DNA of 64,000 nt, from positions 148,514-212,513 of the forward strand of contig DATHJY010000011.1 of the NCBI GenBank assembly GCA_035489575.1. The letters are read 5' to 3'. The notes beneath the pieces were generated by a model. That model did no database searches and had not been told where the DNA came from. It worked only from the letters and a program-made list of their open reading frames with translations. This stretch comes from Verrucomicrobiia bacterium. Its GTDB lineage: Bacteria; Patescibacteriota; Saccharimonadia; Saccharimonadales; JAGQNK01. Of this stretch, positions 1-64,000 are shown piece after piece. Each line of letters begins with the position of its first letter. Positions within the stretch are counted from its first letter, which is position 1. Both the position numbers and the translations under genes were made by a program.

Positions 1-3
1 AGC

Positions 4-153
4 ATGAATAAAAAGCTGATCTTAGTTATAGCTACAGTAATCGTACTGGTTTGCTCGGCAGCATTTTACTGGTATAAAACCCAGTCCCAAAAGAACTGTA
101 TCTATTACTATGACAAAGACGGCAAAAATGTACTGTACAAAGATTGTCCATGA
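4..153 (+). CDS. small hydrophobic peptide (49 aa), hypothetical
   Basis: ATG at 4 and TGA at 151-153. Translation MNKKLILVIATVIVLVCSAAFYWYK... has one TM-like segment. The stop overlaps the next ATG (ATGA at 150-153). Below the ORF-track size cutoff. Confidence 0.3.
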   Translation: MNKKLILVIATVIVLVCSAAFYWYKTQSQKNCIYYYDKDGKNVLYKDCP

Positions 154-602
154 AATACCGCAATCCAGTTATAGTCATTCTTCTCAGTATCATTACCCTG
201 GGAATTTACATCCTCTACTGGCTGTACGATACCCGAAAAGAGATGGTACAAAAAGGGATAAAACTGCCTGCCGTTTGGGTGTTGCTGGTGCCAATCCCGG
301 TAAGCATCGCCCACGTTTTGCTAACCTCTTTCGTTAGCCTCTTTCTGAATGAAGCTAGTGGCGCTTACCACTTGGTCAACCTTGTGCTATTTCCCATACT
401 TGCAACGCTTGTTGTGTGTAGCATAATCCCTTTGACTCTATGGTGGGTATGGAAGTATTGCGCGGGCGTGCAGGCAGCAACTAACGGCCATCTCACGCGT
501 GGCGCGGCATACAAAGTATTTTGTTTGCTGTTCCTGTTCGGTATCGGATTTTTGTGGCCCATGATCATACAGAATTACTTCAATTCTGAGCGACACACCT
601 AG
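150..602 (+). CDS. DUF4234-like multi-pass membrane protein
   Basis: ORF track 144..602. The N-terminus KYRNPVIVILLSIITLGIYILYWLYDTRKEM resembles the DUF4234 signature. ATG at 150 is preferred over TTG at 144. Confidence 0.6.
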   Translation: MKYRNPVIVILLSIITLGIYILYWLYDTRKEMVQKGIKLPAVWVLLVPIPVSIAHVLLTSFVSLFLNEASGAYHLVNLVLFPILATLVVCSIIPLTLWWVWKYCAGVQAATNGHLTRGAAYKVFCLLFLFGIGFLWPMIIQNYFNSERHT

Positions 603-607
603 AAAAA

Positions 608-1474
608 GTGACCGCCTCGGAAAAAATAAGGCAACTCGGATATAATGGCTTCATGTCAGTAGAAGTAGAAAGCCTGTGGAAGTATCCCGTAACCGGTGGA
701 CCCGGTATAGCGATTGCATCCACCGAGGTATACCCCGGTGGATTCTTGGGCGACAGAGCATTTATCGTTGCCGAACAACTAGCAGACGACAGTCTACAGC
801 GGCTGGGAAGCAAGCAGGCTCCCGATTTACTTGGAATTACCTATGATACAGATGGCCAAACAGCGTACCTGGATGGCAATCCGTTGCGTTTACCATCTCT
901 TGATTTTGACCTGGGCAGGCCAGCCCAAGCACACTGCAACGAGTTTGGGGACGATACCCCGGTATGGTTTACCAGCCCCGACCACGACGCGGCATTTAGT
1001 GATTATTTGGGCAGGCCGGTGCACCTCCTGCAAAAAACAACTGCCTGGCTGTTGGGCGAAGGCATACCACCATATCAGCGCGCCAATGCAGCACTTCATA
1101 TTATTTCTGCAGAATCGGTTGCTCAGATTGCTGAGGATTCGGGTGCGGAAGCAGCCGATGTTCGAAAGTTTAAGCCAGATATTGTGTTGTCTGGCATGCG
1201 TGCGCATGAAGAGCTGGACATGATAGGCAAGATGGCCCGGATTGGCAGCATCGCATCTGGCGCAACCCTGCAGATTGACCGAGGTACCCGCAGGTGCTTG
1301 GTTACGGCGCTGGACCCCACGAGCGGCGAAAATAAGGGAGACATAAGTCTGCGCGCCATGCCAAAAGTGGACTATCCAGACGGCAAACCAGGACGATCAG
1401 CCGGCGTGTATGCCCACACGGTTGATGCTCATGACAGGATTTCCGTCAAAGATATTTTTAGATTATTAGAATAA
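608..1474 (+). CDS. MOSC domain-containing protein
   Basis: 288-aa ORF. The N-terminal VESLWKYPVTGGPG beta-barrel motif and C-terminal PDIVLSG...RC region are typical of MOSC proteins. An alternative in-frame ATG lies at 653, directly after TATAAT (641-646). Confidence 0.7.
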   Translation: MTASEKIRQLGYNGFMSVEVESLWKYPVTGGPGIAIASTEVYPGGFLGDRAFIVAEQLADDSLQRLGSKQAPDLLGITYDTDGQTAYLDGNPLRLPSLDFDLGRPAQAHCNEFGDDTPVWFTSPDHDAAFSDYLGRPVHLLQKTTAWLLGEGIPPYQRANAALHIISAESVAQIAEDSGAEAADVRKFKPDIVLSGMRAHEELDMIGKMARIGSIASGATLQIDRGTRRCLVTALDPTSGENKGDISLRAMPKVDYPDGKPGRSAGVYAHTVDAHDRISVKDIFRLLE

Positions 1475-1800
1475 TGAAAGAAACCACCTCGCAACTCTGG
1501 GAAGTCTTGGTTTCCGCCAACGACAATGAGGGTAACGAGTTCCCGGTGGAACATCATCATGTGTGGGACGAGGGGGTGAGGGACATCACGGGCGGCCTGA
1601 CTATTATGCGCACCGCCAAAGGCCAGTGGCTAGATGCCGAAGGCAATCTGTTTGCAGAAAAAGTCATACCTGTCAGGGTGGCCTGCGGCGAGGCCGAGAT
1701 CAGGCAAATCATGGAACTGACCATACAGCACTATGGCCAACTGGCAGTTATGGCATCTCAGATCAGTGAGCGTGTCATCATACTAGAAGCTGACAGCTGA
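1474..1800 (+). CDS. hypothetical protein
   Basis: 108-aa ORF that starts immediately after the MOSC stop codon (TAATG junction). No motif recognised. Confidence 0.45.
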   Translation: MKETTSQLWEVLVSANDNEGNEFPVEHHHVWDEGVRDITGGLTIMRTAKGQWLDAEGNLFAEKVIPVRVACGEAEIRQIMELTIQHYGQLAVMASQISERVIILEADS

Positions 1801-1861
1801 AATCTGTAATGCCAAAGGTTCCGTTTCTCAAAAGGAACCATAACCGCTATACTGAGAATAA

Positions 1862-3325
1862 ATGTCAGAATCTCTGACCCCTACGCAAGAGCTTGATAGA
1901 CCAAGTGAAAAATGCGGCATTGTCGCAGTGTATGCGTTTGATCAGTACATGGATGTAGGCGAGGCTACCTACGATCTCTTGCTACCCCTTCAGCGGAGAG
2001 GCCAGGACGCCGCCGGAATCTTGGTCACGGGCGAAGAGACAGTTATGCGTGCCCATGATGGACGTATTCCTGACGTGTTTCCTGATAGAGCCACCCAGCT
2101 GGATAGGGATGCCCCTAACGCCCATATCGCCCTGGGTCATGCCCGGTATAGCACCTCGGGCGAGGGACTGATGCCCTACAAAGGATTCGCCTTTAATGGC
2201 AATATCGCCAATTTCAAGCAAGTAGCCGACAGGTATGGCCTTCCGCCAGAACAGCAAATTAACGACGGTCATGTCGTAGGCGAGCTCCTGAATCGACTCA
2301 CCCTTACCCACGAAGACGGTCTGTTAGGAGCTATCAAAGAACTGGCGCCCCAGCTAGAAGGCGGCTTTGCCATTGTAGCCACCGACGGAAACCAAGTTAT
2401 TGGCGTCCGCGACCGACACGGGTTGAAGCCTTTGACGATGGGTGCGTTCGACGACTATCCAGGAGGGGGGTTTGCGCTGGTATCCGAAGATGTATCACTC
2501 CAAAAGAACGGTCTGACCATCGTCGGTGACATTGAGCCAGGGGAAATTATAATCATAGACAGCCAGGGGCTACACAAGGACCGGCTGGAAGTTGAGGCAG
2601 AGAGAAAGCTGTGTATGTTCGAGCCCGTCTACTACATGAACGAAGATAGCAATTGGGAGGGCAGGCCGGTAAAAAACGTGCGTTACGAGCTGGGCCGTGA
2701 GCTGGCAAGAGAACACCCCGTAGAAACAGACCGAGCCGACGGCGCAGAAGTGGTTGTCGTGGGAGTTCCAGACTCCAGCCTGCCAGCAGCCGAAGGATTC
2801 GCTGATGAGCTAGGCGTGCGATGTGTGCAGGGGCTTATAAAAAATCCAGATTATAAAAAAGGCAGGACGTTTATTCTGCCCACGCAGGAAGAGCGCGTAC
2901 AGGCCGTCAGCGAAAAATTCCTGATAGATAAAGAGTCCGTGGAAGGCAAAGTCATCGTGCTCGAAGACGACTCCATAGTCCGCAGTACCACTGTTATGAA
3001 GCTGAGCGACATGTTGTTTGATGCTGGTGCCCTAGAAGTACATATCCGTATCAACTCACCACCCATTAAGTGGCCCTGCTTCTATGGGATCAATATGGGT
3101 CATGACGACGACCTGATTGCTTCGGATATGCTGCCGCGTGAAATGGCAGCTGTGTTCGGTGCAGATTCCGTAGCCTTCCAGAGCGAAGATAGAATGGCCA
3201 AAGCCCTGGGTGTCCCGTTGGGCAATCTATGCATGGGCTGCATACTTGGCAAATACCCCACCCCAGTCCCCCTCTCTGAGGCTAGACTCAACAAACAGCC
3301 CGCTTTACTCAATGTTATCAGATAG
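1862..3325 (+). CDS. purF: amidophosphoribosyltransferase
   Basis: Short propeptide, then catalytic CGIVAV. PRTase motif VVVVGVPDSSLPAAEGFA. KNPDYKKGRTFILPTQEER is typical of PurF. Confidence 0.9.
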   Translation: MSESLTPTQELDRPSEKCGIVAVYAFDQYMDVGEATYDLLLPLQRRGQDAAGILVTGEETVMRAHDGRIPDVFPDRATQLDRDAPNAHIALGHARYSTSGEGLMPYKGFAFNGNIANFKQVADRYGLPPEQQINDGHVVGELLNRLTLTHEDGLLGAIKELAPQLEGGFAIVATDGNQVIGVRDRHGLKPLTMGAFDDYPGGGFALVSEDVSLQKNGLTIVGDIEPGEIIIIDSQGLHKDRLEVEAERKLCMFEPVYYMNEDSNWEGRPVKNVRYELGRELAREHPVETDRADGAEVVVVGVPDSSLPAAEGFADELGVRCVQGLIKNPDYKKGRTFILPTQEERVQAVSEKFLIDKESVEGKVIVLEDDSIVRSTTVMKLSDMLFDAGALEVHIRINSPPIKWPCFYGINMGHDDDLIASDMLPREMAAVFGADSVAFQSEDRMAKALGVPLGNLCMGCILGKYPTPVPLSEARLNKQPALLNVIR

Positions 3326-3333
3326 CTTAATTT

Positions 3334-3362
3334 TTGACTTTACATGCTATTTATTCTATAAT
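3334..3362 (+). promoter_or_regulatory. sigma70-type promoter TTGACT-17-TATAAT
   Basis: -35 at 3334-3339, 17-nt spacer, -10 at 3357-3362, upstream of GC-rich paralog A. Confidence 0.55.
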
Positions 3363-3418
3363 TGTATCGGATTTTTACATCCTGTCCCTTAGTCGCTACA
3401 TCTAAGACTGGAGCTGCA

Positions 3419-3877
3419 ATGCGCGGCGCAAGCCCTTCCGAGGCCCAGCTGGACGCCCTGCCGAGTCAAGCCCGCCTGAAGCTGGCTATCATCTTCGGCG
3501 CAAGCCTGATTGCCTTCGGCCTTGTGCTGATTGGCATCATGGTCAAAGTCCACTTCTGGGACGAGTCCAACGCCTACACCTATCCCTATGAGAAGCCGCA
3601 GACCGGCATCGCCTGGTACATGTGGGTCGCTCCCCTGACCGCCGGTGTCGTGATCACCTGTCTTGCCTACGAGAGGTTCAGCTACCACTTTCGCCAGGTC
3701 ATGGACGGTGTGGTCGCTGGCTACTCCCACTGGACCAACTACCGCATCTGGACCACCTACTACTACGTGACCATCTACGGCCTCACCAGGGCCGGCGAGA
3801 TGCGCTACCACAGGTGGCAGGTCGAGCAAGAAACCTGGCGCAAGGCCTACGTGGGTCAACGCATGCGCATCGAGTAG
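3419..3877 (+). CDS. GC-rich two-TM membrane protein, paralog A (unknown family)
   Basis: In-frame ATG at 3419 preceded by GGAG. Shares the C-terminal block YG.TRAGEMR...W.(K/R)A with ORF 4095..4550. Codons are strongly GC3-biased, unlike neighbouring genes. Confidence 0.6.
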   Translation: MRGASPSEAQLDALPSQARLKLAIIFGASLIAFGLVLIGIMVKVHFWDESNAYTYPYEKPQTGIAWYMWVAPLTAGVVITCLAYERFSYHFRQVMDGVVAGYSHWTNYRIWTTYYYVTIYGLTRAGEMRYHRWQVEQETWRKAYVGQRMRIE

Positions 3878-3891
3878 CAACAAAGAGGACA

Positions 3892-3975
3892 GCCAGAAAG
3901 GCAGAAGAGGACTACTGTCCAACCTTTCTGGCTCAAGAGCCGTTTAGACATTTTATTTGCCTGCGGCTCTTTTTC
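3892..3975 (+). terminator. two tandem hairpins; the second is followed by a T-run
   Basis: GCCAGAAAGG (3892-3901) pairs with CCTTTCTGGC (3923-3932). AGAGCCG (3936-42) pairs with CGGCTCT (3964-70), followed by TTTTT. Confidence 0.55.
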
Positions 3976-4013
3976 ATTCCACGCTTAGTTCATGGGTAGA
4001 GCACTTCCATGTT

Positions 4014-4042
4014 ATTGCTCCATGATATAATTTGTTTTATAA
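4014..4042 (+). promoter_or_regulatory. sigma70-type promoter TTGCTC-17-TATAAT
   Basis: -35 at 4014-4019 and -10 at 4037-4042. The 5' UTR shares ...GGATTTTAC..CCTGTCC..TT with the copy upstream of 3419. Confidence 0.5.
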
Positions 4043-4094
4043 TAAATAGGGATTTTACCCTGTCCTTTTGACGTCTACACGCGATCGGAGCACA

Positions 4095-4550
4095 GTGACC
4101 GTTCCTACCACAACTCAACATGTACCAGGCAGGCCAGGCCTGGTTGCAACCATCATCCTGGGCGCTGCCATACTAACTCTCGGCATCGCTGCGTGGGTAT
4201 GGCTCCTCACCAGGATTGACTGGGAAGACTCCCCGTTCTCTTCCGAACCGAGCATCGAGCAGGAGGCGCCCGAGGAGTCACATACACCGTGGTACTACTG
4301 GGCTACGCCCTTGGTACCCCTTATGGCCGGCGTCATCATCATGGTGACGGGCTGCGACAGGTTCAGTTTCTACCACCGGCAAGTCTCCACTGGCCAGATA
4401 GTAAAACTCAATGTCAACTACCACTACAGCCTCCACTGGATCACCGTCTATGGGCCGACCCGAGCAGGTGAGATGCGTCACTACACTCACACCGTGGACT
4501 ACGGCACGTGGGAGCGAGCCAAGATAGGCTCACCGTTCCCGGTCACATAG
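4095..4550 (+). CDS. GC-rich two-TM membrane protein, paralog B
   Basis: GTG at 4095 with GGAG 4 nt upstream (track ORF starts at TTG 4068). Paralogous to 3419..3877 (TVYGPTRAGEMRHY vs TIYGLTRAGEMRYH). Confidence 0.6.
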   Translation: MTVPTTTQHVPGRPGLVATIILGAAILTLGIAAWVWLLTRIDWEDSPFSSEPSIEQEAPEESHTPWYYWATPLVPLMAGVIIMVTGCDRFSFYHRQVSTGQIVKLNVNYHYSLHWITVYGPTRAGEMRHYTHTVDYGTWERAKIGSPFPVT

Positions 4551-4567
4551 CCAGCCAGGAAAGGACA

Positions 4568-4646
4568 GCCGGAAAGGCAGAGGAGGGCAGACTTGTCCAA
4601 CCTTTCCGGCTAGAGCCGCATAACCATTTTGCTTATGCGGCTCTTT
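4568..4646 (+). terminator. duplicate of the 3892-3975 double hairpin
   Basis: GCCGGAAAGG/CCTTTCCGGC carries a compensatory A:T to G:C change relative to copy A. AGAGCCGCA/TGCGGCTCT is followed by TTT. Confidence 0.5.
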
Positions 4647-4652
4647 CACACA

Positions 4653-4681
4653 TTGCCATAAGGGGTCAGGGCTGGTATGAT
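4653..4681 (+). promoter_or_regulatory. promoter TTGCCA-17-TGgTATGAT (extended -10)
   Basis: -35 at 4653-58 and -10 at 4676-81, 15 nt upstream of tRNA-Thr. Confidence 0.55.
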
Positions 4682-4696
4682 AGGGCGGTTAAATGT

Positions 4697-4771
4697 GCCA
4701 TCTTAGCTCAGGGGTAGAGCACCATCATGGTAAGATGGGGGTCTCGGGTTCAAATCCCGAAGATGGCTCCA
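4697..4771 (+). tRNA. tRNA-Thr (anticodon GGU), CCA encoded
   Basis: Acceptor GCCATCT/AGATGGC. Anticodon stem CCATC/GATGG with loop ATGGTAA. T-arm GGGTTCAAATCCC. 3' TCCA. Confidence 0.9.
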
Positions 4772-4797
4772 CGTCAGAATTCATTCCAACCCGGCCT

Positions 4798-4883
4798 AAA
4801 TTTTGGCAATCAATGTGGCCAAAATTTGGCGGGGTCTCGTATGCTCCTTCCTCTTCCGATCCAAGAACCCTCTCTTGGATCGG
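4798..4883. repeat. two perfect hairpins between tRNA-Thr and rpmG
   Basis: AAATTTTGGC (4798-4807) pairs with GCCAAAATTT (4818-27). CCGATCCAAGA (4856-66) pairs with TCTTGGATCGG (4873-83). Neither is followed by a T-run. Confidence 0.6.
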
Positions 4884-4955
4884 GACAGCTGCACTGTTGA
4901 AATATCAGAGCATATCTGTTAAAATCAATAAATCGTTTTATAAAGGTAGGAACTA

Positions 4956-5159
4956 ATGGCTAAAAAAGGCGACAAGCGCAAGACAATTGGTTTGGTATCA
5001 GAGGAATCTGGCGGCCGCCACTATTACACGGTCAAAAATACCCAGAATACCCCCGATGGACTAAAGCTGCGCAAATATGATCCCAAGCTGCGCAAGCACG
5101 TACTGTACGTAGAGACCAAGAAAAACCTTGGCCGTAACGTCGTAAAAGGCAGAAAATAA
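4956..5159 (+). CDS. rpmG: 50S ribosomal protein L33 (Cys-less form, C-terminally extended)
   Basis: MAKKGDKRKTIGLV...YYTVKNTQNTPDGLKLRKYDPKLRKHVLYVETK matches the L33 pattern. No CxxC pairs. RBS AAGGTAGGA. Confidence 0.85.
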   Translation: MAKKGDKRKTIGLVSEESGGRHYYTVKNTQNTPDGLKLRKYDPKLRKHVLYVETKKNLGRNVVKGRK

Positions 5160-5196
5160 ATGAGGGAGCCGAGATAGGTTCCCTCATCGCGCCAAG

Positions 5197-5231
5197 AAAA
5201 AAGGTCTCCCAGTAAATGGAGAGACCTTTTT
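5197..5231. terminator. bidirectional intrinsic terminator
   Basis: A-run, GGTCTCCC...GGAGAGACC hairpin, then T-run. Lies after rpmG. Confidence 0.7.
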
Positions 5232-5297
5232 CTTGGGCTACTCCTTCCTGGCAACTGATAAAATCCAACCGGAATAAATCCGGATTGGATTTTGAAA

Positions 5298-7229
5298 TTA
5301 TATTTTATACAGATCTAAGATGGTGTTGACGAACTCGGCGTGGCTCCACACCAGGGGTGTTACGCCCAGAGGTGATCCATTTTCGGGGTCATACTGCTCG
5401 CTCATGACACCGCTAGGCTGCATGCGGTCCATAGCCCACTCCACGAGCGCCTCGGCCTCGTCTTCGCGGTCTGTCTGCATATAGAACTGCGCCAACCACA
5501 TAGTACAGACAATCCACGGATTGCCCGCAAATTGCTGTTTGGCCAAGAAATAGCCGTCGCCAGGATAACGGACAACACCGCCGAGTGGGCTGGTGTTGAA
5601 GAGCCGTGATTCTACAGCCTGGGCTGTCTTGGACATTCGTTCGTCGTCTAGTGCCAAACCGCCAAACATAAAGGGACCGTGCAAGCTAGAAGCGTCCAGG
5701 GTATCGTCATAAGACAAGTCACCGCTCTCCTCCAGCAAGAAACCCTTCCTAAAGTACCCATCCGGGTGATAAAACAGGTCAAAATTCTGCTGAATCTTAT
5801 CGCTGGCAGCTTTCCAGGGCTCTGTGTCGGCATGTTTACCGATGGCCTCTGCCAGACGCCAGGCAGCTTGCAGTCCAGCTATAACGGTCGAAGCCGTGTA
5901 GGTGCTGGTCGAAAACTTTTGTTCCCACAGATCATAACTAGCGTGCGGCAGGCCGGTCTGGTCGTCGATAAAGCCGATCAAAAACGAGGCAGCGGGGTAG
6001 ATAAACGTATCATAAAAATCATTTACAAACGCCTGGTCATGAGAAGCCTCAAAGTATTCGCCCATCATAAACAGCACAATAGCTGTCTCGTCCTCCTGGA
6101 TTGCCAATTCTTTGCTGCGCCCATGCACCATGGGGTGCCACGTGCTGCCAATAGCCCGATCTGGCTGGTATTTATGCATCAGATAGCCGTCTTTGTGCAC
6201 GGTGTCGCGGGCAAAGCCAAAAAAGTTGCGAGCCTCGGCATACGCCCCTAGCCGGATAAACGGCCACAGGGCGTAGGCGGCGTCACGCGGCCAGCAGTAA
6301 CAGTAGTAGTCACGGCCATAGTTGAAAATACTAGAATCGCCGCTAGCCAGCACCGATCCTCGCTGGTCGCAGTGAGCCTTGATGATCAGCAGGCTTTTCT
6401 GCACGGCCGTACGATGTGGTTCTGGAATCTGGGCAAGCTTGGGTTGCAGCACGTTGAACCACTCGGCCGAGCCTCTTTTGAGCGCAGCTAGTCGTTCGTC
6501 GATAGGATTATATTTGAGTTTGGCGTGGACCACCTGGGCGTCAGACTGGCTGGTATCGGCAACAATCCAGTAGTCTATCTTGAAAGTACCATTGGTAACC
6601 ACATGTTTCTGAAACCGTAGCACGCTGTCTACACCACCGTGTTCGACCAGGTTATCGCTCAGCTCGCCGTCTTCGGCGTCTTTGAAGGTGCCTGATTTTC
6701 CCTCTATGCCGTAATTGCCAACGGCAAACTGGTCAAATCCGCCATCGCCCTCCACTACCCCGGCAATCAGTAAGCAGCAACGGCCCTTGTAGTCCAGAAT
6801 GTAGTGATCGTCTGGAACATACACCGCCGTATCGGCCCGACCGGCCCGTGAAATCTGAAATACTTGGTGCATAAAAATACGGATATCGCGCTCTTCAGCG
6901 GCATGATTGGTCAGCTCTACACGGCGAATAAAGGCGTCAAACTCACTGTCGATAAAGTCGGTTAAGTGCAAGCTTATCTGTAAATTGTCCGAATGCATGG
7001 TGACACTGCTCACCAAGGCATCCGAATGAAAATCTACACTAATCTGCCACGATCCATCGTCTACCCAGCTAAACTGCCCATTTACCCATATGCCTATCTT
7101 ATGCTGCAAGCTGCGGGCGTTAGTGAGGTTTTCTAGGCCCACGTACGGATAGTAGAAGTCGTGCACCAGACCGTGTTCGTCCAGGCCCACAAACATGCGG
7201 CCGTTGCTCAGTACTACGGGGCGGCCCAC
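5298..7229 (-). CDS. glycoside hydrolase family 15 (glucoamylase/glucodextranase-like)
   Basis: 643 aa. Motifs YCYCWPRDAAYALWPF, DLWEQ and (alpha/alpha)6-type C-terminal motifs are typical of GH15. A hairpin at 5260-5293 lies downstream. Confidence 0.85.
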   Translation of the reverse strand: MGRPVVLSNGRMFVGLDEHGLVHDFYYPYVGLENLTNARSLQHKIGIWVNGQFSWVDDGSWQISVDFHSDALVSSVTMHSDNLQISLHLTDFIDSEFDAFIRRVELTNHAAEERDIRIFMHQVFQISRAGRADTAVYVPDDHYILDYKGRCCLLIAGVVEGDGGFDQFAVGNYGIEGKSGTFKDAEDGELSDNLVEHGGVDSVLRFQKHVVTNGTFKIDYWIVADTSQSDAQVVHAKLKYNPIDERLAALKRGSAEWFNVLQPKLAQIPEPHRTAVQKSLLIIKAHCDQRGSVLASGDSSIFNYGRDYYCYCWPRDAAYALWPFIRLGAYAEARNFFGFARDTVHKDGYLMHKYQPDRAIGSTWHPMVHGRSKELAIQEDETAIVLFMMGEYFEASHDQAFVNDFYDTFIYPAASFLIGFIDDQTGLPHASYDLWEQKFSTSTYTASTVIAGLQAAWRLAEAIGKHADTEPWKAASDKIQQNFDLFYHPDGYFRKGFLLEESGDLSYDDTLDASSLHGPFMFGGLALDDERMSKTAQAVESRLFNTSPLGGVVRYPGDGYFLAKQQFAGNPWIVCTMWLAQFYMQTDREDEAEALVEWAMDRMQPSGVMSEQYDPENGSPLGVTPLVWSHAEFVNTILDLYKI

Positions 7230-8440
7230 TAGACTTCTACCCCTTTTACAGCCAGGCGGTAGCGCAGATCATGGTAGGCGTTCATAAAGTTTGTAAAGGC
7301 CTCGTACGGGGTGGCGTAAGGGCTAAAGTAGGCGTGAATATCACCGTCGTTGAACCACTTGGTACACATATAGTAGAAGTGGTCAGAAGTCTGCAACTTG
7401 CGCCAGTCGTCTATCAGCTCCAGATCGCCGCTGTGGATAATGGGCTCTTGCAGATCGTACAGAGCCCGAATGGCCTGCTGTTGCATCTGATTGCCCAGCC
7501 AGGCCGACAGGTCTCTCTCTGTATCTGCCCAAGTGATAGTCTGAGGCACATCGATCTTGTCCTTGGGCTCATAGGCGTCAATGGCTTCAGATACGGTCAT
7601 AAAGGTGTTACCGTGAGATTTAAGCCATTCGTGCGGCAACTGTTTCAGAAAATTAAAGATACCGGTGTCCGCCCACTGATGCTCGCCAAAAGTTTCGTAG
7701 TCCATGAACAAGTTGAATACCTCGGCATCGCCGGTGTTGTTCATCCAGTGGCAGTACTTTTCGGTTGTCAGGGGCCACTCACTCCAGTCACGGTTGCCAA
7801 ACCGAAAGGCCAGGTCGTCACTGAGCTTGTAGTTTTTCATAAGCAGACGGATATGATTGGTATAGGTCGGCCGGTACACATAATTGGGGCTGCGCCAGTC
7901 CAGGACCGGGTCCCAGCCTTCGGTCAGAATACCCTTATAGCCAGCTTTGTCCGCCCAATACGCCAGGTCGTTATTATATGAAAATTCGGTGTTTCGGAAG
8001 ACCTTGGGTGTCTGTCCAAACAGATCCTGCACCTTGCGGCGATGCATATCCACCTGCATCTCGAACTCTGAGCGCGAATAGAAGAAAGCCAGGGAGTGAT
8101 GATAGGTCTCGGCCACAATCTCGGCACGCCCGGTGGCGAATAGATCCTTGAAACTCTGCATGGCCTCTGGATGCCATGCCTCCAACTGTTCAAGTATAGT
8201 CCCTGTTATGGACAAACTGATTCGAAACTCTGGATGCTCGTGCAACATCTGTAACAGCGTACGGTTCATGGGCAGGTACGACTTTTCCGCTACCTTGTGG
8301 ATGACCTTTTCGTTGCTTTCGCGCTCATCATAAGCTGCGTCAAAGTAATTGTGGTGCGCACCGGTGTCAAAAATAGTGTAATGTCGCACTCGATACGGCT
8401 GGTGAACATGCAGATACAGGACAATGGCTTTCTTGCTCAT
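7229..8440 (-). CDS. glycoside hydrolase family 57 (alpha-amylase/branching-type)
   Basis: The N-terminus VLYLHVHQPYR and WSEWP...ETFGEH are typical of GH57. Ends overlap both neighbours, consistent with an operon. Confidence 0.85.
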   Translation of the reverse strand: MSKKAIVLYLHVHQPYRVRHYTIFDTGAHHNYFDAAYDERESNEKVIHKVAEKSYLPMNRTLLQMLHEHPEFRISLSITGTILEQLEAWHPEAMQSFKDLFATGRAEIVAETYHHSLAFFYSRSEFEMQVDMHRRKVQDLFGQTPKVFRNTEFSYNNDLAYWADKAGYKGILTEGWDPVLDWRSPNYVYRPTYTNHIRLLMKNYKLSDDLAFRFGNRDWSEWPLTTEKYCHWMNNTGDAEVFNLFMDYETFGEHQWADTGIFNFLKQLPHEWLKSHGNTFMTVSEAIDAYEPKDKIDVPQTITWADTERDLSAWLGNQMQQQAIRALYDLQEPIIHSGDLELIDDWRKLQTSDHFYYMCTKWFNDGDIHAYFSPYATPYEAFTNFMNAYHDLRYRLAVKGVEV

Positions 8441-9666
8441 ACCGATCCTACCTCTGACAAAGCGTGCAGCTTATGATGATGGTGATACCAGTTAGTCAGG
8501 GCGTCAGCCGCACCCTCCCAGCTGAGACGCTGGTATTCGCGGGCAGCGTTAGCCTGCAGCTCGTCCCGCAGGACGTCTTCGCGCACCACTGACACAATCT
8601 GATTGGCCATTTCGTTAATATCCCAAAAGTCTACTTTGAGGCAGTTTTGGAACACTTCGGATATTCCCGACTGTTTACTGACCAGAGATGGCGTGCCGTA
8701 TATGGCTGCTTCGAAAGGGGTAAGTCCAAATGGCTCAGATACCGAGGGCAGGACAAACAGATCGCCGATAGCAAAGCTATCGCGCAAATTCTTGCCCCGC
8801 TGGAAATCTGTAAACAAGACATTTTTGCTGATCCCTAAGTCTGCTGCCAACTCTATGAGTTCCGTGTATTGCTCGCCCGAGCCAACTATCAGGAACAGCG
8901 TCTTTGGTGCGCGTTGGATAACCTCTTTGGCCGCCCTGAGCAGGTTGGGCAAGCCCTTTTGGATGGTCAGACGCCCTACGTTGACCACTACCCGATACCC
9001 TTGGGCCTTCATGGCTGACAGATAGCGATGAGCCGAGTTGTCGTCGAGGGATTGGTACCAGGCCGGATCTATGCTGTTATGCAAGACGTCTATCTTGTCA
9101 GCCGGGATATCATACTCGCGAACAATGGCATCCTTAGTCCACTGGCTGACCGCTATAACCCTATCGGCCAGCAGCATACCCAGAGACTCTATTTCGCGCA
9201 CCAAGGGATTACCGCCGCCCTCTTTGCCAGCCCGATCTGACTCTATAGAGTGGGCATGAACAATCAGCGGCTTGCCACTCTGTTGCTTGGTGCGCAAGGC
9301 TGCCCGAAAAGTCAGCCAGTCATGGGCATGGACAACATCAAAGTCCAGAGAGGGAACCAGTTGGCCCACGGCTGTCTCGTAAGCTTTCTGCTGATCAAAG
9401 ATGGTAAAAAGCTCTTCATGGCCATCTGTAAAAATATAGCGGTAGCTGTCGTAGGCAACACCACTACGCATAATGGCCTCTACTCCCTGAGGGTGAGCTG
9501 GCCGCACCTTCATGAAGTCGACTGCGCTAAAATCGGCAGTGTAGGGCAGAATAAATTCTATATCGACGGCTTTTTTTGAGAGAGACTGGCACAGCTGGTA
9601 GCACGCGACTCCAAGCCCACCACTGTTGTAAGGAGGCAATTCCCACCCCAACATGAGTACTTTCAT
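8437..9666 (-). CDS. GT4/GT5 glycosyltransferase, glycogen-synthase-like
   Basis: MKVLMLGWELPPYNSGGLGV N-terminus. C-terminal EPFGLTPFEAAIYGTP is the GT-B E-x7-E type motif. Confidence 0.8.
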   Translation of the reverse strand: MKVLMLGWELPPYNSGGLGVACYQLCQSLSKKAVDIEFILPYTADFSAVDFMKVRPAHPQGVEAIMRSGVAYDSYRYIFTDGHEELFTIFDQQKAYETAVGQLVPSLDFDVVHAHDWLTFRAALRTKQQSGKPLIVHAHSIESDRAGKEGGGNPLVREIESLGMLLADRVIAVSQWTKDAIVREYDIPADKIDVLHNSIDPAWYQSLDDNSAHRYLSAMKAQGYRVVVNVGRLTIQKGLPNLLRAAKEVIQRAPKTLFLIVGSGEQYTELIELAADLGISKNVLFTDFQRGKNLRDSFAIGDLFVLPSVSEPFGLTPFEAAIYGTPSLVSKQSGISEVFQNCLKVDFWDINEMANQIVSVVREDVLRDELQANAAREYQRLSWEGAADALTNWYHHHHKLHALSEVGSV

Positions 9667-9799
9667 GACCCTCTTTGCTCGTTTTTCCCTTTATTTAATT
9701 CTGATTATAGATACTTTAAGGGCCAAGCACAATCGTTTTTAGAGAGTTTCCACAAACCCCTAGTGGAGTAGCCATAAGGGGTATGTATACACAAAGTTA

Positions 9800-9828
9800 T
9801 TGACATAAGCACAATAATTTGTTATAGT
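9800..9828 (+). promoter_or_regulatory. near-consensus promoter TTGACA-17-TATAGT
   Basis: -35 at 9800-05 and -10 at 9823-28, upstream of the RBS GGAGG and ATG 9852. Confidence 0.65.
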
Positions 9829-9851
9829 ATGTGCATAAGTTTGGAGGAACT

Positions 9852-10553
9852 ATGAAAGTATTACCCTATATTGCTGGATTTGCAGTAGTCGCTACCTCTG
9901 TTGTAGCTATCAACACCGCTTCTGCCAGTGCTATCACTGCTAACAACACCTGTGACATCCCCAAGACGATGCCCGCAGGCGTTAAGCCAGGCGACAAAAT
10001 GGTTGTTTCTGGTAACAAAATCACTGCTACCTTTGAAGTAGTAGGCCAGAACTGTACCACCCCTGTTACACTTGCTGTCTGGAAGTCACCGACCCCTGAT
10101 ACTACACGTATTAACGAACAAGTCCTATTTGGCAGCAAAACATTGCCTGCCGTTGGACCTGGCACGCACACTATCACCATGACCCTGCCTGATGATTGTT
10201 ATTTCCAGGCCGACCTGTTGGTAGGTGATAAAGACAAAGCCCCTGATGGCACCCCTAACTATGCTTATCAGAACGGTCAAATCTTGGCCCAGCATCCGCT
10301 GCGCGACTTTAAGTTCGGTGGCAAAAAGAACTGCCTGGTTCCACCACAACCACCAAAGACCCCTGAGGAACCTAAGTTCCCCGAAGGCGGACAGAAACCA
10401 CAAGTCCAAGCCATACAGACAACCCCTATTGCAGCTACTACACCCGCCGTCCTACCTGAGACCGGTGCCGGTGCAGTTGCCGTTACCTTTGCCGGTGTTT
10501 CGACACTGGGTGGTGCAGTACATGCACTCATCCGTCGCTTCAAGCGCCAGTAA
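9852..10553 (+). CDS. LPXTG cell-wall-anchored surface protein
   Basis: Signal peptide, Pro-rich stalk, LPETG, a hydrophobic segment and an RRFKRQ tail. Start at ATG 9852 with GGAGG upstream (track ORF starts at 9831). Confidence 0.8.
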   Translation: MKVLPYIAGFAVVATSVVAINTASASAITANNTCDIPKTMPAGVKPGDKMVVSGNKITATFEVVGQNCTTPVTLAVWKSPTPDTTRINEQVLFGSKTLPAVGPGTHTITMTLPDDCYFQADLLVGDKDKAPDGTPNYAYQNGQILAQHPLRDFKFGGKKNCLVPPQPPKTPEEPKFPEGGQKPQVQAIQTTPIAATTPAVLPETGAGAVAVTFAGVSTLGGAVHALIRRFKRQ

Positions 10554-10573
10554 ACGGTCCTCCAACACACTTG

Positions 10574-10604
10574 CAACAGCCCCAACCCGGGGCTGTTGTT
10601 TTTT
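10574..10604 (+). terminator. intrinsic terminator
   Basis: CAACAGCCCC/GGGGCTGTTG 10-bp stem with a 5-nt loop, followed by TTTTTT. Confidence 0.8.
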
Positions 10605-10630
10605 GAGCGAGCTCAAGTACACTGTTTGTC

Positions 10631-11176
10631 ATGAAGAACGAAGAACTGATTGTACTCCTAGACGAGCAAGGCAAGCCCATCGGGACAGCTCCCAAGCTGG
10701 CCTCGCATCATGCCAACACCCCTCTGCATGCCGCCTTTTCGTGCTATGTCTTTAACGACAAGGACGAGTTTTTAGTAACCCAGAGAGCACTGTCTAAAAA
10801 GGTCTGGCCTGGCGTCTGGACCAATAGCGTCTGCGGTCATCCCGGACCAGACGAAACGCACCAAGCGGCAATTGAGCGGCGAGCCCATGACGAACTAGGC
10901 GCAACACTCACTGATATACAGGTTATTTTGCCAGACTATCGCTATAAAACACCGGCATTTAACGGCATCGTGGAAAACGAGATATGTCCTGTTTTTACTG
11001 CGCGGCTGAAAGGGGGACTTGCTCCCAACCCAGAGGAAGTAGAGGATTACAGCTGGCTTACCTGGGCTGACTATAAAGCAGACTTGCAATCCCATGGAGA
11101 AAAATATTCCTATTGGGCAAAGGACCAACTAAAGCAGCTCGCAGAAAAGCAGTTGCCACCTCGGCGTTTCTCTTAG
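10631..11176 (+). CDS. idi: isopentenyl-diphosphate delta-isomerase, type 1
   Basis: LVTQRALSKKVWPGVWTNSVCGHPGPDE...RRAHDELG closely follows the E. coli Idi core motif. Confidence 0.88.
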   Translation: MKNEELIVLLDEQGKPIGTAPKLASHHANTPLHAAFSCYVFNDKDEFLVTQRALSKKVWPGVWTNSVCGHPGPDETHQAAIERRAHDELGATLTDIQVILPDYRYKTPAFNGIVENEICPVFTARLKGGLAPNPEEVEDYSWLTWADYKADLQSHGEKYSYWAKDQLKQLAEKQLPPRRFS

Positions 11177-11673
11177 GAAGGCCTGTCAGGACGGCAAACA
11201 GCGGTGTCACTGTCAACAAACGCGCATTCTGCGCCTGCAGCGCCCGTGACAGATGCCACATCCCCATCGGGATCAATTCCAAGACAATTAAAGTCGGCAG
11301 CCCACTCACCGCCCGACAACACCATAAGCTGAGCAGCGACTTGAAGTTCGGTAGCAGTTGGGGGGCGTGGGAGTGAAAGTTGGCCACAATCCAATATAGT
11401 CATAGTGTCGACGCTAGTGTCGCGGGGAGTAACCGCGCCTTGCTCGGTTGGTTCGTTGGGGTTGCCAGCGATGAGCTGTCCTCCACCGTCGGCACAACCT
11501 TTTGCCGCTGGCGCTAGTGCTACGACACCCGCAAACACTATTGCACCGAAAACACGACGACCCCGCTTACGCGTAACGGTGTCTATGCCAGGCTCACCGG
11601 CGTAATCATGATCTCGGCGATAAATTGTCTGATGCAAGAACTTGAGATTTTGGACAGTATTGTGCCTTCGCAT
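11173..11673 (-). CDS. GC-rich hypothetical exported protein or lipoprotein-like
   Basis: Basic n-region and hydrophobic h-region (RKRGRRVFGAIVFAGVVALAPAAKGC). High-GC codons. TATAAT (plus 11683-88) lies downstream of the track start 11691, so ATG 11673 is preferred. Confidence 0.4.
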   Translation of the reverse strand: MRRHNTVQNLKFLHQTIYRRDHDYAGEPGIDTVTRKRGRRVFGAIVFAGVVALAPAAKGCADGGGQLIAGNPNEPTEQGAVTPRDTSVDTMTILDCGQLSLPRPPTATELQVAAQLMVLSGGEWAADFNCLGIDPDGDVASVTGAAGAECAFVDSDTAVCRPDRPS

Positions 11674-11715
11674 AATCGACAAATTATACATAAAAATAGC
11701 TTCTTTGTCATTAAC

Positions 11716-12168
11716 TCATGACCTGTCAAGCGAGCCGCTGGCCCCAGCCTTATAGTCTGCAATGATTTTGGCGTGGTCAAAAGCCAGGTTGTCTGGGATC
11801 TGGTCTAGCGGCACCCATTTGACTTCTTCTATATCATCGCCAGGCCTGGGATCGCCCTGGGTTTCCGCTACGTACGCGACATTGACGGCTTGCTGGGGAT
11901 GCCGGGCCGGGTCACTGTAGACGTTGATTATTCGCCAACTTGTTACTTTCAGCCCCGTTTCCTCAAAGACTTCCCTGACCAGGGCTTCCTCTAGCTTTTC
12001 GCCCCATTCTACATACCCGCCGATGGTAGCCCACTGGCCCTTGCAGGGCTCGGCCCCACGCTTGCCTAGCAAAATCTTTCCGTCACGCACTATGACCGCG
12101 TCTATTGAAAGGCCACGGTTTTTATATCGTCCGCACCGCGGACATGGTTGATCATCTGGTACCGACAT
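11716..12168 (-). CDS. Nudix hydrolase with N-terminal CPRCG zinc-ribbon motif
   Basis: Nudix box GYVEWGEKLEEALVREVFEETGL. Confidence 0.8.
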   Translation of the reverse strand: MSVPDDQPCPRCGRYKNRGLSIDAVIVRDGKILLGKRGAEPCKGQWATIGGYVEWGEKLEEALVREVFEETGLKVTSWRIINVYSDPARHPQQAVNVAYVAETQGDPRPGDDIEEVKWVPLDQIPDNLAFDHAKIIADYKAGASGSLDRS

Positions 12169-12215
12169 ATAAAAATCCTTTTACTGCCCCATTGTAACCT
12201 GTATATAATGCCGGC

Positions 12216-13439
12216 ATGAACAACGCGCGCGCTGCCAAGCACAACGCTCGGTTAGCGCTGAGCGCTCAATTTCTTAGCAATTTTGCGTTTATTTTGCCGA
12301 TTTGGTTGTTATACAGCGTAAACGAATTACACCTGAGTGCCGCTACCGCAACGGTAGTATTCATGTGCGTTTGGTTTACGGGTGGCATCCTAGAAATACC
12401 CACTGGTGCGCTGGCTGATCGGCTGGGCCGTAAGCGCGTATTTATCATAGGCAGCCTGTTGCTGTCTATCTACCCCGTAGCCTACGCACTGGAGCTACCA
12501 CTAATCTTACTTATCCCATGCTGCCTCTTGAGTGGGCTAGGCCAGGCGCTACAGTCTGGTGCGTTGCTGCCCTTGGTACACAAGAGCTACGAAGAGGCAA
12601 AGCTAGGGCAAAAAGCCTACACCGCCTTTATGAGCAATACTCAGATGGCCGGTTTCATCTCTAGGGCTCTGAGCGGGGCTAGCGGTGCCGCACTGTACAG
12701 TTTTCACCCCAAACTAGCGTTTTTTGCTATGTCAGTTGTAGCCATGTTCGGCGCCATATTAGGGTTGTTTTTGCATGATGAAAAAATTACCGAAAAAACA
12801 GCCACTAATCGTGAGCATATTAAGAAAACTATCGCTCTCATGCGACACAATGAAGTCATTCTGTCTCTACTGGTGTCATTTGTACTCTTCAGCCTAATAG
12901 GCGAGGTGATCTGGACAGGGTACCAGTTGTTTTACGAGAATGACGGCCAGAGCGCCTTTACTATTGGGGTGCTTTTCTCGATTGTTGCTGTCTGTTCGGC
13001 AGCAGGCGCCTATGCTATCCGACATCTGTTTGCCAAGCTACATCCACTGCGTCTGATCCAGATGTGGGGGATTGGCATGCTAGTGACAGCAATTCTATTA
13101 AACCAACCCCTTATATGGCTGCGCTTGGTTGCCATTGTCCCTATGGGGATTATGTCTGGAACAGTTATTGGCACCCTGAATAGCGCGGTGCAGCAGGTGG
13201 TAGCCAATCGCTACCACTCTACTGCGCTGTCTGTAGTGAACCTGTTATGGTACGGCACTTATGGCATTGGGTCTGTTTGTGTGGGCGTACTATTTACGAC
13301 TTTTGGCATAGCTACTACCAGAAGTATTTTGCTGGTGTGGGTGAGTGTTGTCAGTGTCGTTGTCCTGGTACGCGCCCGCACGCTCAGTAATCGTGCCAAG
13401 GCATATCGTATTCAGATGCCTGAACTAACCATAGAGTAG
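12216..13439 (+). CDS. MFS transporter
   Basis: About 12 hydrophobic segments. Loop motif GALADRLGRKRV between TM2 and TM3. Confidence 0.8.
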   Translation: MNNARAAKHNARLALSAQFLSNFAFILPIWLLYSVNELHLSAATATVVFMCVWFTGGILEIPTGALADRLGRKRVFIIGSLLLSIYPVAYALELPLILLIPCCLLSGLGQALQSGALLPLVHKSYEEAKLGQKAYTAFMSNTQMAGFISRALSGASGAALYSFHPKLAFFAMSVVAMFGAILGLFLHDEKITEKTATNREHIKKTIALMRHNEVILSLLVSFVLFSLIGEVIWTGYQLFYENDGQSAFTIGVLFSIVAVCSAAGAYAIRHLFAKLHPLRLIQMWGIGMLVTAILLNQPLIWLRLVAIVPMGIMSGTVIGTLNSAVQQVVANRYHSTALSVVNLLWYGTYGIGSVCVGVLFTTFGIATTRSILLVWVSVVSVVVLVRARTLSNRAKAYRIQMPELTIE

Positions 13440-13484
13440 GGCAGATTTCAAAAACTATTGCAATTTTTAATGATATAGTGTACG

Positions 13485-14171
13485 ATGTACACTATGCCAA
13501 TTTATGAACATCAGCGCCAAGAGTGGTCTGAACGCATCCAAACTGGAGCCGAAGGTCTGCCGCTTTACCAGGGTGGCCCTGGCGTAGACTATAGCAACGC
13601 CCCAAACCCCGTCGCTGTAAGCGTAACTATGCTTCACGACCCCACATGGGAGCGAAATGACCTGGGAATGTACACTCTCCGGCCAGAAACCGAAGCGCTC
13701 ATTGCACAGCGAGTGGGCGGCCATGAGCAATTTAGCGCCATAACCGGCTATGCTGATCGCCCCGACGTTCACGACCCTATCACCTTTGCCGCGCTTGAAG
13801 AGGTCGAGGAAGAAGCCAACATGACAGAAGAGGACCGCAGCAAACTAGATATCTATCTGGGGGTGCCGTTTGCTTTGCCACATAAGTATGAAGGCCCTCC
13901 AGACTCCAAAGAAGTTCAAGATTCAAAACTCGACCTGCTCGCACTGATAGGGGTATACACAGACCCGCTCAAACCAACCCTAAAGCCCAACAAGAGTGAA
14001 GTGGCCAGGTTCCAATGGGTAGCCCTGGGAGATATAAAACATACAGTAGATATTAATCCAGGCTACCGTGACCAAACCCTGCCGCACGCACTCGGTGCTT
14101 TGGCAGCATCACAAGAGGAATTGTCCAAAATACTGGGCGTGCAGCCCGGTCCCGACTGGCCAGCTCTTTAG
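13485..14171 (+). CDS. hypothetical protein
   Basis: 228-aa ORF with an acidic EEVEEEANMTEE segment. Only a degenerate Nudix-like pattern, so no functional call. Confidence 0.5.
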   Translation: MYTMPIYEHQRQEWSERIQTGAEGLPLYQGGPGVDYSNAPNPVAVSVTMLHDPTWERNDLGMYTLRPETEALIAQRVGGHEQFSAITGYADRPDVHDPITFAALEEVEEEANMTEEDRSKLDIYLGVPFALPHKYEGPPDSKEVQDSKLDLLALIGVYTDPLKPTLKPNKSEVARFQWVALGDIKHTVDINPGYRDQTLPHALGALAASQEELSKILGVQPGPDWPAL

Positions 14172-14191
14172 GCTTGAATTGCTCAACACGA

Positions 14192-14223
14192 AAGAAACGA
14201 CCCCGGACCAAGGGTCGTTTCTT
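14192..14223. terminator. bidirectional terminator between convergent genes
   Basis: AAGAAACGACCC/GGGTCGTTTCTT perfect 12-bp stem with an 8-nt loop. Confidence 0.7.
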
Positions 14224-14241
14224 GATTTGTTTGGTGGCGCT

Positions 14242-16563
14242 TTAGTCTTTGTTGTAGACGTTAATCTCGTTCATGGACCACCATGAGCCGGGATTGTCTT
14301 CGCTCAGTTCTGTCATGCGGATGTAACGTCCTACAATCCGTTGGTTGAACTGAATGGCGTAGAAGTCGGCGGACGCCACATAGTTGTCAGCTACGGTGGT
14401 AAAGTTCAGGTTATCGTCTGAGACTTCTACGCGTAACTTGTGTGGGCGATCGCCAGGCTGCGAGTAAGCACCCAGGTTATTCATAGACTTCAGCTCGCCA
14501 AGATCTACGGTCAGCCAGTGGCCATAAGTCATTGGGTTGCGAGTGGTCCAACGGGTGCTGTTATTGCTGTCCAAGATATGAGCCGGTACCTCGACATTGT
14601 CAGCATGCACACCGTACGCCTTCCAGGTTGCCTTGCCAGTGACGGGGTTAGGATCACGCGGTGTTTGAGCAAACTTGAACCAGTTTAGTTCTATCAGCTC
14701 ACCACCGCCGGCACCCTTGGCCACAATATACAACGTGTGGCTGCCTGTCGTAGGCGTCACTGTTCCTGTTACGACAGGGGTGGTCGTGGAATCGTTAGGG
14801 CTAAAGGGTACGGTACCCAGCAGTGGACCAGTAGCGCTGTCTTGTCGAAATTCTAGATTGCCACTGCTCAGAGTACGGTAACGGATCTGGAAGCTCAGAG
14901 GCACTGCTGTCAGAGAAACATTGTTAAAGCGAAGCTCTTCGTTGTTAGCCAAGTAGACTGCTTTGCCGGACTTACCAGCGTCGGTGATAGACACGATCTG
15001 CTGGTTGGCAGGGTTAGAGGACGAGTAGTCCTCGGCCTCGAAGTACTTGGTGTCTACGTCTTCGTTGTTGTTGACGGGCATGTCCCACGTAAAGGTTGCC
15101 GCTGCGCCAGCAGGCAAAGTGTAGTGAAAAGCTGCATTGCCTTCGCGGACTACAAGATCACGTGACTGTGTGCCCGAGTTAAGGGCAATCAACGCGCGCT
15201 TGCCGTTGGGATTCTTGAAGGCAACTGTTTCGATAGAACCTTCACCGCAAGTGGTAGAACTAACACGTGTCGCGCCAGAGTCTACAAACTTGCCGTAGTG
15301 GGACAAGACGTAGTATTCGTTGTTAAATGCGACAGTGCCGGCATTGGTAACGGTCATGATACCGCGACAATTCTGGCAGCCAGAGGTCGTGTTGGTCTTT
15401 GGGCCCGCGTTTTCGTCCAGCGCCAAGTTCCAGTAAAGGGAAGAGCGGGAGTAGTTGCGGGCAGGGTTGATGATCATGTTGCGCATACCCCACCTAAAGT
15501 CATCGTCCCATTGTTCTACGGGTGTGTTGCTGCCGGTACACTCAGTCACCTGAATGGACTTGCTTGGGTGGGCCTTTTGCACCAACAGCTGCTTGGTGGA
15601 TTCACCGTTATAGCAATGGAAGGCAGTGCCACTAACATACTGTGCAGCATTCGCATCAGATAGTATGGTCATTGGTGATGCTACGTCTGCCCAGTCTTCG
15701 TCGTGTGCCAAAAGTTTTGGCTTGGCCATGGTAGACGAGTTAACCAACGCACCCAGGTCATCTCGTATCAGCTTTGTCTGGTCAGGAGTAGAGAAGAACA
15801 TGGAGTAGTTGGTTGTGCCAGTTAGTGGCTCGTTCTGAGGCGTGAAGTTGGTTGGCCAGATGCCGTTGGCAGTGTAGCCGTTGATTGCCTTGACCAAGTA
15901 CGTTGCGTACGAACTATACAGCTCTGGTTTTAAGAACCCGAATGTCAGAGGATTCGGGAAGAACGGATTCTTCATCCAGGCCGGTGCCGTCCAGGGCGTA
16001 AAAGTTGTCTTTAGGTTAGGGTTGACCGTCTTTGCGTCTTGCAGACGTGGAATCATGTACTGCGAGTCGTGACTGATCGAGAAATTATTTTGCGGAGCAT
16101 CGCTACCGCCCGGTGGATTATCGTTGTAGGTATATTCGCCCAGAGAGAAGTCGGTCACGCCCCATGGCACGCGGACAATATCTATACCCGCGCCCACCGA
16201 CTTGCTAAAGAGCGCCGGGAAAACCAACCCCCGTTGCGCTGCAGTCAGCTTGGTAGAAAACAGATAAGCCGAGGACTCTGTCATGGTAGCACCCACGCCC
16301 TCCATGGTCTGGAAGGTTTTTGTTGGATCTACGCGTACAGACACCTCGTTTGCGGTGCTTGGTGAGTTAAGCGATATAGGCACATCCGCCTGGGGCTGCA
16401 CCAACTTGGACTGGTCTGGCAGGGTTAGGCTGACCTTGGCCACATAATTGGTTGGCTGCTCTGGTGTCGCGTGTGCCACCGCTGGCAACACGCCAGCACT
16501 CGCCACCGCAAGCAACACGGCAGCGCATAGACCTGCCGAGATTCTACGTAGTTTTCCCCTCAT
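14242..16563 (-). CDS. secreted glycoside hydrolase family 30 with C-terminal carbohydrate-binding modules
   Basis: Signal peptide. GH30-like core (FTPQNEPL, FHCYNG). Then a YFEAEDY CBM6/35-like module and a DSNNSTRWTT F5/8-type-C-like module. Confidence 0.75.
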   Translation of the reverse strand: MRGKLRRISAGLCAAVLLAVASAGVLPAVAHATPEQPTNYVAKVSLTLPDQSKLVQPQADVPISLNSPSTANEVSVRVDPTKTFQTMEGVGATMTESSAYLFSTKLTAAQRGLVFPALFSKSVGAGIDIVRVPWGVTDFSLGEYTYNDNPPGGSDAPQNNFSISHDSQYMIPRLQDAKTVNPNLKTTFTPWTAPAWMKNPFFPNPLTFGFLKPELYSSYATYLVKAINGYTANGIWPTNFTPQNEPLTGTTNYSMFFSTPDQTKLIRDDLGALVNSSTMAKPKLLAHDEDWADVASPMTILSDANAAQYVSGTAFHCYNGESTKQLLVQKAHPSKSIQVTECTGSNTPVEQWDDDFRWGMRNMIINPARNYSRSSLYWNLALDENAGPKTNTTSGCQNCRGIMTVTNAGTVAFNNEYYVLSHYGKFVDSGATRVSSTTCGEGSIETVAFKNPNGKRALIALNSGTQSRDLVVREGNAAFHYTLPAGAAATFTWDMPVNNNEDVDTKYFEAEDYSSSNPANQQIVSITDAGKSGKAVYLANNEELRFNNVSLTAVPLSFQIRYRTLSSGNLEFRQDSATGPLLGTVPFSPNDSTTTPVVTGTVTPTTGSHTLYIVAKGAGGGELIELNWFKFAQTPRDPNPVTGKATWKAYGVHADNVEVPAHILDSNNSTRWTTRNPMTYGHWLTVDLGELKSMNNLGAYSQPGDRPHKLRVEVSDDNLNFTTVADNYVASADFYAIQFNQRIVGRYIRMTELSEDNPGSWWSMNEINVYNKD

Positions 16564-16644
16564 TGATACCCCTAACTTTTAATGATTATTACAGAAGTAA
16601 GTATATGCGGTTTTGTTAAAGCTGTGAATCAGGCCCAAACAGAC

Positions 16645-16684
16645 AGAGCGCGCGTTCTGTTGCCAGAAAACGCGCGCTCTTTTA
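16645..16684. terminator. perfect 12-bp inverted repeat with T-run
   Basis: AGAGCGCGCGTT (16645-56) pairs with AACGCGCGCTCT (16669-80), then TTTT. Lies between ORF 16701..17111 and the GH30 gene. Confidence 0.55.
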
Positions 16685-16700
16685 TACACATGAGTAGGGA

Positions 16701-17111
16701 CTATATGCCCGACAGATTGAAAGTCTTACACCCACCAGTGTCTCGGCAAAGTGTCAACTCGGTCCGGATCAAAACAGTATTTGGAACGGTCGCCTGGTAC
16801 CACCCACCCGCACCAGCTGTGCAGCCACTCATCATACATGTAGCAGAGAATGTCTGAACGCCCCTAATACCGAATGCCGTCACTCGCGTGTGTTCATAGC
16901 AGAACCCGAATGCCGCAGGGTATGCCAAGCTAAACTTTGCATAGGCTGCCGTGTTAAAGTTGCCATGCATAAATCCAACCAGACAGTTCCCATATTGAAA
17001 CTCTTTATAGGTGTTGAGCGGTGGATTTGGGGTTGCACCAACGCGAGCCGGAACGGCCAACAGAACCGCCACCAACACACCCGTGCAAGATGCTATAAGT
17101 TTGCGCTTCAT
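16701..17111 (-). CDS. small secreted Cys-containing protein, hypothetical
   Basis: 136 aa with a signal peptide MKRKLIASCTGVLVAVLLAVPARVGA. No motif recognised. Confidence 0.5.
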   Translation of the reverse strand: MKRKLIASCTGVLVAVLLAVPARVGATPNPPLNTYKEFQYGNCLVGFMHGNFNTAAYAKFSLAYPAAFGFCYEHTRVTAFGIRGVQTFSATCMMSGCTAGAGGWYQATVPNTVLIRTELTLCRDTGGCKTFNLSGI

Positions 17112-17226
17112 ACTACTCTCCTTTTTAGTTAGCCATATGATAAAGCATAAGTACTATAGATTCCCACGATATTTCTCTCACAGCGCATTGGCAATGTGAA
17201 CAATCGGAATGAGGTATCATGACATC

Positions 17227-17595
17227 ATGAAATTATCACACGTCGCTTTTAGGGTACAGAATATAGACGAGGCAATTAGCCATTGGTCCAAGACGGGTTT
17301 TGCCCTAGAGAAACGCTTCAAAAAATCTGACCCAGAGGCCGAAGTAGCCTGGCTACTAGACGAGGCTGGCGGAGGCGTAGAGCTCTGGCAGTACACTGAC
17401 GAAACTCACCCCAAGTCAGCTCACCGAGCGCGGCATATGGCTTTTGTGTCCGAGGATATCCACCAGGATGCTCAGGCCCTGATTGCCGGCGGATTCAAGG
17501 AAACAACACCCTACACAGAAGGAAAGCTCTTCAATTACATGTTCCTGGAGGATGGCTTTGGCATGGCGTTTGAGCTGCTGGAAGAAAAACAGTAG
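17227..17595 (+). CDS. VOC/glyoxalase-family protein
   Basis: MKLSHVAFRVQNIDEAISHW is a typical glyoxalase-fold start. GAGG lies 13 nt upstream of ATG 17227 (track ORF starts at 17209). Confidence 0.7.
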   Translation: MKLSHVAFRVQNIDEAISHWSKTGFALEKRFKKSDPEAEVAWLLDEAGGGVELWQYTDETHPKSAHRARHMAFVSEDIHQDAQALIAGGFKETTPYTEGKLFNYMFLEDGFGMAFELLEEKQ

Positions 17596-17604
17596 ACTCG
17601 CTCC

Positions 17605-19116
17605 TTACTGACCTGTGTAGCTTGCCAACGCCACAGCTATTTTGTCTTCTACGGTTGTTTTTGGAGATGCGCCAGCATAGTTGGTTTCCATGATAGAAAA
17701 TACCAGCTTCTCGCCATTGGCGGCGATTACATAACCGGATAGGGCGCTGACATTATCCAGGCTTCCGGTTTTGGCGTGCACATTACCCTCGGCGGGCGTT
17801 CCGCGCATGCGGCTGGCCAGGGTGCCACCAACCAACGGATCAGCATTACCCGCGATAGGCAGGGCGTTGTACCACAGCGTAAATATCGGGCGGTTTTGGG
17901 CCGCTAGCAACAAGTTGGTTGTTTGCTGCGGAGTGGTGAGATTTACATTGCTGAGGCCTGACCCGTCCACAAACTTCACCTTGCTAGCATCAACCCCATA
18001 GGAAGTCTGAACAATATTGAGCATGGCTGCTATGCCAGCGCCCCAGCTACCCTGATTGGCGGTCTTCTGGCCCACAGACTTGGTTAGAATTTCGGCTATG
18101 CCGTTGTTGCTTAGCTTCATGAAGGGAACAAGGATCTCAGACAGTGGCCGTGAAGAGTGTTCGATAATAGCAGTGGCTGTAGACGGCAGGGCCGCACTGC
18201 CGACTCCTTCTTTGGTGATGGTAACGCCATGTCGCACCAACGCTGCCCGAAGTAAGGTTGCAGCATATTTGGCAGGGTCGCCTACAGTGGACACTTGGTT
18301 CACAGTGGTGGCATCTGCGGGTATGCTGCCCTTGACCATGATGATGTTCGTGCCCATCTGTCGTTCCACCGACACGGTGTTGGCCGAACCGGCAGGACCA
18401 GTGACTGCCGTGTTTGCAAATGTCACGTAGTCGGTCTTGGGGTCTGTGTTCACTCGAGCAGGCTTGCCCACGTTATTTGCCGGATCTATCTTTACAATTA
18501 GGGCCCCAATGTCCAGATTGTCATTGGCGGCAACCGTCAGGGCAGAGATCTCTGGCTGGTAGTAGTACGGATTGCTGTCCCATCCCCAGTTATAGCCCAG
18601 ACGCTGATTGTCAAAATAGGTATCGTCGGCAATAATCTGGCCCTTTATGGTGGTTATGCCCTTGGCAACAATTTGCTTGGCAAGTTCATTGTAGTCTTTG
18701 GCTTTGAGGGTTGGGTCACCACGGCCCTTCAGATATAAATCTCCTCGCAGCGTATCGCCCGTATTGTTCAGCGTGCCATTTGTGCCAATAGTTGTCTGGA
18801 AACGAAAGCCCTCGCCCAGCACTTCCAGGGCGGCAGTAGAGGAATACAGCTTGGTATTAGATGCCGGAATGAGCAAACTATTTTTATTGCGGCTATACAG
18901 TTCTGTGCCATCGCTCGCCTTGCGCACCAACACACCAGTCTGAGCACCATCGACAGTCGGGTCTGCCAAAATGGTGTCGATCGTAGTTTGTAGACTGGCC
19001 TGGGCATCCGCATGAGGATTCAAGACAAATGAACCTACCCCGAATGTCGCAATAAAGAGTAATGCGCTCAAGGACAAACTACCTTTTTTAAGTATCAAAT
19101 GCGTGCTTATTTTCAC
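17605..19116 (-). CDS. dacB: D-alanyl-D-alanine carboxypeptidase/endopeptidase (PBP4, peptidase S13)
   Basis: Signal peptide. SNTK active-site motif (PASNTKLYSSTAALEVLG). SNN and KTG motifs (HAKTGSLDNV). Confidence 0.85.
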   Translation of the reverse strand: MKISTHLILKKGSLSLSALLFIATFGVGSFVLNPHADAQASLQTTIDTILADPTVDGAQTGVLVRKASDGTELYSRNKNSLLIPASNTKLYSSTAALEVLGEGFRFQTTIGTNGTLNNTGDTLRGDLYLKGRGDPTLKAKDYNELAKQIVAKGITTIKGQIIADDTYFDNQRLGYNWGWDSNPYYYQPEISALTVAANDNLDIGALIVKIDPANNVGKPARVNTDPKTDYVTFANTAVTGPAGSANTVSVERQMGTNIIMVKGSIPADATTVNQVSTVGDPAKYAATLLRAALVRHGVTITKEGVGSAALPSTATAIIEHSSRPLSEILVPFMKLSNNGIAEILTKSVGQKTANQGSWGAGIAAMLNIVQTSYGVDASKVKFVDGSGLSNVNLTTPQQTTNLLLAAQNRPIFTLWYNALPIAGNADPLVGGTLASRMRGTPAEGNVHAKTGSLDNVSALSGYVIAANGEKLVFSIMETNYAGASPKTTVEDKIAVALASYTGQ

Positions 19117-19245
19117 TATGTACCTTTCGTGCTAATGCTATTTTGTCTGACTAGTATACTCAAGGTACCGAGGGTCAAACTGTTAGATAATTCACGGTAT
19201 TTATTTATTAAAAATTACTTATATATCTGAATTTCTACGTGCAGG

Positions 19246-19671
19246 TTATCGACCTACCTCAGCCGAGCGATTACCGTAGGCAGTATCCAGAATATAGTCA
19301 GCTATGAGTTCGACGTCTCGTCTGTATTTCTCATCAGCCTTCATGGCGATAGCTTTCAAAAAGAGCAGTTTTTCAATCGATACAACTAGGTAATCACCCT
19401 CTTCGGCGGCACCCGCCTTGAGATATTCATAGTCAAAGGTGCAGATAGTGTTCCATGTCTCAAATTCATATTCGATTATCCCCACGTCGCCGTACAGCTC
19501 TTTGATATGCTCCGGATATTGTATGGCCAGGCGTTTGTGGTCTTCTGCCGCAACAACAAAGTCTATGTCTTTACCTGCCTTGCGAATACCGTAGTATTCC
19601 ATGGCTTTGCCGCCAATAAGCAGCGGCTTGTGGTGGAAGTCAAATTGTAGTTTGGACAGGTCAATCTTCAT
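19246..19671 (-). CDS. nucleotidyltransferase-fold protein (minimal NTase-like)
   Basis: LIGGKAMEYYGIRKAGKDIDFVV fits the G[GS]-x(9-13)-DxD NTase motif. Overlaps the upstream Nudix gene by 11 nt. Confidence 0.5.
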   Translation of the reverse strand: MKIDLSKLQFDFHHKPLLIGGKAMEYYGIRKAGKDIDFVVAAEDHKRLAIQYPEHIKELYGDVGIIEYEFETWNTICTFDYEYLKAGAAEEGDYLVVSIEKLLFLKAIAMKADEKYRRDVELIADYILDTAYGNRSAEVGR

Positions 19672-20191
19672 GGGAGTCTCTGGTTGTTATTTGGTAGGCT
19701 TCCCAGCCCGCTTCTATCACGGCCTGGTCTAAGGGGTTGAGTGGGGGAAGTGCATCGAGATCAAAGCTGCCAGACTCTAGGATTTCCTGGCCAGTTGGTA
19801 CCTGAAGTCCTGCTTTGGTCGTGGCCCAATAGTAGACCATGTAACTAGTAGGGAACGGGTAGGTTCTGTCGGGTTGTTGGTGTGCTATTGGTTGCCGCGC
19901 GGTAACCTTGCAGACAGCAAAGAGACAATGGCTATCGATAACAAAGCCGCCCTCTTCACGCGCTTCTCTCTTGAGCGTTTCGGCCAGCGTCTCGTCGTCT
20001 TCCCGGTGACCACCCAGCACTCCCCAGCCACGCTCGCTACACGCCAGTACTACTCTATTGCCGATGATAGCCGCACACAGAGCTGCCGTACAGAGTTCTT
20101 CAGGTGGCAGCTCGGAAGTTTCATATAGCTCCCAGGCTATGCCATCGCCCCATTCGCCAGACTCGATAAGTTTTTGGTAGTGGTTAGTCAC
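19661..20191 (-). CDS. Nudix hydrolase
   Basis: Nudix box GHREDDETLAETLKREAREEGGF. Confidence 0.75.
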   Translation of the reverse strand: MTNHYQKLIESGEWGDGIAWELYETSELPPEELCTAALCAAIIGNRVVLACSERGWGVLGGHREDDETLAETLKREAREEGGFVIDSHCLFAVCKVTARQPIAHQQPDRTYPFPTSYMVYYWATTKAGLQVPTGQEILESGSFDLDALPPLNPLDQAVIEAGWEAYQITTRDSHED

Positions 20192-20286
20192 ACCAGAATA
20201 ATAGCAAGGAGTAGTAATTTCTCATTACGCTTATGTGTTGTATGATATACTCCAGATATCGTAAATAAAAAACAGGGGTAATAAGG

Positions 20287-20763
20287 GTGAAAAACGTCAA
20301 GAAACCCAAGAGCACGAAGTCAAACAAAAACCTCCCAGGAAAGTTTTCTCGGCTATTTAGCAATAAAAAAATAGTGGTGCTGGTCGTTTTTGTACTAGCT
20401 TTTTCGTTAGTCGGTTCATACAGACTCTATAGCACCAGTGCAGCTGGCCAGAAGACAGTAAACACCTGCCGAGACCGTAACATTACCCTACGACGCGGCT
20501 CCACGGGGCCATGCGTAGAGACCGTCCAAAAGCTGATGACAGCCTTCAAGAATTTTAATGATCCCTCTTGGCCCGTACTCAGGGTTGACGGTCAATACGG
20601 ACCCCAAACAGAAGCTACCGTTAGAAAATACCAAAAACTCTCAGGCATAGCAGCCGACGGCGTAGTGGGCCCTCAAACATGGAGAGCACTTGATCTCAGC
20701 TGCATCCACTACGACCGAGACTTTGGCAAATACTATTCCGGCTGCGACTACTTCAATGGCTAG
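20287..20763 (+). CDS. peptidoglycan-binding domain protein (PG_binding_1)
   Basis: N-terminal TM anchor. VDGQYGPQTEATVRKYQKLSGIAADGVVGPQTWRAL is a PG-binding repeat. Confidence 0.75.
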   Translation: MKNVKKPKSTKSNKNLPGKFSRLFSNKKIVVLVVFVLAFSLVGSYRLYSTSAAGQKTVNTCRDRNITLRRGSTGPCVETVQKLMTAFKNFNDPSWPVLRVDGQYGPQTEATVRKYQKLSGIAADGVVGPQTWRALDLSCIHYDRDFGKYYSGCDYFNG

Positions 20764-20797
20764 ATAGCCATGCTAACAGCCACAAGCAAGGACGGTC

Positions 20798-22225
20798 ATG
20801 GACGCGCCCAATAAGCACCAAACCGGCTGGAACAGACACGCGTATATTGTCGTAGCCCTTGGTATTATCTTGATCACTTTGTGGTCATGGATGATGAGAC
20901 TGCGTATCACCACCCTGACCGGATCGTTCTTTGTTGGATACTTGTTTGCGATGCTCGGGTTCATTACCATAGTCGCCCTCAGTGTGGCTGGTTTTTGGCT
21001 GACCATCCGCTATTTTATGGCAGAGTATGCCAGCAAGAAACGCATTTCGTACTGGTTTTTGGTAAGACTTTTTGTCGTGTGGGCAGCGGTCGAATATACG
21101 ATCTCTATACTGGTAGCCATAGTCTGGATGGGACGAGGTGGTAGCCTGGACACCGTCTTGCCATTTGGCTCGTTCACTCCCTTTCTGGCCTATACGCCAT
21201 TTGGGCTACTGGCCCGTTTTGTCGGTTTTTACGGCCTATCGGCAGCTTTTGTAGTGATTGCAACCACATTGGCTGGTAAAAAGCTACGACGGTTTGCTAT
21301 ACCACTCATACTGGGCGCCAGCATTCTGATAGCAATAAGTTGGCTGGCATACCGACAGCCAACTGGACCAAGCACCAAAGTGCAGATCATAAGCAACAAG
21401 CTCGAGGACTGGCCTGCCGAGGCATCGACAGACAGCCAAATAGTTTTGTATCCAGAATATGGCCTGGATTACGCATCTCCCCGGATCATCGACAGCTTGT
21501 TCAAGAACAATACTGCCACAGATGCCCTCTATATAGGCTCGTGGCATAACCAGACTTCAGGCGGTGCTCAAAACGAGCTAGTTTTTGGATCTCACAAAAA
21601 GGGCGTTTTTGCCAGCCGCCAAAAAGCCCGGCTGATTCCTGCCGGCGAATACATACCTTACGCAGCAGAATACATCCTAAAAGCTACACATTCCCGCACC
21701 ATGCTTGCCAACTTTAAAGTCCAACGCGAACTACAACCCGGCACGGTCAAGGCCGCACCGGTCAGTCTAGGTAATGGAATCGTTGTGGGCAGTGGCGTGT
21801 GCGCTAGTATCATAGCGCCCGAAGATTATCGTCATATGACAAAGAACGGTGCGACCCTCCTAACCAATTCTGCCTCGCTTGGCATATTCGACAGCCCGAT
21901 CTTCGATATCGAGCATGCCGGACTAGCAAAGTTTATGGCCACGGCCAACGCACGTCCCTTTGTGCAGTCATCCAGCAACGGCTATGCCTTTGGCCTAGAC
22001 CATAACGGCAGGACACAGACCAGGATCAAACCAGGGACCAGTACCGTAACCACCCGTACAAACGCAAAGAAAACCCCCTACACATACCTTGGTGAATGGG
22101 TAGCTTATGTAGGTCTGGGTGCTATGACGTATGGCGGGCTCAAAAAACTAAGAGCCATGAAGGCCCGTCGCTCAGCAGGCACTAGGCAGCCAGCGCCGCA
22201 AGGACCAAAGCCAAAGCAGCGGTAG
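20798..22225 (+). CDS. apolipoprotein N-acyltransferase-like (polytopic membrane domain plus CN-hydrolase domain)
   Basis: Multiple N-terminal TM segments. E-K-C triad context VLYPEYG, QKARLIPAGEYIPY and GVCASIIAPED resembles Lnt. Confidence 0.6.
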   Translation: MDAPNKHQTGWNRHAYIVVALGIILITLWSWMMRLRITTLTGSFFVGYLFAMLGFITIVALSVAGFWLTIRYFMAEYASKKRISYWFLVRLFVVWAAVEYTISILVAIVWMGRGGSLDTVLPFGSFTPFLAYTPFGLLARFVGFYGLSAAFVVIATTLAGKKLRRFAIPLILGASILIAISWLAYRQPTGPSTKVQIISNKLEDWPAEASTDSQIVLYPEYGLDYASPRIIDSLFKNNTATDALYIGSWHNQTSGGAQNELVFGSHKKGVFASRQKARLIPAGEYIPYAAEYILKATHSRTMLANFKVQRELQPGTVKAAPVSLGNGIVVGSGVCASIIAPEDYRHMTKNGATLLTNSASLGIFDSPIFDIEHAGLAKFMATANARPFVQSSSNGYAFGLDHNGRTQTRIKPGTSTVTTRTNAKKTPYTYLGEWVAYVGLGAMTYGGLKKLRAMKARRSAGTRQPAPQGPKPKQR

Positions 22226-22622
22226 ACGAAAGTGTCCGGACCGTATGCAGCCACACCCACCTAGAACTGGGACCCTGAAATTTCGTACGAATCTTTTCCG
22301 CTTTAGCCTCGGACAGCTGGGCAGTATCAACCTTCATGAGTTCTGCATTCAGCGGCAAATGGCCAGCTACTGTTACTGCGTTGCTGCCAACAATTTGCAC
22401 AATAGTGGCTGCTAGTAGCAGCCCAAAACCCGGCTCGCCGCGCGTCAAAAATACGCCCGTGGGCAGTAAGATAACCGGCCCAAGAAAACTCAGCATAAAG
22501 ACAGGATTCACAATAGTGCAATCAATAGCCTGAAACATTTCTATGTGTGCTTTTGGTTTTAGTTTGCGCAAGGCAGGGACCACATCCACGCTAAAATCAT
22601 AAAGTAATCCTGCGTGAAGCAC
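22182..22622 (-). CDS. DUF1772-like membrane protein
   Basis: GTG start with AGGAG 9 nt upstream. FSVDVVPAL...HLPLNAEL pattern. Converges on, and overlaps, the end of the Lnt-like gene. Confidence 0.5.
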   Translation of the reverse strand: MLHAGLLYDFSVDVVPALRKLKPKAHIEMFQAIDCTIVNPVFMLSFLGPVILLPTGVFLTRGEPGFGLLLAATIVQIVGSNAVTVAGHLPLNAELMKVDTAQLSEAKAEKIRTKFQGPSSRWVWLHTVRTLSSTAALALVLAALAA

Positions 22623-23068
22623 GGTCAGGACTCCTGCTGTTATAACTAGGAGAAGATCTCACGCTGCGCCTGCTAGCAAGTGGTGGCTACTCTGCAACAG
22701 TGCTGCAGTACCAAGAACTTGGTGCGTGGGATTACAAGGGCTATCTTGGCACCCGCTAGGTCACAACTGGCCCCCTGTTCAAGCTCCTGGCCATAGAAGC
22801 TTCTGGCAGGCGCCTCAATAAACTAGACGATTTGGTAGGCACCGAAGTCGAACTACCCTACATGACACCAGATACCGAAATGAGCATTGTTCACAGCTAC
22901 AGAATTCCGGTCGAAGGTCCCCAGTGGCGCGAGGTGGCCGGACAAAATGGAACCCTACGGGCTCAGACCGAAAAAATGCCGCTAGAACTCTCCCAAGTAT
23001 ATTTTGGCACCACACAAAAACACCCGCTGTTTTGACTAATATCTAGCCGCAACCGACAGCGACAAAGT

Positions 23069-24193
23069 CTAGTCAAGCTTGTGCAAAATGTTCTTTATGT
23101 CCGCTGCCTGAGCTGCCACGTCTTCTAGTCCGGCGTGGAAGCGTAGTACGGTTCCTTGGGGCGAGCTAGCGTGATCAGCTAGGTCTTGGGGCTGGAAAGG
23201 CAACACCAAGCTTTTGGTGCCACCCCAGGATTCACCAATAGAAAAAACCCGAAGACCGCTCAAAATATCCTGCAGCTCTTCATTGCTGTAGACGCGGTAT
23301 AGCTCAACAGCAAACAGCCCGTTGGATCCTTTTAGCTCGGTAGTAGCCGATGGCCCACCGCAAAAGATTCGCGCAACTGCCGGTGATTTTCGTACAATGC
23401 GTAACAGCCTAGCGGCACTACGGGCATGAGCAATAATACGCGTCGGAAGGGTTTCCAGCCCACGCTGGACAAGCATTGCAGAAAATGGCGACACGGTATA
23501 GCCGTGCACCCGATGGTCATAAGCAAGCTGCTTGTACAGCTGTTCGTCTCGGGTCGTCACCGACCCCATAAACACATCAGAGTACCCCGCGGCATATTTG
23601 GTCAGGCTTAGTATGCTGATATCAACACCCGTATCGAGCGGTTTGCAGAGCACACCAGACGCCCAGGTATTGTCAGCAGAAACTAACAAGCTATGCCCGC
23701 GGGCAATTGCCACCACACCCGCAATAGGTGTTGTCTCGAACGTTACAGAACACGGTGATTCTATATGAATAAGCTTGCTATGTGGCGTAATGAGACGCTG
23801 CAATGACTGGGGATCGAGCGGATCGTACATGTCATACGAAATATCGTAGCGCTCTTTGAGGTATCGGGCATATCGTTGCATCGGCCCGTACACGCCAGCT
23901 GGGAGCAACCAGTGATCACCCGATCGCAGCAAACCACCAAGTGCCGTCAAAGCCGTCATGCCGCTAGAATACAGGAGGCTACGGCTGCCATTTTCTAATT
24001 GCGACACGGCATCTTGCAAGGCATGGCAGGTTGGATTGCCCTGCAGGCCATAGCCATTATCAAGTCCGCGAGCGGTTTGTCCTGCAAGCTTCGGTGCGCC
24101 CTCGCCCGCCTGTACAAAATCCCCCAGGCTATCAAAGTGCAAGCTACTGCTCAAATGCACATGTCGAGTTATACCATTGTGTTGTCTGGACAT
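23069..24193 (-). CDS. Cys/Met-metabolism PLP-dependent lyase (cystathionine beta-lyase-like)
   Basis: PLP-lysine context ISILSLTKYAAGYSDVFMG. Overall length and motifs match the MetC/MetB family. Confidence 0.75.
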   Translation of the reverse strand: MSRQHNGITRHVHLSSSLHFDSLGDFVQAGEGAPKLAGQTARGLDNGYGLQGNPTCHALQDAVSQLENGSRSLLYSSGMTALTALGGLLRSGDHWLLPAGVYGPMQRYARYLKERYDISYDMYDPLDPQSLQRLITPHSKLIHIESPCSVTFETTPIAGVVAIARGHSLLVSADNTWASGVLCKPLDTGVDISILSLTKYAAGYSDVFMGSVTTRDEQLYKQLAYDHRVHGYTVSPFSAMLVQRGLETLPTRIIAHARSAARLLRIVRKSPAVARIFCGGPSATTELKGSNGLFAVELYRVYSNEELQDILSGLRVFSIGESWGGTKSLVLPFQPQDLADHASSPQGTVLRFHAGLEDVAAQAADIKNILHKLD

Positions 24194-24266
24194 CTTATAC
24201 CTCTCCTTTTCCCGTATCGTAAAAGCCTATTGTCACATACCCTCATGTGGGCACAAGATTCGAAAT

Positions 24267-25928
24267 TTATTGGCCGACTTGTACAACCTCGCCGCCTAGT
24301 TTAGAGACAAAGAAACTATCGTGAGAGATATAAATAATCGCCCCGTGATACTGCATGAGAGCGTTTTCGAGCTCCTCGATGCTTGGTAGGTCAAGGTGGT
24401 TGGTTGGTTCGTCGATAATAAGTATCTGAGGGTCACTGGCCAGCATTGCAATGAGCTGCAGGCGCGCCTTTTGGCCACCACTGAGTTTCATAACTGGCAT
24501 ATCACCATCGGCGGCGGGGTTGAACAAGTAGTCTCCCAGCAATTGCTTGATATGCTGTGGATTAATAGGCAAGTCTTTGTCTCGCAGTATTTGCTCGACC
24601 GCGCCTGATAGTGTCAGGGATAGATATTTCTGGCTTATCTCTTGTTCGTATAGTCCAATTCTCAGCTCTTTTGCCAGGTGTATTTTGCCAGCAAAGCACT
24701 GCGATAACAAAGGCGTTCCTTGGACTTGCGCCATAATAGCCTGGACCAGCGTAGTCTTGCCGGCACCATTGCGTCCGTGCAGCCGCAGCCGTTCGCCTTC
24801 ATGCAGCGAAAAGCTGATCCCGCTGAATAACGGCTGACTGTCATAGCCCAGGCTCAGGTCAGTGGCTTGAACCAAGAGTTTTTCGCCTTGGTCGGTTGCT
24901 TTTGCACGGGTGCGCACACGAATGTTTGTGGCCTTGTATTTATCATAGGTGTCAGCAAGTTTATGATGCATGCTTCCGGCCGATTCTTGATCGATCCAGA
25001 ATGACGGTTTATCTAGTGCGGACAGCTTCTCTAGTTCGTCCTTGGCTTTCTGTTCTTGCGATTTAAAGCGACGGATAGTGCCGGGTGTGCGTGATTTTTC
25101 TTTCATCCGGCGAAAGCGTATGACATCTTCCTTCAGGTTCTCTATGCGCTTTTGGGTCAGGTCATAGGTATTCACCTGCGCCGACATTTGGTTTTTGTTG
25201 GTCTTTAGATATTTATCGTAGTTGCCGTTAAAGGTATAACTTATGCCGTCACGGATTTCTATAATACGGTCCACGCTGCCTAACACATCGCGGTCATGGG
25301 TAATCACTACCACCGCTTCATTGGTGGCTCTGAGCCATTTGATAAATGACTCTTTGGCAATGTAGTCCATGTGGTTGGTTGGCTCATCGATAAGTGCCAG
25401 GTGACCCCGACTACGCTGTACCTTGATGAGTTCTATCATGCGCTTTTGGCCACCACTCAGTGATCCCAGCGGCTGGTGCATGTATGCTGGATCTATCTGA
25501 TACGCCTCAAAAGCTTGTTCGATTTCATTCTCTAGCTGGTAGTACCCAAGCTCAGAAAAACGATCCAGTGCGTTAGTGAATTCCTGTATCTTGCGCGGAA
25601 CACTGCCCATCGTGGCAGGATAGGTATCGATAATATGCACCAGCTGCCGATATTCAGGCAGGTCACCCTGAATATATTCCAAGACCGTTTTGTCTTCGAG
25701 GCCGTGGTGTTCCTGGCGGCTGCTAACAATAATAGAACCTTTACGCACTTGCACCTCGCCCTGGAAGTCCTTGTCTTCGCCAGAAAGAATATTGAACAAG
25801 GTAGACTTGCCGGTGCCATTGCGCCCGATCAGCCCAATTTTTTCTTTGTCTTGGATTTCAATAGCAACTCCTGTGTGCAGGAATTTGTTTCCAAAAGATT
25901 TTTCCGTAATAGTGGCAGATAGTAGCAT
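24267..25928 (-). CDS. ABC-F family ATPase (two ABC domains, no TM domain)
   Basis: Two Walker A motifs (GRNGTGKST, GRNGAGKTT), two LSGGQ signatures and a charged linker. Confidence 0.85.
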   Translation of the reverse strand: MLLSATITEKSFGNKFLHTGVAIEIQDKEKIGLIGRNGTGKSTLFNILSGEDKDFQGEVQVRKGSIIVSSRQEHHGLEDKTVLEYIQGDLPEYRQLVHIIDTYPATMGSVPRKIQEFTNALDRFSELGYYQLENEIEQAFEAYQIDPAYMHQPLGSLSGGQKRMIELIKVQRSRGHLALIDEPTNHMDYIAKESFIKWLRATNEAVVVITHDRDVLGSVDRIIEIRDGISYTFNGNYDKYLKTNKNQMSAQVNTYDLTQKRIENLKEDVIRFRRMKEKSRTPGTIRRFKSQEQKAKDELEKLSALDKPSFWIDQESAGSMHHKLADTYDKYKATNIRVRTRAKATDQGEKLLVQATDLSLGYDSQPLFSGISFSLHEGERLRLHGRNGAGKTTLVQAIMAQVQGTPLLSQCFAGKIHLAKELRIGLYEQEISQKYLSLTLSGAVEQILRDKDLPINPQHIKQLLGDYLFNPAADGDMPVMKLSGGQKARLQLIAMLASDPQILIIDEPTNHLDLPSIEELENALMQYHGAIIYISHDSFFVSKLGGEVVQVGQ

Positions 25929-26004
25929 GTTGTTCCTTGTCGGTGCTACTCAGTATAGCCTGGGTGACCCCTTGTCCGAAGAAATCGGCTCAAACTAAAT
26001 TCTG

Positions 26005-26283
26005 TTACTGACGCTTTTTTGTCTTTGAAGCAGACTGCTTCTGTTTCTCGGCCCGATCGCGTTTGTGTCTAAAATGACTCTCTGCTGTCCCCGCAAAGGT
26101 AGCTACGCCCCCGGCAAGCGTACCAACAATCACGTTACCCTGGAGCGTAGTGATCGTAGCTACGATCCCGCTTACAAGAGCAAGCGGAAGCAGAATCTTG
26201 CTAGCTAAAGGCACTGGTGATGCAAGCCACATAGCAAGCGGCATGAAAGCGATCAGAATAAATAAGCTGCCAACTGGAGACAT
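26005..26283 (-). CDS. small membrane protein, hypothetical
   Basis: 92 aa with two or three hydrophobic segments and a basic C-terminal tail. Confidence 0.4.
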   Translation of the reverse strand: MSPVGSLFILIAFMPLAMWLASPVPLASKILLPLALVSGIVATITTLQGNVIVGTLAGGVATFAGTAESHFRHKRDRAEKQKQSASKTKKRQ

Positions 26284-26327
26284 AGGCCTATTCTACTGCC
26301 AATCCTTCTGCAACTCGCGAGGATTTC

Positions 26328-27449
26328 TCACAACCGTAGAGTACGTACCATGGGAAGTTTGGTGGTGGCGTAGTGAGCCTCTAGCTCTTCAGGGGAGGGT
26401 ACTGCCACCGTAGGGCCATATTCACTTATGCACAAACGTGCCATGATGGTTGCCGTATTACCTACCTCGTGCCAAGGCTTCTTGGCAATAATATCCAGGA
26501 GCGTGCCGGCAACCACCGAGTCACCAGCACCAGTTGTATCTACTATTGGCAGCGCGTCCTCCCTCTGTGCTCCTGGCGGCTCCCACCATGGGGCCGCTAC
26601 GGCGTGAACAGTCAGGTCGTCCTCGTCACGCACATACGCTACGCTCATGTACAAGTTCTCATCCCGACCAATCGTCTCACCCGCTCCAAGGGTAATTACT
26701 GCCGACTTGCACCTTTGAAAGCGGCGCAAGTAGGCTAAAGCCGCTGCTTCGTAGTCCATTTCCATCAGCCCACTCACTTCATCTTTATTCACGAATAAAT
26801 AAGTAACTGGCTCAAAGAGGTCTTGATTTCGTTCCAGCAATGATACTTGACGACCGTCCGTATCGAGACCAAAAGTATAAAGTGCCCCGGGCGAAAAACT
26901 TACAGGAGCACCATTATCGCTTACTTTTTTCAGTGTATTTTGTAATATTTGAGTCTGCTTGTCCCTTAGGAAAGTTGCAGCGTGCACTAGGGTGTCCGGC
27001 CGCTGTGCGGTTAGCTCAGTAACTCTAGCCGCATCCTGTTCACCATACTGGTTAGTTGCACTGTTGGGAGTGATTGAGTTCAGAATAAACCGGCCACCCC
27101 CTTTGTACACAATTACTTCAGTAAGGGGAGTATCGGCCCCAGGAATAACGCGCACTAAACCATCAGTATAAACACCCCTACGTTCCAGCTCTTCAAGCAC
27201 ACAGAGACCGTTGGGGTTCTCCCCCGTAACGCAGTTCATACCCACAGACGCGTGCCGAGCCATGGCAACAAGGGTGTTGGTGGCCGAACCACCTACATGC
27301 CTGTCTGTGTGCTCAGCCACGAATGTATTGTCGCTATCAATCCCGTAGTCTTCCCCCACTGCAGTGATTCTATCTAGATTAAGAGCACCCACACCAACAG
27401 CGTCAAGAACCGGGCTCTCTCCTTCTAGAAAACTCATAACTAACTCCAA
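26328..27449 (-). CDS. PfkB-family carbohydrate kinase
   Basis: C-terminal DTTGAGDSVVAG motif and N-terminal GGSATN-type motif. Confidence 0.75.
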   Translation of the reverse strand: MELVMSFLEGESPVLDAVGVGALNLDRITAVGEDYGIDSDNTFVAEHTDRHVGGSATNTLVAMARHASVGMNCVTGENPNGLCVLEELERRGVYTDGLVRVIPGADTPLTEVIVYKGGGRFILNSITPNSATNQYGEQDAARVTELTAQRPDTLVHAATFLRDKQTQILQNTLKKVSDNGAPVSFSPGALYTFGLDTDGRQVSLLERNQDLFEPVTYLFVNKDEVSGLMEMDYEAAALAYLRRFQRCKSAVITLGAGETIGRDENLYMSVAYVRDEDDLTVHAVAAPWWEPPGAQREDALPIVDTTGAGDSVVAGTLLDIIAKKPWHEVGNTATIMARLCISEYGPTVAVPSPEELEAHYATTKLPMVRTLRL

Positions 27450-27706
27450 AAGTCATTTACTTATTGAACGATCAGTCCGCTAGTATACATACCTGAAATG
27501 TAAGAATAAGTAAGTATAAATATCTGCTTCTCCAGAGTGCCAAAAAACGAATTAGATAACAAAAATTCATGATGTGCTGTTGTTTGTACGGCCGCCTGAG
27601 AATAATATTTCTAGTGCGAGACGGTAGGGTTTGTGTTCCTCGATTGACCCATCCATGCTCAGGAAAATCTATTGATGTAATGCGTAAGTGAGGATAAAAT
27701 AAGAAA

Positions 27707-28489
27707 ATGAACAAGGAGTATCTAGATTTTGCCACGTCCCTGGCTCATCAAGCTGGTGATATTATGCTCGCACATTTTCAATTTGGCGTGAGCTACGAGA
27801 GAAAAGCCGACAAGACTCATTTAACCATTGCCGACACTGCCATCAACAAAATGGTAGTAGACAAAGTGGCTAGTACTTTTCCTGAGCATAGGGTACTTGG
27901 CGAGGAAGAAAGCAGCGTAGCTAATGACAGTGAGTTTGTATGGGTCTGCGATCCAATCGATGGAACAACTTCTTACGTGTTTGGGCTAGCTACAAATGTG
28001 TTTAGCCTCGTCTTAGTTCACAAAGGTATCCCTTTGCTTGGGGTAGTGTACGATCCTCATATGAAACGCCTCTTTACTGCCGAGAAAGGTCAGGGCGCTT
28101 ATATGAATGGCGAGCGTCTTAGGGTGAACAGCCTTACGGTCGAGGAGTCCGTCATTGGGTGCACGGGCAAAAGGTCCAAGACTGTAGACTCAGCTGGGCT
28201 TCATGCCGCTATTGAGCGCACAGCTCATAGAATGATGTTTCTGGGGTGTGTTGTTTATGAGGGCATGCTAACTGCCGCAGGACATATGGGCGGCCATGTT
28301 TACTCGGGCTCCAACCCCTATGACGGTGTAGCAAGTGCACTTTTTGTCAAAGAAGCTGGAGGCAAAGTGACCAACCTGCTTGGCGAGGACCAAAAGTACG
28401 ATCGTGAGATCAAAGGCATAGTAGCTACAAATGGAGTTGTTCACGACGATATCCTACGCTTAGTCCAAAAGAGTTTACTTCAAAAGTAA
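27707..28489 (+). CDS. inositol monophosphatase family protein
   Basis: GEE...WVCDPIDGTTSY metal-binding motifs. Confidence 0.85.
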   Translation: MNKEYLDFATSLAHQAGDIMLAHFQFGVSYERKADKTHLTIADTAINKMVVDKVASTFPEHRVLGEEESSVANDSEFVWVCDPIDGTTSYVFGLATNVFSLVLVHKGIPLLGVVYDPHMKRLFTAEKGQGAYMNGERLRVNSLTVEESVIGCTGKRSKTVDSAGLHAAIERTAHRMMFLGCVVYEGMLTAAGHMGGHVYSGSNPYDGVASALFVKEAGGKVTNLLGEDQKYDREIKGIVATNGVVHDDILRLVQKSLLQK

Positions 28490-28620
28490 AATAGACACTT
28501 TTTTGATACAGTGCCTATGAACTAATTCTTATTTCCGTCCGCAATATAAAAACCCCAGCTTTTGACTGGGCCTTTTTCTTTGGCAGGGGCTCCAGTTCGG
28601 TGATCGAACTCTCCTAGAGG

Positions 28621-29886
28621 ATGACAGCATACTTTAGCAAGGCAAATTACTCTGCGTGCATTGCTATGTCATGGCGGCTAACGTACGCTAGATCTAAGAT
28701 GAATTATGCACGCCGTCTCCGGCCGCTATTTATGGCGGAGTTTTGTATGGGTTTTATGTTTTATTGGCCCATCTTGTATCCCCTTATGAGTAGCAGGGGA
28801 CTCGACCTACATAAGATCGGTTTGTTTTTGATATTTTCGAACTGTATCACACTCCTGTTGGAGATACCCTCCGGGTTGCTAGCTGACAGATGGAGCCGCA
28901 AGGGTGTGGCACTGGCAAGCATCGGCTCATTGCTAATCGGGACACTTTTACTCTCACGCGCACAAGTCTTTCTGGACTTCTTGCTCAGCGCCGTGTTTGT
29001 CAGCGCTTATTTTGCGCTCAGTTCAGGCATGAAAGAAGCTATGATGTATGATCTGTTGCTTGAATATAACGAACGTCCGACATATGAGAAGCAGCTTGGA
29101 CGCTTGAAGGGTATTAGTGCCATTGGGAATATCGTGAGCTCGCTATGCGGGGGGCTCATTGCCGCAGCCACGAGCTTTGCTGTGCCTTTTTATATGACCG
29201 CCGTTAGCTGCGTGCTGGCAATTCCATTTTTGCTGCGCTTCAAGGAACCCCAATTGCACAAGGAGGTAGAGACATCGCGCCTTCTAAAGCACATTGCTGA
29301 TTTGTTTCGCTATCTTGGAAGCCACAAGGAAATGCGCTGGCTCGTTATTACAAGTGTGCTGGCTGGCATTGAATTTTCATTTATGAGCGAGCTGGACCAG
29401 TTCTGGCCGTTGGCACTAGGGTTAGCCTTGGCATGGTATGGGCCATTAAACGCATTATTGATGGTAGGGATCGGGCTAGCTGAGCCTATAGCGGCATGGA
29501 CAGCAAAGAATTATCGACGCAGCGCCATCATAGCCGCCGCATCGATTATTGCCGCTGTTGGGTTACTCATAGAAAATATTTGGATCGTTGCTTTTAGCGA
29601 GTTCCTATTGGTCGCCATGGCTACGTCTCTACGAGTTGTGCTGAGTGGACGGATCCAGGATGGGCTGCCATCATCGCATCGTTCGGGGGCTGAGTCGGCC
29701 GTGAGCACCATTGCGAGTCTGATTTTTATCGGTGTAACATTCATGTTTTCTCATTTGGCCAACACTTATTCCGTGTTTGTCGCGGCATGGATAGTGGTCG
29801 CCGTGGCAGTACTGACCGCTATTGGCATTTACTCGAGCCTGTACCTCCGCCAGTCCGCTACCGCTGCACCACCGCAAAATCAGTAA
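28621..29886 (+). CDS. MFS transporter
   Basis: Polytopic protein with the GLLADRWSRKG loop motif. The true start may be an internal Met. Confidence 0.7.
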   Translation: MTAYFSKANYSACIAMSWRLTYARSKMNYARRLRPLFMAEFCMGFMFYWPILYPLMSSRGLDLHKIGLFLIFSNCITLLLEIPSGLLADRWSRKGVALASIGSLLIGTLLLSRAQVFLDFLLSAVFVSAYFALSSGMKEAMMYDLLLEYNERPTYEKQLGRLKGISAIGNIVSSLCGGLIAAATSFAVPFYMTAVSCVLAIPFLLRFKEPQLHKEVETSRLLKHIADLFRYLGSHKEMRWLVITSVLAGIEFSFMSELDQFWPLALGLALAWYGPLNALLMVGIGLAEPIAAWTAKNYRRSAIIAAASIIAAVGLLIENIWIVAFSEFLLVAMATSLRVVLSGRIQDGLPSSHRSGAESAVSTIASLIFIGVTFMFSHLANTYSVFVAAWIVVAVAVLTAIGIYSSLYLRQSATAAPPQNQ

Positions 29887-30066
29887 TAGCTGACATACCA
29901 GCATACTTACCCAAACTTGCAACCTCCAGATGCCCCTGAAGGCTCTCATCAGGAGGAAGTTTTTGCCATACTTGAACAAATGGAGCCGCCAGTTACCCAG
30001 GCAGCCGAGCGATGACAGTGGGGAGGTGAAACTGATTTACGATTCGCTTTAAGATATACTTCCACT

Positions 30067-30906
30067 ATGTGGTTTATCTTTTCAGCACTTGCTGGCTTGT
30101 TGTATACGGGCGATGGTTTGCTCCGGCGCCACTTTCTACGCAAGCAAAAGGACGCATGGGCATTCTCCTTTTTCTATAGTCTTGTCGGAGCTATTGTCAG
30201 CTTTCCCCTCATGCTCGCATCGCCCGTTCTGCCGACCTCGATTGGCCCTTGGCTGGGCGCACTGCTGGTAGGCTTGCTCATAGTTGGCAATAATCTTCTG
30301 TTATTCAAAGCCGCCAACCATATCGAAGCATCAATAATCGGCACTCTGTTCAAATTAAAATACGTCTGGATATTCGCGCTCAGTATCCTACTTCTTGGTA
30401 ATGCTTTTGAGTGGACAAAACTCGGAGGCGTAATCCTGACTATGGCCGCGGGCATCATCATTATGCATCGGTTTAAGCGGCCGAAAGACAATACGGGCGT
30501 TTCTCTCGTATTGCTGGCTACATTGTTTAACGCCCTGCTTATCATCGCGTCCAAGTATCTACTGGACTATTTCAACGCACCAAGCCTAACCTTCTTTGCT
30601 ACCTTTTTGCCCGCTCTGCTATTGAATTTTATTCTCATGCCCAGGGCAAGATCGCGCATAGGAAGTATGTTTAAGGCAGACTGGAAGGTAGTTTTTGGGA
30701 TATGCGCCGTAGGGGCAGCAGCTAGCTTGGCACTCAATCAGGCGCTCTCTCTGCATGACGCAACGAGTGTCATTATCATTAGTGAGGTATTCTTGGTGCT
30801 CATTCTCGCGGGAGAGCACCTTGTACTGAAAGAGAAAGAACAGCTTTGGGTTAAACTTGGCAGTATCATGCTTGCGATAGCCGGCGCTGCAATGATCTTA
30901 CTCTAA
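30067..30906 (+). CDS. EamA/DMT-family transporter
   Basis: About ten hydrophobic segments in two EamA-like halves. Confidence 0.7.
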   Translation: MWFIFSALAGLLYTGDGLLRRHFLRKQKDAWAFSFFYSLVGAIVSFPLMLASPVLPTSIGPWLGALLVGLLIVGNNLLLFKAANHIEASIIGTLFKLKYVWIFALSILLLGNAFEWTKLGGVILTMAAGIIIMHRFKRPKDNTGVSLVLLATLFNALLIIASKYLLDYFNAPSLTFFATFLPALLLNFILMPRARSRIGSMFKADWKVVFGICAVGAAASLALNQALSLHDATSVIIISEVFLVLILAGEHLVLKEKEQLWVKLGSIMLAIAGAAMILL

Positions 30907-31030
30907 ACTGCCAAAAAGCCACAGCTGCAGAGCTTTCTTGGAGCAAGCTCCTGTGAGAGAACCTACGACTTTAGTATTTTGCAAAGCAAAATCCTAGTCG
31001 TAGAACCAAGACTTGCAGCAAAGCCAAGAC

Positions 31031-31052
31031 AAAACCCGGTCTTTCGACCGGG
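31031..31052 (-). terminator. terminator downstream of tRNA-Trp
   Basis: CCCGGTC/GACCGGG stem with loop TTTC, and a U-run on the minus strand (plus-strand AAAA 31031-34). Confidence 0.6.
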
Positions 31053-31060
31053 CCTTATCT

Positions 31061-31134
31061 TGGCAGGGGTGGCCGGACTCGAACCGGCAGCACGACTTTT
31101 GGAGAGTCGCCGCTTACCATTAACGAACACCCCT
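31061..31134 (-). tRNA. tRNA-Trp (anticodon CCA), CCA encoded
   Basis: Minus strand: acceptor AGGGGTG/CACCCCT, anticodon stem CGACT/AGTCG with loop CTCCAAA, T-arm CCGGTTCGAGTCCGG, 3' GCCA. Confidence 0.9.
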
Positions 31135-31801
31135 ACGTGCTCTTACCAAATTCACTATAAATCATTTTAAGCAATTTGCCGAGAGCGCTGTCTAGATACC
31201 TTATGCTGACGCACCCCGGATATCCAATGCGTGTGTTCTTGCCAGTGTTTGGTTTTAAGTAAGGTTTATGGAACTGGGATATGGGAATTTCTGTTACTTT
31301 GGACCAGAACCGCAGCTGTTTCTCCTGGTTATGATATTCATGCAAATGTATCAGGGCTCTGAACTTGTTCTCCTGAATGGGGAATCCCTCTCTAAGTAGT
31401 GATAGGAACTTCTGGATCATGGCTGGGTCAGAGTTAATAAACTGTATACCCCCTCTTACATCCTTTCCTCCTTCGCACCAGAACAGGACAGAGCAGAGTA
31501 ATTTCTTATGATCTAGGGATAAGGGTGCGTGCTCTACAATCTTGCGTGCACTCTCGCCTAGAAGATCGTCTCGCTCTTTATGTCTTTGTTTATTTAAAGC
31601 AGCGAGATGGGTAACCTTCGCTTGTTGGGCGACTCTGAGCCGCGCCTCGCTTCTATTCTTTTCGCCTTGGCTCAAATGCAAACCATGAGTCCATGAATAT
31701 GCAGTTGATTTGGCAATCTCCAACTCTCTAGCTATCTCTGCAAACAAAAAGCCCTCTCGTCTTAGTGCTATTGCTTGAGATTTTATATCTTTTGAACGCA
31801 T
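31133..31801 (-). CDS. HTH-domain protein with possible LAGLIDADG-like endonuclease core
   Basis: 222 aa. N-terminal FAEIARELEIAKSTAYSW is an HTH. LLCSVLFWCEGGKD...FINSDPAMIQKFLSLL resembles LAGLIDADG-type blocks (low certainty). The TAG stop overlaps the tRNA-Trp 5' end by 2 nt. Confidence 0.4.
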   Translation of the reverse strand: MRSKDIKSQAIALRREGFLFAEIARELEIAKSTAYSWTHGLHLSQGEKNRSEARLRVAQQAKVTHLAALNKQRHKERDDLLGESARKIVEHAPLSLDHKKLLCSVLFWCEGGKDVRGGIQFINSDPAMIQKFLSLLREGFPIQENKFRALIHLHEYHNQEKQLRFWSKVTEIPISQFHKPYLKPNTGKNTRIGYPGCVSIRYLDSALGKLLKMIYSEFGKST

Positions 31802-31927
31802 AAAATATAGTTACGTAACTTGTATACATTGTATATTAACACTCAATAACAGACCAGTCGGTTAGTACACTGCCTGGGGTAAAATTTCGCTTTGTAAAGC
31901 ATAAGCTTTTTTGTATGATGGATTTTC

Positions 31928-33070
31928 ATGCAAAACATTACATCACCCGAAGCACCAGCAGTACTCATGTTATATGGCCACCATGGCGAGCACCCGTGGG
32001 CCGAAGATATGTTTAGACGACCAGACCAGTTACAGGCTGGTTTTGCCGCCCAGGGCTTTCGGTTCGACATTGGGATGGCGCTAGACAAACCCACACCAGG
32101 CGACAAATTGCCGGAGCGGGTGCTGATTGCTCAGAATCCCCAGTATGATGAGTTTGGCGAAGTGCAAGACGCACACTTTCAGCCGGGCCGTATAGAAGAT
32201 TATCCGGTGGTGATCGACCATTGGGTCGCAAACTTTCAGGACTTGGTAAAGCAACCAGATGGCAGCCTGCTGCGCACGGCCTACGGTATTGGTCTGCCGC
32301 CAGAGCGGTTGTGGAACCATAAAAGCATTCAGGGCTTTGGAAACCGCAAGGATTTTATGGATGAAGTGCTGCGCAGCGAGGGCGTAGCCATCGATACCTG
32401 GAATGTCCTGGAACTTGAAAAGCTGGGTGAGGTGCACGGCGATACAAAGGTTATATATAAACCGGTGGACGGGTCGCGAAGCAAAGGCGTAGAGGTATTT
32501 CCTAGCCTAAGTGCCTTGCGCCAAGCCGTGCAGATGGGCAGGTTGGCAACCAGTGGACTTATCCAGCCGTATTTTCCTATTCATACACCCATAGAAGGAC
32601 TGGAGCCATCGGACGATGCGGGTGCCGAAACCATGAAGTACGCCAACGCACCAGACAGGGCTCACGAAATCCGCATGCATGTCCTGACTTCAACCACGGC
32701 TGATGGCGAGCTGCAAGTCGAAACCTATCCTTCCTTCGTATACACACTGCCAGATGTTGAATTTATGACGTCCGCCGGGTACGTTGCCCTCAACCCATCC
32801 TGCATCTCCGAGGGGTCATATATACATGACAAAACCGTAGCCCTAGCCAAAGCCCTAAGTGCTCGTGCCGGGGGCGATGGACCGCCTATACCGCAGTGGT
32901 ATGGAGCATTCGACTGGTTTGCCGCCGGAGATATCAATAATCCAGAACACGTAAAGGCTGTCGAAGGTAACTGCCGCGGACCAGGCTTGGATGTACAGGC
33001 GGTAGCTACCCGCGAGGCATTTGTGCGAGTTCTGGCAGGCAGCGGTTTACGCAATATGGGTGTGAGATAG
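31928..33070 (+). CDS. ATP-grasp-like protein, hypothetical
   Basis: KVIYKPVDGSRSKGVEVF, EIRMHV and C-terminal EGNCRGPG resemble ATP-grasp (RimK-type) motifs. Confidence 0.5.
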   Translation: MQNITSPEAPAVLMLYGHHGEHPWAEDMFRRPDQLQAGFAAQGFRFDIGMALDKPTPGDKLPERVLIAQNPQYDEFGEVQDAHFQPGRIEDYPVVIDHWVANFQDLVKQPDGSLLRTAYGIGLPPERLWNHKSIQGFGNRKDFMDEVLRSEGVAIDTWNVLELEKLGEVHGDTKVIYKPVDGSRSKGVEVFPSLSALRQAVQMGRLATSGLIQPYFPIHTPIEGLEPSDDAGAETMKYANAPDRAHEIRMHVLTSTTADGELQVETYPSFVYTLPDVEFMTSAGYVALNPSCISEGSYIHDKTVALAKALSARAGGDGPPIPQWYGAFDWFAAGDINNPEHVKAVEGNCRGPGLDVQAVATREAFVRVLAGSGLRNMGVR

Positions 33071-33132
33071 TTCACACACTAAACCCAGGCTTTGTCTTAC
33101 TATGAACATGATTAAGCAAAAGGGGTACGAGC

Positions 33133-34119
33133 ATGCACATTACACAAAACTTTCGTGACTATGGTAAACAGCTTTCTTTTATAGTCGCCACGTTACTTAT
33201 AGCGCTGGTGGTACCAGCTTCGGCCGCAGCTGCGCCAAATCCGTGGACGGGCAGGCGAGTTCTTAATATTGCTCACCAGGGTGGGGAGTTTGAGGCACCG
33301 TCTGATACACTGTTTGCTTTTAAAACTGCCGTAGACAAGGGCGCAGATGTTCTGGAACTGGATGTACATGCTACCGCCGACGGCGAGATCGTTGCCCTGC
33401 ACGATGCCACAGTAGACCGCACCACTAACGGCACCGGACGCGTAGACCAGCAAACGCTGGCGCAGCTAAAGGCACTAGACGCCGCCTACTGGTTTGCCAC
33501 CAACTGTGGCACCTGCCATGACCAACCGGCTGGCAACTATACCTACCGTGGATATGCTACGGGCACACCCATTCCACCAGAGCTAAGCGCCTACCAAGCC
33601 AACGACTTCCGTGTTCCTACCTTGCGTGAAGTCCTGCAAACTTTCCCGGACAAGCTGATCAATATCGAAATAAAAGCCACCACGCCAGACACTACACCGT
33701 ACGAAAATAAAGTAGCGGCCCTCATGAATGAGTTTGGTCGCAACACAGACACTATTGTCGTGTCATTCAACGACGCTTCTATGGCACTGTTCAAACTAAA
33801 TCAGACAGCAGTCAGCGCCGCTCCCGGCATTGTCACCACCGGCGTTTTCTGGGCCGCTACCCAGAGTATTCTGCCCGGCATACCGCTGCCTGGCTACCAC
33901 GCGCTGCAAGTACCCACCTCCTACCAGGGCCTCAATATTGTGTCGCAGCCGTTCATAACCAAGGCGCACAACAATAACTTGGCCGTACATGTCTGGACTA
34001 TCGAAGATCGAGCCCAAATGGAGCAGCTGATCGACCAAGGTGTCGATGGCATCATGACCAATCGCCCTACACTTCTAGAAGAAGTCCTGACAGAGAAGGG
34101 TGTCCGATACGAACCGTAA
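33133..34119 (+). CDS. glycerophosphodiester phosphodiesterase, secreted
   Basis: Signal peptide. HQGGEFEAPSDTLFAF...GADVLELDVHATADGEIVALHDATVDRTTNGTG is a GDPD motif. Confidence 0.85.
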   Translation: MHITQNFRDYGKQLSFIVATLLIALVVPASAAAAPNPWTGRRVLNIAHQGGEFEAPSDTLFAFKTAVDKGADVLELDVHATADGEIVALHDATVDRTTNGTGRVDQQTLAQLKALDAAYWFATNCGTCHDQPAGNYTYRGYATGTPIPPELSAYQANDFRVPTLREVLQTFPDKLINIEIKATTPDTTPYENKVAALMNEFGRNTDTIVVSFNDASMALFKLNQTAVSAAPGIVTTGVFWAATQSILPGIPLPGYHALQVPTSYQGLNIVSQPFITKAHNNNLAVHVWTIEDRAQMEQLIDQGVDGIMTNRPTLLEEVLTEKGVRYEP

Positions 34120-34169
34120 GTGGCTTAAGAACTCATACCTACGTACTAAATACGTACCTATGAATGCTT

Positions 34170-34228
34170 AAAAAAATTCATCGTAGTGGGCCGCCCTGGG
34201 TTGGGGTTGTGGGCGGCCCACTACGATG
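34170..34228 (-). terminator. strong intrinsic terminator, cassette copy 1
   Basis: CATCGTAGTGGGCCGCCC pairs with GGGCGGCCCACTACGATG (18 bp), followed on the minus strand by AATTTTTTT. Confidence 0.8.
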
Positions 34229-34244
34229 TTTGTGTTCAGGGGTC

Positions 34245-34577
34245 CTAGACGCGCGCGTCGGCGACGATCAGGTTGGCGGTGCCGGTCGTGACCAGCGTGT
34301 CGAGCTCCTTGAGAAGCTCCGTCACGAACCTGCGGCAGGTGGTGCGGGCCATCACGCGCTGCAAGATGACGATCGCGATAGATACCTTGCCCTCGACGGA
34401 TCCATTGTTCTCGACCCGAGCAGACTCGACACCGTCGACACGCTCCACCAGCGACTCCAGCACCTGGGCGGGCACCTGCGACAGGTCGAGCGCTCGGTGG
34501 GAGATGTAGTGGGTGGTACCACCCATGACGTCGTTGCAGTAGAAGTCTTCCGGCCTCAGTTCGATTTTCACGAGCAT
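34245..34577 (-). CDS. GC-rich small protein P1 (110 aa), unknown family
   Basis: Start ATG 34577 with GGAGG 5 nt upstream (track ORF extends to 34673). Paralogous to P2 and P3 (FVTELLKELDTL vs FVHWLVEELKTV vs FVCNLIQELQAL). Confidence 0.6.
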   Translation of the reverse strand: MLVKIELRPEDFYCNDVMGGTTHYISHRALDLSQVPAQVLESLVERVDGVESARVENNGSVEGKVSIAIVILQRVMARTTCRRFVTELLKELDTLVTTGTANLIVADARV

Positions 34578-34702
34578 ATGTATGCCTCCTGGCATGTCGT
34601 AGGGATATAGATGCAGGGTAGCAACCTTTCCTTGTGTGAAAGGCTCGTATCCTGCATATATATGCCTGAACAACTGAATGTGCTCTCATACTCTATGAGA
34701 AT
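34578..34702 (-). promoter_or_regulatory. structured 5' leader, copy 1
   Basis: 5'-terminal hairpin (34685-99), long irregular hairpin (34611-57) and SD-containing hairpin ATGCC-AGGA-GGCAT (34582-95). Homologous to 35512-35635. Confidence 0.5.
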
Positions 34703-34708
34703 TGATAT

Positions 34709-34737
34709 ATTATACTATAAAATTAAAAATAAAGCAA
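34709..34737 (-). promoter_or_regulatory. promoter TTGCTT-17-TATAAT (minus strand)
   Basis: Plus-strand AAGCAA at 34732-37 and ATTATA at 34709-14. Confidence 0.6.
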
Positions 34738-34766
34738 TATTTTCTCTGTAGATCATGTGTGCTTTT

Positions 34767-34824
34767 AAAAAATATCATCGTAGTGGGTGGCCCGGGTAGG
34801 GTTGTGGGCCAGCCCACTACGATG
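34767..34824 (-). terminator. strong intrinsic terminator, cassette copy 2
   Basis: CATCGTAGTGGGTGGCCC pairs with GGGCCAGCCCACTACGATG (one bulge), followed on the minus strand by ATATTTTTT. Near-duplicate of 34170-34228. Confidence 0.8.
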
Positions 34825-34833
34825 AAAGGGGTG

Positions 34834-35151
34834 TCAGGTGCTCTGGGGGTGGGGACAGGATTCGGCGACGTCGCCGTCGGCAGGAACTGTCTTCAGCTCC
34901 TCGACGAGCCAGTGCACGAAGCCCCGGGCATTGGACTCATAGAAGGGACCGGCTACCACCACGCTCAGAGACCTTCCATCGGCCACCACATGCGCAGAGA
35001 TGACGTAACTGATGCGGGCAATTACTCGTCCCAGTAGCACGGGTGATAGCTGGGCAAAATCAACCCCTCCATGTCGGACTGTGAAGGTCGTGACATCTAT
35101 GGACCACCGTCCGCTGCCGGTGACGCTGAAGTCTTCAACGTCCAATTGCAT
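34834..35151 (-). CDS. GC-rich small protein P2 (105 aa), unknown family
   Basis: ATG 35151 with AGGAGA 4 nt upstream (track ORF extends to 35226). Shares TFTVRHGGVDFAQLS and later blocks with P3. Confidence 0.6.
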   Translation of the reverse strand: MQLDVEDFSVTGSGRWSIDVTTFTVRHGGVDFAQLSPVLLGRVIARISYVISAHVVADGRSLSVVVAGPFYESNARGFVHWLVEELKTVPADGDVAESCPHPQST

Positions 35152-35179
35152 GCTGTCTCCTGATACTCGGATGCTGGGG

Positions 35180-35511
35180 CTACAGGGTGTTAGCCCTAGG
35201 GATGGGACTTGGCCTGGGTTGAGCAACGACGGCCTCGGATGTCGGAAGCGCCTGCAGCTCTTGGATGAGGTTGCACACGAAGCTGGACACGCGGGTTCTG
35301 CGCATGATCATGTCGGACACGACGACGACCACAGAGCGCCCATCTGGCCGCACATGTGCGGAGAGGACACCGTGGACCTCTGCCGCCCGTCCGACTGCAA
35401 CAGCCGACAGGCTGCCAAAGTCGGCCGACGGATGTCGGACAGTGAACATCTGACCATAACTACCAACCGAGGCACCCTCGTCGATGAGGAAGGCTCCGGG
35501 ATATAGTTACA
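35180..35511 (-). pseudogene. P3 paralog with TAA at codon 2 (pseudogene or start-stop uORF plus internal restart)
   Basis: The conserved SD GGAGGCA-n4-ATG (35511) is followed immediately by TAA. The same frame then continues for 108 codons homologous to P2. The first internal ATG is 35449. Confidence 0.4.
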
Positions 35512-35635
35512 TTTTGTGCCTCCAGGCACTCGGGAGTTGGGTATAGATGCGAGGTATCAACCCTCGAACAAGAGAGCTGGTATCTCGCATCATACAACCT
35601 GACACTAGTAAAGTACTTATCCCTTACGAGATAAG
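35512..35635 (-). promoter_or_regulatory. structured 5' leader, copy 2
   Basis: 5' hairpin (35615-34), long hairpin (35546-89) and SD hairpin GTGCC-TGGA-GGCAC (35515-28). Compensatory differences relative to copy 1. Confidence 0.5.
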
Positions 35636-35641
35636 TTACAG

Positions 35642-35669
35642 TACTATACCATTAAAATAGCGTAATTCA
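35642..35669 (-). promoter_or_regulatory. promoter TTGAAT-16-TGgTATAGT (minus strand)
   Basis: Plus-strand ATTCAA at 35664-69 and ACTATA at 35642-47, with an extended -10 TG. Confidence 0.55.
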
Positions 35670-35807
35670 ATGTCCTCGCACTCTAGATCCACACCTGTCT
35701 GCATTGCTTATCATATCCGTCTAATCTGTTATGGTTATCGCCGTAATCTGTGAAGCTGTTTGTATATAGAGGATAATTGTTATAATTTAGTAACTGATGG
35801 ATAGAAC

Positions 35808-35964
35808 TCACTTCCAGACCCTCTTTCGACTACAAAGTCTGCCTGGTGCACAAAACGCCTGTTTTGCTTCACGACGTATCAACGGATACGTCGCGTCGCA
35901 AGAACAGGCGTTTTGCACTACCAGGACAGCCTTTTCGACTACAAAAGGGGTCCAGAAGTGAGTT
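35808..35964. repeat. ~157-nt imperfect palindrome
   Basis: Nested arms: AACTCACTTCCAGACCC/GGGTCCAGAAGTGAGTT; 35838-63/35903-29; TTGC/GCAA; central CGACGTATC-aacg-GATACGTCG (35872-93). Confidence 0.7.
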
Positions 35965-36626
35965 CTGCTAAACTTTTCTTGAACAAACCCACCCTCATTT
36001 TGCTGTATGGCTTTCCCGGCGCCGGCAAGACCTTTTTTGCCAGGCAATTATGCGACGATATCAGCGCCGCACATGTACAGGGCGACCGCATTCGGTTTGA
36101 GCTGTTTGACCAGCCCCGTTATGACCGTCAAGAGAACGAAATCGTAAACCATCTCATGGAATACATGGCCGAAGAGTTCCTGAACGCTGGTATCAGCGTA
36201 GTGTATGACATGAACGCCTCACGCTTGTCACAGCGCCGAGCTCTGCGCGACCTAGCCCGTCGGGTTAAGGCGCAGCCCGTTCTTATATGGATGCAAGTAG
36301 ACGTCGAGAGCGCCTTTGCCCGCAGCAGCAAGCGTGACCGCCGCAAAGCAGACGACAAGTTTGCCATGCCGCTCGATCGCAGCACCTACGAATCCATCGC
36401 CGGACAGATGCAAAATCCAGAGATGACCGAGGACTTCATGGTTATCAGCGGCAAGCACACCTATCATACGCAGCGCAGCGCGGTTATGAAGAAGCTCTAC
36501 GACATCGGACTTGTCAGTCCCGACAACGCCAACACCAAGATGGTCAAGCCCGGCTTGGTCAACCTGGTGCCCAACCCTATGGGTGGCCGCGTTGATCAGT
36601 CCCGTCGAAATATTGTTATTAGATAG
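35913..36626 (+). CDS. P-loop kinase (AAA_33/zeta-toxin-like ATP-binding protein)
   Basis: Walker A LLYGFPGAGKTFFARQL. Start uncertain: TTG 35913 or GTG 35958, both inside the palindrome. Confidence 0.65.
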   Translation: MHYQDSLFDYKRGPEVSSAKLFLNKPTLILLYGFPGAGKTFFARQLCDDISAAHVQGDRIRFELFDQPRYDRQENEIVNHLMEYMAEEFLNAGISVVYDMNASRLSQRRALRDLARRVKAQPVLIWMQVDVESAFARSSKRDRRKADDKFAMPLDRSTYESIAGQMQNPEMTEDFMVISGKHTYHTQRSAVMKKLYDIGLVSPDNANTKMVKPGLVNLVPNPMGGRVDQSRRNIVIR

Positions 36627-36634
36627 GCAAAACT

Positions 36635-37342
36635 ATGGCAGTAAAAGTTGTGACCATACCAGATTTGGGGACGGTGCATTTATACAAACGTCGTGGCGTC
36701 CGCAGCTTGCGGCTGACCATTGCTCATGATGGAGCCATAAAAGTCAGCATGCCATATTGGCTGCCCTACGCCGCAGGGGCAGAGTTTGCTCGCAGCAAAC
36801 GAGCCTGGATACAGACCAAGCAGGTTGTCACCCAACCCCTGGTCCATGGTACCCGTATTGGCAAATCTCATCACCTGAGCTTTATTGCCGAAAGGGGCCG
36901 TACTACCATGGCCACTCGCATAACCACCACGGGCGAAATTCGGATCTATCACCCGCATACCGTGCAGTCCTCGCACCAGAGCGTCCAGGATGCCGCTGTC
37001 AAAGCCAGCGTCAGGGCCCTGAAGAAACAAGCCCAACGGCTGCTGCCAGGACGCCTGAGGTTTCTGGCCGGGCAACACGGCTTTCAGTACGGCACGGTCA
37101 AGATAAAGCGAATGACCAGCCGTTGGGGCAGCTGCACCGACCAGAAAGACATAGTGCTCAATTGCTACCTCATGCAACTCCCATGGCACCTCATAGACTA
37201 CGTGCTACTGCACGAACTGTTGCACACCCGCATTATGGCCCACGGCCAACCATTTTGGTCCGAGATGGAAGCATTTGTGCCTAACATACAGGCAGTTCGC
37301 AAAGAGATAAAGGCCTACCGCCCAATTTTGCAGACTAGCTAA
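36635..37342 (+). CDS. YgjP-like (DUF45/M48-type) metal-dependent hydrolase
   Basis: WGSCT...LIDYVLLHELLHTRIMAHG contains the HExxH motif typical of the family. Confidence 0.8.
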   Translation: MAVKVVTIPDLGTVHLYKRRGVRSLRLTIAHDGAIKVSMPYWLPYAAGAEFARSKRAWIQTKQVVTQPLVHGTRIGKSHHLSFIAERGRTTMATRITTTGEIRIYHPHTVQSSHQSVQDAAVKASVRALKKQAQRLLPGRLRFLAGQHGFQYGTVKIKRMTSRWGSCTDQKDIVLNCYLMQLPWHLIDYVLLHELLHTRIMAHGQPFWSEMEAFVPNIQAVRKEIKAYRPILQTS

Positions 37343-37383
37343 CAGCTCTAGGTGGTGGAAACCACAAGCTTTGTCTATACTGG

Positions 37384-38502
37384 GTGTTAATGGCCAGCAC
37401 CAAACATCCGCCAGTTGTCACTCCAAAAATTGCCGAGCTGGAGCGCGAGCGGCTTATAAGTCTCATCAACAGCATGGGCGACGGTGTTGTAGCCATAGAC
37501 GAAAACTTCAAGATCGTGGTTACCAACGGTGCGGCGCTAAACATACTGGACATCAACACCTCTCTGGCAAACCGCAAAGTCACAGACATCCTGCACCTGA
37601 TAGACAAGAACAACAAACCCATCAAGCTAGAAAAGCTCATAGCCGACACCAAGACGTCGCTGGCCTCACGCGACTGGAAACTAAAGTACGCCGACAACAA
37701 CGTCATCAATCTGTACACCAGCATAGCCCCGGTACGCCTGGGCTATGGCCAGAAGGGCATGAAGGGCTATGTCATACTGCTGCGTGATATCACGCGCGAA
37801 AAGTCGCTCGAAGAAGAGCGGGACGAGTTCATTAGCGTAGCCAGCCACGAGTTGCGCACACCGTTGGCTATTGCCGAAGGCAACATCAGCAATGCCGAAT
37901 TTATTTTTCACAAATCTGGCAGCGAAGACAAGGCTGTGTCTGACGCCCTGGCCCAAGCCCATACCCAGATAACTTTTCTGGCTGGTCTAGTAAACGACCT
38001 AGCCACCTTGTCCCGGGCCGAACGCGGCAACCTGACCCTGGATATCGAATCCATAAACGCCCACGAGGTGGTCAACGAAGTAGCCAAAGCCTATCAGCCA
38101 GAGGCCGCCGCTAAACAACTAGGGATAAAGACAGAGCTAGATCCATCGCTAGAACTCATCAAATCCGGCAAACTGTACGTGCGTGAAATTTTGCAAAACT
38201 TTGTCACCAACGCCATCAAATACACAGAGAAGGGGCATGTCACCATTGGCGCCCGAAAAGCTGCGGGCGGGGTAAAATTTTATGTAGCAGACACCGGCAT
38301 TGGCATCAGCAAGACCGACCAACAGAAAGTCTTCGAAAAATTCTTTCGTTCAGAAGATTACCGCACCCGCGTCAACAACGGCACCGGCCTAGGCCTGTAT
38401 GTCACCCAAAAACTGGCTAGCCTCCTCAAGGCAAAAATAGAGGTAGAGAGCGAACTAGACAAAGGCTCCACCTTCACTATTTTTATCCCCAATCTTCGAT
38501 GA
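37384..38502 (+). CDS. cytoplasmic PAS-domain sensor histidine kinase (orphan)
   Basis: H-box FISVASHELRTPL. N, G1 and G2 boxes (NAIKYT, DTGIGI, GTGLGL). No TM segment and no adjacent response regulator. Confidence 0.85.
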   Translation: MLMASTKHPPVVTPKIAELERERLISLINSMGDGVVAIDENFKIVVTNGAALNILDINTSLANRKVTDILHLIDKNNKPIKLEKLIADTKTSLASRDWKLKYADNNVINLYTSIAPVRLGYGQKGMKGYVILLRDITREKSLEEERDEFISVASHELRTPLAIAEGNISNAEFIFHKSGSEDKAVSDALAQAHTQITFLAGLVNDLATLSRAERGNLTLDIESINAHEVVNEVAKAYQPEAAAKQLGIKTELDPSLELIKSGKLYVREILQNFVTNAIKYTEKGHVTIGARKAAGGVKFYVADTGIGISKTDQQKVFEKFFRSEDYRTRVNNGTGLGLYVTQKLASLLKAKIEVESELDKGSTFTIFIPNLR

Positions 38503-38522
38503 ACAACAGTGCAGCTACAGGA

Positions 38523-38963
38523 TCAGCCAGCATCGCCAAAAATTACATCGACCAGCCTTGCCTTGTCATAAGAAGCGTTCATGTTTAGCTTCAAGAACTC
38601 ATTTTTAGTAAACCATCCCCATTTTGCAACATGGTCGGTTTTCTTAAGCAACTCCTCTGGCACTGATGCCCTGAAGAATAAGTTCATCCGCGGGACAGCA
38701 TTCACAACGTTTCCAATGTTGTAATGCACAATCTGAAAATCAGACGAAACCTCTTTAGCTGAGACACCAAGTTCTTCCTCTACTTCACGCATCAGAGATA
38801 TTTCAACCGCTTCGCCGTGGTCTACCCCACCGCCAGGCAGTGCCCACCACATATCCTGGGCCTCTTTAACCAAAAGTACTCTGTCGTTTTGAACTATTAA
38901 CACCCTTATCGCGACGCGGTACAAGCAATCATCGATATCGTTTAATCGTGGATCTATTTGCAT
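38523..38963 (-). CDS. Nudix hydrolase
   Basis: Nudix box GGVDHGEAVEISLMREVEEELGV. Confidence 0.8.
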   Translation of the reverse strand: MQIDPRLNDIDDCLYRVAIRVLIVQNDRVLLVKEAQDMWWALPGGGVDHGEAVEISLMREVEEELGVSAKEVSSDFQIVHYNIGNVVNAVPRMNLFFRASVPEELLKKTDHVAKWGWFTKNEFLKLNMNASYDKARLVDVIFGDAG

Positions 38964-39031
38964 GCTCTAAGCATACCTTATCTGATAACTCGCGGCTCCA
39001 TAGCTGCAGTACGTGCCAACATGTACCTTGC

Positions 39032-40519
39032 TTATTTTTGATCAAGAGGCGGCAGCTTTGGGTAGACGTGCATGACCGGGATGCAGATGTTACGACCTTT
39101 CCAATCTATAACCGAGAATTCGTAGCGATACATCGATATCAGGCCATAAGCCAGCTCCATGGCCGCAGCAACCGGAAAGTTCACGAGCGCTATCGGTACA
39201 TTCCCGGGGTTGCTCACATAGACAATCAGTACGTGGGTTGCTACTAGCAGCACACAGGCCGCAGCGGCCAGCGCCTGCGTCGCCCCAAATCCCCAGGCGA
39301 TACCCGACAGCACAACCACAAAAGGCCCATGCACCAAAAAGATCTGTATGCAGGTCAGGGCAAAGGCAACCTCTGGACGGCGCCGAATCTGCGGGTAGTG
39401 CATGCGAATAGCCGTGTCTTGCTGGTCGTTTGGGCTCTTTCTGGTCTGCACGTCTAGTTCGTCGTCGGCCCGCACAAAGCTATAGCCATCAGTCTTCAGC
39501 AGAGCACGGGCAAAGTATCCCTCGGGAATAATGGCGTGGCTTACTGCCCCAAATCCACCAAGCTTCTGGAGGGCCTTGCGCCGGATAACCCAGCACGTGC
39601 TCAAAACCGGCGGACGATTCACGTAGCGGCGTGGCAGCGCCAATTCCCACCAGTAGCGCATGGGCTGTACAAATGCCACCAGCGGGTTGCTATCCATACG
39701 ACGTGGCAACACGCTAACCATATCTTTTTTACGTTCTTGGGCAGTTGCTACCAACGCTTTTATGGTGTGCGGGCCCAGACGTACGTCGACCCCACAGAAT
39801 AAAATGAACTCGCCATTGGCCTCGCTAGCCAGCCGATCATACGCCTGATTCTTGGCCAGCCAACGGTCTTCCGGGGGACTTCCTTTGATAAACCGCACGC
39901 CGTCCTGGGCAAAGGATTTGATAACATCAGCTGTCTTGTCCTGAGAACAATCGTCCAGCACGAGTATCTCCAGCTTTGGATAGTCGCTGGCCACTACAGA
40001 TTTCAGACAAGCCTCTAGGTCAGCAGTTTCGTTGCGAGCCGGAATGGCCACCGTAACGGTTGGCATGTCGCGATCAGCCGTATGCGAAGAACGAGGTACG
40101 TGACGTGATTTTATGAGGTTGCGTATAGTCAGCAACAGAACGCCCGCAGCCCCCACCAACTGCACCGCAGCCAAGGGTCCCAAGACGTCCCTAAACGTAG
40201 CCGGCACGGTGCTTAGCAAGAGGACCGTCGCTACCTGCAAAAATCCCAGCACCAAGCCTGTCCGTCGAGTACTATGCAGCAGATAGCTTTGGTGCATCCG
40301 ACCTTGCGCGATTCGCAGTTGGTTAAACAAACGGAAGCTTGCAATCAGAACCACCACAAATGCCAGAACGGTTCCATACTCATAGAGAATACCCGCCGCT
40401 CCGAAAGCTGTGAGCATAATAGGCAACGCCACCCAAATGCGGCGGCCGCGCCACATAAAACGTCCCGTGTATAATACCCATTCCAGGGCAACACTTAGGA
40501 GAAGCAAAAGCGCGATCAT
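39032..40519 (-). CDS. membrane-embedded family 2 glycosyltransferase
   Basis: TM segments flank a GT2 core: VTVAIPARNE...LEILVLDDCSQDKT. Confidence 0.8.
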   Translation of the reverse strand: MIALLLLLSVALEWVLYTGRFMWRGRRIWVALPIMLTAFGAAGILYEYGTVLAFVVVLIASFRLFNQLRIAQGRMHQSYLLHSTRRTGLVLGFLQVATVLLLSTVPATFRDVLGPLAAVQLVGAAGVLLLTIRNLIKSRHVPRSSHTADRDMPTVTVAIPARNETADLEACLKSVVASDYPKLEILVLDDCSQDKTADVIKSFAQDGVRFIKGSPPEDRWLAKNQAYDRLASEANGEFILFCGVDVRLGPHTIKALVATAQERKKDMVSVLPRRMDSNPLVAFVQPMRYWWELALPRRYVNRPPVLSTCWVIRRKALQKLGGFGAVSHAIIPEGYFARALLKTDGYSFVRADDELDVQTRKSPNDQQDTAIRMHYPQIRRRPEVAFALTCIQIFLVHGPFVVVLSGIAWGFGATQALAAAACVLLVATHVLIVYVSNPGNVPIALVNFPVAAAMELAYGLISMYRYEFSVIDWKGRNICIPVMHVYPKLPPLDQK

Positions 40520-40656
40520 TTCCTACTGACTATAGCATCTCTTAATGGCAATCGCTTGGTATCCTTAGGGTTTGCCTTCCGTGAGTCATGTGATATGCTT
40601 GACATGTGCAAGAACTACCGTACGTGGTAGTTTTTTAAATTCAGGAGTATACCAGA

Positions 40657-41079
40657 GTGGCAGAAGCAAAGAAGAAGCGTCGCGTAGTCAAGCAAGTCGA
40701 GACCGTTCGCGAACAAGCAAATAAGGCTCAAGCAGCCCCAGCCAAAGAGCGACGTGCTCGCCGCACGGCATCAATCGCCGCCAAGCCCATTCGGGCAACT
40801 GGTCGAGTGGTCGCCAAAGGCGCCCGACCATTTAGTTTCCTACTAAAGCCCTTCAAGACCCGGCCCTTACGTTTTGTGGGACGTCTTTTGTATAAAATCC
40901 TCTTTATTGGATACTTCCGCAGCAGCTGGCAAGAAGTCCGCAAGGTAGAATGGCCCGGCAGTCGCGAAACCGTCAAACTGACCTTTGCGGTGTTTGTGTT
41001 TGCCATTACCTTTGGCCTGGTGGTAGCCCTGGTAGATTTTGGCCTGGATAAAGTCTTTAAACAATTACTATTGAGCTAG
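40657..41079 (+). CDS. secE: preprotein translocase subunit SecE (long basic N-terminus)
   Basis: GTG start with RBS CAGGAG. The C-terminal FRSSWQEVRKVEWPGSRETVKLTFAVFVFAITFGLVV is the SecE core TM. Confidence 0.8.
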   Translation: MAEAKKKRRVVKQVETVREQANKAQAAPAKERRARRTASIAAKPIRATGRVVAKGARPFSFLLKPFKTRPLRFVGRLLYKILFIGYFRSSWQEVRKVEWPGSRETVKLTFAVFVFAITFGLVVALVDFGLDKVFKQLLLS

Positions 41080-41097
41080 GGTGGACAAGGAGAGATT

Positions 41098-41640
41098 ATG
41101 ACGAAACGCTATGACGCCAGCAAACAATGGTACGCCATCCATACCTACAGCGGCTACGAAGAAAAGGTGGCTGAAAGTATCCGCCAACGCGCCGATTCTT
41201 TAGACATGAAAGACAAGATCTTTCAGGTATTAGTCCCCAAAGAAAAAATGATCGAAGTTAAAAACGGCAAACGCAAGGTTGTAGAAAAGCGTATTTTCCA
41301 GGGCTATGTTTTGGTTCAGATGAAGATGAGTGAAGACGCCTGGTATATTGTACGCAACACCCCTAGTGTTACTGGGTTTGTAGGCAGCGGCTCAGAACCA
41401 ACACCCGTTGGTAACGACGAGATGGAAAAGATCATGAAGCGCATGGGCCGCGAAGAGCCCAAGCACAAGATCGACTACCGCATTGGCGAAGTTGTGAGTA
41501 TTACCGACGGACCATTCAAGAGCTTTGATGGAACCATCAACGAGATTGACCCTGCCAAGGGCAAGCTAAAAGTCTTAGTTAACATGTTCGGCCGCGAAAC
41601 ACCGGTAGAGCTAGACAGTCTCCAGGTCAAACGCGTCTAA
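41098..41640 (+). CDS. nusG: transcription termination/antitermination factor NusG
   Basis: NGN motif KQWYAIHTYSGYEEKV and KOW motif GEVVSITDGPFKSFDGTI. Confidence 0.92.
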   Translation: MTKRYDASKQWYAIHTYSGYEEKVAESIRQRADSLDMKDKIFQVLVPKEKMIEVKNGKRKVVEKRIFQGYVLVQMKMSEDAWYIVRNTPSVTGFVGSGSEPTPVGNDEMEKIMKRMGREEPKHKIDYRIGEVVSITDGPFKSFDGTINEIDPAKGKLKVLVNMFGRETPVELDSLQVKRV

Positions 41641-41664
41641 GAGCCTGTTCCAGATCTCGCTTAC

Positions 41665-41910
41665 ATGGCTGACCTCACCCCCGAGGCCATAGCTACCGTA
41701 CCGTATCATGCACTAGAAAAAGGGCATGTGGTCTATTTGCAGCAACTTGATTTAGATGGACTTTCATCTGTTATTCGTGAGGCGCTTGCCCAGGACCCAC
41801 CCAAGACACACTCGTGGCGACTATTGGTGGCATGGGTATTGGAGCCTTCAGTGAAATCCCAAAAGTCCCGGGCAATGCCGGTGCCCCCTTACTCTTCGGT
41901 GCGCATCTGA
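41665..41910 (+). CDS. hypothetical protein
   Basis: 81-aa ORF with no RBS or motif recognised. Confidence 0.25.
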   Translation: MADLTPEAIATVPYHALEKGHVVYLQQLDLDGLSSVIREALAQDPPKTHSWRLLVAWVLEPSVKSQKSRAMPVPPYSSVRI

Positions 41911-41991
41911 TTGGGCAGCTCAGGCTGAACGAACGGCTCGGTCTTGAACCACCTTCGCCGGTGTAGAACTGTTGTGAGAATTCTTACATAG

Positions 41992-42020
41992 TTGCAAAAT
42001 TATAGTTATTTCTAAATACT
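41992..42020 (+). promoter_or_regulatory. promoter TTGCAA-17-AATACT, 7 nt before ATG
   Basis: -35 at 41992-97 and -10 at 42015-20, with ATG at 42028. An overlapping TATACT lies at 42020-25. Confidence 0.45.
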
Positions 42021-42027
42021 ATACTTA

Positions 42028-43227
42028 ATGACCATGCAAACTTATGTTGAGGGTGGCCAGGAAGTACTCGAACACTTTACTGCGCCCGCCGATGAAATCA
42101 AGGCGCCAGATACCGAATCGCCCGAGGAGCAATCAGCCGAAGAAGTAGGCTCGCTGACAGGCGACGAAGCTACCATGTCCTATGACGGACTGGCGTCGGC
42201 CACCACCCCAGAAGCTCCAGCCACGGACGACGCTGACATGAAAGCACGGATTGCCGCTCGCCGCGAAAGACGCCACCGTCGTATGCAAACAGGCCATCGC
42301 CAAGGTGGGGCCGATGCCCTAGGCGCATTCCTCAACGAAATCGGTACCGTCTCCCTCCTGACCGCAAATGATGAAAAGGAGCTGGCTCAAACCATAGAAG
42401 CCGGGCGTAAGGCCGAAAAACGGACAAACATGGCCCAAAAAGAGGGCCGCCCACCAGAAGACAAAGACCTAGCCACTATGACCGACGGTGCAGATGCAAA
42501 AAAACGTTTCATGGTGGCCAACCTGCGGCTGGTGGTTAGCATTGCCAAAAAATACCCCTTGCCGGCCAGCATGGAGTTACTGGATCTTATCCAAGAGGGT
42601 ATCCTCGGACTGGACCGTGCCGTGGACAAGTTTGACTGGCGCAAAGGGTTTAAGTTCTCTACCTATGCCACTTGGTGGATTCGCCAGGCAGTGGGCCGGG
42701 CACTTGACCAAAAAGGTAGCCTCGTCCGCATTCGTGGCGAGGCAGGCCCCAACCTCCGGCGGGCTCTCAGGGAAGGCGGCGAGGAAGCCCTAGATGGTGA
42801 ACTTCTGAGAGTCTACCGCATATCCAGCCCTTTTTCGCTGAATAGGCCGAGCGATCCGAATGAGAAAAAGCTAGAGTTTGGCGATATGCTTGCCTCGGAC
42901 GACAGCACCCCAGAAGACGTCGTGGTGCACGGCACCGGACTGTACCGTTCCATCGAAGAGACAAGCCATAAGATGACCGACGAACAACGTCAAGCTGTAG
43001 AAATGCGTTATATGGGGGACGACGAACCGCCCACCTTCGCCGAGATAGGCAAGGAACTGGGTGGCATCAGCGCAGAAGAGGCCAGAAAACTGACCGCCGC
43101 AGGCGTAGATGTATTGCGTGAACCTCTGGAAGTGCTCACCGAGTGGGCAAAGGCAGAAGCCCGGAAGAGAGAGCGCACCCAAGCACACAAGCGTAAGCGT
43201 GATGTACAAGCAGGCCAAGAATCTTAG
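42028..43227 (+). CDS. sigma-70 family RNA polymerase sigma factor, paralog 1
   Basis: Regions 1.2 and 2: FLNEIGTVSLLTANDEKELA, ANLRLVVSIAKKY, LLDLIQEGILGLDRAVDKFDWRKGFKFSTYATWWIRQAVGRAL. Region 4 is divergent. Confidence 0.85.
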   Translation: MTMQTYVEGGQEVLEHFTAPADEIKAPDTESPEEQSAEEVGSLTGDEATMSYDGLASATTPEAPATDDADMKARIAARRERRHRRMQTGHRQGGADALGAFLNEIGTVSLLTANDEKELAQTIEAGRKAEKRTNMAQKEGRPPEDKDLATMTDGADAKKRFMVANLRLVVSIAKKYPLPASMELLDLIQEGILGLDRAVDKFDWRKGFKFSTYATWWIRQAVGRALDQKGSLVRIRGEAGPNLRRALREGGEEALDGELLRVYRISSPFSLNRPSDPNEKKLEFGDMLASDDSTPEDVVVHGTGLYRSIEETSHKMTDEQRQAVEMRYMGDDEPPTFAEIGKELGGISAEEARKLTAAGVDVLREPLEVLTEWAKAEARKRERTQAHKRKRDVQAGQES

Positions 43228-43304
43228 CCTGTGCATAGAATTTCTCGCATTGCGGACTGGCCAGCCTCCGGGGATACGTGCGACAGCATGCCGAAGATAC
43301 TTAA

Positions 43305-43333
43305 TTGCAAAACTATACCACTTTTTAGATACT
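43305..43333 (+). promoter_or_regulatory. promoter TTGCAA-17-GATACT, 6 nt before ATG
   Basis: -35 at 43305-10 and -10 at 43328-33, with ATG at 43340. Confidence 0.45.
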
Positions 43334-43339
43334 AGCCTA

Positions 43340-44434
43340 ATGGAACTGCAAGCATGCGCAAAAACCGAACCGCTGGAATTCGCAGCCACAGAGGACACCG
43401 TTGAAGAAACGGTAGGTGAAATTGTCAGCGACGAAGCGCCCCTAGCACATAATGGGCTTGCACAAACCGTAATCCACCGCCAAATAGACACACCAGACGA
43501 CCGCGAGGCCGAGCGGGCCAGTCGCCAAGAAGCCGCTCGCCAAAGGCGGCAACACCGTCTGCGCAGCCCACGCAGGACGGGCCAAGACTCTATGAGCTGG
43601 TACCTAAGCGAGATTAGCGTGGTCCCACTGCTGACCAAGAAGAAAGAGATCGAACTAGCAAAAGCCATCGAAACGGGCCGTACAGCAACCGAGCTGATCG
43701 ACCAAGGACGTCGCTCTCGGAAACTTCACCAGACCGCGCAAGCAGGACAAGAAGCCAAGGATATCTTTATACGATCCAACCTGCGCCTGGTTGTCAGCGT
43801 TGCTAAAAAATACCGAGTACCACCGAGTATGGAATTACTAGATTTGATCCAAGAAGGCAATCTGGGGCTGGAGCATGCAGTTGATAAATTTGAGTGGCGC
43901 AAAGGATTCAAGTTCTCCACCTATGCTACCTGGTGGATCAAACAAGCAATCGGACGGGCGCTTGACCAAAAAGCCAACCTGATACGCCTGAAGGGCACTC
44001 TGCCAGGAGAACTACGCGGGGCGTTGGCAGCTCAGACACAAGGGTATGATGACACTACGGGCGAACAGCTCGAGGGTGAACTGGGCCTGGCCTATCGGGC
44101 CGCCACCCCCGCCTCTCTTAGCAATGGCAACGAAGATGAACCCGGGCTGGACAACCTGCTACCTTCGCCGCTCAAGGGACCCGAAGAGACCCTGATTGAC
44201 AACGCCGACAGAGCAACGCAGTATCAGTCCATCGAAGAGGCCGCTCACGCCATGAATCCTACACAACTAAGCGCAGTTAAACTGCGATATCTTGGGCCCG
44301 AAAAGCTCAGCTACCGAGCCGTTGGCGAGCAGTTAGGCGTGTCGCCCGAAGGAGCCAGACGCAATGTCATGAAAGGCCTGAAGATCATTCGTCAGGCACT
44401 AAAAGACCAAATCCAGGAGCCTGAGACTATTTAG
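43340..44434 (+). CDS. sigma-70 family sigma factor, paralog 2
   Basis: Start MELQACAKTE is chosen by homology to the paralog N-termini (MTMQTY, MTLQIY). SNLRLVVSVAKKY...STYATWWIKQAIGRAL. Confidence 0.85.
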   Translation: MELQACAKTEPLEFAATEDTVEETVGEIVSDEAPLAHNGLAQTVIHRQIDTPDDREAERASRQEAARQRRQHRLRSPRRTGQDSMSWYLSEISVVPLLTKKKEIELAKAIETGRTATELIDQGRRSRKLHQTAQAGQEAKDIFIRSNLRLVVSVAKKYRVPPSMELLDLIQEGNLGLEHAVDKFEWRKGFKFSTYATWWIKQAIGRALDQKANLIRLKGTLPGELRGALAAQTQGYDDTTGEQLEGELGLAYRAATPASLSNGNEDEPGLDNLLPSPLKGPEETLIDNADRATQYQSIEEAAHAMNPTQLSAVKLRYLGPEKLSYRAVGEQLGVSPEGARRNVMKGLKIIRQALKDQIQEPETI

Positions 44435-44460
44435 TCATAACGGCTAACATCTCATATACT
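44432..44460 (+). promoter_or_regulatory. promoter TAGTCA-17-TATACT, 6 nt before ATG
   Basis: -10 at 44455-60 with ATG at 44467. The -35 overlaps the paralog-2 stop codon. Confidence 0.4.
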
Positions 44461-44466
44461 TCTTTC

Positions 44467-45525
44467 ATGACACTGCAAATTTATGGCGAAGCTGCTAATT
44501 CCGGACTATCCCCTGAAGGTGAACCAGCAGGCTCACTGGCGGTAGAGGAATCCACGTTTGTCTATGAAGCCGCGCAAAGCGAACGGCTCCGGTCCGTCCG
44601 TGAAAGGCGGCACCTCCGTCTAGGCGGCTCCCGACCAGGGACGACAGATGCATTGAGCCAGTACCTATACGAAGTAGGAAGGTACGAACTCCTCACCAAA
44701 GAGGACGAGATACAGTTTTCTCAACAAATAGAAGCTGGCCGGGACGCCCTGCAACAAATCGAAAATGGCCAGGATGCCGTCGCCCATCGCCAAGCCGTAC
44801 GCCAGGGTCAAGATGCTCGTACCCAGTTCGTGCAAGGTAACCTGCGCCTAGTAGTCAGCATTGCCCTGAAGTATCCGATACCGCCCTCCATGGAACTCTT
44901 GGACCTCATCCAAGAGGGTAATATTGGGTTAGGGTACGCAATTGATAAGTTCGATTGGCAGTATGGGCTTAAATTTTCTACCTATGCCACGTTTGCGATC
45001 CGGCACGCCATTAGTCGTGGCATGGATCGCGCGGCAAACGTCGTACGTTTACCATCCGGCCTGCCAGCGCAGCTCCGAGAAGCCCTCCGGAATCAGACCA
45101 TGTGCCAGGGAGACCAGTCAGGCGACGACCTGCAGGGCGAAATGGGCAAGGCCTACCGAGCAGTCACTCCAACATCTCTAAATATGCCACTAGGCGAAGG
45201 GGACGACTCCGGCGAACTAGGCCAGATTATTCCGTCAGAAGGCCCCGGCACCGAAGAGCTGGCCGCCGCCAAGGTTCTTCAGCATGAAGTCCGCAAGCAC
45301 CTCGATAACGCCAGCCTCTCCCCCAAGCAAAAGTTAGCCATGCAACTGCGCTTTTTGGACCCGGATGACCCCGAGCCAACCTTTCAGGCTATCGGACAGC
45401 GTATGGGAGGCGTCACTGGCGAGGCCGCTAGAATGACCCTCGACCGCGCACTGGCCAGCTTTCAGCGCTATCTACGCAGCAATAATCTAGATGATAACCT
45501 ACTGGACAACAGAGGTGAGTTGTAG
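44467..45525 (+). CDS. sigma-70 family sigma factor, paralog 3 (most divergent)
   Basis: GNLRLVVSIALKY...LLDLIQEGNIGLGYAIDKFDWQYGLKFSTYATFAIRHAISRGM. Confidence 0.8.
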   Translation: MTLQIYGEAANSGLSPEGEPAGSLAVEESTFVYEAAQSERLRSVRERRHLRLGGSRPGTTDALSQYLYEVGRYELLTKEDEIQFSQQIEAGRDALQQIENGQDAVAHRQAVRQGQDARTQFVQGNLRLVVSIALKYPIPPSMELLDLIQEGNIGLGYAIDKFDWQYGLKFSTYATFAIRHAISRGMDRAANVVRLPSGLPAQLREALRNQTMCQGDQSGDDLQGEMGKAYRAVTPTSLNMPLGEGDDSGELGQIIPSEGPGTEELAAAKVLQHEVRKHLDNASLSPKQKLAMQLRFLDPDDPEPTFQAIGQRMGGVTGEAARMTLDRALASFQRYLRSNNLDDNLLDNRGEL

Positions 45526-45690
45526 TATAGTTGGTCCGTTACGCACTACAAACAAGGAGCACAGTAAAATAGGAATTTATTCATATTTTACGAGCATCCG
45601 CAGTTTGTATCGGTCCCGAAGGGACAGATACTAAAACGTAGGAGAACAGTCCAAGCTTCAATGGCACTGTTCGCAAAAGGAGAACTACTT

Positions 45691-46119
45691 ATGGCAAAAG
45701 CCATCAAAGCAAATCTAAAAATGAAAATTCGCGGCGGACAAGCCAGCGCAGCCCCACCCGTGGGTAGCACACTGGGTCAGTACGGCGTGAACATGATGGA
45801 TTTCATCAATCCCTTCAACGAAGGTACCAAAGACCGTCAGGGCCAAGACCTGACCGTCCATATTACTATTTTCGAAGACCGCACTATGGCCTGGCGCGTG
45901 GTCGGCACCCCAACCGACGATCTGATCCGCAAGGCATTAGGTGTCCAGAAAGGCTCTGGCCGACCCAACACCGAGAAGCTACCCAAGAAGCTGAGCGACG
46001 CTCAGCTAACCGAGATCGCCGAGACCAAAGCCGGCGACATGAACACCGACGATATCCCAGCCGTCAAAAAGATGGTAGCCGGCACTGCCCGCAGCATGGG
46101 CGTAGAAGTCGAAGGCTAG
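45691..46119 (+). CDS. rplK: 50S ribosomal protein L11
   Basis: MAKAIKANLKMKIRGGQASAAPPVGSTLGQYGVNMMDF. RBS AAAGGAG. Track ORF starts upstream at 45661. Confidence 0.92.
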   Translation: MAKAIKANLKMKIRGGQASAAPPVGSTLGQYGVNMMDFINPFNEGTKDRQGQDLTVHITIFEDRTMAWRVVGTPTDDLIRKALGVQKGSGRPNTEKLPKKLSDAQLTEIAETKAGDMNTDDIPAVKKMVAGTARSMGVEVEG

Positions 46120-46121
46120 AT

Positions 46122-46358
46122 ATGTCACCAGAAGCCGAACCAATGATCCATCCGCTAGACACAATGGAAGCAGCCGCTCAGGCTCTCCAGGACGCCCGAG
46201 ATCAGTTGAAAGAAGCAGGCGGCAACTTTAACAGAGCGCTACAGGCCGCACACCAAGTCTACGGCAGCCTAGATCCAGAGGACCGGCAAAATTTAGGACC
46301 AATAGCAGATGCAGTCATGCGTCAGAATAACAATGGCTATAGTCCCAACGACCGCTAA
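46122..46358 (+). CDS. hypothetical helical protein inserted between rplK and rplA
   Basis: 78-aa ORF that starts 2 nt after the rplK stop. GAAGG lies 8 nt upstream. Ala/Gln-rich. Confidence 0.4.
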   Translation: MSPEAEPMIHPLDTMEAAAQALQDARDQLKEAGGNFNRALQAAHQVYGSLDPEDRQNLGPIADAVMRQNNNGYSPNDR

Positions 46359-46417
46359 CGTTTAACTAACTTGTGGGAGGCAGATATGCCGCTGGCACCA
46401 CGAAAGGATAAGAATTT

Positions 46418-47437
46418 ATGGCAAAGAAAGCAGAACTACTAGAACAAGCCAAAGCACTTGGCTTGGAAGTAACCGATAAAAACACCATTGCAGAGCTAGA
46501 GACCGCAATCAAAGGCGCAGACACACCCCAAGAAGAGGTTGTTATCGCCGGCGAAGCAGCAGAAGCCGCAGTTGCACCCACAGAAGACGAAGAAAAAGCC
46601 ACCACCAAGGCTGGTAAGCGTAGTGTCAAAGGCGTCAAAGAAGCCGAAGAAAAGCAGGCGAAGCTAGAACGCCAACAGCATGCTGCCGAGGAAAAGGCAG
46701 AGGCCGACAAACCAAAGGTTCAGCAAAAGCCCGCTCGCAGCAAGCTCGAGCGCCGCAGCAAAACCTACCGCAAATTGGCCGAGCAGATCGAAAAAGGCAA
46801 AGCCTACAGCCTGACCGAAGGTCTGGATCTGGCTACAAAGACCAATCCTGTCAAGTTTGACGCAACCGTAGAGGTCCACATCCGCCTGGGCGTAGATCCT
46901 CGCCAGGCCGACCAGAACATTCGCGACACTCTGGTCCTGCCAGCCGGAACCGGCAAAGCCGTTCGCGTAGCCGTATACGCTGACGTTGACGATGTAGCCA
47001 AGGCCAAAAAAGCCGGCGCCGATATCGCCGCAGGCGACGAGTTTTTACAGCAGCTAGACAAGGGCACTATCGACTTTGACGTCCTGGTAGCCACCCCAGC
47101 TATGATGCCCAAGCTTGGTAAGTACGCTCGTATACTTGGTCCAAAAGGTCTCATGCCCAACCCAAAGAGTGGCACCGTTGCCGCTGACGTAGCCAAGGCC
47201 GTCACCGAGGCCAAAGCTGGCCGGGTAGAATACCGCGTAGACAGCACTGGTATTGTGCATGTTGGTATTGGCAAGGTAAGCTTTGGGGCTGACAAGCTGA
47301 CGCAGAATGCCCGCGCTTTGCTGACCAGCCTAAAGAACAACAAACCCACCAGCCTAAAGGGCACCTACATAAAGTCACTGTACGTGACCACCAGCATGGG
47401 TCCCAGCATCACCATCGAAACAACCGAAGCCAACTAG
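46418..47437 (+). CDS. rplA: 50S ribosomal protein L1 with ~105-aa N-terminal extension
   Basis: The canonical L1 core starts near [18 protein letters not shown]...[20 protein letters not shown]. No in-frame start lies near the core. Confidence 0.9.
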
Positions 47438-47459
47438 GCAGTAAAAGTTGTAGTAAAAA

Positions 47460-47487
47460 CAGCTTCGCGCAACGCGGAGCTGTTTTT
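47460..47487 (+). terminator. intrinsic terminator after rplA
   Basis: CAGCTTCGCG/CGCGGAGCTG 10-bp stem with one G-U pair and loop CAA, then TTTTT. Confidence 0.8.
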
Positions 47488-47505
47488 CTGTAGAATAGAT
47501 AGGTA

Positions 47506-48261
47506 ATGGTGGTAATTGGAATAACCGGGCCTATCGGTCACGGTAAAACAACATTTGCAGATGCCCTGGCCCAACACGAGCCCTCTTTTTGCCACCTAGA
47601 AGCCAACATGGCCATCATCGAAGTGGCCAACGCCCTGCACGAGGTGCTACCCGCAGATATAAGCCCTCACCAGATCGATTCCATAAATGCCTGGCTGCAG
47701 TCACTGCCGGATATTCTGCAACAAACAGTAGGTGTTACGTGCTCTTTTGAGCAGATCGCCCTCACGGCCCAAGCCGTGCAGAACCAGCCGGCAGAGTATC
47801 AAAAGCTCATGTTGCACATCGAGAACCTGCAGCGCAATCCAGTCCTCGCCCAACAGGACATAACCGCCGACAACAAAACAAGTTACCGCCCATTTTTGCA
47901 GTGGCTCGGCGGCTATCTGGTGGCAAAAGTAGACCCGGGCATTTGGTTCAACGAAGTTGTGAGGCGCCTCCAGCACAGCCAGCAAGCAGGCTGCAAGGTA
48001 TGTATTATTGGTGGCGTACGCTATCCTTCGGATGCCAAAATACTACGCACAGCCAATGCCAAGATCATAGAGCTGTACCGCCCCGGGCACCTCCAGACCG
48101 ACACTCTCGATCCCACCGAACGCGAACGCGACAGTATCCAGGCTGACAGCACGGTTATTAGCAACGGCAGTGTCGAAGATTTGCAACACTGTGCCGCACA
48201 GATATTGCAGGACATTCAGACTGACAAGCTCCAGCAAACCTATCAGACAAAGGCGACATAA
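47506..48261 (+). CDS. P-loop NTPase, dNMP-kinase-like
   Basis: Walker A IGITGPIGHGKTTFA. GGVRYPSDAKILR resembles the dNMP kinase GVRfpnE block. Confidence 0.5.
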   Translation: MVVIGITGPIGHGKTTFADALAQHEPSFCHLEANMAIIEVANALHEVLPADISPHQIDSINAWLQSLPDILQQTVGVTCSFEQIALTAQAVQNQPAEYQKLMLHIENLQRNPVLAQQDITADNKTSYRPFLQWLGGYLVAKVDPGIWFNEVVRRLQHSQQAGCKVCIIGGVRYPSDAKILRTANAKIIELYRPGHLQTDTLDPTERERDSIQADSTVISNGSVEDLQHCAAQILQDIQTDKLQQTYQTKAT

Positions 48262-48262
48262 C

Positions 48263-48706
48263 ATGGCACACTACCGGACCCGCAAAGAAACCATCAGTTA
48301 CAAAAAGTATCTGCATGAGCGCAAAAAACAGGGCAAGGACAGTGACTGTATTTTTTGCGAGGTCGTGCCGGGCTTTCCGCAGTTTGTGAAAGAACTCAAA
48401 CACTTCAAAATCATTCGCAATATTTTTATGTACTCCAGTTGGGACGGCCAGGCCGTTCGTGAACACTTGCTACTCGTACCTCACAAGCACGTGAACTCAC
48501 TGGCACACGTTTCTAAGGCTGCTGCTCTCGAGTACTTTGACACCATCACTGCTTACGAAGAAAAAGGCTACCACGTGTACGCCCGGGGATCTGGCACCTC
48601 CACCAAGACCATCATTCATCAGCATACTCATCTTATAAAGCCGGCCGGCAAGCATCATAAGCTGGTCATCTTCCTGGCCAAGCCGTACATGCGTATTGTC
48701 AGATAA
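48263..48706 (+). CDS. HIT-family protein
   Basis: ATG 48263, 1 nt after the upstream stop codon. Histidine triad HQHTHLI and CIFC motif. Confidence 0.7.
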   Translation: MAHYRTRKETISYKKYLHERKKQGKDSDCIFCEVVPGFPQFVKELKHFKIIRNIFMYSSWDGQAVREHLLLVPHKHVNSLAHVSKAAALEYFDTITAYEEKGYHVYARGSGTSTKTIIHQHTHLIKPAGKHHKLVIFLAKPYMRIVR

Positions 48707-48794
48707 GCCCCACCTGTAGTTGTATTATTGTACTAACGCTTGCATCACAGTTTTGACACCCCGTACAATACATACACATTAGAGGGAGTAATCA

Positions 48795-49496
48795 GTGGAC
48801 CTTGAAGGTACAGGGGTTTATAGCAACAGCCAAATAAAAGCCGCCATTTCAGACGGTCATATTGTATTTCACCCTTATATAGAGGACCACATTGCCGGCA
48901 GCAGCGTGGACGTGACCTTGGGCCACTGGTTTTATCGTACCGAGCGCAATGGCCACAGCGGCTTCTACAATCCGTTCGACGAAAGCGACGTCCGGCGTTA
49001 CTTTGACGGACCGTTCCATGCCGACACCCACGATTTTTGGGCGCAAGCCAATGGTCGCAAGCCCTTTGGTGGCATCCCGCCAGACCATCCCATTATTATT
49101 CTGCGGCCGGGCGAACGTATCCTGGCCCACACCCATGAATTCATCGGCATCAAAGCCCCTGGCACCAGCACCATGCAAGCCCGCAGCACGTGGGGCCGCA
49201 ATGGCGTGGCCGTCTGTCTGGACGCCGGGTGGGGGGACCCTGGCTATATCAACCGCTGGACCATGGAAATCTACAACATGAACCAGCACGAGAGCGTTGT
49301 GCTGCCGGTAGGCGAACGCATTGCCCAAATGGTCTTTTACCATACCGGCCCCGTGGACGGAGAATACAAAAACCTCAGCGGCAAATACCAGTCAAATGAC
49401 AGTGAAAACCTAGTAGACATCATTAACAATTGGCGCCCTGAGCAAATGCTGCCGCGAGCTTACAAAGACACCCGCCGCAAACCGAGGGAAGTGTAA
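48795..49496 (+). CDS. dcd: dCTP deaminase/dUTPase-superfamily protein
   Basis: GTG start with GGGAG upstream. SSVDVTLG, the trimeric dUTPase-fold motif GWGDPGY and the ERIAQMVF block. Confidence 0.75.
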   Translation: MDLEGTGVYSNSQIKAAISDGHIVFHPYIEDHIAGSSVDVTLGHWFYRTERNGHSGFYNPFDESDVRRYFDGPFHADTHDFWAQANGRKPFGGIPPDHPIIILRPGERILAHTHEFIGIKAPGTSTMQARSTWGRNGVAVCLDAGWGDPGYINRWTMEIYNMNQHESVVLPVGERIAQMVFYHTGPVDGEYKNLSGKYQSNDSENLVDIINNWRPEQMLPRAYKDTRRKPREV

Positions 49497-50311
49497 TGGG
49501 TGCAATTGACCAAGATCCATGGTTTTTGAGTGACAAGCTAGAAGGCAAATACCCCGTTGCATCGCCAGATGAGTTGGCCGATGAATGGCACGCCTACACA
49601 GAACGAGAAACGCACGCACTACAGGGTGTGTTAGGTGCCTACGCCAAACCTGTCGGGGAAGTATGTGCCGTCGCCTCTATCGATTTATGCGAAGTAACGC
49701 GTGACACAGCCGTAAGCCTTGGCGATTTGGTCGGCGAACCACTCGAACGCGGACAGTACTCAGAGGGCACCTGGTATTCTGTCGAAAACATGGGGTTAGA
49801 TTTTGAATACTCAGTCGTACTTGGTGGGCTCCAACACCTCATGAACAACGACCTCGTAGGAGCCATCCCAGGAATTGACGAGGTGAGCCACACCTTGCGT
49901 GGCTGGCGAGAGCAAGGCGTCTATATGGCGGCCAATACATCTACCTTGCCCGGCTGCGAACTTGCTACTATCCGTCATCACCTCGAAAAAGATCTGAAAG
50001 GATGCTTTGACGCCCTTCTTCTACCTCGCAACTACGACGGCAGAGGGAAAATGACCAAGGCGCAGGCTCTGGATGTGCTCGGCCAAGAAGCCGGGATAGA
50101 CATAGGGGCGCTGCCACTGGTACACATTGACGACGCTACCCACCATGTCCAGGGATTTATTGATCACTTCGGGGACCATCCGACAAGCGCATTCCTAATG
50201 CCAGCACACAACTACAACCAAGCACCCGTGGCAGAGATGCGCTGCGAAGATCCGCCTGAGGCATTCGCACGAGCACACGAATTCTTACAAAAACAAGGAG
50301 TACTGCAATGA
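49496..50311 (+). CDS. hypothetical protein, possibly HAD/NT5C-like nucleotidase fold
   Basis: Overlapping start and stop with both neighbours. IDLCEV aligns where DxDxV is expected, and HIDD occurs late in the sequence. Weak. Confidence 0.35.
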   Translation: MGAIDQDPWFLSDKLEGKYPVASPDELADEWHAYTERETHALQGVLGAYAKPVGEVCAVASIDLCEVTRDTAVSLGDLVGEPLERGQYSEGTWYSVENMGLDFEYSVVLGGLQHLMNNDLVGAIPGIDEVSHTLRGWREQGVYMAANTSTLPGCELATIRHHLEKDLKGCFDALLLPRNYDGRGKMTKAQALDVLGQEAGIDIGALPLVHIDDATHHVQGFIDHFGDHPTSAFLMPAHNYNQAPVAEMRCEDPPEAFARAHEFLQKQGVLQ

Positions 50312-52644
50312 GCGAAAAAGGTGTGTTTCTAGTCATCGAGGGCACTGACGGATCAGGCAAGGGTACCCAGTTTAAATTGCTAGAGGAACACTTACGCCAG
50401 CAGGGTCACGACGTGGTGACGTGTGATTTTCCACAGTACGATCAGCCCTCTAGCTTTTTTGTACGCGAATACCTAAACGGCAAGTACGGCACTGCGGACG
50501 AAGTAGGCCCCTATACCGGTTCGCTCTTTTACGCCCTAGACCGCTACCACGCTGCCTCCCAGATCCGGGAAGCTCTGGAAGCCGGCAAGGTAGTGCTAGC
50601 CAACCGCTTTACGGGCAGCAACATGGCCCACCAAGGCACCAAGTTCAACCACGCCGAAGAACGCCGGGGCTATTTTATCTGGTTGGACAACCTCGAGTTC
50701 CAGATGCTGGGCATCCCGCGCCCAGACAAGAGTTTCGTACTCCGGGTGCCAGCCGAGATCGCCCAAAAACTAGTAGACCAAAAAGAGCAGCGCAGCTACA
50801 CCGATAAAAAACGCGATATCCACGAGGCCGACCTAGGCCACCTGCAAAAAGCCGTCCAAGTCTACGATGACCTATGTCAGCTATTTCCCAAGGACTTCCA
50901 GCGGCTGGACTGTGTGCGAGGCGACACACTGCTTTCTATCGACCAAGTTCAAAATATGCTCCGCAAAACTATCCAGCCACTGCTACCAAAACCAGCTGGC
51001 AAGAAATCAGCTGCCACCACGGCAAAAGCCCCCAGTAGTATCAAGAAGCCAGACAACCCGTACGTCAAAAAGACCAGTCATGGCTGGGAAGTGACAGAGG
51101 CCGGCAAGCAGTTCCTAGAAGCAGCCATAACCAACGTAGACGGCGATGTCTATGCCTTCAAAGATAAGCTAAGCACGCTTACGGTGGCAGCAGCCATGGC
51201 CAGACTCAGTCGCCGCGGGGACGACATGCGTGTCACCATGCTGGACGAATTTGCTATGCACGAGGGCAAAGACGAAGGCCTGATCCACCGCGTAATTACC
51301 GCCTATGGGGACGACTCCGTCCAACAGCTAGTGGGCCAACACATCGTGGTAGAGAACGCTAGCAACCTACTGACCAAACAGCTCGAATGGGGACGCTTGG
51401 CGTCCTACCTAGAACAGTCCACCCGCTATATTTACTTTGACCAGAAAGATGCCAAAGGGCAATACAAATACTACACACCAGATCATATAGATGAGCTGAC
51501 CACGGCCAAATACACCGCCACCATGGATAGCATTTTTGACACCTACTCGTCCATGGCCCGCGATCTGACAAATTATTTGCAGATCCACTCATCTACCCCC
51601 AAAGAAGAGCAAGACGGTGCCTGGCGCGGGGCCATCCGGGCTCAAGCCTGCGATGCCATCCGGGCAACGCTGCCCGTAGCCACCAAGTCTACCGTGGGTA
51701 TTTTTGCCAGCGGCCAGGCGCTAGAGATGCTTATCATGCGTCTGCGGGCCAGCGAAAGCAAAGAAGCCCAAGCCGTTGGCGAGCAAGTTCTGCAAGAAGC
51801 CCGCAAAGTTATCCCAACCTTCCTGGAGCGAGCCGACAAGCCCGAACGTGGTGGTGCCACCACCGCCTACCTGTCTGACAACCGCAAAGCCATGAAGTCA
51901 GTGGCCAATCGATACCTACCAGACACCCACAGTAACGGCCACCAAGCCGTTACCCTGCACAGCGTCTGGCCCCGCAAAGAACTAGACCTGGTGCCACACA
52001 TGCTCTACGAATCGACGCAGCTGTCACTAGAAGAAATCACCAAAGAAGTAAACACCTGGCCCATAGACAGAAAGCTCGAAGTATTCAACACCTACATAGG
52101 AGAGCGCCTGAATCGCCGGCACCGTCCGGCCCGGGCATTGGAGCAGGCACACTACACCTGGGATCTGCTGTGTGACTACGGCATTTTCCGTGACCTGCAG
52201 CGCCACCGCATGGTGGACGACCTACAGTGGCAAGCGCTGACCCCCCGATACGGCTACGAAATACCCAAGCTGGTAGAAGACGCCGACCTGACCGAATCGT
52301 TCGAGAAGTGTTTTGACCTGTCTGCCAGGTTGTATTCCACACTCCAGGCCGCCGGCTATCTCTACGAAGCCCAGTATGCCACCTTGTTGGGACACCGCAT
52401 GCGCTGGAAGATTACCTATAATGCCCGCGAAGCATTTCACCTGCACGAACTGCGTACCAGCCCCCAGGGACACCCCGGCTACCGCAAACTCGTGCTCGAA
52501 ATGCACCAGAAACTGGCCGAGGTTCACCCCATGCTGGCCGAAGCCATGAAGTTTGTGAACCAAGGGGAAGACCCCGAGCTAACCCGTCTGGCAGCCGAAC
52601 GCTACACCCAGTTCAAGCTGCAGCAGATGCCGGAAAATATCTAA
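50308..52644 (+). CDS. fusion protein: thymidylate kinase plus large FAD-dependent thymidylate synthase (ThyX-like)
   Basis: N-terminal FLVIEGTDGSGKGTQ...DRYHAASQ...NMAHQG is Tmk-like. C-terminal ~560 aa carry FRDLQRHRM and NAREAFHLHELRTSPQGHPGYR, which are ThyX-type blocks. Confidence 0.75.
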   Translation: MSEKGVFLVIEGTDGSGKGTQFKLLEEHLRQQGHDVVTCDFPQYDQPSSFFVREYLNGKYGTADEVGPYTGSLFYALDRYHAASQIREALEAGKVVLANRFTGSNMAHQGTKFNHAEERRGYFIWLDNLEFQMLGIPRPDKSFVLRVPAEIAQKLVDQKEQRSYTDKKRDIHEADLGHLQKAVQVYDDLCQLFPKDFQRLDCVRGDTLLSIDQVQNMLRKTIQPLLPKPAGKKSAATTAKAPSSIKKPDNPYVKKTSHGWEVTEAGKQFLEAAITNVDGDVYAFKDKLSTLTVAAAMARLSRRGDDMRVTMLDEFAMHEGKDEGLIHRVITAYGDDSVQQLVGQHIVVENASNLLTKQLEWGRLASYLEQSTRYIYFDQKDAKGQYKYYTPDHIDELTTAKYTATMDSIFDTYSSMARDLTNYLQIHSSTPKEEQDGAWRGAIRAQACDAIRATLPVATKSTVGIFASGQALEMLIMRLRASESKEAQAVGEQVLQEARKVIPTFLERADKPERGGATTAYLSDNRKAMKSVANRYLPDTHSNGHQAVTLHSVWPRKELDLVPHMLYESTQLSLEEITKEVNTWPIDRKLEVFNTYIGERLNRRHRPARALEQAHYTWDLLCDYGIFRDLQRHRMVDDLQWQALTPRYGYEIPKLVEDADLTESFEKCFDLSARLYSTLQAAGYLYEAQYATLLGHRMRWKITYNAREAFHLHELRTSPQGHPGYRKLVLEMHQKLAEVHPMLAEAMKFVNQGEDPELTRLAAERYTQFKLQQMPENI

Positions 52645-52657
52645 TTATTTAACCTAA

Positions 52658-52686
52658 TTTACAAAAAAGCATAAATACAGTATAAA
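52658..52686 (+). promoter_or_regulatory. promoter TTTACA-17-TATAAA
   Basis: Upstream of GC-rich ORF 52756. A GTAGTCAC-cg-GTGACTAC hairpin lies in the 5' UTR. Confidence 0.45.
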
Positions 52687-52755
52687 TATACTCTTGTACG
52701 GTAGTCACCGTGACTACGAGTTTCATCGCCCTTTCCCAGCAAGGATGGTTTACCC

Positions 52756-53487
52756 ATGTCCCGAAAGCACCTACTGGCTGTAGTCCTCGGAGTGTTCGTG
52801 GGAGTGTTCGCGCTCCTCGCAGGGGCTGGACTCGCCGTCGTACTCCTGCCGTCCGACCCTGAGCCGTCGATCACCATCGAGTCCATCAACGGCCAGAGCA
52901 CGGCCAACGAAGACGCCAGACTGGACAAGCTGCAGGAGCACTGCTCCGGCGACTTAGGCCCTGACGGCATCGCCAGCAAGCTGGACACCGCACCCCTGAC
53001 GCTCAACGACGAGCTGGTCTACATGGTCTACGGCGACGAAGTCACCGCGCTCAACCCACAGGCACTCGTGCAGTGCGACTACGAGGCCCCCGTGGGTGAC
53101 AGCTACGTCTCGGTGTCGATCGACGCCACGTCGTTCGACGACGGCCAGGCGTACTGGGACAAAGTCATCAGCAACACCTGCGAGGGTGGCTGTGACGAGA
53201 ACGAGCCCAGCGACCACCCCAACAACGTGGACGACTCGTTCGTGGTGGATGGCAACCACGCCACCTTCATCAACGTCAAGCGTGAGCGAACGGACTTCGA
53301 CGGTCCGCAGTCACCCGTCGGCACGCTCATGGTGGTCAGCACCATCCAGGGAGACACCGAGTGCTCGGCCGTCTTCCGCACGGGAGACATCCAGCCCGAG
53401 AGCTTCACGCGGGTCACGGACACGCTCCGCGCGTTTGCAGATCAGGCCTGCGAGCTCGCCGCACAGTCGTCCACGGACGAGACCTGA
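52756..53487 (+). CDS. GC-rich membrane-anchored or secreted acidic protein, hypothetical
   Basis: N-terminal TM LLAVVLGVFVGVFALLAGAGLAVVLL. Strongly GC3-biased codons. GGCCGGGTGG/CCACCCGGCC hairpin downstream. Confidence 0.55.
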   Translation: MSRKHLLAVVLGVFVGVFALLAGAGLAVVLLPSDPEPSITIESINGQSTANEDARLDKLQEHCSGDLGPDGIASKLDTAPLTLNDELVYMVYGDEVTALNPQALVQCDYEAPVGDSYVSVSIDATSFDDGQAYWDKVISNTCEGGCDENEPSDHPNNVDDSFVVDGNHATFINVKRERTDFDGPQSPVGTLMVVSTIQGDTECSAVFRTGDIQPESFTRVTDTLRAFADQACELAAQSSTDET

Positions 53488-53678
53488 AGTTGGCTTGGCC
53501 GGGTGGGTGGACACTGTCCATATACCAAACCACCCGGCCATTCGGCCCTTATTCTGCCAAGAAACTACCGTACACTTTTCCAGAGCGCTGCATATATTTG
53601 CAGCTCTGTGGCAAAGTTATTCAAATAAATAGATACGACCTTCGTCTATGCCCGTTTGCAGCGCGGCCAACAGGGCAG

Positions 53679-53969
53679 TCATGCCCACGGGGCGCTCACG
53701 CGGGATTGCCGGTAGGTCAATCCGCCGCCGGGCCTGGCGCCGGTCCACTGACCTGGACGATTCAACTCGTTGTTGTTGCGCTCGCATAGCTTCTTCACAA
53801 CCGCCTCATCAGAGAAAAAGGCGCTGTCCATGTCTTCCAGCGACTCATAACCCATAATCTCCCACATGGGTCGCCTGTCGTTTGACGCAACCACGGGAAT
53901 GGTGGGTGCTACCTCAATACCCGGCGGTACAAGCAGTTCACACGTAGGGTCTCTTTCGATAAGGCTCAT
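53679..53969 (-). CDS. hypothetical protein
   Basis: 96-aa ORF with no motif. The 3' part is in GC-rich sequence and its extent is uncertain. Confidence 0.3.
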   Translation of the reverse strand: MSLIERDPTCELLVPPGIEVAPTIPVVASNDRRPMWEIMGYESLEDMDSAFFSDEAVVKKLCERNNNELNRPGQWTGARPGGGLTYRQSRVSAPWA

Positions 53970-54141
53970 AGTATTTTCTTTCTCTTATATCTTACTGTTT
54001 TTATGGGTAATGTGACAACTGGAGGATGGGGCTTGGAGTGATTGGTGGTGTCCTAAGACGGACAATGGCCGTGTGCGCCACTAGCCTGGGACGATCCCAA
54101 ACTCCCACCAACCGGCGTACTTCTACATGCAAACGTCCCGA

Positions 54142-54423
54142 CTAGGCCACCGCCAGGCGAGCTCTCTTGGGTGGCACGTACCGAATGCGCGTCCAGCCCG
54201 CTCGCGGATGGCCCTTGCGGTACTTGCGCAGCCTCAAGCGATCGACCTGCTTCATGGCTCTCAGGGCAACAGCGATTTGGTCAAGAGTGACACCCTTGAC
54301 GTCTATGTCATTGCGAAAGTTGGCGAGGTCTCCGTAAACCACCGAGCCTTTTCTCTTCATGAAGGTTTCAATAGCACGTTGGATGTACGCCTGCATTGCA
54401 TTGTCTTGTCGGGCCAAGGCCAT
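54142..54423 (-). CDS. hypothetical basic protein
   Basis: 93-aa ORF with a strong RBS (CTGGAGGA directly before the ATG). Basic C-terminus. Confidence 0.4.
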   Translation of the reverse strand: MALARQDNAMQAYIQRAIETFMKRKGSVVYGDLANFRNDIDVKGVTLDQIAVALRAMKQVDRLRLRKYRKGHPRAGWTRIRYVPPKRARLAVA

Positions 54424-54771
54424 TCCTCCAGTTGTCGTGTTCTAACTTACAAAGCCAGAACTGGTGCTATCCCCCCTAAGGGATCTATGGAAGTCAGTGC
54501 TCCCACCCAGTGAACTTGGTAGTGTAGACAAGTCCACTGGGCGGATTCGCTGACTGTTGCGAAAGTGTGGGTTAAAAAAACCGGATCCAGCCTTATGGTT
54601 GGATCCGGTAGAGTTTTGCTTTGTTGCTGTGTATTTCTATGCGGCGTTACCAGTTCCAACCATTTTGTTCCAAATGAGCACATAGCCAAACACTTGGCGT
54701 AGATTGTGCTTCATAGTGGTGGTTGAACTTTGGTAGGTCACGGTAAAAACTTTACGCTATAGCCCGATCAG

Positions 54772-54800
54772 TTGTCAAGCCTGGGTGCTTATGGTATGAT
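54772..54800 (+). promoter_or_regulatory. promoter TTGTCA-17-TGgTATGAT
   Basis: -35 at 54772-77 and extended -10 at 54792-800. ATG of the leader ORF is 10 nt downstream. Confidence 0.55.
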
Positions 54801-54810
54801 CCACCCCATT

Positions 54811-54891
54811 ATGCGTTTTAACCATGCTAACAGTTTGCTCCTCCTCAGCCTTAACGGGCTGTGCTTCAGCAGGGTTGAAGCCAAGGGTTAG
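54811..54891 (+). CDS. putative Leu-responsive leader peptide (26 aa)
   Basis: MRFNHANSLLLLSLNGLCFSRVEAKG. Four consecutive Leu codons at 54835-46 and two more downstream. Embedded in alternative hairpins. Confidence 0.5.
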   Translation: MRFNHANSLLLLSLNGLCFSRVEAKG

Positions 54892-54920
54892 CGCCCTCTT
54901 GCACAGTCCAAAACCAAAAA

Positions 54921-54944
54921 AGGCTTCAACCAGAAGTCTTTTTT
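54921..54944 (+). terminator. attenuator terminator
   Basis: AGGCTTC-aacca-GAAGTCT followed by TTTTT. The 5' arm can alternatively pair with TTGAAGCC at 54875-82. Confidence 0.6.
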
Positions 54945-54963
54945 AACTTTTTAGGAGAAAATT

Positions 54964-55200
54964 ATGGCCGCCGAAGGATTAACAGTAGAGCAGGGCGTAT
55001 TAAGAGACCCGAACATGGCAGATGCAGAGCACACTCGACGCGTTGCCACGCTCTCGGGGTACCCCAGCATGCAACAAAGAATAGCAGCAGCCTCTATGGA
55101 TAAGGTTGATACAGTGCCGGTAGACGAGGTAACGGATATTCCTGATCTTGCCCGGCGGATGGCGATTGCTAGTACTGTGACGGTCGATCACGTCCTGTAG
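54964..55200 (+). CDS. hypothetical small acidic protein
   Basis: 78-aa ORF with RBS TAGGAGAAA. Confidence 0.45.
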   Translation: MAAEGLTVEQGVLRDPNMADAEHTRRVATLSGYPSMQQRIAAASMDKVDTVPVDEVTDIPDLARRMAIASTVTVDHVL

Positions 55201-55205
55201 GGTCG

Positions 55206-55234
55206 TTGACAAAAAAACAGAAGGAGAGTAACTT
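55206..55234 (+). promoter_or_regulatory. promoter TTGACA-17-TAACTT, 7 nt before ATG
   Basis: -35 at 55206-11 and -10 at 55229-34, with leader ATG at 55242. Confidence 0.4.
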
Positions 55235-55241
55235 AAGCCTC

Positions 55242-55289
55242 ATGACACAGAGACAGCTCGTGATTGAGGTGGTGATTCTCCCCGGCTAG
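55242..55289 (+). CDS. putative branched-chain amino acid leader peptide (15 aa)
   Basis: MTQRQLVIEVVILPG. Seven of eight central codons are Leu, Val or Ile. Confidence 0.5.
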   Translation: MTQRQLVIEVVILPG

Positions 55290-55328
55290 CGGGTCTCTTG
55301 TGCATGCCTAAAGATTTTGACAAGAAAC

Positions 55329-55356
55329 ATCCCGCGAAACCCGCGGGATTTTTATT
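55329..55356 (+). terminator. attenuator terminator
   Basis: ATCCCGCG-aaacc-CGCGGGAT followed by TTTTTATT. GCGGG at 55289-93 can pair with CCCGC at 55331-35 as an antiterminator. Confidence 0.65.
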
Positions 55357-55376
55357 ACAAAGATAAGGAGTAAGAC

Positions 55377-55574
55377 ATGAGCGCAGAAACAGAACCAGGA
55401 ATACCAAACTATATGAATGGTGAGGTACTTGCACTGTCCGATACAGACACCCCGGCAACCGAACCGGAAATTGACACGGACACTCCCGTTCAACCGCACG
55501 CTGACGCCATCGATGACATTCGCAACGAGCGAAATTCCAACTACGGCTATGGCGGGGAGAACTTCGGTGTCTAA
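55377..55574 (+). CDS. hypothetical small acidic protein
   Basis: 65-aa ORF with a strong RBS (AAGGAG). Overlaps the ridA start. Confidence 0.4.
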   Translation: MSAETEPGIPNYMNGEVLALSDTDTPATEPEIDTDTPVQPHADAIDDIRNERNSNYGYGGENFGV

Positions 55575-55938
55575 GGTATTTGGCCCCTACAGCCCCATCA
55601 GACAGGCCGGAAGCCTGTACTACGTGTCTGGGCAAGTAGGCGTGGACCCAGACACCAACCAGTGCGGCCACACCATAGAGGAACAAACCGGACAGGTTAT
55701 GGCCAACATGCAGACAGTTCTAGCATCCGCAGGACTTGATATAAGTGACGTAGTCAAATGCACCATCTACCTCAAGGATATGAGCGACTTCGCAAAAATG
55801 AACGACGTCTACGCTGGCTTTTTTGAGCCGCCATTCCCAGCCCGCGGTACCGTAGCCGTAAAAGACCTGCCGCACGTCGGGGGCGAGGCAAATATTCTGG
55901 TAGAGATCGAAGCCATTGCTTATAAGGAATCAGCGTGA
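55549..55938 (+). CDS. ridA: RidA/YjgF-family reactive intermediate deaminase
   Basis: FGPYSPIRQAGSLYYVSGQVGVDP...PARGTVAVKDLP...VEIEAIA. Start is ATG 55549, or GTG 55567 which has GGGGAGA upstream. Confidence 0.8.
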   Translation: MAGRTSVSKVFGPYSPIRQAGSLYYVSGQVGVDPDTNQCGHTIEEQTGQVMANMQTVLASAGLDISDVVKCTIYLKDMSDFAKMNDVYAGFFEPPFPARGTVAVKDLPHVGGEANILVEIEAIAYKESA

Positions 55939-57650
55939 GCGAACTTGATGGTGCCCAAGCGCTGGTTAGTACCCTAGAGAAACATGGGGTCGAATATATC
56001 TTTGGCTATTCCGGCGGTGCCGCTATCCCTATTTTTGATGCCTTGATCACCACCAAGACCAAGATCAAACTGATCCTGACCCGTCACGAGCAAGGCGCTG
56101 CCCACATGGCTGACGGCTATGCTCGGGCCAGCGGCAAACCAGGCATCGTCCTAGTCACCAGCGGGCCAGGTGCCGGTAACACCGTCACTGGGCTCATGAC
56201 CGCCCAGATGGACAGCGTGCCTATTATCGTTATTTCGGGCCAGCAGATCAGATCCATGCTGGGCATGGATGCCTTCCAAGAGGCCGACATCTTTAATATG
56301 ACCATGCCAGTGGTCAAGCACAGCTACCTGATCCGCGAGACCAACGATATCCCCAGTATTGTGGACGAAGCCTTCCATATCGCTACCACTGGCCGGCCCG
56401 GCCCGGTGCTGATAGATATCCCTAAAGATGTCAGCAGTGGCGACTTTAGCGGGGAATTCGACAAGCCCATCGATTTGCCGGCCTACAAACAACCCGCCAC
56501 TATCGACCATAAGAAAATTCAGGCCATAGCCGACGCCTGGGCCAAGGCCAAAAATCCAGTCATTCTGGCGGGGCATGGCGTGTTGATTTCTGGTGCTCAC
56601 AAACAATTGACCAAATTAGCAGAGCAAATGGACACGCCCGTTACCACCACACTGCTAGGCAAGGGAGCCTTCCCTGAAACCCACCAGCTGTCGCTGGGCA
56701 TGCTGGGTATGCACGGCACCGCTTACGCCAACAAAGCCATGGTAGAGTGCGACTTTTTGCTAAACATTGGCTCGCGGTTCGACGACCGTATTGTTGGTGC
56801 GCCCGCTGCCTTCTGCAAAGACGCCTTTATTGCCCATGTCGATATTGACGCCAGCGAGATTGGCAAGATGATCCACCCCAACGCGGCCGTAGTGGCCGAC
56901 GCCAAGGCTGGCATAGAAGCACTCAGCAAAACTGTCAAGGCCCAAAAGCATAATGACTGGAACAAACACCTAGATGAATACCGCCAGAAATACCCCCTAA
57001 CCTACAGCGACAAAAACGGTCTGACCATGCAAAAGGTAATAGACGAAGTCTACAAATTTACCAAAGGCAAGGCTATCGCTGTAACAGACGTAGGACAGCA
57101 TCAGATGTGGGCCGCCCAATTCTACAAAACCGATGACCCGCACATGTGGCTCAGCTCTGGCGGTGCCGGCACCATGGGTTACGGCTTTCCTGGCGCCATT
57201 GGCGCCCAATTTGCTCGCCCCAACGACGATGTTATAGCTTTTGTGGGCGACGGTGGTTTTCAAATGACACTGTTTGAACTAGCTACCGCTTGCATCCATA
57301 AGTTGCCCCTCAAAATTTTTGTCCTGAACAATCACTATCTGGGCATGGTGCGTCAGTGGCAAGAGCTGTTCTTTGACAACCGCGAGAGCGGTGTAGATCT
57401 AGAGGGCAACCCCGACTTTGCCGCTCTGGCCGAGGCCTACGGTGCCAAAGGCGTCAACATAACGTCAGCAGATCAAATTGATGCCAAGCTCAAAGAGGCC
57501 TGGGCAGTCACCGACCGGCCAGTGGTTATCAACGTAGAAGTCATCAAGACTGATAACGTCTACCCCATGGTGCCTGCCGGTGCCCCACTAGAGAGCATGA
57601 TCGTTACCGCACCAACCACAAAACTAGCCAAACCCACAGGGAGTACTTAA
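55935..57650 (+). CDS. ilvB: acetolactate synthase large subunit
   Basis: GTGA overlap with the ridA stop. TPP motif GGAGTMGYGFPGAIGAQ...GDGGFQM...NN. Confidence 0.92.
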   Translation: MSELDGAQALVSTLEKHGVEYIFGYSGGAAIPIFDALITTKTKIKLILTRHEQGAAHMADGYARASGKPGIVLVTSGPGAGNTVTGLMTAQMDSVPIIVISGQQIRSMLGMDAFQEADIFNMTMPVVKHSYLIRETNDIPSIVDEAFHIATTGRPGPVLIDIPKDVSSGDFSGEFDKPIDLPAYKQPATIDHKKIQAIADAWAKAKNPVILAGHGVLISGAHKQLTKLAEQMDTPVTTTLLGKGAFPETHQLSLGMLGMHGTAYANKAMVECDFLLNIGSRFDDRIVGAPAAFCKDAFIAHVDIDASEIGKMIHPNAAVVADAKAGIEALSKTVKAQKHNDWNKHLDEYRQKYPLTYSDKNGLTMQKVIDEVYKFTKGKAIAVTDVGQHQMWAAQFYKTDDPHMWLSSGGAGTMGYGFPGAIGAQFARPNDDVIAFVGDGGFQMTLFELATACIHKLPLKIFVLNNHYLGMVRQWQELFFDNRESGVDLEGNPDFAALAEAYGAKGVNITSADQIDAKLKEAWAVTDRPVVINVEVIKTDNVYPMVPAGAPLESMIVTAPTTKLAKPTGST

Positions 57651-57656
57651 GATCTC

Positions 57657-57815
57657 ATGCAATGCAATTCACAAGATTCAAGACAGATGATTTTTGAGCG
57701 AAATCAACAAAATCGAGTAAGGGGTAATTGTCATTACACCGCACGAGATCTTGTTAGATTGCAGCCAAAAAGGGCTGTTTTGAAATTATGCAATTGCATT
57801 GTAGGAGGTCTTTGA
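57657..57815 (+). CDS. possible 52-aa basic Cys-containing ORF filling the ilvB-ilvN spacer
   Basis: ATG 57657 with GGGAG 13 nt upstream. TGA at 57813-15 overlaps the ilvN ATG (TGATG). Below the ORF-track cutoff. Confidence 0.25.
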   Translation: MQCNSQDSRQMIFERNQQNRVRGNCHYTARDLVRLQPKRAVLKLCNCIVGGL

Positions 57816-58069
57816 TGCAGCACGTTGACCACACCCTTGTCTTGACCGTTCGCAACCAGCCAGGCGTCTTGGTGCGCATTGCTCACGTCTTTGCCCGCCG
57901 GGGCTGCAACATTCGCTCGTTGCGCGTAGAACCTCACGCCGACGAGCAATGGTCTACCATGACCATCATAGTCCGTGACGTGCCACGCCTAGACCAGATG
58001 ATCCACCAACTGCAAAAGCTCATAGATGTCTCTACCGTCAAAGACCACACCGCCGTCCAAAAAAACTAA
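57815..58069 (+). CDS. ilvN: acetolactate synthase small subunit (short, ACT-only)
   Basis: RBS AGGAGG. HTLVLTVRNQPGVLVRIAHVFARRGCNIRSL is the ACT-domain signature. Confidence 0.75.
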   Translation: MQHVDHTLVLTVRNQPGVLVRIAHVFARRGCNIRSLRVEPHADEQWSTMTIIVRDVPRLDQMIHQLQKLIDVSTVKDHTAVQKN

Positions 58070-58770
58070 CGCCTGAACGTCGTCCCTATCTGGCCATTCA
58101 TGGCTTGTTCGATGGCATTGTCAGCCCGGCCGTGGGCTATCCACGTTTCAATGCCGGCAGCAGTGGTCAGAGCCGCGGCGTCAAATTTGGTCACCATACC
58201 ACCGGTCGCCCCGCTGCTGTTAGTGTCACCCGCCAGCTGTCTATAGGCATCTATATCGTCTATGGTCGAGATCACCGAGCTAGGGTCGCTCAAGTCTGAC
58301 AACACGCCGTGCACATCGGTGAGCATTCCAAATCGAGCCCGCACCCCCATGCCGCTGGCTTGCGTCGCAATAGCAGCCCCCACCAGGTCGTTACTGACGT
58401 ACCGGCTTTCTTTTGCGAGCCTGTCATCGTGAGCGTTGGTCACGGCAATGCGGCCAGCACGAGCGGCCGCAATAACATGACCACACCCGTTTTCTGAGTC
58501 CAGCTGGTGGTCTGTCAGCAAATAACCCTCCGTCTGGTGCTGGGTATTGGCATCCCATACCTCTAGCACACCCTCCCACCCAACATCTGGCAGCTGCTTA
58601 CGGGCGGCAGACGAAACCAAGATGACGCCACGCCCCGTCAGCCTGATCTTATCTATCTGTCTAGCTATACCCTCAACAGAGGTCTGGTCTAAACAGTCAT
58701 CTTCTACGATGGTGCTGGTGCCCACCTTGAGCACCAGCACTTCACTCATTTCTTTCATATATGTTTCCAA
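58066..58770 (-). CDS. proB: amino-acid kinase family protein, glutamate 5-kinase-like (no PUA domain)
   Basis: VLKVGTSTI, ILVSSAA, SNDLVGAAIA, MLTDVHGVLSD and GATGGMVTKFDAA follow ProB blocks. Confidence 0.65.
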   Translation of the reverse strand: METYMKEMSEVLVLKVGTSTIVEDDCLDQTSVEGIARQIDKIRLTGRGVILVSSAARKQLPDVGWEGVLEVWDANTQHQTEGYLLTDHQLDSENGCGHVIAAARAGRIAVTNAHDDRLAKESRYVSNDLVGAAIATQASGMGVRARFGMLTDVHGVLSDLSDPSSVISTIDDIDAYRQLAGDTNSSGATGGMVTKFDAAALTTAAGIETWIAHGRADNAIEQAMNGQIGTTFRR

Positions 58771-58795
58771 ATTACGCAGCAGAACGAGGGTGGGT

Positions 58796-58821
58796 ATAAA
58801 AATAACCCCTTGGTCGGGGCT
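58796..58821 (-). terminator. terminator-like hairpin in the proB-like 5' leader
   Basis: Minus strand AGCCCC-gaccaa-GGGGTT, then ATTTTTA. The G-U pair exists only in the minus-strand RNA. Confidence 0.4.
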
Positions 58822-58866
58822 GTTCTTTTGCTTGGTAATTCTTAAAAAATGTCGAAACCCCGACTG

Positions 58867-58932
58867 CTATAGAGGCAGCGGGCACGGGGGACTAAAGCCA
58901 ATGTTCCGACAGGAGTAATGCATATCTCCCAT
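58867..58932 (-). CDS. possible Pro-rich leader peptide (21 aa)
   Basis: MGDMHYSCRNIGFSPPCPLPL. The Pro codons CCC CCG form segment 1 of alternative pairings. Start could be the second ATG (58923). Confidence 0.3.
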   Translation of the reverse strand: MGDMHYSCRNIGFSPPCPLPL

Positions 58933-58993
58933 ACAATATACTAGCTTTAGCAGTTTGTCAAAATTACTAGCCGTGTCATGTCGCTTGCGGTAG

Positions 58994-59022
58994 TTGACAA
59001 GCAACCAAAAAAGAGGATGATA
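58994..59022 (+). promoter_or_regulatory. promoter TTGACA-17-ATGATA, 6 nt before ATG
   Basis: -35 at 58994-99 and -10 at 59017-22, with leader ATG at 59029. Confidence 0.4.
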
Positions 59023-59028
59023 GATACG

Positions 59029-59073
59029 ATGACTCACCGCACGATTATTGCTATCATTGCCAACCCGCTCTAG
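59029..59073 (+). CDS. putative Thr/Ile leader peptide (14 aa)
   Basis: MTHRTIIAIIANPL. Four Ile and two Thr codons, upstream of threonine dehydratase. Confidence 0.45.
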   Translation: MTHRTIIAIIANPL

Positions 59074-59105
59074 CGAGGTCGTCTGGTTTATTTACCAAGA
59101 ATCAC

Positions 59106-59127
59106 CGACCCCGCAGGGGGTTGTTTT
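59106..59127 (+). terminator. attenuator terminator
   Basis: CGACCCC-gcag-GGGGTTG followed by TTTT. GAGGTCG at 59075-81 can pair with CGACCCC as an antiterminator. Confidence 0.5.
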
Positions 59128-59143
59128 AATTTAAGGAGCCAGC

Positions 59144-59452
59144 ATGAGTGCACTCGAACAAGGAAACGCCTCAGACCCCACCGACCTGGTTGGCGGTGAA
59201 TATGTGGTGGGTTTTTTGGAGGACAAAGTCCAGGCCCTGGACGAAGCGCCTGATACATCAACAGAGGGAGTAACCCCACCACCATACGCAGACATACGCT
59301 GGCCCGAGGATAGACCAGCTCAACCTCCCGTACGACTCAGCCAAGAAGTAGTCGTGGTCATAAATGGCCAGCCAGTCATCCGTGAAGAGTTATATGCACG
59401 CACCTATTATGGTTCGTCGTCAGTTCCCCCAAGACAGGGGTTATCATCATGA
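59144..59452 (+). CDS. hypothetical acidic/Pro-rich protein
   Basis: 102-aa ORF with RBS AAGGAG. ATGA overlap with ilvA. Confidence 0.45.
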   Translation: MSALEQGNASDPTDLVGGEYVVGFLEDKVQALDEAPDTSTEGVTPPPYADIRWPEDRPAQPPVRLSQEVVVVINGQPVIREELYARTYYGSSSVPPRQGLSS

Positions 59453-60942
59453 AAGACCCTCTTAAGCAAACCCTCCTGGCACGTGTCTATGATGTTGCCA
59501 CAGAGTCGCCGCTGCAGCGGGCCACCAAACTCAGCACACAAGTAGGTGCCGATGTCTATTTGAAGCGCGAGGACTTACAGCCCGTGCACTCCTTCAAGCT
59601 GCGTGGAGCCTACAACAAAATAGCCAGCCTCAGCCCCGCCGAAAGAGCCAAGGGTGTTATTGCGGCCAGCGCCGGCAACCATGCCCAAGGCGTAGCTCTG
59701 AGTGCTCAGAAACTCGGTATCCGGGCTCTCATAGTCATGCCTACCACTACCCCCAGCATCAAGGTAGATGCCGTCAAAAGCTACGGCGCCCAGGTAGAGC
59801 TGGTTGGCGACAGCTATTCTGACGCCTACGATCACTGCATGCAGCGGGTCAAAGAAACCGGCATGACTTTTGTACATCCCTTTGACGATCCACTGGTCAT
59901 AGCCGGGCAGGGAACTATCGGTCGCGAGTTGCTAGAGCAACTGCCAGATATGACCCATGTCTTTGTTCCTGTCGGTGGCGGGGGGCTCATCGCCGGTGTC
60001 AGTCAGTTCATAAAAGGTATCCGCCCAGATGTAAAAATCATCGGTGTCGAGCCCGAAGACAGCAATGCCATGCAGCAGTCGTTACAGGCCGGCAAGGTAG
60101 TCACCCTGGACCACGTAGGGATCTTTGCCGATGGCGTAGCTGTTAAGAGCGTTGGCCAGCTCACTTTCCAGATCACCCAGAAATATGTAGACCAGGTCAT
60201 CACCGTCAGTACCGATCAAATGTGTGCTGCCATCAAATCACTATTCGAGGATACTCGCAGCATTGTCGAACCAGCCGGTGCCCTAGCCGCAGCTGGCGTG
60301 CAACACTACAAGCTACCAAAGGACGCCAAGGCCGTAGCTATCTGTTCTGGTGCCAACGTCTCCTTTGAGCGCTTGCAGCAAATTGCCGAACGTACCCTGA
60401 TAGGCTCCGGCAAAGAAGCGTTGTTTGCCGTCACCATGCCTGAACAAGCTGGTGCCCTACACACCTTTTGCCAACAGGTGCTGAATGGCCATAGCATCAC
60501 TGAGTTCAATTATCGGCTCAACAAGCGCGAAGGTGCCCATGTATTGGTTGGTGTATCTGTAGCCAACGAAGCAGACAAGCTTGCATTCATGAAAAAGATG
60601 CAGCAAGATGACTACGAGCACATAGACTTATCAGGCGACGATATCGCCAAAGAGCACGTCCGGCACATGGTAGGGGGACCAGCTGATCAGGCTAAGTCTG
60701 AGCGCTTGTATCAGATCGACTTTCCGGAGCGACCGGGTGCCCTGGGCGGCTTCCTGGCCGCCGTTGGAACAGCCTGGAACATCAGCGCCTTTCACTACCG
60801 CAATGCGGCCAGTGACACCGGCAACGTATTGATAGGCTTCGAAGTAGATAACCCCACAAAGCTAGAGGACAAACTGTCCCAAGCAGGCTACCAATGGCGA
60901 AGCGTAGACCACAGTCCTTCACTTAAAGTATTTATTGAGTAA
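59449..60942 (+). CDS. ilvA: biosynthetic threonine dehydratase (with C-terminal regulatory domains)
   Basis: PLP-lysine motif LQPVHSFKLRGAYNK, the GGGGL loop and two ACT-like C-terminal repeats. Confidence 0.92.
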   Translation: MKDPLKQTLLARVYDVATESPLQRATKLSTQVGADVYLKREDLQPVHSFKLRGAYNKIASLSPAERAKGVIAASAGNHAQGVALSAQKLGIRALIVMPTTTPSIKVDAVKSYGAQVELVGDSYSDAYDHCMQRVKETGMTFVHPFDDPLVIAGQGTIGRELLEQLPDMTHVFVPVGGGGLIAGVSQFIKGIRPDVKIIGVEPEDSNAMQQSLQAGKVVTLDHVGIFADGVAVKSVGQLTFQITQKYVDQVITVSTDQMCAAIKSLFEDTRSIVEPAGALAAAGVQHYKLPKDAKAVAICSGANVSFERLQQIAERTLIGSGKEALFAVTMPEQAGALHTFCQQVLNGHSITEFNYRLNKREGAHVLVGVSVANEADKLAFMKKMQQDDYEHIDLSGDDIAKEHVRHMVGGPADQAKSERLYQIDFPERPGALGGFLAAVGTAWNISAFHYRNAASDTGNVLIGFEVDNPTKLEDKLSQAGYQWRSVDHSPSLKVFIE

Positions 60943-61183
60943 CCAAGGAACTAGCATGGCAAACGGAAGAATGTTAGAGAGATCGCCCATTGCAGAGAAT
61001 CGCAGAGCAATGCAAGACAGAGGGGTCGACCTGAGACGAGTTGAAGCGATGGCACTACATGCAGACCTTCAACACCAAAAAGAGCTGGCGCCGCCCGTCG
61101 GCCGCACCGCTCTGGACGGGGCAAAGATTCAACTCCCCAAGGAAGAGGAAGAACAGCCTACCGAACCCATAGACATTGTGTGA
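60935..61183 (+). CDS. hypothetical protein
   Basis: 82-aa ORF overlapping the ilvA end. No motif recognised. Confidence 0.3.
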   Translation: MSNQGTSMANGRMLERSPIAENRRAMQDRGVDLRRVEAMALHADLQHQKELAPPVGRTALDGAKIQLPKEEEEQPTEPIDIV

Positions 61184-61277
61184 TGTACTACCTAGAAAGC
61201 CCCTGGAACAAAACAAGTTTTTATGAGATAATATACACTTTCCTGTCCATCGATTTCCTCTAGGAGGATACGGAGTC

Positions 61278-61964
61278 ATGACTGACCCCCAGGAAAGCAC
61301 CCACACCCAGCCGAGCTTCTACATCGAGAACCCGGCGGACGATGCCAAGGCCAACGAGATCGTCGTGGTCTTCAGCTTCCAGCTGTTCGGCACCGAAATC
61401 AGCGCCATCCGCGCCTACGCCAGGCAGTTCGAGGGCTTCGGCAGCATCCACGAGCAGGAGGGCAGCACCCAGCTGACCTTCAATCTGCTACCGCAGTTCA
61501 ACTACACGGAGCAGCGTGACATCGTCGTCAAGGCCATAATGGCCAGCGTCGAAGGGATCGAGAAGATCGAGGAGCCGAAGGTCAAGAGGTACTTCATGCC
61601 GCTACTCAAGCGCGCCGTGCCCGATGTGCTGGCTCCCGAGGTCGTCAGTGGCCCGTGCTATAAGGTGCACAAGGGCGCCTATGCCGCCGCTCATCGTGTG
61701 ATCAGCTTGAGTGTCCGCATCACCGATGATCAGCACGAGCAGGTCAGCCAGATGCTCGATCGATCACCGGCGACCCGCCGCATCGACCCCTTCACCACGC
61801 AGTTCGTGGTCTTCTACAACGACGATCACTTCGTCGATGCCGGCCTGGAAGCACTGATCCACGAGACGGTGAAGAGCGTCTTCGGTGACGACATGACACT
61901 CGTATCCAACGACGCCCTCTTCGAGTCCACCGCCGTTCCGGCGAAGGAGCAGCCCGAGCAATAG
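61278..61964 (+). CDS. GC-rich hypothetical protein
   Basis: 228 aa. RBS TAGGAGGA. Extended -10 TGaGATAAT upstream. Strongly GC3-biased codons unlike the flanking rpl and ilv genes. Confidence 0.55.
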   Translation: MTDPQESTHTQPSFYIENPADDAKANEIVVVFSFQLFGTEISAIRAYARQFEGFGSIHEQEGSTQLTFNLLPQFNYTEQRDIVVKAIMASVEGIEKIEEPKVKRYFMPLLKRAVPDVLAPEVVSGPCYKVHKGAYAAAHRVISLSVRITDDQHEQVSQMLDRSPATRRIDPFTTQFVVFYNDDHFVDAGLEALIHETVKSVFGDDMTLVSNDALFESTAVPAKEQPEQ

Positions 61965-61973
61965 GGGTGCACT

Positions 61974-62068
61974 AGTCAGTGTGGGTAGGCAGGTACGAGC
62001 GCATCAGGATGTTTTTGCGGAATTTCCGTAAACCACCCCGATCCTCGCACCTGCCGCCCACACTGACT
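61974..62068 (+). repeat. long imperfect inverted repeat after the GC-rich ORF
   Basis: AGTCAGTGTGGGTAGGCAGGTACGAG (61974-99) pairs with CTCGCACCTGCCGCCCACACTGACT (62044-68). The loop is ~44 nt. Confidence 0.6.
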
Positions 62069-62297
62069 CCCTACATACAATTGACTTTTATTAACAGATA
62101 CGGTAAGCTCTCTTAGTTACCAAAGACAGCGACGGGCAACAGCCTTGATAATGTCGCCGAGGTGCAAACAATTCGTTTTTTGTTTTGTGAGCACGCTTAG
62201 AAGCTTCTTGGTAACAGGAAGCTTCTTTGGTTTCTTAAGCAAGGATTTACCGGTCGAGAGTCTTTGCTCAAACTCATAACAATAGGGAGAAGCATTA

Positions 62298-62822
62298 ATG
62301 GCTTTAACCAAAGATAAGAAAAATGAAGTCATCGATGAAGTCAGCAAACTGCTGGCCGACTCAAAGATGACCGTCGTAGCTGCTTACCAGGGTACTCCTG
62401 TAAAGGCTATGCAAGCACTCCGCCGCGAAGGCAAAAGTACTGGCACTCAGATGAAAGTCGTCAAGAACCGTTTGGTCATCAAGGCCATCCAGGGAACTGA
62501 CAACCTCAAAGATGTCGATACCAGCGCCCTGAACGGAATGCTTCTATACGCCTTTAACAACGAGGACGAGGTAGCACCTGCCCAAACACTGGCAAACTTT
62601 GCCAAAACCCAACCAACGCTTGCGTTTGTTGGCGCTTTTTCTGCAGAAGGCAAGTTCCTGAGTGCAGAAGAAGTAACCGCACTGGCTACACTGCCCAGCA
62701 AGAACGAGCTTATTGCTCAGGTTGTTGCAACGCTTCTGTCACCAGTCAACGACATCGTAGGCGCACTTTCAGGCAACCTACACGCCTTGTTGGATGGCAT
62801 CGAGGCTAAAGCCTCGGCTTGA
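62298..62822 (+). CDS. rplJ: 50S ribosomal protein L10
   Basis: MALTKDKKNEVIDEVSKLLADSKMTVVAAYQG. Preceded by a ~190-nt structured leader that includes the AGAAGCTTC/GAAGCTTCT hairpin at 62199-226. Confidence 0.9.
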   Translation: MALTKDKKNEVIDEVSKLLADSKMTVVAAYQGTPVKAMQALRREGKSTGTQMKVVKNRLVIKAIQGTDNLKDVDTSALNGMLLYAFNNEDEVAPAQTLANFAKTQPTLAFVGAFSAEGKFLSAEEVTALATLPSKNELIAQVVATLLSPVNDIVGALSGNLHALLDGIEAKASA

Positions 62823-62834
62823 GTGTGCGTGCAC

Positions 62835-62943
62835 GTTTAGGCGGCACATCTTGGGCGCAGATCTTGCGTCTGAGTCCTCACCGTACCAAGGTACGCCTCG
62901 GACTCAAGCCTCGATCCGCATCCCAACCTGCACTCGCCTAAAC
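62835..62943 (+). repeat. ~109-nt imperfect hairpin in the rplJ-rplL spacer
   Basis: GTTTAGGCG...TTGGG...GCAGATC...TGAGTCC pairs with GGACTCA...GATCCGC...CCCAA...CGCCTAAAC. Apical CGTACC-aa-GGTACG. Confidence 0.6.
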
Positions 62944-62989
62944 ATCCACTTCACAGTGGTAAATTGACAAGAAAACTAAGGAGATATAC

Positions 62990-63370
62990 ATGGCAACTGA
63001 TCTAAAGAAATTCGCAAAGGAACTGACAGAACTTACTGTTCTTGAAGTTAACGAACTAAAGACTATCCTGAAGGATGAATACGGCATCGAGCCAGCAGCA
63101 GCCGCTGTAGCAGTAGCCGGTCCAGCAGCTGGCGGCGACGCTCCAGCAGAGGACGCAAAGTCTGAATACGACGTCGTCCTGAAGGACGCCGGTGCTCAGA
63201 AAGTAGCAGTCATCAAGGCCGTTAAGGATCTAACCGGTCTGGGTCTGGGCGAAGCCAAGGCTGTCGTAGACGGCGTCCCAAAGACTGTTTTGGAAAAGGC
63301 AAAGAAGGAAGACGCAGAAGCCGCCAAGAAAGCCTTGGAAGAAGCTGGCGCAACTGTCGAACTAGCCTAA
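62990..63370 (+). CDS. rplL: 50S ribosomal protein L7/L12
   Basis: Ala-rich hinge and C-terminal domain [25 protein letters not shown]...[10 protein letters not shown]. Confidence 0.92.
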
Positions 63371-63390
63371 GTTCGTCTCCATTCCAAAAA

Positions 63391-63414
63391 CCACTTCTTC
63401 GGAGGTGGTTTTTT
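63391..63414 (+). terminator. intrinsic terminator after rplL
   Basis: CCACTTC-ttcg-GAGGTGG followed by TTTTTT. Confidence 0.8.
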
Positions 63415-63494
63415 GGTTTGGCATTCAGTTTATTTCAGTAAGTAAAGTGTTATAATCCCGAAAAATAGTAGGCGCAGTATTGCGCAGGAATGGT

Positions 63495-64000
63495 ATGGAA
63501 ATATCCCCTGATATTGTTGTTTTGAGTGGCGGAAGTGGCGGTGCCAACCTGGCCCAGGGTCTTGTGGAAAACCTGGGACATAGAAGGCAGGCTATTATTG
63601 GCGCTACCTGGGACAACGGCGGTTCTACTGGTCTTCTAAGAGACCGCGCGCCCGAAGCTGTCGGCGATCTGCGCCGAATTATCGACGCCGTCGGTCAAGC
63701 CGACACCACCCACCTCAATACCCGTTTTTCTAGTCGCGATCTGTCAGAACTCGACGAGGCGGTAGCCCAGTTCGACCAGGTCGTCAGTGTGCCAGGCATG
63801 GCCGCCCGACAAGTGGGCCTGACCATAGACGCCGCCTACAGGGTAGGTCATGAGGTCAACAAAGCATCCCAAAGAGGTATAAGAGGGCACACACTGGGGA
63901 ACTTTATACTAGCGGGCCTCGCCCAAGAGCAGGGAATCTTAAGTGCCGTGAGAACCCTGAGCATTGCCGTACGCGCCCAAGCAGATATCTACCCAGCAGT
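63495..64000 (+). CDS. YvcK/CofD-like (UPF0052, gluconeogenesis-factor family) protein, 3' truncated by the window edge
   Basis: MEISPDIVVLSGGSGGANLAQGL...WDNGGSTGLLRD is typical of the family. Open to the end of the window, so absent from the ORF track. Confidence 0.7.
   Translation, partial: MEISPDIVVLSGGSGGANLAQGLVENLGHRRQAIIGATWDNGGSTGLLRDRAPEAVGDLRRIIDAVGQADTTHLNTRFSSRDLSELDEAVAQFDQVVSVPGMAARQVGLTIDAAYRVGHEVNKASQRGIRGHTLGNFILAGLAQEQGILSAVRTLSIAVRAQADIYPA

Follow-up and report, generated by a model that had tools for sequence, protein, structure and literature searches.

Three diverged sigma-70-family genes in tandem between nusG and rplK of a soil Saccharimonadales genome

The stretch of DNA analysed here, a window of 64 kb, comes from a soil member of the Saccharimonadales (Saccharibacteria/TM7), as opposed to the Verrucomicrobiae label that NCBI attaches to the MAG. 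Between nusG and rplK, it holds a small open reading frame (ORF81) and three intact sigma-70 genes, called sigma-1 to sigma-3 below, all on one strand and at exactly the coordinates given by an initial annotation of this DNA (Table 1). Two independent assemblies contain the array: Logan contig L003 and an NCBI contig of 267,912 bp. Synteny is anchored upstream by secE, which is kept in 80 Saccharimonadales loci, and downstream by rplA, whose product has an N-terminal extension of ~130 aa; the window NusG and its counterparts in 80 Saccharimonadales species are 86–93% identical. The true start of rplK is preceded by an AAGGAG Shine-Dalgarno sequence, and tblastn alignments of relatives begin at the same methionine. 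ORF81 had been called doubtful and is still best regarded so, because it has no homologue outside its own genome (the only match across 89 related loci was that genome's own copy) and a weak codon signal, with an in-frame log-likelihood of −0.10 compared to +0.16 to +0.54 in real genes. It also lacked a match in Pfam, NCBIfam and PHROG. The lineage-specific ORF78 between rplK and rplA matched no family in Pfam or PHROG and is unrelated to the equally placed small ORFs of loci L086 and L087.

Table 1. Genes and promoter-like sites of the nusG–rplK region (positions in the window)
Feature	Position	Strand	Length	Remarks
secE	40657..41079	+	140 aa	N-terminal extension basic; Pfam SecE 6.3e-16
nusG	41098..41640	+	180 aa	Pfam NusG 3.3e-30
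ORF81	41665..41910	+	81 aa	doubtful gene
TTGCAA-17-AATACT	41992..42020	+		promoter-like; ends 7 nt before sigma-1 ATG; no Shine-Dalgarno
sigma-1	42028..43227	+	399 aa	type A
TTGCAA-17-GATACT	43305..43333	+		promoter-like; ends 6 nt before sigma-2 ATG; resembles sigma-1 site
sigma-2	43340..44434	+	364 aa	
TAGTCA-17-TATACT	44432..44460	+		promoter-like; ends 6 nt before sigma-3 ATG
sigma-3	44467..45525	+	352 aa	type B
TGGACA-17-TATAGT	45503..45531	+		promoter-like, for rplK-rplA; 10/12 matches; overlaps sigma-3 end
rplK (L11)	45691..46119	+	142 aa	Pfam L11 N- and C-terminal domains
ORF78	46122..46358	+	78 aa	rplK/rplA interval; codon signal +0.19
rplA (L1)	46418..47437	+	339 aa	Pfam Ribosomal_L1 3.3e-59, residues 141–329

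The assignment to the sigma-70 family was supported by strong matches of sigma-1, sigma-2 and sigma-3 to Pfam Sigma70_r2 (E = 3.5e-18, 1.9e-18 and 9.2e-13) and Sigma70_r1_2 (E = 1.5e-10, 2.4e-09 and 5.9e-10). The features that the initial annotation had listed were all found: the related N-termini (MTMQTY, MELQAC, MTLQIY), an acidic stretch, a basic RRERRH-type patch, and the motif TYATWWI(R/K)QA in sigma-1 and sigma-2 or TYATFAIRHA in sigma-3. Regions 1.2–2.4 resemble those of group 1/2 sigma factors. Sigma-1 runs from a disordered acidic segment (1–61) and a basic helix (68–88) through region 1.2 (96–129), region 2 (~156–234, WW dyad intact), a truncated sigma-3 domain (235–270) and region 4 (~295–365) into a long C-terminal helix. 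The best Foldseek matches of its AF2 model (pLDDT 78) are M. tuberculosis SigA/SigB, and SigB (PDB 7pp4)/SigA are also the nearest solved structures by sequence (8e-39). The three copies share 43, 39 and 40% pairwise identity; region 2 of sigma-2 is 76% identical to that of sigma-1, with the WW dyad likewise intact.

Regions 3 and 4 depart from the canonical pattern. No copy matched Pfam Sigma70_r3, even at E ≤ 0.1, and the RIPVH motif is absent as had been reported, but region 3 is truncated rather than replaced by a linker. The distance from region 2.4 to the P-x-S-L motif is 48–55 residues versus 67 in canonical relatives, leaving the sigma-3 domain ~17 residues (about one helix) under normal size, and AlphaFold2 places two short helices (239–250 and 257–266) where this domain would be. 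An acidic region-3.2-like segment, EFGDMLASD, is kept, and the residues that contact an extended −10 element are lost. Sigma-2, sigma-3 and P0162, a protein of the two-copy relative described below, have a 7-residue region 3 insert in common. Region 4 proved as atypical as claimed, with weak Sigma70_r4 scores (27.1, 17.0 and 19.5 bits for sigma-1, -2 and -3; cutoff 24.1) and a 4.2 helix that reads xAExARR where the canonical one is TRERIRQ (SPEGARRN in sigma-2, TGEAARMT in sigma-3). E585 and R588 are retained, R584 is replaced by A, P or G, and Q589 by K, R or M; the numbering and the assignment of residues to bases follow E. coli sigma-70, as established by structural and genetic work. Both the region 3 spacing of ~50 and the xAExARR helix are consistent over ~80 members of the subfamily. 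In sigma-3, the W-dyad has become FA, the equivalent of Q437 is H, and the protein ends in LDNRGEL.

We consider it probable, at roughly 0.68, that the three genes encode functional accessory sigma factors of a distinct sigma-70 subfamily with diverged promoter specificity, rather than the housekeeping factor. From the residues present, each copy would bind core RNA polymerase through conserved regions 2.1/2.2, and sigma-1 and sigma-2, whose region 2.3/2.4 is intact, would use it to recognise and melt a −10 element of canonical type (TAnnnT). None of the three should be able to use an extended −10 TG, since the equivalents of H455 and E458 are missing, and the −35 element read by each is predicted to differ from TTGACA and between paralogs. 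In sigma-3 and its ortholog P0162, loss of the W-dyad together with Q437H may alter the upstream −10 preference and weaken autonomous melting; sigma-3 could be impaired. Region 4 is only 22–33% identical between copies, a divergence that could mean relaxed constraint instead of new specificity.

The closest known systems share some of these features. Group 2 sigma-70 factors are primary-like and non-essential. Those of Actinomycetota (SigB, Streptomyces HrdB-type) have region 1.2, near-canonical regions 2.1–2.4, an acidic region 3.2 finger and a similar length minus the N-terminal extension of the window proteins. Unlike the window proteins, they have a sigma-3 domain of full size that Pfam recognises, IRLPVH in place of (V/I)R(L/I)(P/K/R)(G/S)x, and the TRERIRQ helix; the window proteins miss every equivalog and subfamily cutoff. 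ECF (group 4) sigma factors also lack Pfam region 3, and the superfamily-level model TIGR02937 is passed, but the window proteins have region 1.2, full group-1-type 2.3/2.4, a residual two-helix sigma-3 domain and a region-3.2-like finger, and no anti-sigma gene was found near the array.

One copy, most plausibly sigma-1, might instead be the housekeeping sigma, replacing or displacing a dnaG-linked RpoD and leaving the other two as alternative copies. Its regions 1.2–2.4 are of primary type, its W-dyad is intact, its acidic N-terminal region could substitute for region 1.1, and P0002, a homologue in the two-copy relative, was named 'primary sigma factor' by automatic JGI annotation. The rest of the 64-kb window contains no other sigma gene, and its promoter-like sites are canonical in type: those resembling TTGACA-17-TATAAT, which the initial annotation had also read (e.g., at 9800–9828), number 38 versus a shuffle expectation of 19.4 ± 4.6. 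Yet a sigma gene is missing from this locus in 71 of 76 related species, which must rely on another; neither R584 nor the extended −10 contacts are present, and fast evolution with frequent loss is unlike a primary sigma. All NCBIfam RpoD/SigA/RpoS equivalog models are missed by a wide margin (e.g., 178 vs 384 bits). The equivalog scores bear out the view that none of the three is an orthodox RpoD.

The cultured Southlakia epibionticum has an RpoD, SEML1_0063, of 332 aa with regions r1.2, r2, r3 and r4, in which region 3 is full (Pfam PF04539, residues 174–254); the gene is essential by Tn-seq and adjoins dnaG, and the two genes nusG and rplK lie side by side (PMC10633639 supplement). SEML1_0063 is from the same phylum as the window proteins and shares regions 1.2, 2 and 4 and a compact size, but differs in its full region 3 and in being dnaG-linked rather than in the nusG–rplK interval. 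Because this cultured relative has one essential canonical RpoD beside dnaG, and nusG and rplK adjacent, an accessory role is most likely for the window genes and a housekeeping one distinctly unlikely. The housekeeping sigma would be expected elsewhere in the genome, beside dnaG like that of cultured Saccharibacteria, against any implication that an orthodox primary sigma is absent.

The locus itself turned out to be variable. The initial annotation had described nusG and rplK as normally contiguous and the locus as highly conserved; in Saccharimonadales, neither holds, as the gap is a hypervariable insertion site of 13 to 4054 bp (13–3353 bp among 76 related species), often filled by unrelated ORFans. 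A sigma gene lies there in 5 of the 76, always as a single copy, against three in the window. All five family members from protein searches with readable flanks lie directly after nusG and/or before rplK. The locus is occupied in 11 or more divergent genomes. In one relative, the gene is present in two copies: P0002 is the ortholog of sigma-1 (46% identity, same locus, 88% bootstrap), and P0162 that of sigma-3 (42% identity, 77% bootstrap). Both are full-length in this second genome (42–49% identity), and sigma-2 is 44% identical to P0162 and 42% to P0002. These orthologies place at least one duplication before the split from the two-copy relative, and judged by their 39–43% identity the three copies are old. 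In the ancestral Saccharimonadales, one sigma gene of the family may have entered, or already occupied, the variable gap; this gene would then have diverged fast and been lost in most species, with tandem duplication to two and then three copies in the window lineage.

Some of these genes do appear to decay, as the single-copy gene of locus L005 looks degenerate in regions 2.1/2.2. The same could be suspected of the extra copies here, above all sigma-3, which lacks the W-dyad and has a region 4 only 22–26% identical to the other two; both it and sigma-2 fall under the Pfam r4 cutoff. That they are duplicates with little or no function is nevertheless very improbable: none of the three reading frames (352–399 aa) is broken, their codon signal is normal, and P0162 preserves the unusual features of sigma-3, including the lost W-dyad (ATSTIRQY) and an identical LDNRGEL end, across ~58% divergence, indicating selection.

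The claim of a lineage-specific tandem triplication stands as to three diverged tandem copies, but not as to lineage, since the family also occurs in other Saccharimonadales, in Acidimicrobiia and on phage contigs. The subfamily is monophyletic against canonical Acidimicrobiia sigma factors (100% bootstrap) in a neighbour-joining tree that is otherwise, save for a few nodes, a poorly resolved bush. In Acidimicrobiia contigs it shows high conservation over a wide GC range; in Saccharimonadales it is sporadic. The Acidimicrobiia proteins of ~276 aa (P0014 of Microthrixaceae, P0015 of Acidimicrobiia) have the same region 3 truncation and 4.2 motif and 48–51% core identity to sigma-1, with which they form a clade at 100% bootstrap. 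They differ in lacking the acidic/basic N-terminal extension and in having an FW dyad versus WW. Their gene is single-copy, extremely conserved and very common in metagenomes, with nadD, LytR and rsfS on one side and DAHP synthase on the other. Sharing of the family by Saccharimonadales, Acidimicrobiia and phages points to horizontal transfer somewhere in its history.

True members of the subfamily are carried by L092, a genuine phage contig (terminase, endolysin, ThyX), and others by L091 and the phage-like L090, all with the GC of the window (0.52–0.53); the window proteins also match the phage sigma-70 homologues of PHROG 351 (phrog_351, 1e-45 to 1e-52). With the patchy distribution in Saccharimonadales and the ORFans accumulating in the gap, this could make the array mobile or phage cargo in an insertion hot spot that serves the element (e.g., in transcription takeover or defence) and not host regulation. 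We regard this as unlikely, given that no integrase, repeat, tRNA target or phage gene lies beside the array, codon usage of the three genes is fully host-like, and occupation of the same locus in so many divergent genomes speaks for long residence and not repeated insertion. Among 50,697 sequenced phages, nothing exceeded generic sigma similarity (<37%). Unlike phage homologues, the array's products have N-terminal extensions, and its genes sit inside conserved chromosomal synteny.

As accessory factors, the paralogs are probably expressed independently, since a separate promoter-like site precedes each of them at a distance that would suit a leaderless mRNA. No Shine-Dalgarno sequence lies between the hexamers and the ATG of any of the three genes, and the position of the sigma-1 site 7 nt before its ATG suggests a leaderless transcript; promoter activity and leaderless starts are predictions from sequence. 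The pattern TTGCAA-N16-18-ATACT occurs twice in 64 kb, before sigma-1 and before sigma-2, versus 0.2 times expected. Leaderless placement is not kept at the orthologous loci L087 and L084, which have Shine-Dalgarno-like sequences. The putative rplK-rplA promoter is followed by a leader of ~160 nt and by the AAGGAG sequence of rplK.

The initial annotation placed three same-strand sigma-70 genes in the nusG-rplK gap. Domain searches and an ORF listing upheld this layout, and every motif it had quoted was found in the encoded proteins. Its doubt about the 81-residue ORF directly after nusG (ORF81) was also justified, as this ORF has no homologue outside its own genome and only a weak codon signal. 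The same arrangement occurs in a syntenic relative as well as in two independent assemblies, which rules out an assembly artefact; a recent horizontal transfer of the array is ruled out by GC content and codon usage matching those of the host genes. A search around the array for signs of mobile elements (repeats, tRNA genes, integrase, PHROG matches) returned none except the paralogy itself. No anti-sigma or partner gene was recognisable near the array: ORF81 and ORF78, the small ORF after rplK, had no family match, and these two and their equivalents at two loci of relatives (L086 and L087) showed neither a family match nor detectable similarity to one another.

Positions of features in the window and context of sigma genes and other gap occupants in relatives (L-handles, contigs of relatives; P-handles, family members from the protein search)
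Feature	Position	Remark
secE	40657-41079	ORF listing and domain search
nusG	41098-41640	ORF listing and domain search
ORF81 (81 aa)	41665-41910	doubtful
sigma-1 (399 aa)	42028-43227	same strand as sigma-2 and sigma-3
sigma-2 (364 aa)	43340-44434	same strand as sigma-1 and sigma-3
sigma-3 (352 aa)	44467-45525	same strand as sigma-1 and sigma-2
rplK	45691 (true start)	
ORF78 (78 aa)	46122-46358	
rplA	46418-47437	
T4-type dNMP kinase	47506-48261	between rplKA and rplJL
dCTP deaminase	48795-49496	between rplKA and rplJL
thymidylate kinase-ThyX fusion (778 aa)	50308-52644	between rplKA and rplJL
acetolactate synthase	55935-57650	between rplKA and rplJL
threonine dehydratase	59449-60942	between rplKA and rplJL
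L10 leader	62102-62238	Rfam; upstream of rplJ and rplL
promoter-like site TTGCAA-17-AATACT		before sigma-1
promoter-like site TTGCAA-17-GATACT		before sigma-2
promoter-like site TAGTCA-17-TATACT		before sigma-3
example gap occupants	L006:10634-13018; L008:1381-2583; L031:11013-12227	downstream of nusG
P0002		contig with two sigma genes between nusG and rplK
P0163		between nusG and rplK
P0280		directly after nusG, at contig end
P0166		just upstream of rplK; short contig; 5' neighbour a truncated ORF
P0173		between nusG and rplK; 1.05-Mb contig, probably a whole genome

All three proteins matched Pfam sigma-70 regions 1.2 (E = 1e-9 to 1e-10) and 2 (E = 1e-13 to 1e-18) strongly and region 4 weakly (27.1, 17.0 and 19.5 bits for copies 1-3 against a cutoff of 24.1). 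None matched region 3 (PF04539) at E <= 0.1 or region 1.1 (PF03979). Pairwise identities among the paralogs were 43, 39 and 40%, with region 2 the most similar part (62-76%) and region 4 the least (22-33%). The best NCBIfam scores (178, 169 and 153 bits) were obtained with TIGR02997, whose cutoff is 384.5, and the RpoD, SigA, SigB and RpoS models all scored far below their cutoffs. The family HMM classification thus agrees with the earlier judgement that none of the three is an orthodox RpoD.

Region 3 had been described as a divergent linker without the RIP.H motif. The motif is indeed missing, with IRLPVH/RIPVH replaced by VRIRGE, IRLKGT and VRLPSG in copies 1-3, but in place of a linker, alignment with relatives and canonical Acidimicrobiia sigma factors revealed that 16-17 residues of regions 3.0/3.1 have been cleanly deleted. 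Between the end of region 2.4 and a P-x-S-L motif lie 48, 55 and 55 residues in copies 1-3, compared to 67 in canonical outgroups; the spacing is 46-55, mostly 48-51, in about 75 other members of a previously unnamed sigma-70 subfamily, here called short-sigma-3, that comprises the nusG-linked Saccharimonadales sigmas, an Acidimicrobiia sigma factor and phage copies. An AlphaFold2 model (mean pLDDT 78; sigma-1 residue numbers) left the acidic N-terminus (1-61) disordered and predicted a basic helix at 68-88, a sigma-2 domain with good confidence, only two short helices (239-250 and 257-266) in place of the three-helix sigma-3 domain, and a sigma-4 domain with a long C-terminal helix after it. 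The acidic, disordered N-terminus could conceivably act as a functional analogue of region 1.1. Region 4 is atypical, as annotated, both in its weak Pfam match and in its 4.2 helix, which reads SAEEARK, SPEGARR and TGEAARM in copies 1-3 compared to the canonical T-R-E-R-I-R-Q; the family type is (S/T)-x-E-x-A-R-(R/K), as in T-A-E-A-A-R-R, with R584 replaced, and copy 3 carries M at the last position.

These features place the short-sigma-3 subfamily between classical groups 2 and 4, where it is missed by Pfam region 3 and by all NCBIfam equivalogs. Primary (group 1) RpoD/SigA proteins have a complete three-helix sigma-3 domain, RIPVH, the H455/E458 contacts to the extended -10 element and the T-R-E-R-I-R-Q helix, all of which are absent from the window copies. 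In regions 1.2 and 2.1-2.4 the copies are close to group 1, as group 2 proteins are (alignment to SigB and HrdB), though copy 3 deviates at the tryptophan pair (W433 and W434, the W-dyad) and at Q437. Group 2 proteins also keep regions 3 and 4 similar enough to use the promoters of group 1, whereas the copies have a truncated sigma-3 and an altered 4.2 helix. ECF (group 4) factors consist of sigma-2 and sigma-4 only, with no region 1.2 and reduced regions 2.3/2.4, whereas the window copies have region 1.2, the full FSTYATWWIRQA motif, a residual sigma-3 and a 3.2 segment. The closest solved structures, from Foldseek and sequence searches, were M. tuberculosis SigA and SigB and Streptomyces HrdB. 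The subfamily offers a natural experiment in which a primary-type sigma-2 is kept while one sigma-3 helix, the extended -10 contacts and R584 are lost. The searchable literature on the sigma factors of Saccharibacteria, and on those without region 3, yielded no account of this family or its arrangement.

Family membership was counted by searching 1.84 billion cluster representatives exhaustively in HMMER with a profile of the C-terminal, family-specific half only; a word-indexed protein search saturated on generic sigma-70 proteins. At E <= 1e-10 the profile recovered 94 proteins, of which four reached E <= 1e-30, namely the three window copies and P0162, which is encoded beside P0002 on the contig of a relative with two copies. 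In a neighbour-joining tree of 84 sequences, the family was monophyletic with respect to canonical sigma factors in 100/100 bootstraps, with a narrow outgroup of four canonical Acidimicrobiia sigma factors. The tree is star-like, with marked differences in rate, and within it sigma-1 pairs with P0002 (88% bootstrap) and sigma-3 with P0162 (77%), and sigma-2 joins the latter pair weakly (46%). A 7-residue insert is common to sigma-2, sigma-3 and P0162, and sigma-3 and P0162 both lack the W-dyad and carry LDNRGEL at the C-terminus. Since the orthologous pairs and the shared insert and motifs imply that at least one duplication predates the split of the window organism from the two-copy relative, the array is, judging from the phylogeny, not a recent triplication, and the lineage-specific event initially proposed gives way to an older duplication within a wider family. 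The C-terminal motif, in the form LDNRG(E/K)L, occurs in sigma-3 (45502-45522), in P0162 and in the otherwise distant sigma of relative L039 (L039:2614-2634), and could be a docking or degradation tag.

The junction that holds the array had been considered highly conserved; synteny comparison showed the opposite. The window NusG shares 86-93% identity with its counterparts in at least 80 species whose titles name Saccharimonadales or Saccharibacteria, a NusG scan confirmed at least 580 relatives among 600 candidate stretches, and the order hisK - GT2 - secE - nusG - rplK - rplA - dNMP kinase is conserved in these Saccharimonadales species. Gene content, synteny and NusG identity together assign the window to Saccharimonadales (TM7, Patescibacteria), and the NCBI label of the metagenome-assembled genome, 'Verrucomicrobiae bacterium', is probably wrong. 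Across 76 other species with both flanks on a contig, the distance from nusG to rplK ranges continuously from 13 to 3353 bp, compared to which the window gap of 4054 bp is the largest. Longer gaps contain ORFans, up to 794 aa in length, that are unrelated to one another. This variability among relatives indicates a hypervariable insertion site, which makes the nusG-rplK gap a hot spot for insertions in the genome evolution of Saccharimonadales. Many gap ORFans (L004-L083) are small Cys-containing proteins directly after nusG.

A sigma gene, always in single copy, occupies the gap in 5 of the 76 species (L005, L015, L039, L049 and L070). As an independent check of the locus, six family members from the protein search were looked up in their contigs; all five with readable context sit at the nusG-rplK locus, and the sixth, P0210, was left out of the count as its contigs were too short to show neighbours. 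Both this position and the N-terminal extension are common to the window, the P0002 contig, the five species named and four further loci of relatives (L084, L085, L086 and L087). One, two or three copies were observed, with three in the window only; the short-sigma-3 gene is thus a recurrent but minority occupant of the gap. In L005, among the closest relatives by flanking-gene identity (80 species), the single sigma gene at this site (L005:6385-7506) is degenerate in regions 2.1/2.2 and 2.4 (YGVPWIRQLA), encodes an additional HTH-like tail at the C-terminus, and may be decaying or neofunctionalised.

Seventy-one of the 76 related species have no sigma gene at the locus, and the family members with readable context are all found there, which implies that most of the order lacks the family and must use another sigma factor. 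The Tn-seq table for the complete genome of a cultured Saccharibacterium, Southlakia epibionticum, contains a single true sigma factor, RpoD (SEML1_0063), an essential protein of 332 aa with Pfam regions 1.2, 2, 3 and 4 whose gene adjoins that of DNA primase; the same source places nusG (SEML1_0420) and rplK (SEML1_0419) 137 bp apart, and a protein annotated there as 'RpoS' has only region 4 and HARE-HTH (PMC10633639). Promoter-like sites of the TTGACA-17-TATAAT type, which had been read in the window (for example at 9800-9828), were confirmed at twice the frequency found in shuffled sequence, an enrichment that fits a canonical primary sigma encoded elsewhere. Most likely, then, the three sigmas are accessory and none is the essential or major sigma. 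Overall, the view of them as non-canonical proteins stands, while lineage specificity and a rigid junction are replaced by a wider subfamily and a hot spot.

Residue-to-base assignments, made in E. coli numbering from established work, suggest how the copies would act. Regions 2.1/2.2 are intact (NLRLVVS..., LDLIQEGN), so binding to core RNA polymerase through them is expected. Sigma-1 and sigma-2 keep F419, Y430, W433, W434 and Q437 and should therefore melt and read a TAnnnT-type -10 element. Sigma-3 and its ortholog P0162 lack the W-dyad and have H at Q437, a change known to alter preference at -12. With the equivalents of H455 and E458 lost, an extended -10 would not be usable by any of the three. 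E585 and R588 of region 4.2 do not vary, R584 is replaced by A, P or G and Q589 by K, R or M, and the residues that follow also differ between copies; these changes predict that each copy would read a -35 element of its own, unlike TTGACA and unlike those of the others.

The promoter-like sites before the three sigma genes end 6-7 nt before the ATG. The sigma genes have no Shine-Dalgarno sequence, unlike rplK and rplA with their AAGGAG-type sites. This suggests independent, leaderless expression of each sigma gene, a placement that is not conserved in orthologous loci. The pattern TTGCAA-N16-18-ATACT has only two matches in the 64 kb, before sigma-1 and sigma-2, so the duplication appears to have included the promoter.

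Outside Saccharimonadales, the Acidimicrobiia version is about 276 aa long without the N-terminal extension (P0014 from Microthrixaceae, P0015 from Acidimicrobiia) and has a conserved but different context, with a nadD-LytR-rsfS block on one side and DAHP synthase on the other. A metagenome scan with a degenerate DNA pattern for the family-specific motif matched at least 120 contigs (L171-L290), with taxon inferred from sequence type and not from labels. All those listed are of Acidimicrobiia type (276-300 aa, GC 0.35-0.75), with no Saccharimonadales locus added among them, and where contigs cover region 4.2 its helix is near-invariant, GVTAEAARRLV(K/S)RA. This type is very abundant, and its constancy over so wide a GC range suggests a widespread, slowly evolving gene in Acidimicrobiia that encodes a conserved uncharacterised sigma factor. 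One Acidimicrobiia-type protein, P0164 (620 aa), has an insert of about 340 aa between regions 1.2 and 2 that resembles a DnaQ-type 3'-5' exonuclease, and may represent either a true fusion or an error of gene calling.

The family also reaches phages. A genuine phage contig, L092 (IMGVR_UViG_3300042987_003640; 1128-9613), encodes a short-sigma-3 sigma factor with ThyX directly after it, along with a terminase large subunit, an endolysin and an HslV-like peptidase; further members lie at L091:1450-2283 and on the phage-like contig L090 (5313-6155). The GC content of these three contigs (0.52-0.53; 0.53 for L092) equals that of the window. In the IMG/VR scan, an alignment of three C-terminal sequences gave no match and a broader alignment recovered L091 and L092; tblastn against 50,697 sequenced phages yielded generic sigma similarity only (<=37% identity).

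Regulation in Saccharibacteria and other Patescibacteria is regarded as minimal. A lineage with three extra, mutually diverged sigmas would show a much richer transcriptional repertoire in some environmental Saccharibacteria. The best-studied cultured Saccharibacteria strain is listed with one true sigma factor, and cultured Saccharibacteria are described in the same source as epibionts on Actinobacteria (PMC10633639), which makes a family common to Acidimicrobiia, Saccharimonadales and phages noteworthy as a concrete lead on genes moving between epibionts and the phylum from which their hosts come. A speculative reading, to which we give roughly a one-in-five chance, is that the family is a transcription module exchanged among Saccharibacteria epibionts, actinobacterial hosts (here Acidimicrobiia) and the phages of the consortium, and that a one-sigma epibiont lineage expanded it to three promoter-specificity variants running host-contact or life-stage programmes. 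If true, this would constitute a layer of regulation not previously described for the ultra-small CPR bacteria.

Several other observations concern the surroundings of the array. First, SecE has a basic N-terminal extension (40657-40900), and ribosomal protein L1 has one of about 130 residues with a high content of Lys, Glu and Ala (46418-46810); both vary in length among Saccharimonadales. Second, the rplKA and rplJL operons are usually contiguous; in the window about 15 kb (47506-63370) separates them. Lastly, tRNA-Trp commonly precedes secE-nusG and here lies 9.5 kb upstream on the opposite strand (31061-31134, minus strand), a displacement that is another sign of fragmentation of the classical cluster in this genome.

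Follow-up and report, generated by a model that had tools for sequence, protein, structure and literature searches.

The last of five co-directional, closely spaced plus-strand genes at positions 47506-52644 of the window, the 64,000-nucleotide stretch of DNA analysed here, is an uninterrupted 778-aa ORF encoding a thymidylate kinase (Tmk) joined to a flavin-dependent thymidylate synthase (ThyX). The fusion is real and probably functional, and the best explanation, which we consider very likely, is that it serves as a housekeeping bifunctional thymidylate-forming enzyme of Saccharibacteria (TM7). The protein is an ordinary example of an architecture that is known though uncharacterised, and the fusion is a standard, automatically annotated arrangement across hundreds of Saccharibacteria species and no one-off oddity. 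The earlier note had named a widely annotated architecture as grounds against its reading, and such it proves to be: relatives are encoded by at least 556 GTDB species, nearly all of them Saccharibacteria, and clusters at 90% identity number in the hundreds, with names attached (JGI: 'thymidylate kinase/thymidylate synthase ThyX'). At least 120 clusters of 765-806 aa, at 70-95% identity, point to selection on the fusion. No biochemical work on any family member was found in the literature searched. The genes and domains discussed are as follows.

45661-46119, +, rplK (Pfam Ribosomal_L11 on identical contigs)
46418-47437, +, rplA (Pfam Ribosomal_L1 on identical contigs)
47506-48261, +, gene 1, putative dNMP kinase-like protein, 251 aa
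48263-48706, +, gene 2, putative HIT protein, 147 aa counted from the ATG, 1 nt past the gene 1 stop
48795-49496, +, gene 3, predicted dCTP deaminase-family protein, 233 aa
49496-50311, +, gene 4, 271-aa protein, start overlapping the gene 3 stop
50308-52644, +, gene 5, Tmk-ThyX fusion, 778 aa, 4-nt overlap with gene 4
50308-50940, +, thymidylate kinase domain of gene 5, M. tuberculosis-type, aa 1-211
50941-51072, +, Lys/Ala/Pro-rich low-complexity interdomain linker, aa ~212-255
51073-51927, +, ThyX-fold domain 1 (N-half), aa ~256-540
51928-52644, +, ThyX-fold domain 2 (C-half), aa ~541-778 plus stop
62298-62822, +, rplJ
62990-63370, +, rplL

Domain architecture of the fusion

The kinase domain was matched by Pfam PF02223 (Thymidylate_kin) over aa 10-200 (2.4e-19, 70 bits, cut-off 27), and the best solved relative of aa 6-190 was M. 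tuberculosis TMK (4unn, 2e-19). The NCBIfam model NF005923 matched at 8e-38, with 130 bits against an equivalog cut-off of 193, and TIGR00041 likewise scored below its equivalog cut-off (68.5 vs 83.25). The P-loop, DRY and lid residues of the M. tuberculosis-type enzyme (1g3u/4unn; NF005923) are kept, and P-loop residues G12/D14/G17/K18, D78-R79, R100 and lid residues R162/K168/R169 were invariant or nearly so among 121 fusions. The domain differs from that enzyme in forming the N-terminal part of a 778-aa protein and in falling below the NCBIfam equivalog cut-off. The linker that follows (~45 aa) is unconserved in the alignment, and the spacing from aa 205 to aa 262, linker included, varied from 47 to 65 residues in the 121 fusions.

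The ThyX part is of double length, and fold prediction and profile matches assign the ThyX fold to both halves. Pfam PF02511 (Thy1) matched in two stretches (126 bits, cut-off 24.8), and TIGR02170 scored 59.6, below the thyX equivalog cut-off of 87.9. The sequence is so diverged from canonical ThyX that phmmer and shallow-profile searches with the fusion matched no solved ThyX; with a family profile, the N-half matched M. tuberculosis ThyX (3gwc, 1.6e-13) and the C-half matched T. maritima ThyX (1kq4/4gtf, 3e-6). An AlphaFold2 model of the ThyX part, made with a 75-sequence alignment, had a pLDDT of 95.3 and a pTM of 0.91, and the top 50 PDB matches in Foldseek were all ThyX (probability 1.0, target-normalised TM-score 0.62-0.73). 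In addition, hhalign matched one half with the other across 177 columns (P = 9e-4). No solved structure of any long-form ThyX was found. The Tmk-ThyX fusion with a double-length ThyX proposed in the earlier note was thus borne out by Pfam, profile matches, AlphaFold2 and Foldseek, the peptides it quoted (FLVIEGTDGSGKGTQ, QRHRM and FHLHELRTSPQGHPGYR) are all present, and its concern that the C-terminal region might lack a ThyX fold is answered by the fold in both halves (pLDDT 95; Foldseek matches all ThyX).

Canonical ThyX enzymes (T. maritima TM0449, M. tuberculosis Rv2754c, PBCV-1 A674R) are homotetramers of ~220-250 aa subunits with the fold of each fusion half. In contrast, the fusion has two ThyX domains per chain, with the signature divided between them, plus Tmk, and its family has extra conserved motifs, e.g. 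YGDDSVQQL and NRRH(R/K)PxRAxE. The same two-domain module, 30-56% identical and with the same invariant residues, occurs as a stand-alone long-form ThyX of ~510-560 aa; unlike the fusion, it has no kinase domain and tmk is a separate gene. Such proteins carry the annotation 'FAD-dependent thymidylate synthase' and come from other Patescibacteria, Acidimicrobiales/Microthrixaceae, Eisenbacteria, a Norongarragalinales archaeon and further groups. Chlamydia trachomatis ThyX, reportedly shown to be active, is likewise said to be ~530 aa long.

Division of catalytic residues between the ThyX halves

Canonical ThyX has four identical active sites, each at the interface of three monomers, in which the roles of Ser88, Arg90 and Tyr91 are taken as described (PMC11940539). 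The canonical catalytic set (RHR, Glu86, Ser88, Arg90, Tyr91, Arg147, Arg165, Arg174) is matched by the two halves combined, and the full RHR...S-x-R signature is in neither half on its own. The N-half keeps equivalents of Arg80, Glu86, Ser88, Arg90, Tyr91 and Arg147 (R363, E369, S371, R373, Y374, R452), with W361, G362 and D335 in place of Arg78, His79 and His53. The C-half keeps equivalents of Glu58, Arg78-His79-Arg80, Asn163, Arg165 and Arg174 (E612, R632-H633-R634, N705, R707, R716), has Tyr690 in place of Arg147, and has a Ser88 loop that is unconserved across the family. The residues retained in one half complement those of the other, a pattern to be expected of two halves that share a site, and they do not vary across 75 sequences at 30-55% identity (conservation table). 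Such a division of ThyX catalytic residues was not found described in the literature searched.

With the substrate-loop residues left only in the N-half and RHR/Arg165/Arg174 only in the C-half, we infer from these motifs that the fusion is most likely a homodimer imitating the ThyX tetramer, with two composite sites instead of four. It is unlikely that one half is instead a catalytically dead scaffold, with four sites of one kind or some other stoichiometry. The absence from the N-half of Arg78, His79 and His53, which make FAD and phosphate contacts, and of a conserved Ser88 loop from the C-half in the broad family would suit a dead half, but each half keeps exactly the residues lost by the other throughout the 75 sequences, and canonical sites are themselves built from three subunits (PMC11940539). 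A second, weaker kind of ThyX site may accompany the composite sites, given that T645-x-R647-Y648 is also present in the C-half within Saccharibacteria. Throughout the family, several canonical positions carry another residue (His53 to Asp, Gln75 to Asp, Asn169 to His and, in the C-half, Arg147 to Tyr), which suggests that cofactor or substrate details may differ.

Conserved core and variable neighbours

The nucleotide cluster sits within a split rplKA-rplJL region, and its GC content (0.52-0.55) is the same as that of its flanks. The conserved locus is bounded upstream by rplK and rplA, with a small ORF between them (45661..47437, +), and downstream by rplJ and rplL (62298..63370). The order L11 > L1 > ... 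> DCD > fusion was found in most of 80 species, and the dCTP deaminase (DCD) gene immediately precedes the fusion in 77/80, with a median gap of ~11 nt. All five ORFs were found where the earlier note had placed them, but its treatment of them as one module did not hold: the conserved unit is DCD and the fusion only, lodged between rplKA and rplJL, with the other genes at 31/80, 14/80 and 3/80 species.

These others would be lineage-variable nucleotide-salvage accessories outside the core. Gene 1, which adjoins the core in the 31 species, appears to be a phage/T4-type deoxynucleoside monophosphate kinase-like P-loop protein, as had been proposed (Pfam PF21448 DNMK, 2e-10; phrog_139 dNMP kinase, 4e-23 over aa 1-243, full length). 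Gene 2, present at the locus in 14 species, had no Pfam match; the proposed HIT assignment was upheld by PDB HIT proteins 3l7x (5.9e-5) and 6iq1 (5.8e-4), whose histidine triad HxHxH lined up with HQHTHL, and the product is probably a divergent HIT-family protein (CIFC ... HQHTHL). Gene 4, near the core in only three species and here placed between DCD and the fusion, belongs to a small Saccharibacteria-restricted family of 62 clusters, all named 'hypothetical'. The motif pattern in the family alignment (D63-x-C65, N147-T-S-T150, K188, D212-D213) fits the HAD/NT5C-like call of the earlier note, which no profile search confirmed: there was no PDB match at E<=10, no meaningful Pfam match and no family match in any library.

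The earlier note had also raised a nucleotide-modification module. On such a reading the long-form ThyX would be no thymidylate synthase and would, in a module shared with the dNMP kinase, HIT and HAD-like proteins, make another C5-modified pyrimidine nucleotide. The family-wide replacements, the sub-cut-off thyX equivalog score and the phage affinity of gene 1 could be read in this way, but we think it improbable: Ser88/Arg90/Tyr91 and RHR/Arg174, needed for dUMP methylation, are invariant, the locus, which lies within the ribosomal protein cluster of essentially every relative, is a housekeeping one with conserved synteny, the accessory genes are missing from most species, and PADLOC was negative. 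Many Actinobacteria and other groups moreover have a member of the long-form family as their annotated ThyX, a stand-alone relative lies beside tmk, SHMT and FolD, classic thymidylate/one-carbon partners, and no thyA was seen among the window's ORFs of at least 180 aa.

That the cluster, with its dCTP deaminase, kinase and HIT genes, is a nucleotide-depletion island of mobile, phage-derived or anti-phage kind is very improbable. Gene 1 matches a PHROG, both HIT proteins and dCTP deaminases can be part of defence systems, and PADLOC gave weak domain-level matches to gene 1 (dCTPase, 8e-4) and gene 2 (ThsC-like HIT, 1.7e-3), but these are marginal and partial, with none for DCD; GC content is as in the flanks, neither an integrase nor repeats nor a tRNA was noted within the cluster, and the same rplA-rplJ position across 80 species largely refutes this reading. 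An artefact in which a frameshift or misassembly had run a tmk and a thyX gene together, a concern of the earlier note favoured by nothing beyond the unusual ORF length, was refuted, since four independent assemblies encode the identical protein, a single ORF spans query residues <=12 to >=765 in 80/80 species-representative loci, and hundreds of 765-806 aa clusters exist.

Proposed role in thymidylate formation

The proposed dCTP deaminase/dUTPase-fold call for gene 3 was supported by Pfam PF22769 (DCD, 4e-33), and the product is probably a dCTP deaminase-family protein with a dUTPase fold, mono- or bifunctional. TIGR02274 scored 86.9 bits, just under its cut-off of 92.8. The catalytic C-terminal half of the gene 3 product matched dCTP deaminases and bifunctional dCTP deaminase-dUTPases (4xjc, 2qxx, 1ogh; 5e-13 to 1e-6), the best being 4xjc (5e-13), followed by the M. 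tuberculosis and M. jannaschii dUMP-forming enzymes; it differs from them in a ~50-aa insertion. No thyA, dut or second tmk was seen among ORFs of at least 180 aa in the 64-kb window, the part of the genome covered here. The nearest stand-alone long ThyX (56% identity) clusters with separate tmk, Nuc_deoxyrib_tr, NUDIX, DCD, SHMT (glyA) and FolD genes, a Rosetta-stone relation that supports a dCTP -> dUMP -> dTMP -> dTDP route.

Channelling proposals have their classic precedent in the bifunctional DHFR-TS of protozoa and plants, which covalently links thymidylate synthase with an enzyme acting at an adjacent step. The Tmk-ThyX fusion resembles it in linking a thymidylate synthase to a neighbouring thymidylate-cycle enzyme, but DHFR-TS contains ThyA and not ThyX, its partner recycles cofactor and is not a product-consuming kinase, and there is no homology.

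The upstream dCTP deaminase would fit a dTTP route. The dCTP-deaminase-family protein would convert dCTP to dU nucleotides; the C-terminal ~520 aa of the fusion, two diverged ThyX domains that would act as a flavin-dependent thymidylate synthase of the long form, would convert dUMP to dTMP using FAD, NAD(P)H and methylene-tetrahydrofolate, and the N-terminal ~210 aa, as thymidylate kinase, would convert dTMP to dTDP using ATP. Substrate-loop residues from the N-half and RHR/Arg165/Arg174 from the C-half would form the composite sites in the homodimer, and the flexible linker would tether the kinase domain close to each of them, where any channelling might occur.

The gene cluster and its accessory genes

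The cluster consists of five plus-strand open reading frames (ORFs), all of which were recovered where the earlier note had placed them.

Genes of the cluster (coordinates relative to the window)
47506-48261, plus strand, gene 1, dNMP kinase-like protein, 251 aa
48263-48706, plus strand, gene 2, HIT protein, 147 aa counted from the ATG
48795-49496, plus strand, gene 3, dCTP deaminase (DCD) family protein, 233 aa
49496-50311, plus strand, gene 4, 271-aa protein
50308-52644, plus strand, gene 5, Tmk-ThyX fusion, 778 aa

Genes 1 and 2 are 1 nt apart, genes 3 and 4 overlap by 1 nt, and genes 4 and 5 share an ATGA overlap. In GC content (0.52-0.55) the cluster does not differ from its flanks, and a scan for promoters and terminators yielded counts that did not clearly exceed those expected from shuffling. 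The spacer 3' of the fusion stop codon (52645-52755) is AT-rich and carries a perfect inverted repeat of 8 bp, GTAGTCAC C GTGACTAC, at about 52702-52718, which has no T-tract and was not called as a terminator by the consensus scan. A reading of the cluster as a defence island was rejected, PADLOC having returned marginal domain-level matches only.

The phage-like dNMP kinase proposed for gene 1 was borne out by both family models, the T4/T5-type dNMP kinase family PF21448 (2e-10, 41.1 bits vs 27.1, aa 114-227) and phrog_139 (4e-23, full length, aa 1-243). Gene 2 has no Pfam match at E<=0.01 and is therefore a divergent HIT member; it matches the solved HIT proteins 3l7x (5.9e-5) and 6iq1 (5.8e-4), and its H119-Q-H-T-H-L-I aligns with the histidine triad of both, so that the HxHxHxx motif and the family-level similarity behind the HIT hydrolase assignment are present. 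Gene 3, to which the earlier note gave a dCTP deaminase/dUTPase fold, encodes a protein of the dCTP-deaminase family, with a match to Pfam DCD PF22769 (4e-33, 115 bits vs 27) and a score narrowly below the cut-off of the TIGR02274 equivalog (86.9 vs 92.8). Its best solved relatives are 4xjc, probably a bifunctional Bacillus halodurans enzyme, followed by the dUMP-forming enzymes of M. tuberculosis and M. jannaschii. The protein carries an insertion of about 50 residues (aa ~45-95) relative to all solved DCD and DCD-DUT structures, and its match is broken by HMMER into aa 10-59 and aa 95-201.

About 62 clusters, mostly from Saccharibacteria and every one named 'hypothetical', make up the family of the 271-aa protein. 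Nothing credible was found for it in Pfam, NCBIfam, PHROGs or PADLOC, a family profile had no match in the PDB at E<=10, and Pfam scans of individual members were likewise empty; the HAD/NT5C-like identity suggested earlier is therefore drawn from motifs. The family alignment contains a HAD-like series, S-I-D63-L-C65-E-V, A-N147-T-S-T150, K188 and H-I-D212-D213, in which the parts resembling motifs II, III and IV (N-T-S-T, K188, D212-D213) agree with that identity, and motif I, DxD(T/V), does not. HAD phosphatases have D-x-D, the second Asp being the general acid/base, whereas this family has D-x-C, with an invariant Asp63 and a Cys65 conserved in at least 90 % of members. The protein is thus a candidate HAD-like protein. 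An identical protein at NCBI (P0275, VK694_05620, on a contig of 267,912 bp) is labelled 'Verrucomicrobiae bacterium', whereas all its relatives and the gene content as a whole are Saccharibacteria-like; other metagenome-assembled genomes (MAGs) bearing the fusion are labelled Limnocylindria, Nevskiaceae or Dormibacteraeota. All of these labels look like taxonomic mislabels or mis-binning.

A thymidylate kinase joined to a double-length ThyX

Gene 5 encodes a Tmk domain (aa 1 to ~211), a linker and two ThyX-fold domains. The possibility that a frameshift or misassembly had joined separate tmk and thyX genes was rejected. Four independent assemblies (ENA, JGI, Logan) encode the 778-aa protein in identical form, and at least 556 loci encoding a relative were found using one genome per GTDB species. 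The best 80 of these are all full-length matches, nearly all of them from Saccharibacteria/Saccharimonadia MAGs, and in 80 of 80 one unbroken ORF spans query residues <=12 to >=765, which removes the frameshift worry and upholds the fusion as a single gene.

The same abundance tells against novelty on a ground that the earlier note itself had named, a widely annotated architecture, the fusion being already plentiful and automatically annotated in public databases. Among the matches listed in a homologue search there were 120 clusters (765-806 aa, 70-95 % identity), all with Tmk and Thy1, named 'FAD-dependent thymidylate synthase [Candidatus Saccharibacteria/Saccharimonadales]' at NCBI and 'thymidylate kinase/thymidylate synthase ThyX' at JGI. 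No description of a Tmk-ThyX fusion or of a split active site was found in the literature searched. Each domain of the fusion, though divergent, clearly belongs to a known family.

The N-terminal thymidylate kinase recognised in the earlier note scores above the gathering threshold of Pfam Thymidylate_kin PF02223 (aa 10-200, 70.2 bits vs 27), has the P-loop, DR(Y/H/F) and lid motifs, and matches the mycobacterial-type dTMP kinase model NF005923 at 8e-38. It falls below the NCBIfam equivalog cut-offs (TIGR00041, 68.5 vs 83.25; NF005923, 129.9 vs 193) and, judged by its sequence, is divergent but clearly homologous to thymidylate kinase. Across 121 fusions, G12, D14, G17 and K18 of the P-loop (G12-T-D14-G-S-G17-K18), D78-R79 (D78-R79-Y80 in the query), R100 and the lid residues R162, K168 and R169 are invariant or at least 95 % conserved, and F41-P42 and S104 are invariant or nearly so. 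The stretch aa 205-262 is unconserved, Lys/Ala/Pro-rich and 47-65 residues long in the same set, and appears to behave as a flexible tether. In P0122, P0123, P0134, P0135, P0146 and other homologues the same double ThyX carries another Tmk 'flavour' of much greater divergence (GKYIVIEGPEGVGKTTQ). In a neighbour-joining tree of the ThyX module, too crude for counting origins of the fusion, fused forms occupy two separate positions and the two flavours are intermixed. A few fused proteins have degenerate P-loops (for example 'LLDGPDDLYV' in P0127 and 'GTDGSDEG' in P0167), which hints at kinase-dead variants.

The remainder of the protein matches Pfam Thy1 PF02511 in two stretches (126 bits vs 24.8) and lies below the NCBIfam thyX equivalog TIGR02170 (59.6 vs 87.9). 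PDB searches by phmmer and with a shallow family profile returned thymidylate kinase structures only and no ThyX, from which it follows that the ThyX lineage of the fusion is divergent. When aa 240-778 were searched exhaustively against 1.84 billion representatives, 3461 relatives were recovered (678 at E<=1e-30, 2166 at E<=1e-10), some of them stand-alone proteins of 510-560 aa and others extended at the N-terminus by a Tmk-like stretch of about 240-280 aa. An alignment of 75 sequences, A3, was made from the query ThyX part and diverse stand-alone members at 30-55 % identity, and its profile matched M. tuberculosis ThyX 3gwc (1.6e-13) with the N-half (aa ~256-540) and T. maritima ThyX 1kq4 (3e-6) with the C-half (aa ~541-778). 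An AlphaFold2 model of the ThyX part built with A3 had a pLDDT of 95.3 and a pTM of 0.91, a first model from 17 close homologues (pLDDT 58.6) having been discarded, and the top 50 Foldseek matches in the PDB were all ThyX (probability 1.0, TM-score 0.62-0.73 normalised to target). No similarity between the two halves was detected by BLASTP, nor by hhalign with a Saccharibacteria-only alignment (Neff 1.8); they could be related to each other only with the diverse 75-sequence alignment, by which hhalign found them collinear over 177 columns (P = 9e-4). On the strength of the profile matches, the model, Foldseek and this comparison of the halves, the C-terminal 520 aa are two diverged ThyX domains in tandem, in agreement with the double-length ThyX of the earlier note. 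Long-form ThyX is itself very abundant and routinely annotated, with at least 8000 clusters at E<=1e-20 for one stand-alone query, under names from Acidimicrobiales, Microthrixaceae and Eisenbacteria. The PDB searches found no solved long-form structure; Chlamydia ThyX is presumably a characterised long form of about 530 aa.

Catalytic residues of the two ThyX domains

T. maritima numbering was carried over by HMMER alignments and residues were counted in the 121 fusions and the 75-member family. The N-half invariantly keeps Arg80 (R363), Glu86 (E369), Ser88 (S371), Arg90 (R373), Tyr91 (Y374) and Arg147 (R452). It has lost Arg78 (W361, variable in the family), His79 (G362), His53 (D335, an invariant Asp) and Glu58 (Q/A), and its Arg174 position (478) is not fixed (R/H/N/K). 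The C-half invariantly keeps Glu58 (E612), Arg78-His79-Arg80 (R632-H633-R634), Asn163 (N705), Arg165 (R707) and Arg174 (R716); its Arg147 position is an invariant Tyr (Y690), and its equivalent of the Ser88 loop is unconserved in the broad family, with T645-P-R647-Y648 in Saccharibacteria only. The signature RHR-x7-S-x-R-Y is consequently complete in neither half, the N-half having W-G-R...S-T-R-Y and the C-half R-H-R with an unconserved loop behind it (T-P-R-Y after 10 residues, in Saccharibacteria only), and is complete only when the two are combined.

The activity of ThyX depends critically on Ser88 and Tyr91, both strictly conserved, and Arg90 is also conserved (PMC11940539). Canonical ThyX assembles as a tetramer whose four identical sites each lie at a three-monomer interface (PMC11940539), whereas the double ThyX of the fusion is proposed to form a dimer of tandem domains with two sites, an arrangement in place of the tetramer that is suggested by the complementary residue pattern. 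We put at about even the chances that, of the two site types possible in such a dimer, a single one would be complete, giving two sites and not four. More tentatively still, long-form ThyX may be obligately asymmetric, the product of an ancient duplication and complementary loss that left two composite sites, each of which in Saccharibacteria would have a tethered Tmk receiving dTMP directly.

Conserved neighbourhood and proposed route of thymidylate synthesis

The gene order across the same 80 loci (the best of at least 556) is L11, L1, a variable segment, DCD and the fusion. L10 and L12 lie downstream of the fusion.

Genes near the fusion (number of 80 loci)
DCD, 77
L1, 72
L11, 68
dNMP kinase, 31
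HIT, 14
271-aa family, 3

The DCD stop codon lies a median of about 11 nt upstream of the fusion start. These counts, the spacing and the position of L10 and L12 identify DCD plus Tmk-ThyX2 as the conserved functional unit, situated within a split rplKA/rplJL region. Accessory roles in salvage or house-cleaning are probable for the dNMP kinase, HIT and 271-aa proteins, which would be lost or gained between lineages, and the only unusual feature of the window is that its DCD and fusion genes are separated by the 271-aa gene.

In the window, nusG, three sigma-70 genes, rplK and rplA lie 5' of the cluster, and rplJ and rplL about 10 kb downstream. Three tandem plus-strand sigma-70-family genes (42028-45525) separate nusG (41098-41640) from rplK (from 45661); their ORFs are 42028-43227, 43109-44434 (true start probably later) and 44467-45525, the last two being clear paralogues with a similar region 2-4. 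A small ORF (46122-46358, 78 aa) lies between rplK and rplA, with an unannotated ORF at that position in relatives (loci L002 and L004), and ribosomal protein L1 (46418-47437) has 339 aa, including a Lys/Glu/Ala-rich N-terminal extension of about 110 aa. The normally contiguous rplK-rplA-rplJ-rplL genes (45661-63370) are interrupted by about 15 kb, which besides the nucleotide cluster holds a RidA-like gene, genes for the acetolactate synthase large subunit (55935-57650) and ACT small subunits, and a threonine dehydratase gene (59449-60942); the branched-chain amino-acid genes are unexpected for a Saccharibacteria genome.

The fusion P0122, with the divergent Tmk, has the same synteny (DCD, fusion, L10, L12). 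Of the stand-alone long ThyX proteins the closest is P0125 (56 % identical), encoded on a 511-kb contig; 3' of its gene come a deoxyribosyltransferase-like gene, a separate 224-aa tmk, then NUDIX, DCD, SHMT and HhH-GPD genes, with FolD slightly further on. This neighbourhood is a textbook Rosetta-stone relationship and links the module with thymidylate and one-carbon metabolism. At the locus L086 (7704-9315), from the genome with the nearest stand-alone long ThyX, nucleoside 2-deoxyribosyltransferase-like and NUDIX genes lie between or beside thyX, tmk and dcd; the NUDIX gene of the window (10631-11176) is about 37 kb from the cluster. Pfam scans, covering all other ORFs in the window with at least 180 aa, detected no second tmk and none of thyA, dut, RNR, folA and glyA.

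In the proposed pathway, the DCD-family enzyme would deaminate dCTP to dUTP, or convert it straight to dUMP if bifunctional, the tandem ThyX would methylate dUMP to dTMP with FAD, NAD(P)H and CH2-THF, and the tethered Tmk would phosphorylate dTMP to dTDP. The enzymatic identities of DCD, tandem ThyX and Tmk in this route from dCTP to dTDP are probable, and the fusion may bring a channelling benefit. Enzymes of successive pathway steps are often fused, and this architecture is already plentiful and annotated, so that the fusion is ordinary and not surprising in kind; its structural-evolution angle is modestly interesting. The division of catalytic residues between two ThyX domains would make a clean natural case in which an oligomeric active site was duplicated and then sub-functionalised.

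Saccharibacteria live as epibionts, are ultra-small and have a minimal metabolism. The dCTP-deaminase gene and the Tmk/double-ThyX fusion form their only evident thymidylate route, which aids metabolic reconstruction, and the fusion is an enzyme that humans lack and whose structure differs from that of pathogen ThyX. If the asymmetric enzyme with its tethered kinase is real, it would be bifunctional, specific to this lineage and probably essential, and might serve as a selective target in TM7 bacteria.

Follow-up and report, generated by a model that had tools for sequence, protein, structure and literature searches.

A candidate leucine-sensing transcription attenuator with a presumably leaderless leader peptide, and its variable gene slot, in a Saccharibacteria-like genome

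The element at positions 54772-54944 of the window (the whole 64-kb stretch of DNA analysed here, 64,000 nt in length) is a candidate leucine-sensing, ribosome-mediated transcription attenuator, a reading to which we give a probability of about 0.75. A first-pass annotation had proposed an architecture of the leuL/trpL type with mutually exclusive 1:2, 2:3 and 3:4 pairings, and this proposal is supported by conservation of the element in six lineages and by helices that covary among them. That annotation had also expected standard annotation to miss the element; gene callers indeed do not report it and it has no Rfam family. Here we present its anatomy, its conservation among relatives, the gene slot behind it, and a comparison with known systems.

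Promoter, leader ORF and RNA structure

A sigma-70-type promoter lies at 54772-54800 (+) and consists of a -35 box TTGTCA (54772-77), a 17-nt spacer and an extended -10 box TGgTATGAT (54792-800). It had been read from the letters in the first pass, and the promoter scan agreed, with a score of 10/12 plus TG (TG at 54792-93, TATGAT at 54795-800). Transcription is predicted to start at about 54806-09, i.e., 2-5 nt 5' of the ATG at 54811. This ATG opens a leader ORF (54811-54891, +) of 26 codons, which encodes the peptide MRFNHANSLLLLSLNGLCFSRVEAKG and ends in TAG (54889-91), exactly as annotated before. In none of the six lineages, the window included, does a Shine-Dalgarno sequence precede the ATG. 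The leader peptide is accordingly presumed to be translated from a leaderless or nearly leaderless mRNA, and the attenuator model depends on initiation of this kind. Leu accounts for six of the 26 codons, four of them consecutive. These regulatory Leu codons (54835-54861, +) comprise the run UUG CUC CUC CUC (54835-46), CUU (54850-52) and CUG (54859-61); all six had been noted in the first pass, and the run is kept in orthologues. CUC makes up only 13% of the Leu codons among the window's genes, and runs of four Leu codons occur 12 times in 128,000 six-frame codons. (Note that the promoter and terminator scans of this single sequence are, alone, not significant, with two promoter-like sites in 2.2 kb against 1.6 expected and three terminator-like sites against 1.9 expected; what lifts the element above chance is the recurrence of the entire arrangement, with compensatory changes, in five further lineages.)

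The RNAalifold consensus gives a pre-terminator three-way domain at 54856-54909 (+). Its long-range helix P1 (9 bp) pairs GGGCUGUGC (54856-64) with GCACAGUCC (54901-09), and helix P2, which represents segments 1:2, pairs GCUUCA (54863-68) with UGAAGC (54876-81). Two bases are shared between these helices: G54863 and C54864 end the P1 5' arm and also enter the outer pairs of P2 (G-C and C-G). Helix P3 pairs AGGG (54884-87) with CCCU (54894-97) and carries the stop codon inside its loop. The structure first annotated was incomplete in that P1, P3 and the absence of a Shine-Dalgarno sequence had been missed. The minimum-energy fold (-41.9 kcal/mol, z = -2.47) includes the 9-bp P1 helix, and folding of the P1/P2/P3 domain from five lineages gave -26 to -27 kcal/mol every time.

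Segment 2 (54873-54882, +; GGUUGAAGCC) is the 5' half of the antiterminator; segment 3 (54922-54931, +; GGCUUCAACC) is its 3' half and at the same time the terminator 5' arm plus loop. All four segments and the T-run are located where the first-pass annotation had placed them. The 2:3 pairing exists as claimed there, but it is not limited to 8 bp: the shorter 8-nt segments UUGAAGCC (54875-82) and GGCUUCAA (54922-29) lie within a perfect 10-bp helix (54873-82 with 54922-31) with a duplex energy of -16.5 kcal/mol. Segment 4 (GAAGUCU, 54933-39) and the T-run (54939-44) belong to the intrinsic terminator (54916-54944, +; AAAAAAGGCUUC, loop AACCA, GAAGUCUUUUUU), which was recognized as a 3:4 hairpin plus T-run in the first pass, is recovered by the terminator scan and by folding (-12.1 kcal/mol), and is present in all six lineages. 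It ends 20 nt before the ATG at 54964.

Folding of the two alternative states at full length, as had been suggested for this locus, gave -22.9 kcal/mol for the antiterminator and -23.1 kcal/mol for the terminator in the window; since these energies are nearly equal, the choice between the states would be kinetic. In nascent RNA that ends at segment 3, with a ribosome over segment 1, the 2:3 helix is the minimum-energy fold in 5/5 lineages tested. The antiterminator is absent from equilibrium folds of the full-length RNA under a ribosome mask; the switch is thus seen only in nascent-transcript folds, as a kinetic mechanism would predict.

In the proposed mechanism, a ribosome would load at the RNA 5' end, 2-5 nt before the ATG. 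With ample Leu-tRNA it would proceed to the stop codon, 7 nt 3' of segment 2, where its footprint (about 54874-54903) would cover segment 2 (54873-82), so that 3:4 would pair and RNA polymerase would terminate at the T-run. In the case of no ribosome, the P1/P2/P3 domain (-27 kcal/mol) would sequester segment 2 and termination would be expected too. With Leu-tRNA scarce, the ribosome would stall at the Leu codons. A stall at the distal CUU (54850) or CUG (54859) would cover the P1 5' arm and segment 1 (at CUG, segment 1 would be the only segment covered) and would leave segment 2 free to pair with segment 3, as the 10-bp antiterminator, ahead of the synthesis of segment 4. RNA polymerase would then read through to the ORF at 54964 and perhaps as far as a second attenuator. 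The main CUC run sits further 5' of segment 1 than do the control codons in trpL or leuL. When the last CUC occupies the A site, the modeled ribosome extends 3' no further than 54856-59, at the start of P1, and the 2:3 helix wins in 1/5 lineages with the edge at +12 and in 3/5 at +15. Because a stall at the CUC run barely reaches P1, effective antitermination may require the distal CUU and CUG codons or queued ribosomes.

Conservation and covariation among relatives

The element is present in six lineages (the window, L166, L167, L168/169, L170/171 and L176), all of them close relatives within uncultured Saccharibacteria; the ilvB genes of the five relatives are 82-95% identical to that of the window. 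Five contigs that encode the same ORF behind the leader as the window are identical to it across the leader, four of them throughout and one (L001) with a single mismatch elsewhere. The leader ORFs of the six lineages have 26-29 codons with 6-10 Leu codons each, always with a CUC CUC (CUC) run plus CUU and CUG. The peptides of the five relatives are MRFNHANSLLLLSLNGLCFSMVEARD, MSFNLLNQLLLLGLTGLRFSMVEATD, MKILKHSLLLLGLTLLLRGLCFSMVEAAE, MTYKNLKQFALLLGLNGLCFSMVEAAG and MKTSALNLLLLLGLNGLCFSMVEASE; their N-terminal residues vary, whereas frame, Leu codons and stop position are kept. All indels in the leader ORF are multiples of three (3, 6 and 12 nt) and preserve the frame, and by one such in-frame insertion L168 has gained extra Leu codons. 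The -35/-10 pair is kept in L166, L167, L168, L170 and L176, where the -35 box starts 36-39 nt from the ATG, and the distance from the -10 box to the ATG is 7-10 nt in all six lineages.

Segments 2 and 3 are invariant in 6/6 lineages, and for segment 3 this includes the AACC loop bases, which are dispensable for the terminator itself. Segment 4, the terminator 3' arm, varies (GAAGUC, GAAGCC, GAAACC, AAGCC), and this asymmetry fits a dual role of segment 3. Compensatory changes were found in P1 (pair 54862/54903, U-A to C-G in L167), in the stop-codon hairpin P3 (AGGG/CCCU in the window, CGGA/UCCG in L167) and at the base of the terminator stem (A-U, C-G or U-A, depending on the lineage). The first-pass annotation had named conservation of the Leu run and covariation of the segments in orthologous loci as a check; the run is kept, and covariation is seen in the terminator base, P1 and P3, but the 2:3 helix, being invariant, is conserved without covariation. 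In the alignment of these six close lineages, which was fitted to the model and from which the pair counts derive, 92.9% of the cells are paired as compared to 27-47% with partners slid, five pairs changed on both sides, and the observed covariation score was reached by 0/500 shuffles. The RNA core (P1 5' arm to segment 2) is 93-96% identical; for ilvB third codon positions the range is 48-63%.

The covariance model R1 found L176, which had been left out of model building, at 105 bits. No R1 match was obtained in 135 ilvB loci from other phyla (approximately 1.1 Mb), a control set from ilvB-anchored scans of genome and metagenome contigs (matches listed: other phyla only, identity up to 65%). 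Regarding Rfam, no family reached its gathering score in 54300-55500 and relaxing E to 10 gave nothing at the element; at gathering thresholds, the entire window yielded only two tRNAs and the L10 leader.

The gene slot and the second attenuator

The gene proposed to be directly controlled (54953-55200, +) consists of a Shine-Dalgarno sequence AGGAG (54953-57) and a 78-aa ORF (54964-55200). Among 5.8 billion proteins it has no homologue but itself, and it has no Pfam match. In the relatives, the slot behind the leader is occupied by an isopropylmalate-synthase-like gene in L176, L166, L170/171 and the P0010 contig (the latter according to its gene list). The protein of L176 (390 aa) has best NCBIfam matches that are all to 2-isopropylmalate synthase (230 bits), and L166 and L170 encode a divergent HMGL-like protein, to which isopropylmalate synthases are the closest relatives of solved structure. 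The slots of L167 and L168 hold unrelated orphan ORFs, and no similarity was found between the three orphan slot ORFs. A Shine-Dalgarno sequence and an ATG stand right behind the terminator in every lineage. A putative controlled gene for making the sensed amino acid, the isopropylmalate-synthase-like one, is found in relatives and not in the window, which has the orphan ORF in its place. No leuA or ilvC homologue was detected in the 64-kb window, in which the Bacillus ORF queries (L037) matched only ilvB and ilvN.

Compared with L166, its closest relative (ilvB 95%), the window shows 85.6% identity up to 54944, where the DNA homology ends; it resumes at 55257. The 1.65-kb HMGL-like gene of L166 corresponds to 312 nt with the orphan ORF in the window. 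By this comparison, the presumed cognate target, an isopropylmalate-synthase-like gene, is replaced in the window by the orphan 78-aa ORF, and the element is intact. An origin of the 78-aa ORF as a remnant of the HMGL-like gene was considered and rejected, as no similarity was found by blastp, tblastn or blastn (word size 7).

A second candidate leaderless attenuator (55206-55355, +) is located directly upstream of a 65-aa ORF, ridA and ilvBN. It comprises a promoter-like site (-35 TTGACA, 55206-11; -10 TAACTT, 55229-34), a leader ORF (55242-89; MTQRQLVIEVVILPG) that is rich in Ile, Val and Leu (LVIEVVIL), and a terminator (55329-49) plus T-run. The second element is kept in nine lineages; near ilvB of L172, L173 and L174 (ilvB 78-79%) the Leu leader is absent and only the second leader occurs. 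Its score with the Rfam family Trp_leader is 26.5 bits, below the gathering score of 41. Judged by these signals, ridA-ilvBN has its own putative promoter and its own Ile/Val/Leu leader attenuator, separate from the Leu element. The first-pass annotation had placed the Leu element at the head of a transcription unit continuing into ridA-ilvBN; readthrough that far would be possible, but a second promoter, leader and terminator intervene and the next gene is the orphan ORF.

Known systems, alternative readings and significance

The enterobacterial leuL encodes a short leader peptide with four consecutive Leu codons, among which a minor Leu codon is used, and is followed by alternative 1:2, 2:3 and 3:4 hairpins with an intrinsic terminator just before the first gene. 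The element described here is like leuL (RF00512 Leu_leader) in its four-Leu run with a minor codon, in the alternative hairpins and in the terminator before the first gene; that gene is isopropylmalate-synthase-like in relatives, too, whereas in the window it is the orphan ORF. It differs from leuL in that the leader ORF has no Shine-Dalgarno sequence and starts 7-10 nt after the -10 box, in the extra long-range helix P1 and stop-codon hairpin P3, in the position of the main Leu run upstream of segment 1 rather than inside it, and in its Saccharibacteria-like host. RF00512 gave no match in 54300-55500 even at E up to 10. T-boxes, which control ilv-leu operons in Firmicutes, bind uncharged tRNA directly and need no leader ORF. 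They are similar in logic, as charging of branched-chain-amino-acid tRNA is sensed and a choice is made between terminator and antiterminator; unlike them, the present element has a conserved, translated-looking ORF. The T-box model had no match, neither window-wide at the gathering threshold nor near the locus with E relaxed to 10. On the Rfam results, the element was rejected as a Leu_leader, a T-box or any known riboswitch.

RNA-seq of Corynebacterium glutamicum revealed leader peptides ahead of trpE, leuA, ilvB and aroF (PMC3890552), and leaderless short polycysteine ORFs of mycobacteria are reported to act as Cys-responsive attenuators (bioRxiv 10.1101/834739). The element resembles these actinobacterial leaders in that leader peptides of amino-acid genes are encoded at or very near the transcript 5' end. 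The actinobacterial LEU element is described as a pseudoknot in which the downstream Shine-Dalgarno sequence is paired with the run of Leu codons (PMC1262725). The same paper reports candidate leader peptides with terminators before ilvB and without obvious ones before cys operons. As a cautionary precedent for the attenuator reading, the ilvB and leuA leader ORFs of Streptomyces coelicolor with their attenuator-like structures did not show classical attenuator behavior (PMC1262725). Pairing between the Leu run and the Shine-Dalgarno sequence is likewise predicted in 4/6 lineages here, but the present element combines a terminator of canonical form (hairpin plus U-run) with a clear antiterminator of 10 bp, and belongs to another phylum. 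The second element (55206-55355) resembles the C. glutamicum ilvBNC attenuator, for which there is a three-hairpin model (PMC11857589), and the enterobacterial ilvB and ilvGMEDA leaders in its Ile/Val/Leu-rich leader, its terminator and the acetolactate synthase genes; the likeness in form is only distant.

It is highly improbable that the ORF is an independent gene whose product is a small hydrophobic peptide, such as a membrane peptide or toxin, that the terminator is its own, and that the complementarities are incidental. Its product is hydrophobic and Leu-rich, as is typical of small membrane peptides, and it has its own promoter and terminator, but the best-conserved stretch (GGG CUG UGC UUC AGC AUG GUU GAA GCC) is conserved at synonymous positions too, and the few changes within it are compensatory in helices or located in loops. 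The C-terminal residues vary (KG, RD, TD, AE, AG, SE) with P3 pairing kept, all six lineages have the same 10-nt stretch fully complementary to the terminator 5' arm, and a gene with a Shine-Dalgarno sequence follows within 20 nt downstream in every lineage. We also consider it unlikely that the leader acts as RNA only, its three-way domain binding a protein or a small molecule or acting in the manner of the LEU element, with no readout of stalling. Frame preservation through indels of 3 nt and multiples, the fixed distance of the start codon from the -10 box, the in-frame addition of Leu codons in L168, and a stop codon kept in the P3 loop despite changes in P3 sequence are expected of a translated ORF and would not be required by a pure RNA sensor; moreover, no Rfam riboswitch or T-box matched. 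Such a leader would agree with the compact domain, a three-way junction on a closing basal helix of the kind often seen in riboswitches, with the S. coelicolor precedent as described in PMC1262725, and with the complementarity of CUCCUC to the downstream Shine-Dalgarno sequence. Regarding the latter, ensemble folds of the full readthrough RNA were compared among the six lineages. For the window, L167, L168 and L176, approximately 6-7 bp are expected to link the zone of the Leu codons to that of the Shine-Dalgarno sequence, and for L166 and L170 approximately 0; predicted pairing in these 4/6 lineages recalls the LEU element.

A third alternative is compatible with the attenuator explanation because it concerns the present role of the element and not its mechanism. 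The element may be an orphaned relic that has lost its isopropylmalate-synthase-like target and no longer regulates leucine supply in the window genome; it would be intact either through the recency of the loss or through a remaining role as a mere gate for a small, unrelated ORF. We regard this as doubtful, although quite conceivable. The break in homology between the window and L166 (54944-55257), at which the HMGL-like gene is swapped for the orphan ORF, the unrelated orphan ORFs in the slots of L167 and L168, and the lack of any leuA-like sequence in the window all agree with it, as do P1 and the terminator, each of which has one G-U pair in the window and G-C in relatives. On the other hand, the promoter and the ORF are intact, as are every Leu codon, the two halves of the antiterminator, and the terminator. 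The element also persists in three independent lineages that lack the enzyme gene, and its core is approximately 95% identical against approximately 50% at neutral sites, which argues for continuing selection. The Shine-Dalgarno sequence and ATG are kept directly behind the terminator in every lineage, and readthrough could still feed the downstream ridA-ilvBN attenuator.

Beyond the attenuator itself, we suggest, very tentatively and as a rather improbable whole, a serial two-signal control module in which leaderless attenuators surround a swappable gene slot. The Leu attenuator may gate a slot that holds, by lineage, either of two unrelated isopropylmalate-synthase-like genes or unrelated orphan ORFs. 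Readthrough may then meet the Ile/Val/Leu attenuator, and acetolactate synthase expression here would integrate Leu and Ile/Val signals. The CUC run may double as an anti-Shine-Dalgarno sequence and keep the slot gene untranslated as long as no ribosome is parked on the run. Together with a probable, divergent Thr-codon attenuator that shares the -35 region, leaderless leader-peptide attenuation may be a general strategy in these reduced-genome Saccharibacteria.

Saccharibacteria and other Patescibacteria have small genomes with few recognizable regulators and are generally thought to depend on their hosts for amino acids. In an incomplete literature search, which is weak evidence of absence, no report of attenuator or leader-peptide regulation in Patescibacteria, the Candidate Phyla Radiation or Saccharibacteria was found, nor one of leaderless initiation in the Patescibacteria/Saccharibacteria phylum. 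The mechanism is a textbook one; the value of the finding lies in the place of its occurrence and in the annotation that it enables, not in a new concept. With no Rfam family for the element, the covariance model R1 can be used for annotation across the lineage. If the reading is true, the divergent HMGL-like enzymes of the relatives would be leucine-related: where a gene defies annotation by other means, the element that regulates it can point to its function. Regulation would proceed by leaderless leader peptides, with the Leu element beside the Ile/Val/Leu element and the probable Thr one, and a soil lineage would monitor its own tRNA charging and regulate its retained branched-chain-amino-acid genes by classical coupled transcription-translation.

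Genomic setting and features of the leader

The NCBI label of the source MAG is Verrucomicrobiae. The nearest named relatives of its ilvB (55935-57650; 68-77% identity) and L10 (62298-62822; 80-82% identity) are Candidatus Saccharibacteria, Saccharimonadia or Patescibacteria, taxon labels that all come from binned metagenomes, and the organism is therefore treated as a soil Saccharibacteria lineage; judged from these matches, the Verrucomicrobiae label probably arose through mistaken binning or classification. The gene order is a thymidylate kinase-ThyX fusion, several proteins without a family, the attenuator locus, a 65-aa ORF, ridA, ilvB, ilvN, an amino-acid-kinase-like gene (opposite strand), ilvA, and an L10 leader with rplJL. 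The fusion of thymidylate kinase and flavin-dependent thymidylate synthase (50308-52644, plus strand; 778 aa, Pfam Thymidylate_kin plus Thy1) also lies upstream of the locus in L168, a contig of a related lineage, and in the more distant L173 and L174. The branched-chain genes visible (55377-58069 and 59449-60942) are ridA, ilvB, ilvN and ilvA only, and no ilvC or leuA homologue was found within the 64-kb window.

The candidate leucine-sensing attenuator occupies 54772-54944 on the plus strand. Its coordinates in the first-pass annotation, including those of four alternative pairing segments, were all borne out by the sequence of 54400-55400 and the ORF list. The promoter consists of the -35 box TTGTCA (54772-77), a 17-nt spacer and TGgTATGAT ending at 54800 (10/12 plus TG in the promoter scan). 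The leader ORF starts at ATG 54811 and encodes MRFNHANSLLLLSLNGLCFSRVEAKG in 26 codons before TAG 54889-91, with Leu codons at 54835-46, 54850-52 and 54859-61; CUC is a minor codon (13% of all Leu codons counted across 22 long window ORFs), and LLLL runs number 12 in 128,000 six-frame codons. The terminator-like hairpin AAAAAAGGCUUC-AACCA-GAAGUCUUUUUU (54916-44) was found by terminator scan and fold. Neither promoter-like sites (2 observed vs 1.6 expected) nor terminator-like sites (3 vs 1.9) are significant by the scan alone. Rfam gave no match at the element, neither at gathering thresholds nor with E allowed up to 10.

Contigs encoding the 78-aa ORF behind the terminator are identical to the window across the whole leader region, and among the matches listed, ilvB-anchored scans of genome and metagenome collections yielded other phyla only. 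An ilvB protein search gave a graded series of relatives, whose contigs were fetched for comparison. The element is present in five further lineages, L166 (ilvB identity to the window 95%), L167 (86%), L168/169 (86%), L170/171 (82%) and L176 (86%), and was not found near ilvB in the three lineages L172-174 (78-79%). Regarding the six lineages with the element, each has a -35/-10 pair followed by ATG 7-10 nt past the -10 box and none has a Shine-Dalgarno sequence before the leader ORF, so the mRNA encoding the peptide would be leaderless or nearly so. The leader ORFs have 26-29 codons, 6-10 of them Leu, and all contain a CUC CUC (CUC) run with CUU and CUG further on; N-terminal residues vary freely, and all indels are multiples of three, among them 12 nt inserted in L168, which bring additional Leu codons. 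The RNA core from GGGCUG to GAAGCC shows 93-96% identity with the window, compared with only 48-63% at ilvB third codon positions, and identity in the promoter and 5' part of the leader ORF falls to about 41-66% in the more distant L167, L168 and L170.

RNA structure and proposed mechanism

The minimum-energy fold of the leader (-41.9 kcal/mol, z = -2.47) is dominated by a helix that the first-pass annotation lacked: P1, a 9-bp long-range pairing of GGGCUGUGC (54856-64) with GCACAGUCC (54901-09); segments 1 and 2 lie inside it. The annotated antiterminator pairing of segments 2 and 3 holds as to complementarity, and its length is a perfect 10 bp rather than 8 (GGUUGAAGCC, 54873-82, with GGCUUCAACC, 54922-31; duplex -16.5 kcal/mol). 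RNAalifold on five lineages gave a three-way domain of P1, P2 and P3 followed by the terminator, where P2 is the core of the annotated 1:2 pairing and P3 is a small hairpin with the stop codon inside its loop.

The helices carry compensatory changes. In P1, a U-A pair is replaced by C-G in L167. The arms of P3 are AGGG/CCCU in the window, AGGGA/UCCCU in L166, CGGA/UCCG in L167 and L168, and UCGGA/UCCGA in L176, and the last two peptide residues differ (KG, RD, TD, AE, AG, SE) while P3 pairs. The pairing at the base of the terminator stem alternates between A-U, C-G and U-A. The covariance model R1, built from five lineages, recovered L176 (outside the building set) at 105 bits and had no match in 135 ilvB loci from other phyla. 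In the model-fitted six-sequence alignment, 92.9% of cells were paired (vs 27-47% with partners slid by 1-3 columns), five pairs were changed on both sides, and 0 of 500 shuffles reached the observed covariation score; these figures support the structure, short of proof, because few, closely related lineages were compared and the alignment was itself fitted to the structure. Both antiterminator halves are invariant. Segment 3 is fixed over all 10 nt, including the terminator-loop AACC, unlike the terminator 3' arm, which varies (GAAGUC, GAAGCC, GAAACC, AAGCC), an asymmetry to be expected of a segment 3 that has to serve two pairing partners.

The predicted geometry agrees with classical attenuation apart from one qualification, the position of the main CUC run. 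A ribosome at the stop codon (54889-91) would mask about 54874-54903, i.e. segment 2 and P3, and leave segment 3 for the terminator. With no ribosome present, segment 2 would be sequestered by the P1/P2/P3 domain, which folds at -26 to -27 kcal/mol in all five lineages examined. With a ribosome over segment 1, the nascent transcript had the 10-bp 2:3 helix as its minimum-energy structure in all five lineages tested. At full length, the antiterminator and terminator states of the window are nearly isoenergetic (-22.9 vs -23.1 kcal/mol), and kinetics would therefore decide between them; at equilibrium, every fold of the complete RNA shows the terminator. P1 begins downstream of the main CUC run, and an A site on the last CUC of that run brings the ribosome edge only to 54856-59; the switch then opens in one of five lineages with the edge at +12 and in three at +15. 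The invariant distal CUU (54850) and CUG (54859) would be better placed for stalling than the main run: a stall at CUG would mask the P1 5' arm and segment 1, ending just before segment 2. Transcription start, translation of the ORF, ribosome stalling and readthrough are inferred steps. The original reading as a leuL/trpL-type attenuator draws good support from conservation, the preserved frame, covariation and folding energies, and we assign it a probability of roughly three in four.

The downstream slot and neighbouring candidate attenuators

The first gene past the terminator is the 78-aa ORF (54964-55200, plus strand; Shine-Dalgarno AGGAG 54953-57). It is an orphan, whose sole match among 5.8 billion proteins was itself, and it has no Pfam match. 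Between the window and L166, identity is 85.6% up to the terminator end at 54944, then absent, and resumes at 55257. This slot (54945-55256 in the window; L166 1169-2818, L167 2750-2965, L168 2170-2447, L170 1410-2960, L176 410-1600) is hypervariable between conserved flanks, and in all lineages compared its gene has a Shine-Dalgarno sequence and ATG immediately past the terminator. The slot ORFs of the window, L167 and L168 (78, 66 and 82 aa) showed no similarity to each other or to any enzyme. L166 and L170/171 carry a divergent HMGL-like protein of 513-521 aa, whose top matches, among families and structures alike, are without exception 2-isopropylmalate synthases, though far under family cut-offs. 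L176 carries a 390-aa protein, barely related to that of L166, with the catalytic domain only and much stronger isopropylmalate-synthase matches (230 bits), and the JGI contig P0010 a 411-aa HMGL-like protein. An isopropylmalate-synthase-like gene thus follows the Leu leader in four of seven lineages; it is the logical target of the leader and is missing in the window's genome.

The Leu run CUCCUCCUC (54838-54846) is complementary to the AGGAG Shine-Dalgarno sequence (54953-54957) of the downstream ORF, and the two pair when the full readthrough RNA is folded to minimum energy. Ensemble folds predict about 6-7 such pairs for four lineages (the window, L167, L168, L176) and about 0 for the other two (L166, L170); this modelled pairing is a possible second control layer.

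The first-pass annotation had placed the element at the head of a unit continuing into ridA-ilvBN. This placement is revised: a second putative leaderless attenuator (55206-55355, plus strand) lies directly 5' of the 65-aa ORF, ridA and ilvBN, with -35 TTGACA (55206-11), -10 TAACTT (55229-34), a leader ORF from ATG 55242 to TAG 55287-89 (peptide MTQRQLVIEVVILPG) and a terminator at 55329-49 plus T-run. Its ATG is only 7 nt after the -10 box, hence this ORF is taken as leaderless too. The unit is kept in nine lineages with LVIEVVIL or LILEVVII in the peptide, and its terminator stem covaries; in L170, an upstream change of GCGGG to ACGGG is matched in the 5' arm of the terminator, where CCCGC has become CCCGU. 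Its fold has z = -2.8, and in Rfam only Trp_leader was hit, sub-threshold (26.5 bits). By its sequence and position the second unit is the predicted proximal regulator of ridA-ilvBN; since no other terminator lies between the first terminator and this unit, serial control is possible.

On the minus strand lies a third leaderless uORF-plus-terminator element (54572-54778), whose fold has z = -4.3. Its -35 TTGACA (54778-73) overlaps that of the Leu-element promoter, its -10 is TAAAGT, and its uORF encodes VTYQSSTTTMKHNLRQVFGYVLIWNKMVGTGNAA from GTG 54741. The Ser/Thr codons AGU UCA ACC ACC ACU lie within GUUCAACCACC, which can pair with AUGGUUGGAAC; alternatively, AUGGUUGGAAC pairs with UCCAACCAU of the terminator (54612-54575). 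Homologues occur in L166 (compensatory terminator change) and L167 (antiterminator UUGGAAUCC with GGAUUCCAA). By sequence, the element resembles a Thr-sensing attenuator, and it precedes an orphan 93-aa gene (54423-54142). The 150-nt untranslated stretch from its terminator to that gene (about 85% identity in L166) contains a long hairpin, CCCAGUGGACUUG...CAAGUUCACUGGG (about 54500-54540, minus strand), with no Rfam match.

Relation to known attenuators

The closest system in function and layout is the enterobacterial leu leader, in which leuA is preceded by a 28-aa peptide with four Leu codons and by three hairpins that form as alternatives. There is no model-level similarity to RF00512, and the Leu element is therefore not a member of that family. 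Its leaderless arrangement recalls actinobacterial leader peptides (PMC3890552; PMC1262725) and mycobacterial leaderless polycysteine uORFs, and the complementarity of the Leu run to the downstream Shine-Dalgarno sequence has a counterpart in the base stem of the actinobacterial LEU element (PMC1262725). In the part of the literature covered, no relevant report of attenuation or leader peptides in Saccharibacteria, Patescibacteria or the Candidate Phyla Radiation was found.

The element adds to a known kind of regulator, in a phylum for which no description was found; its unusual features are the predicted leaderless start and the apparent loss of the cognate target in the window's genome. The attenuation mechanism is textbook; its presence in a reduced-genome lineage is useful biology, as is the clustering of three such elements within 800 bp, and the Leu element is valuable as a functional label for divergent enzymes.
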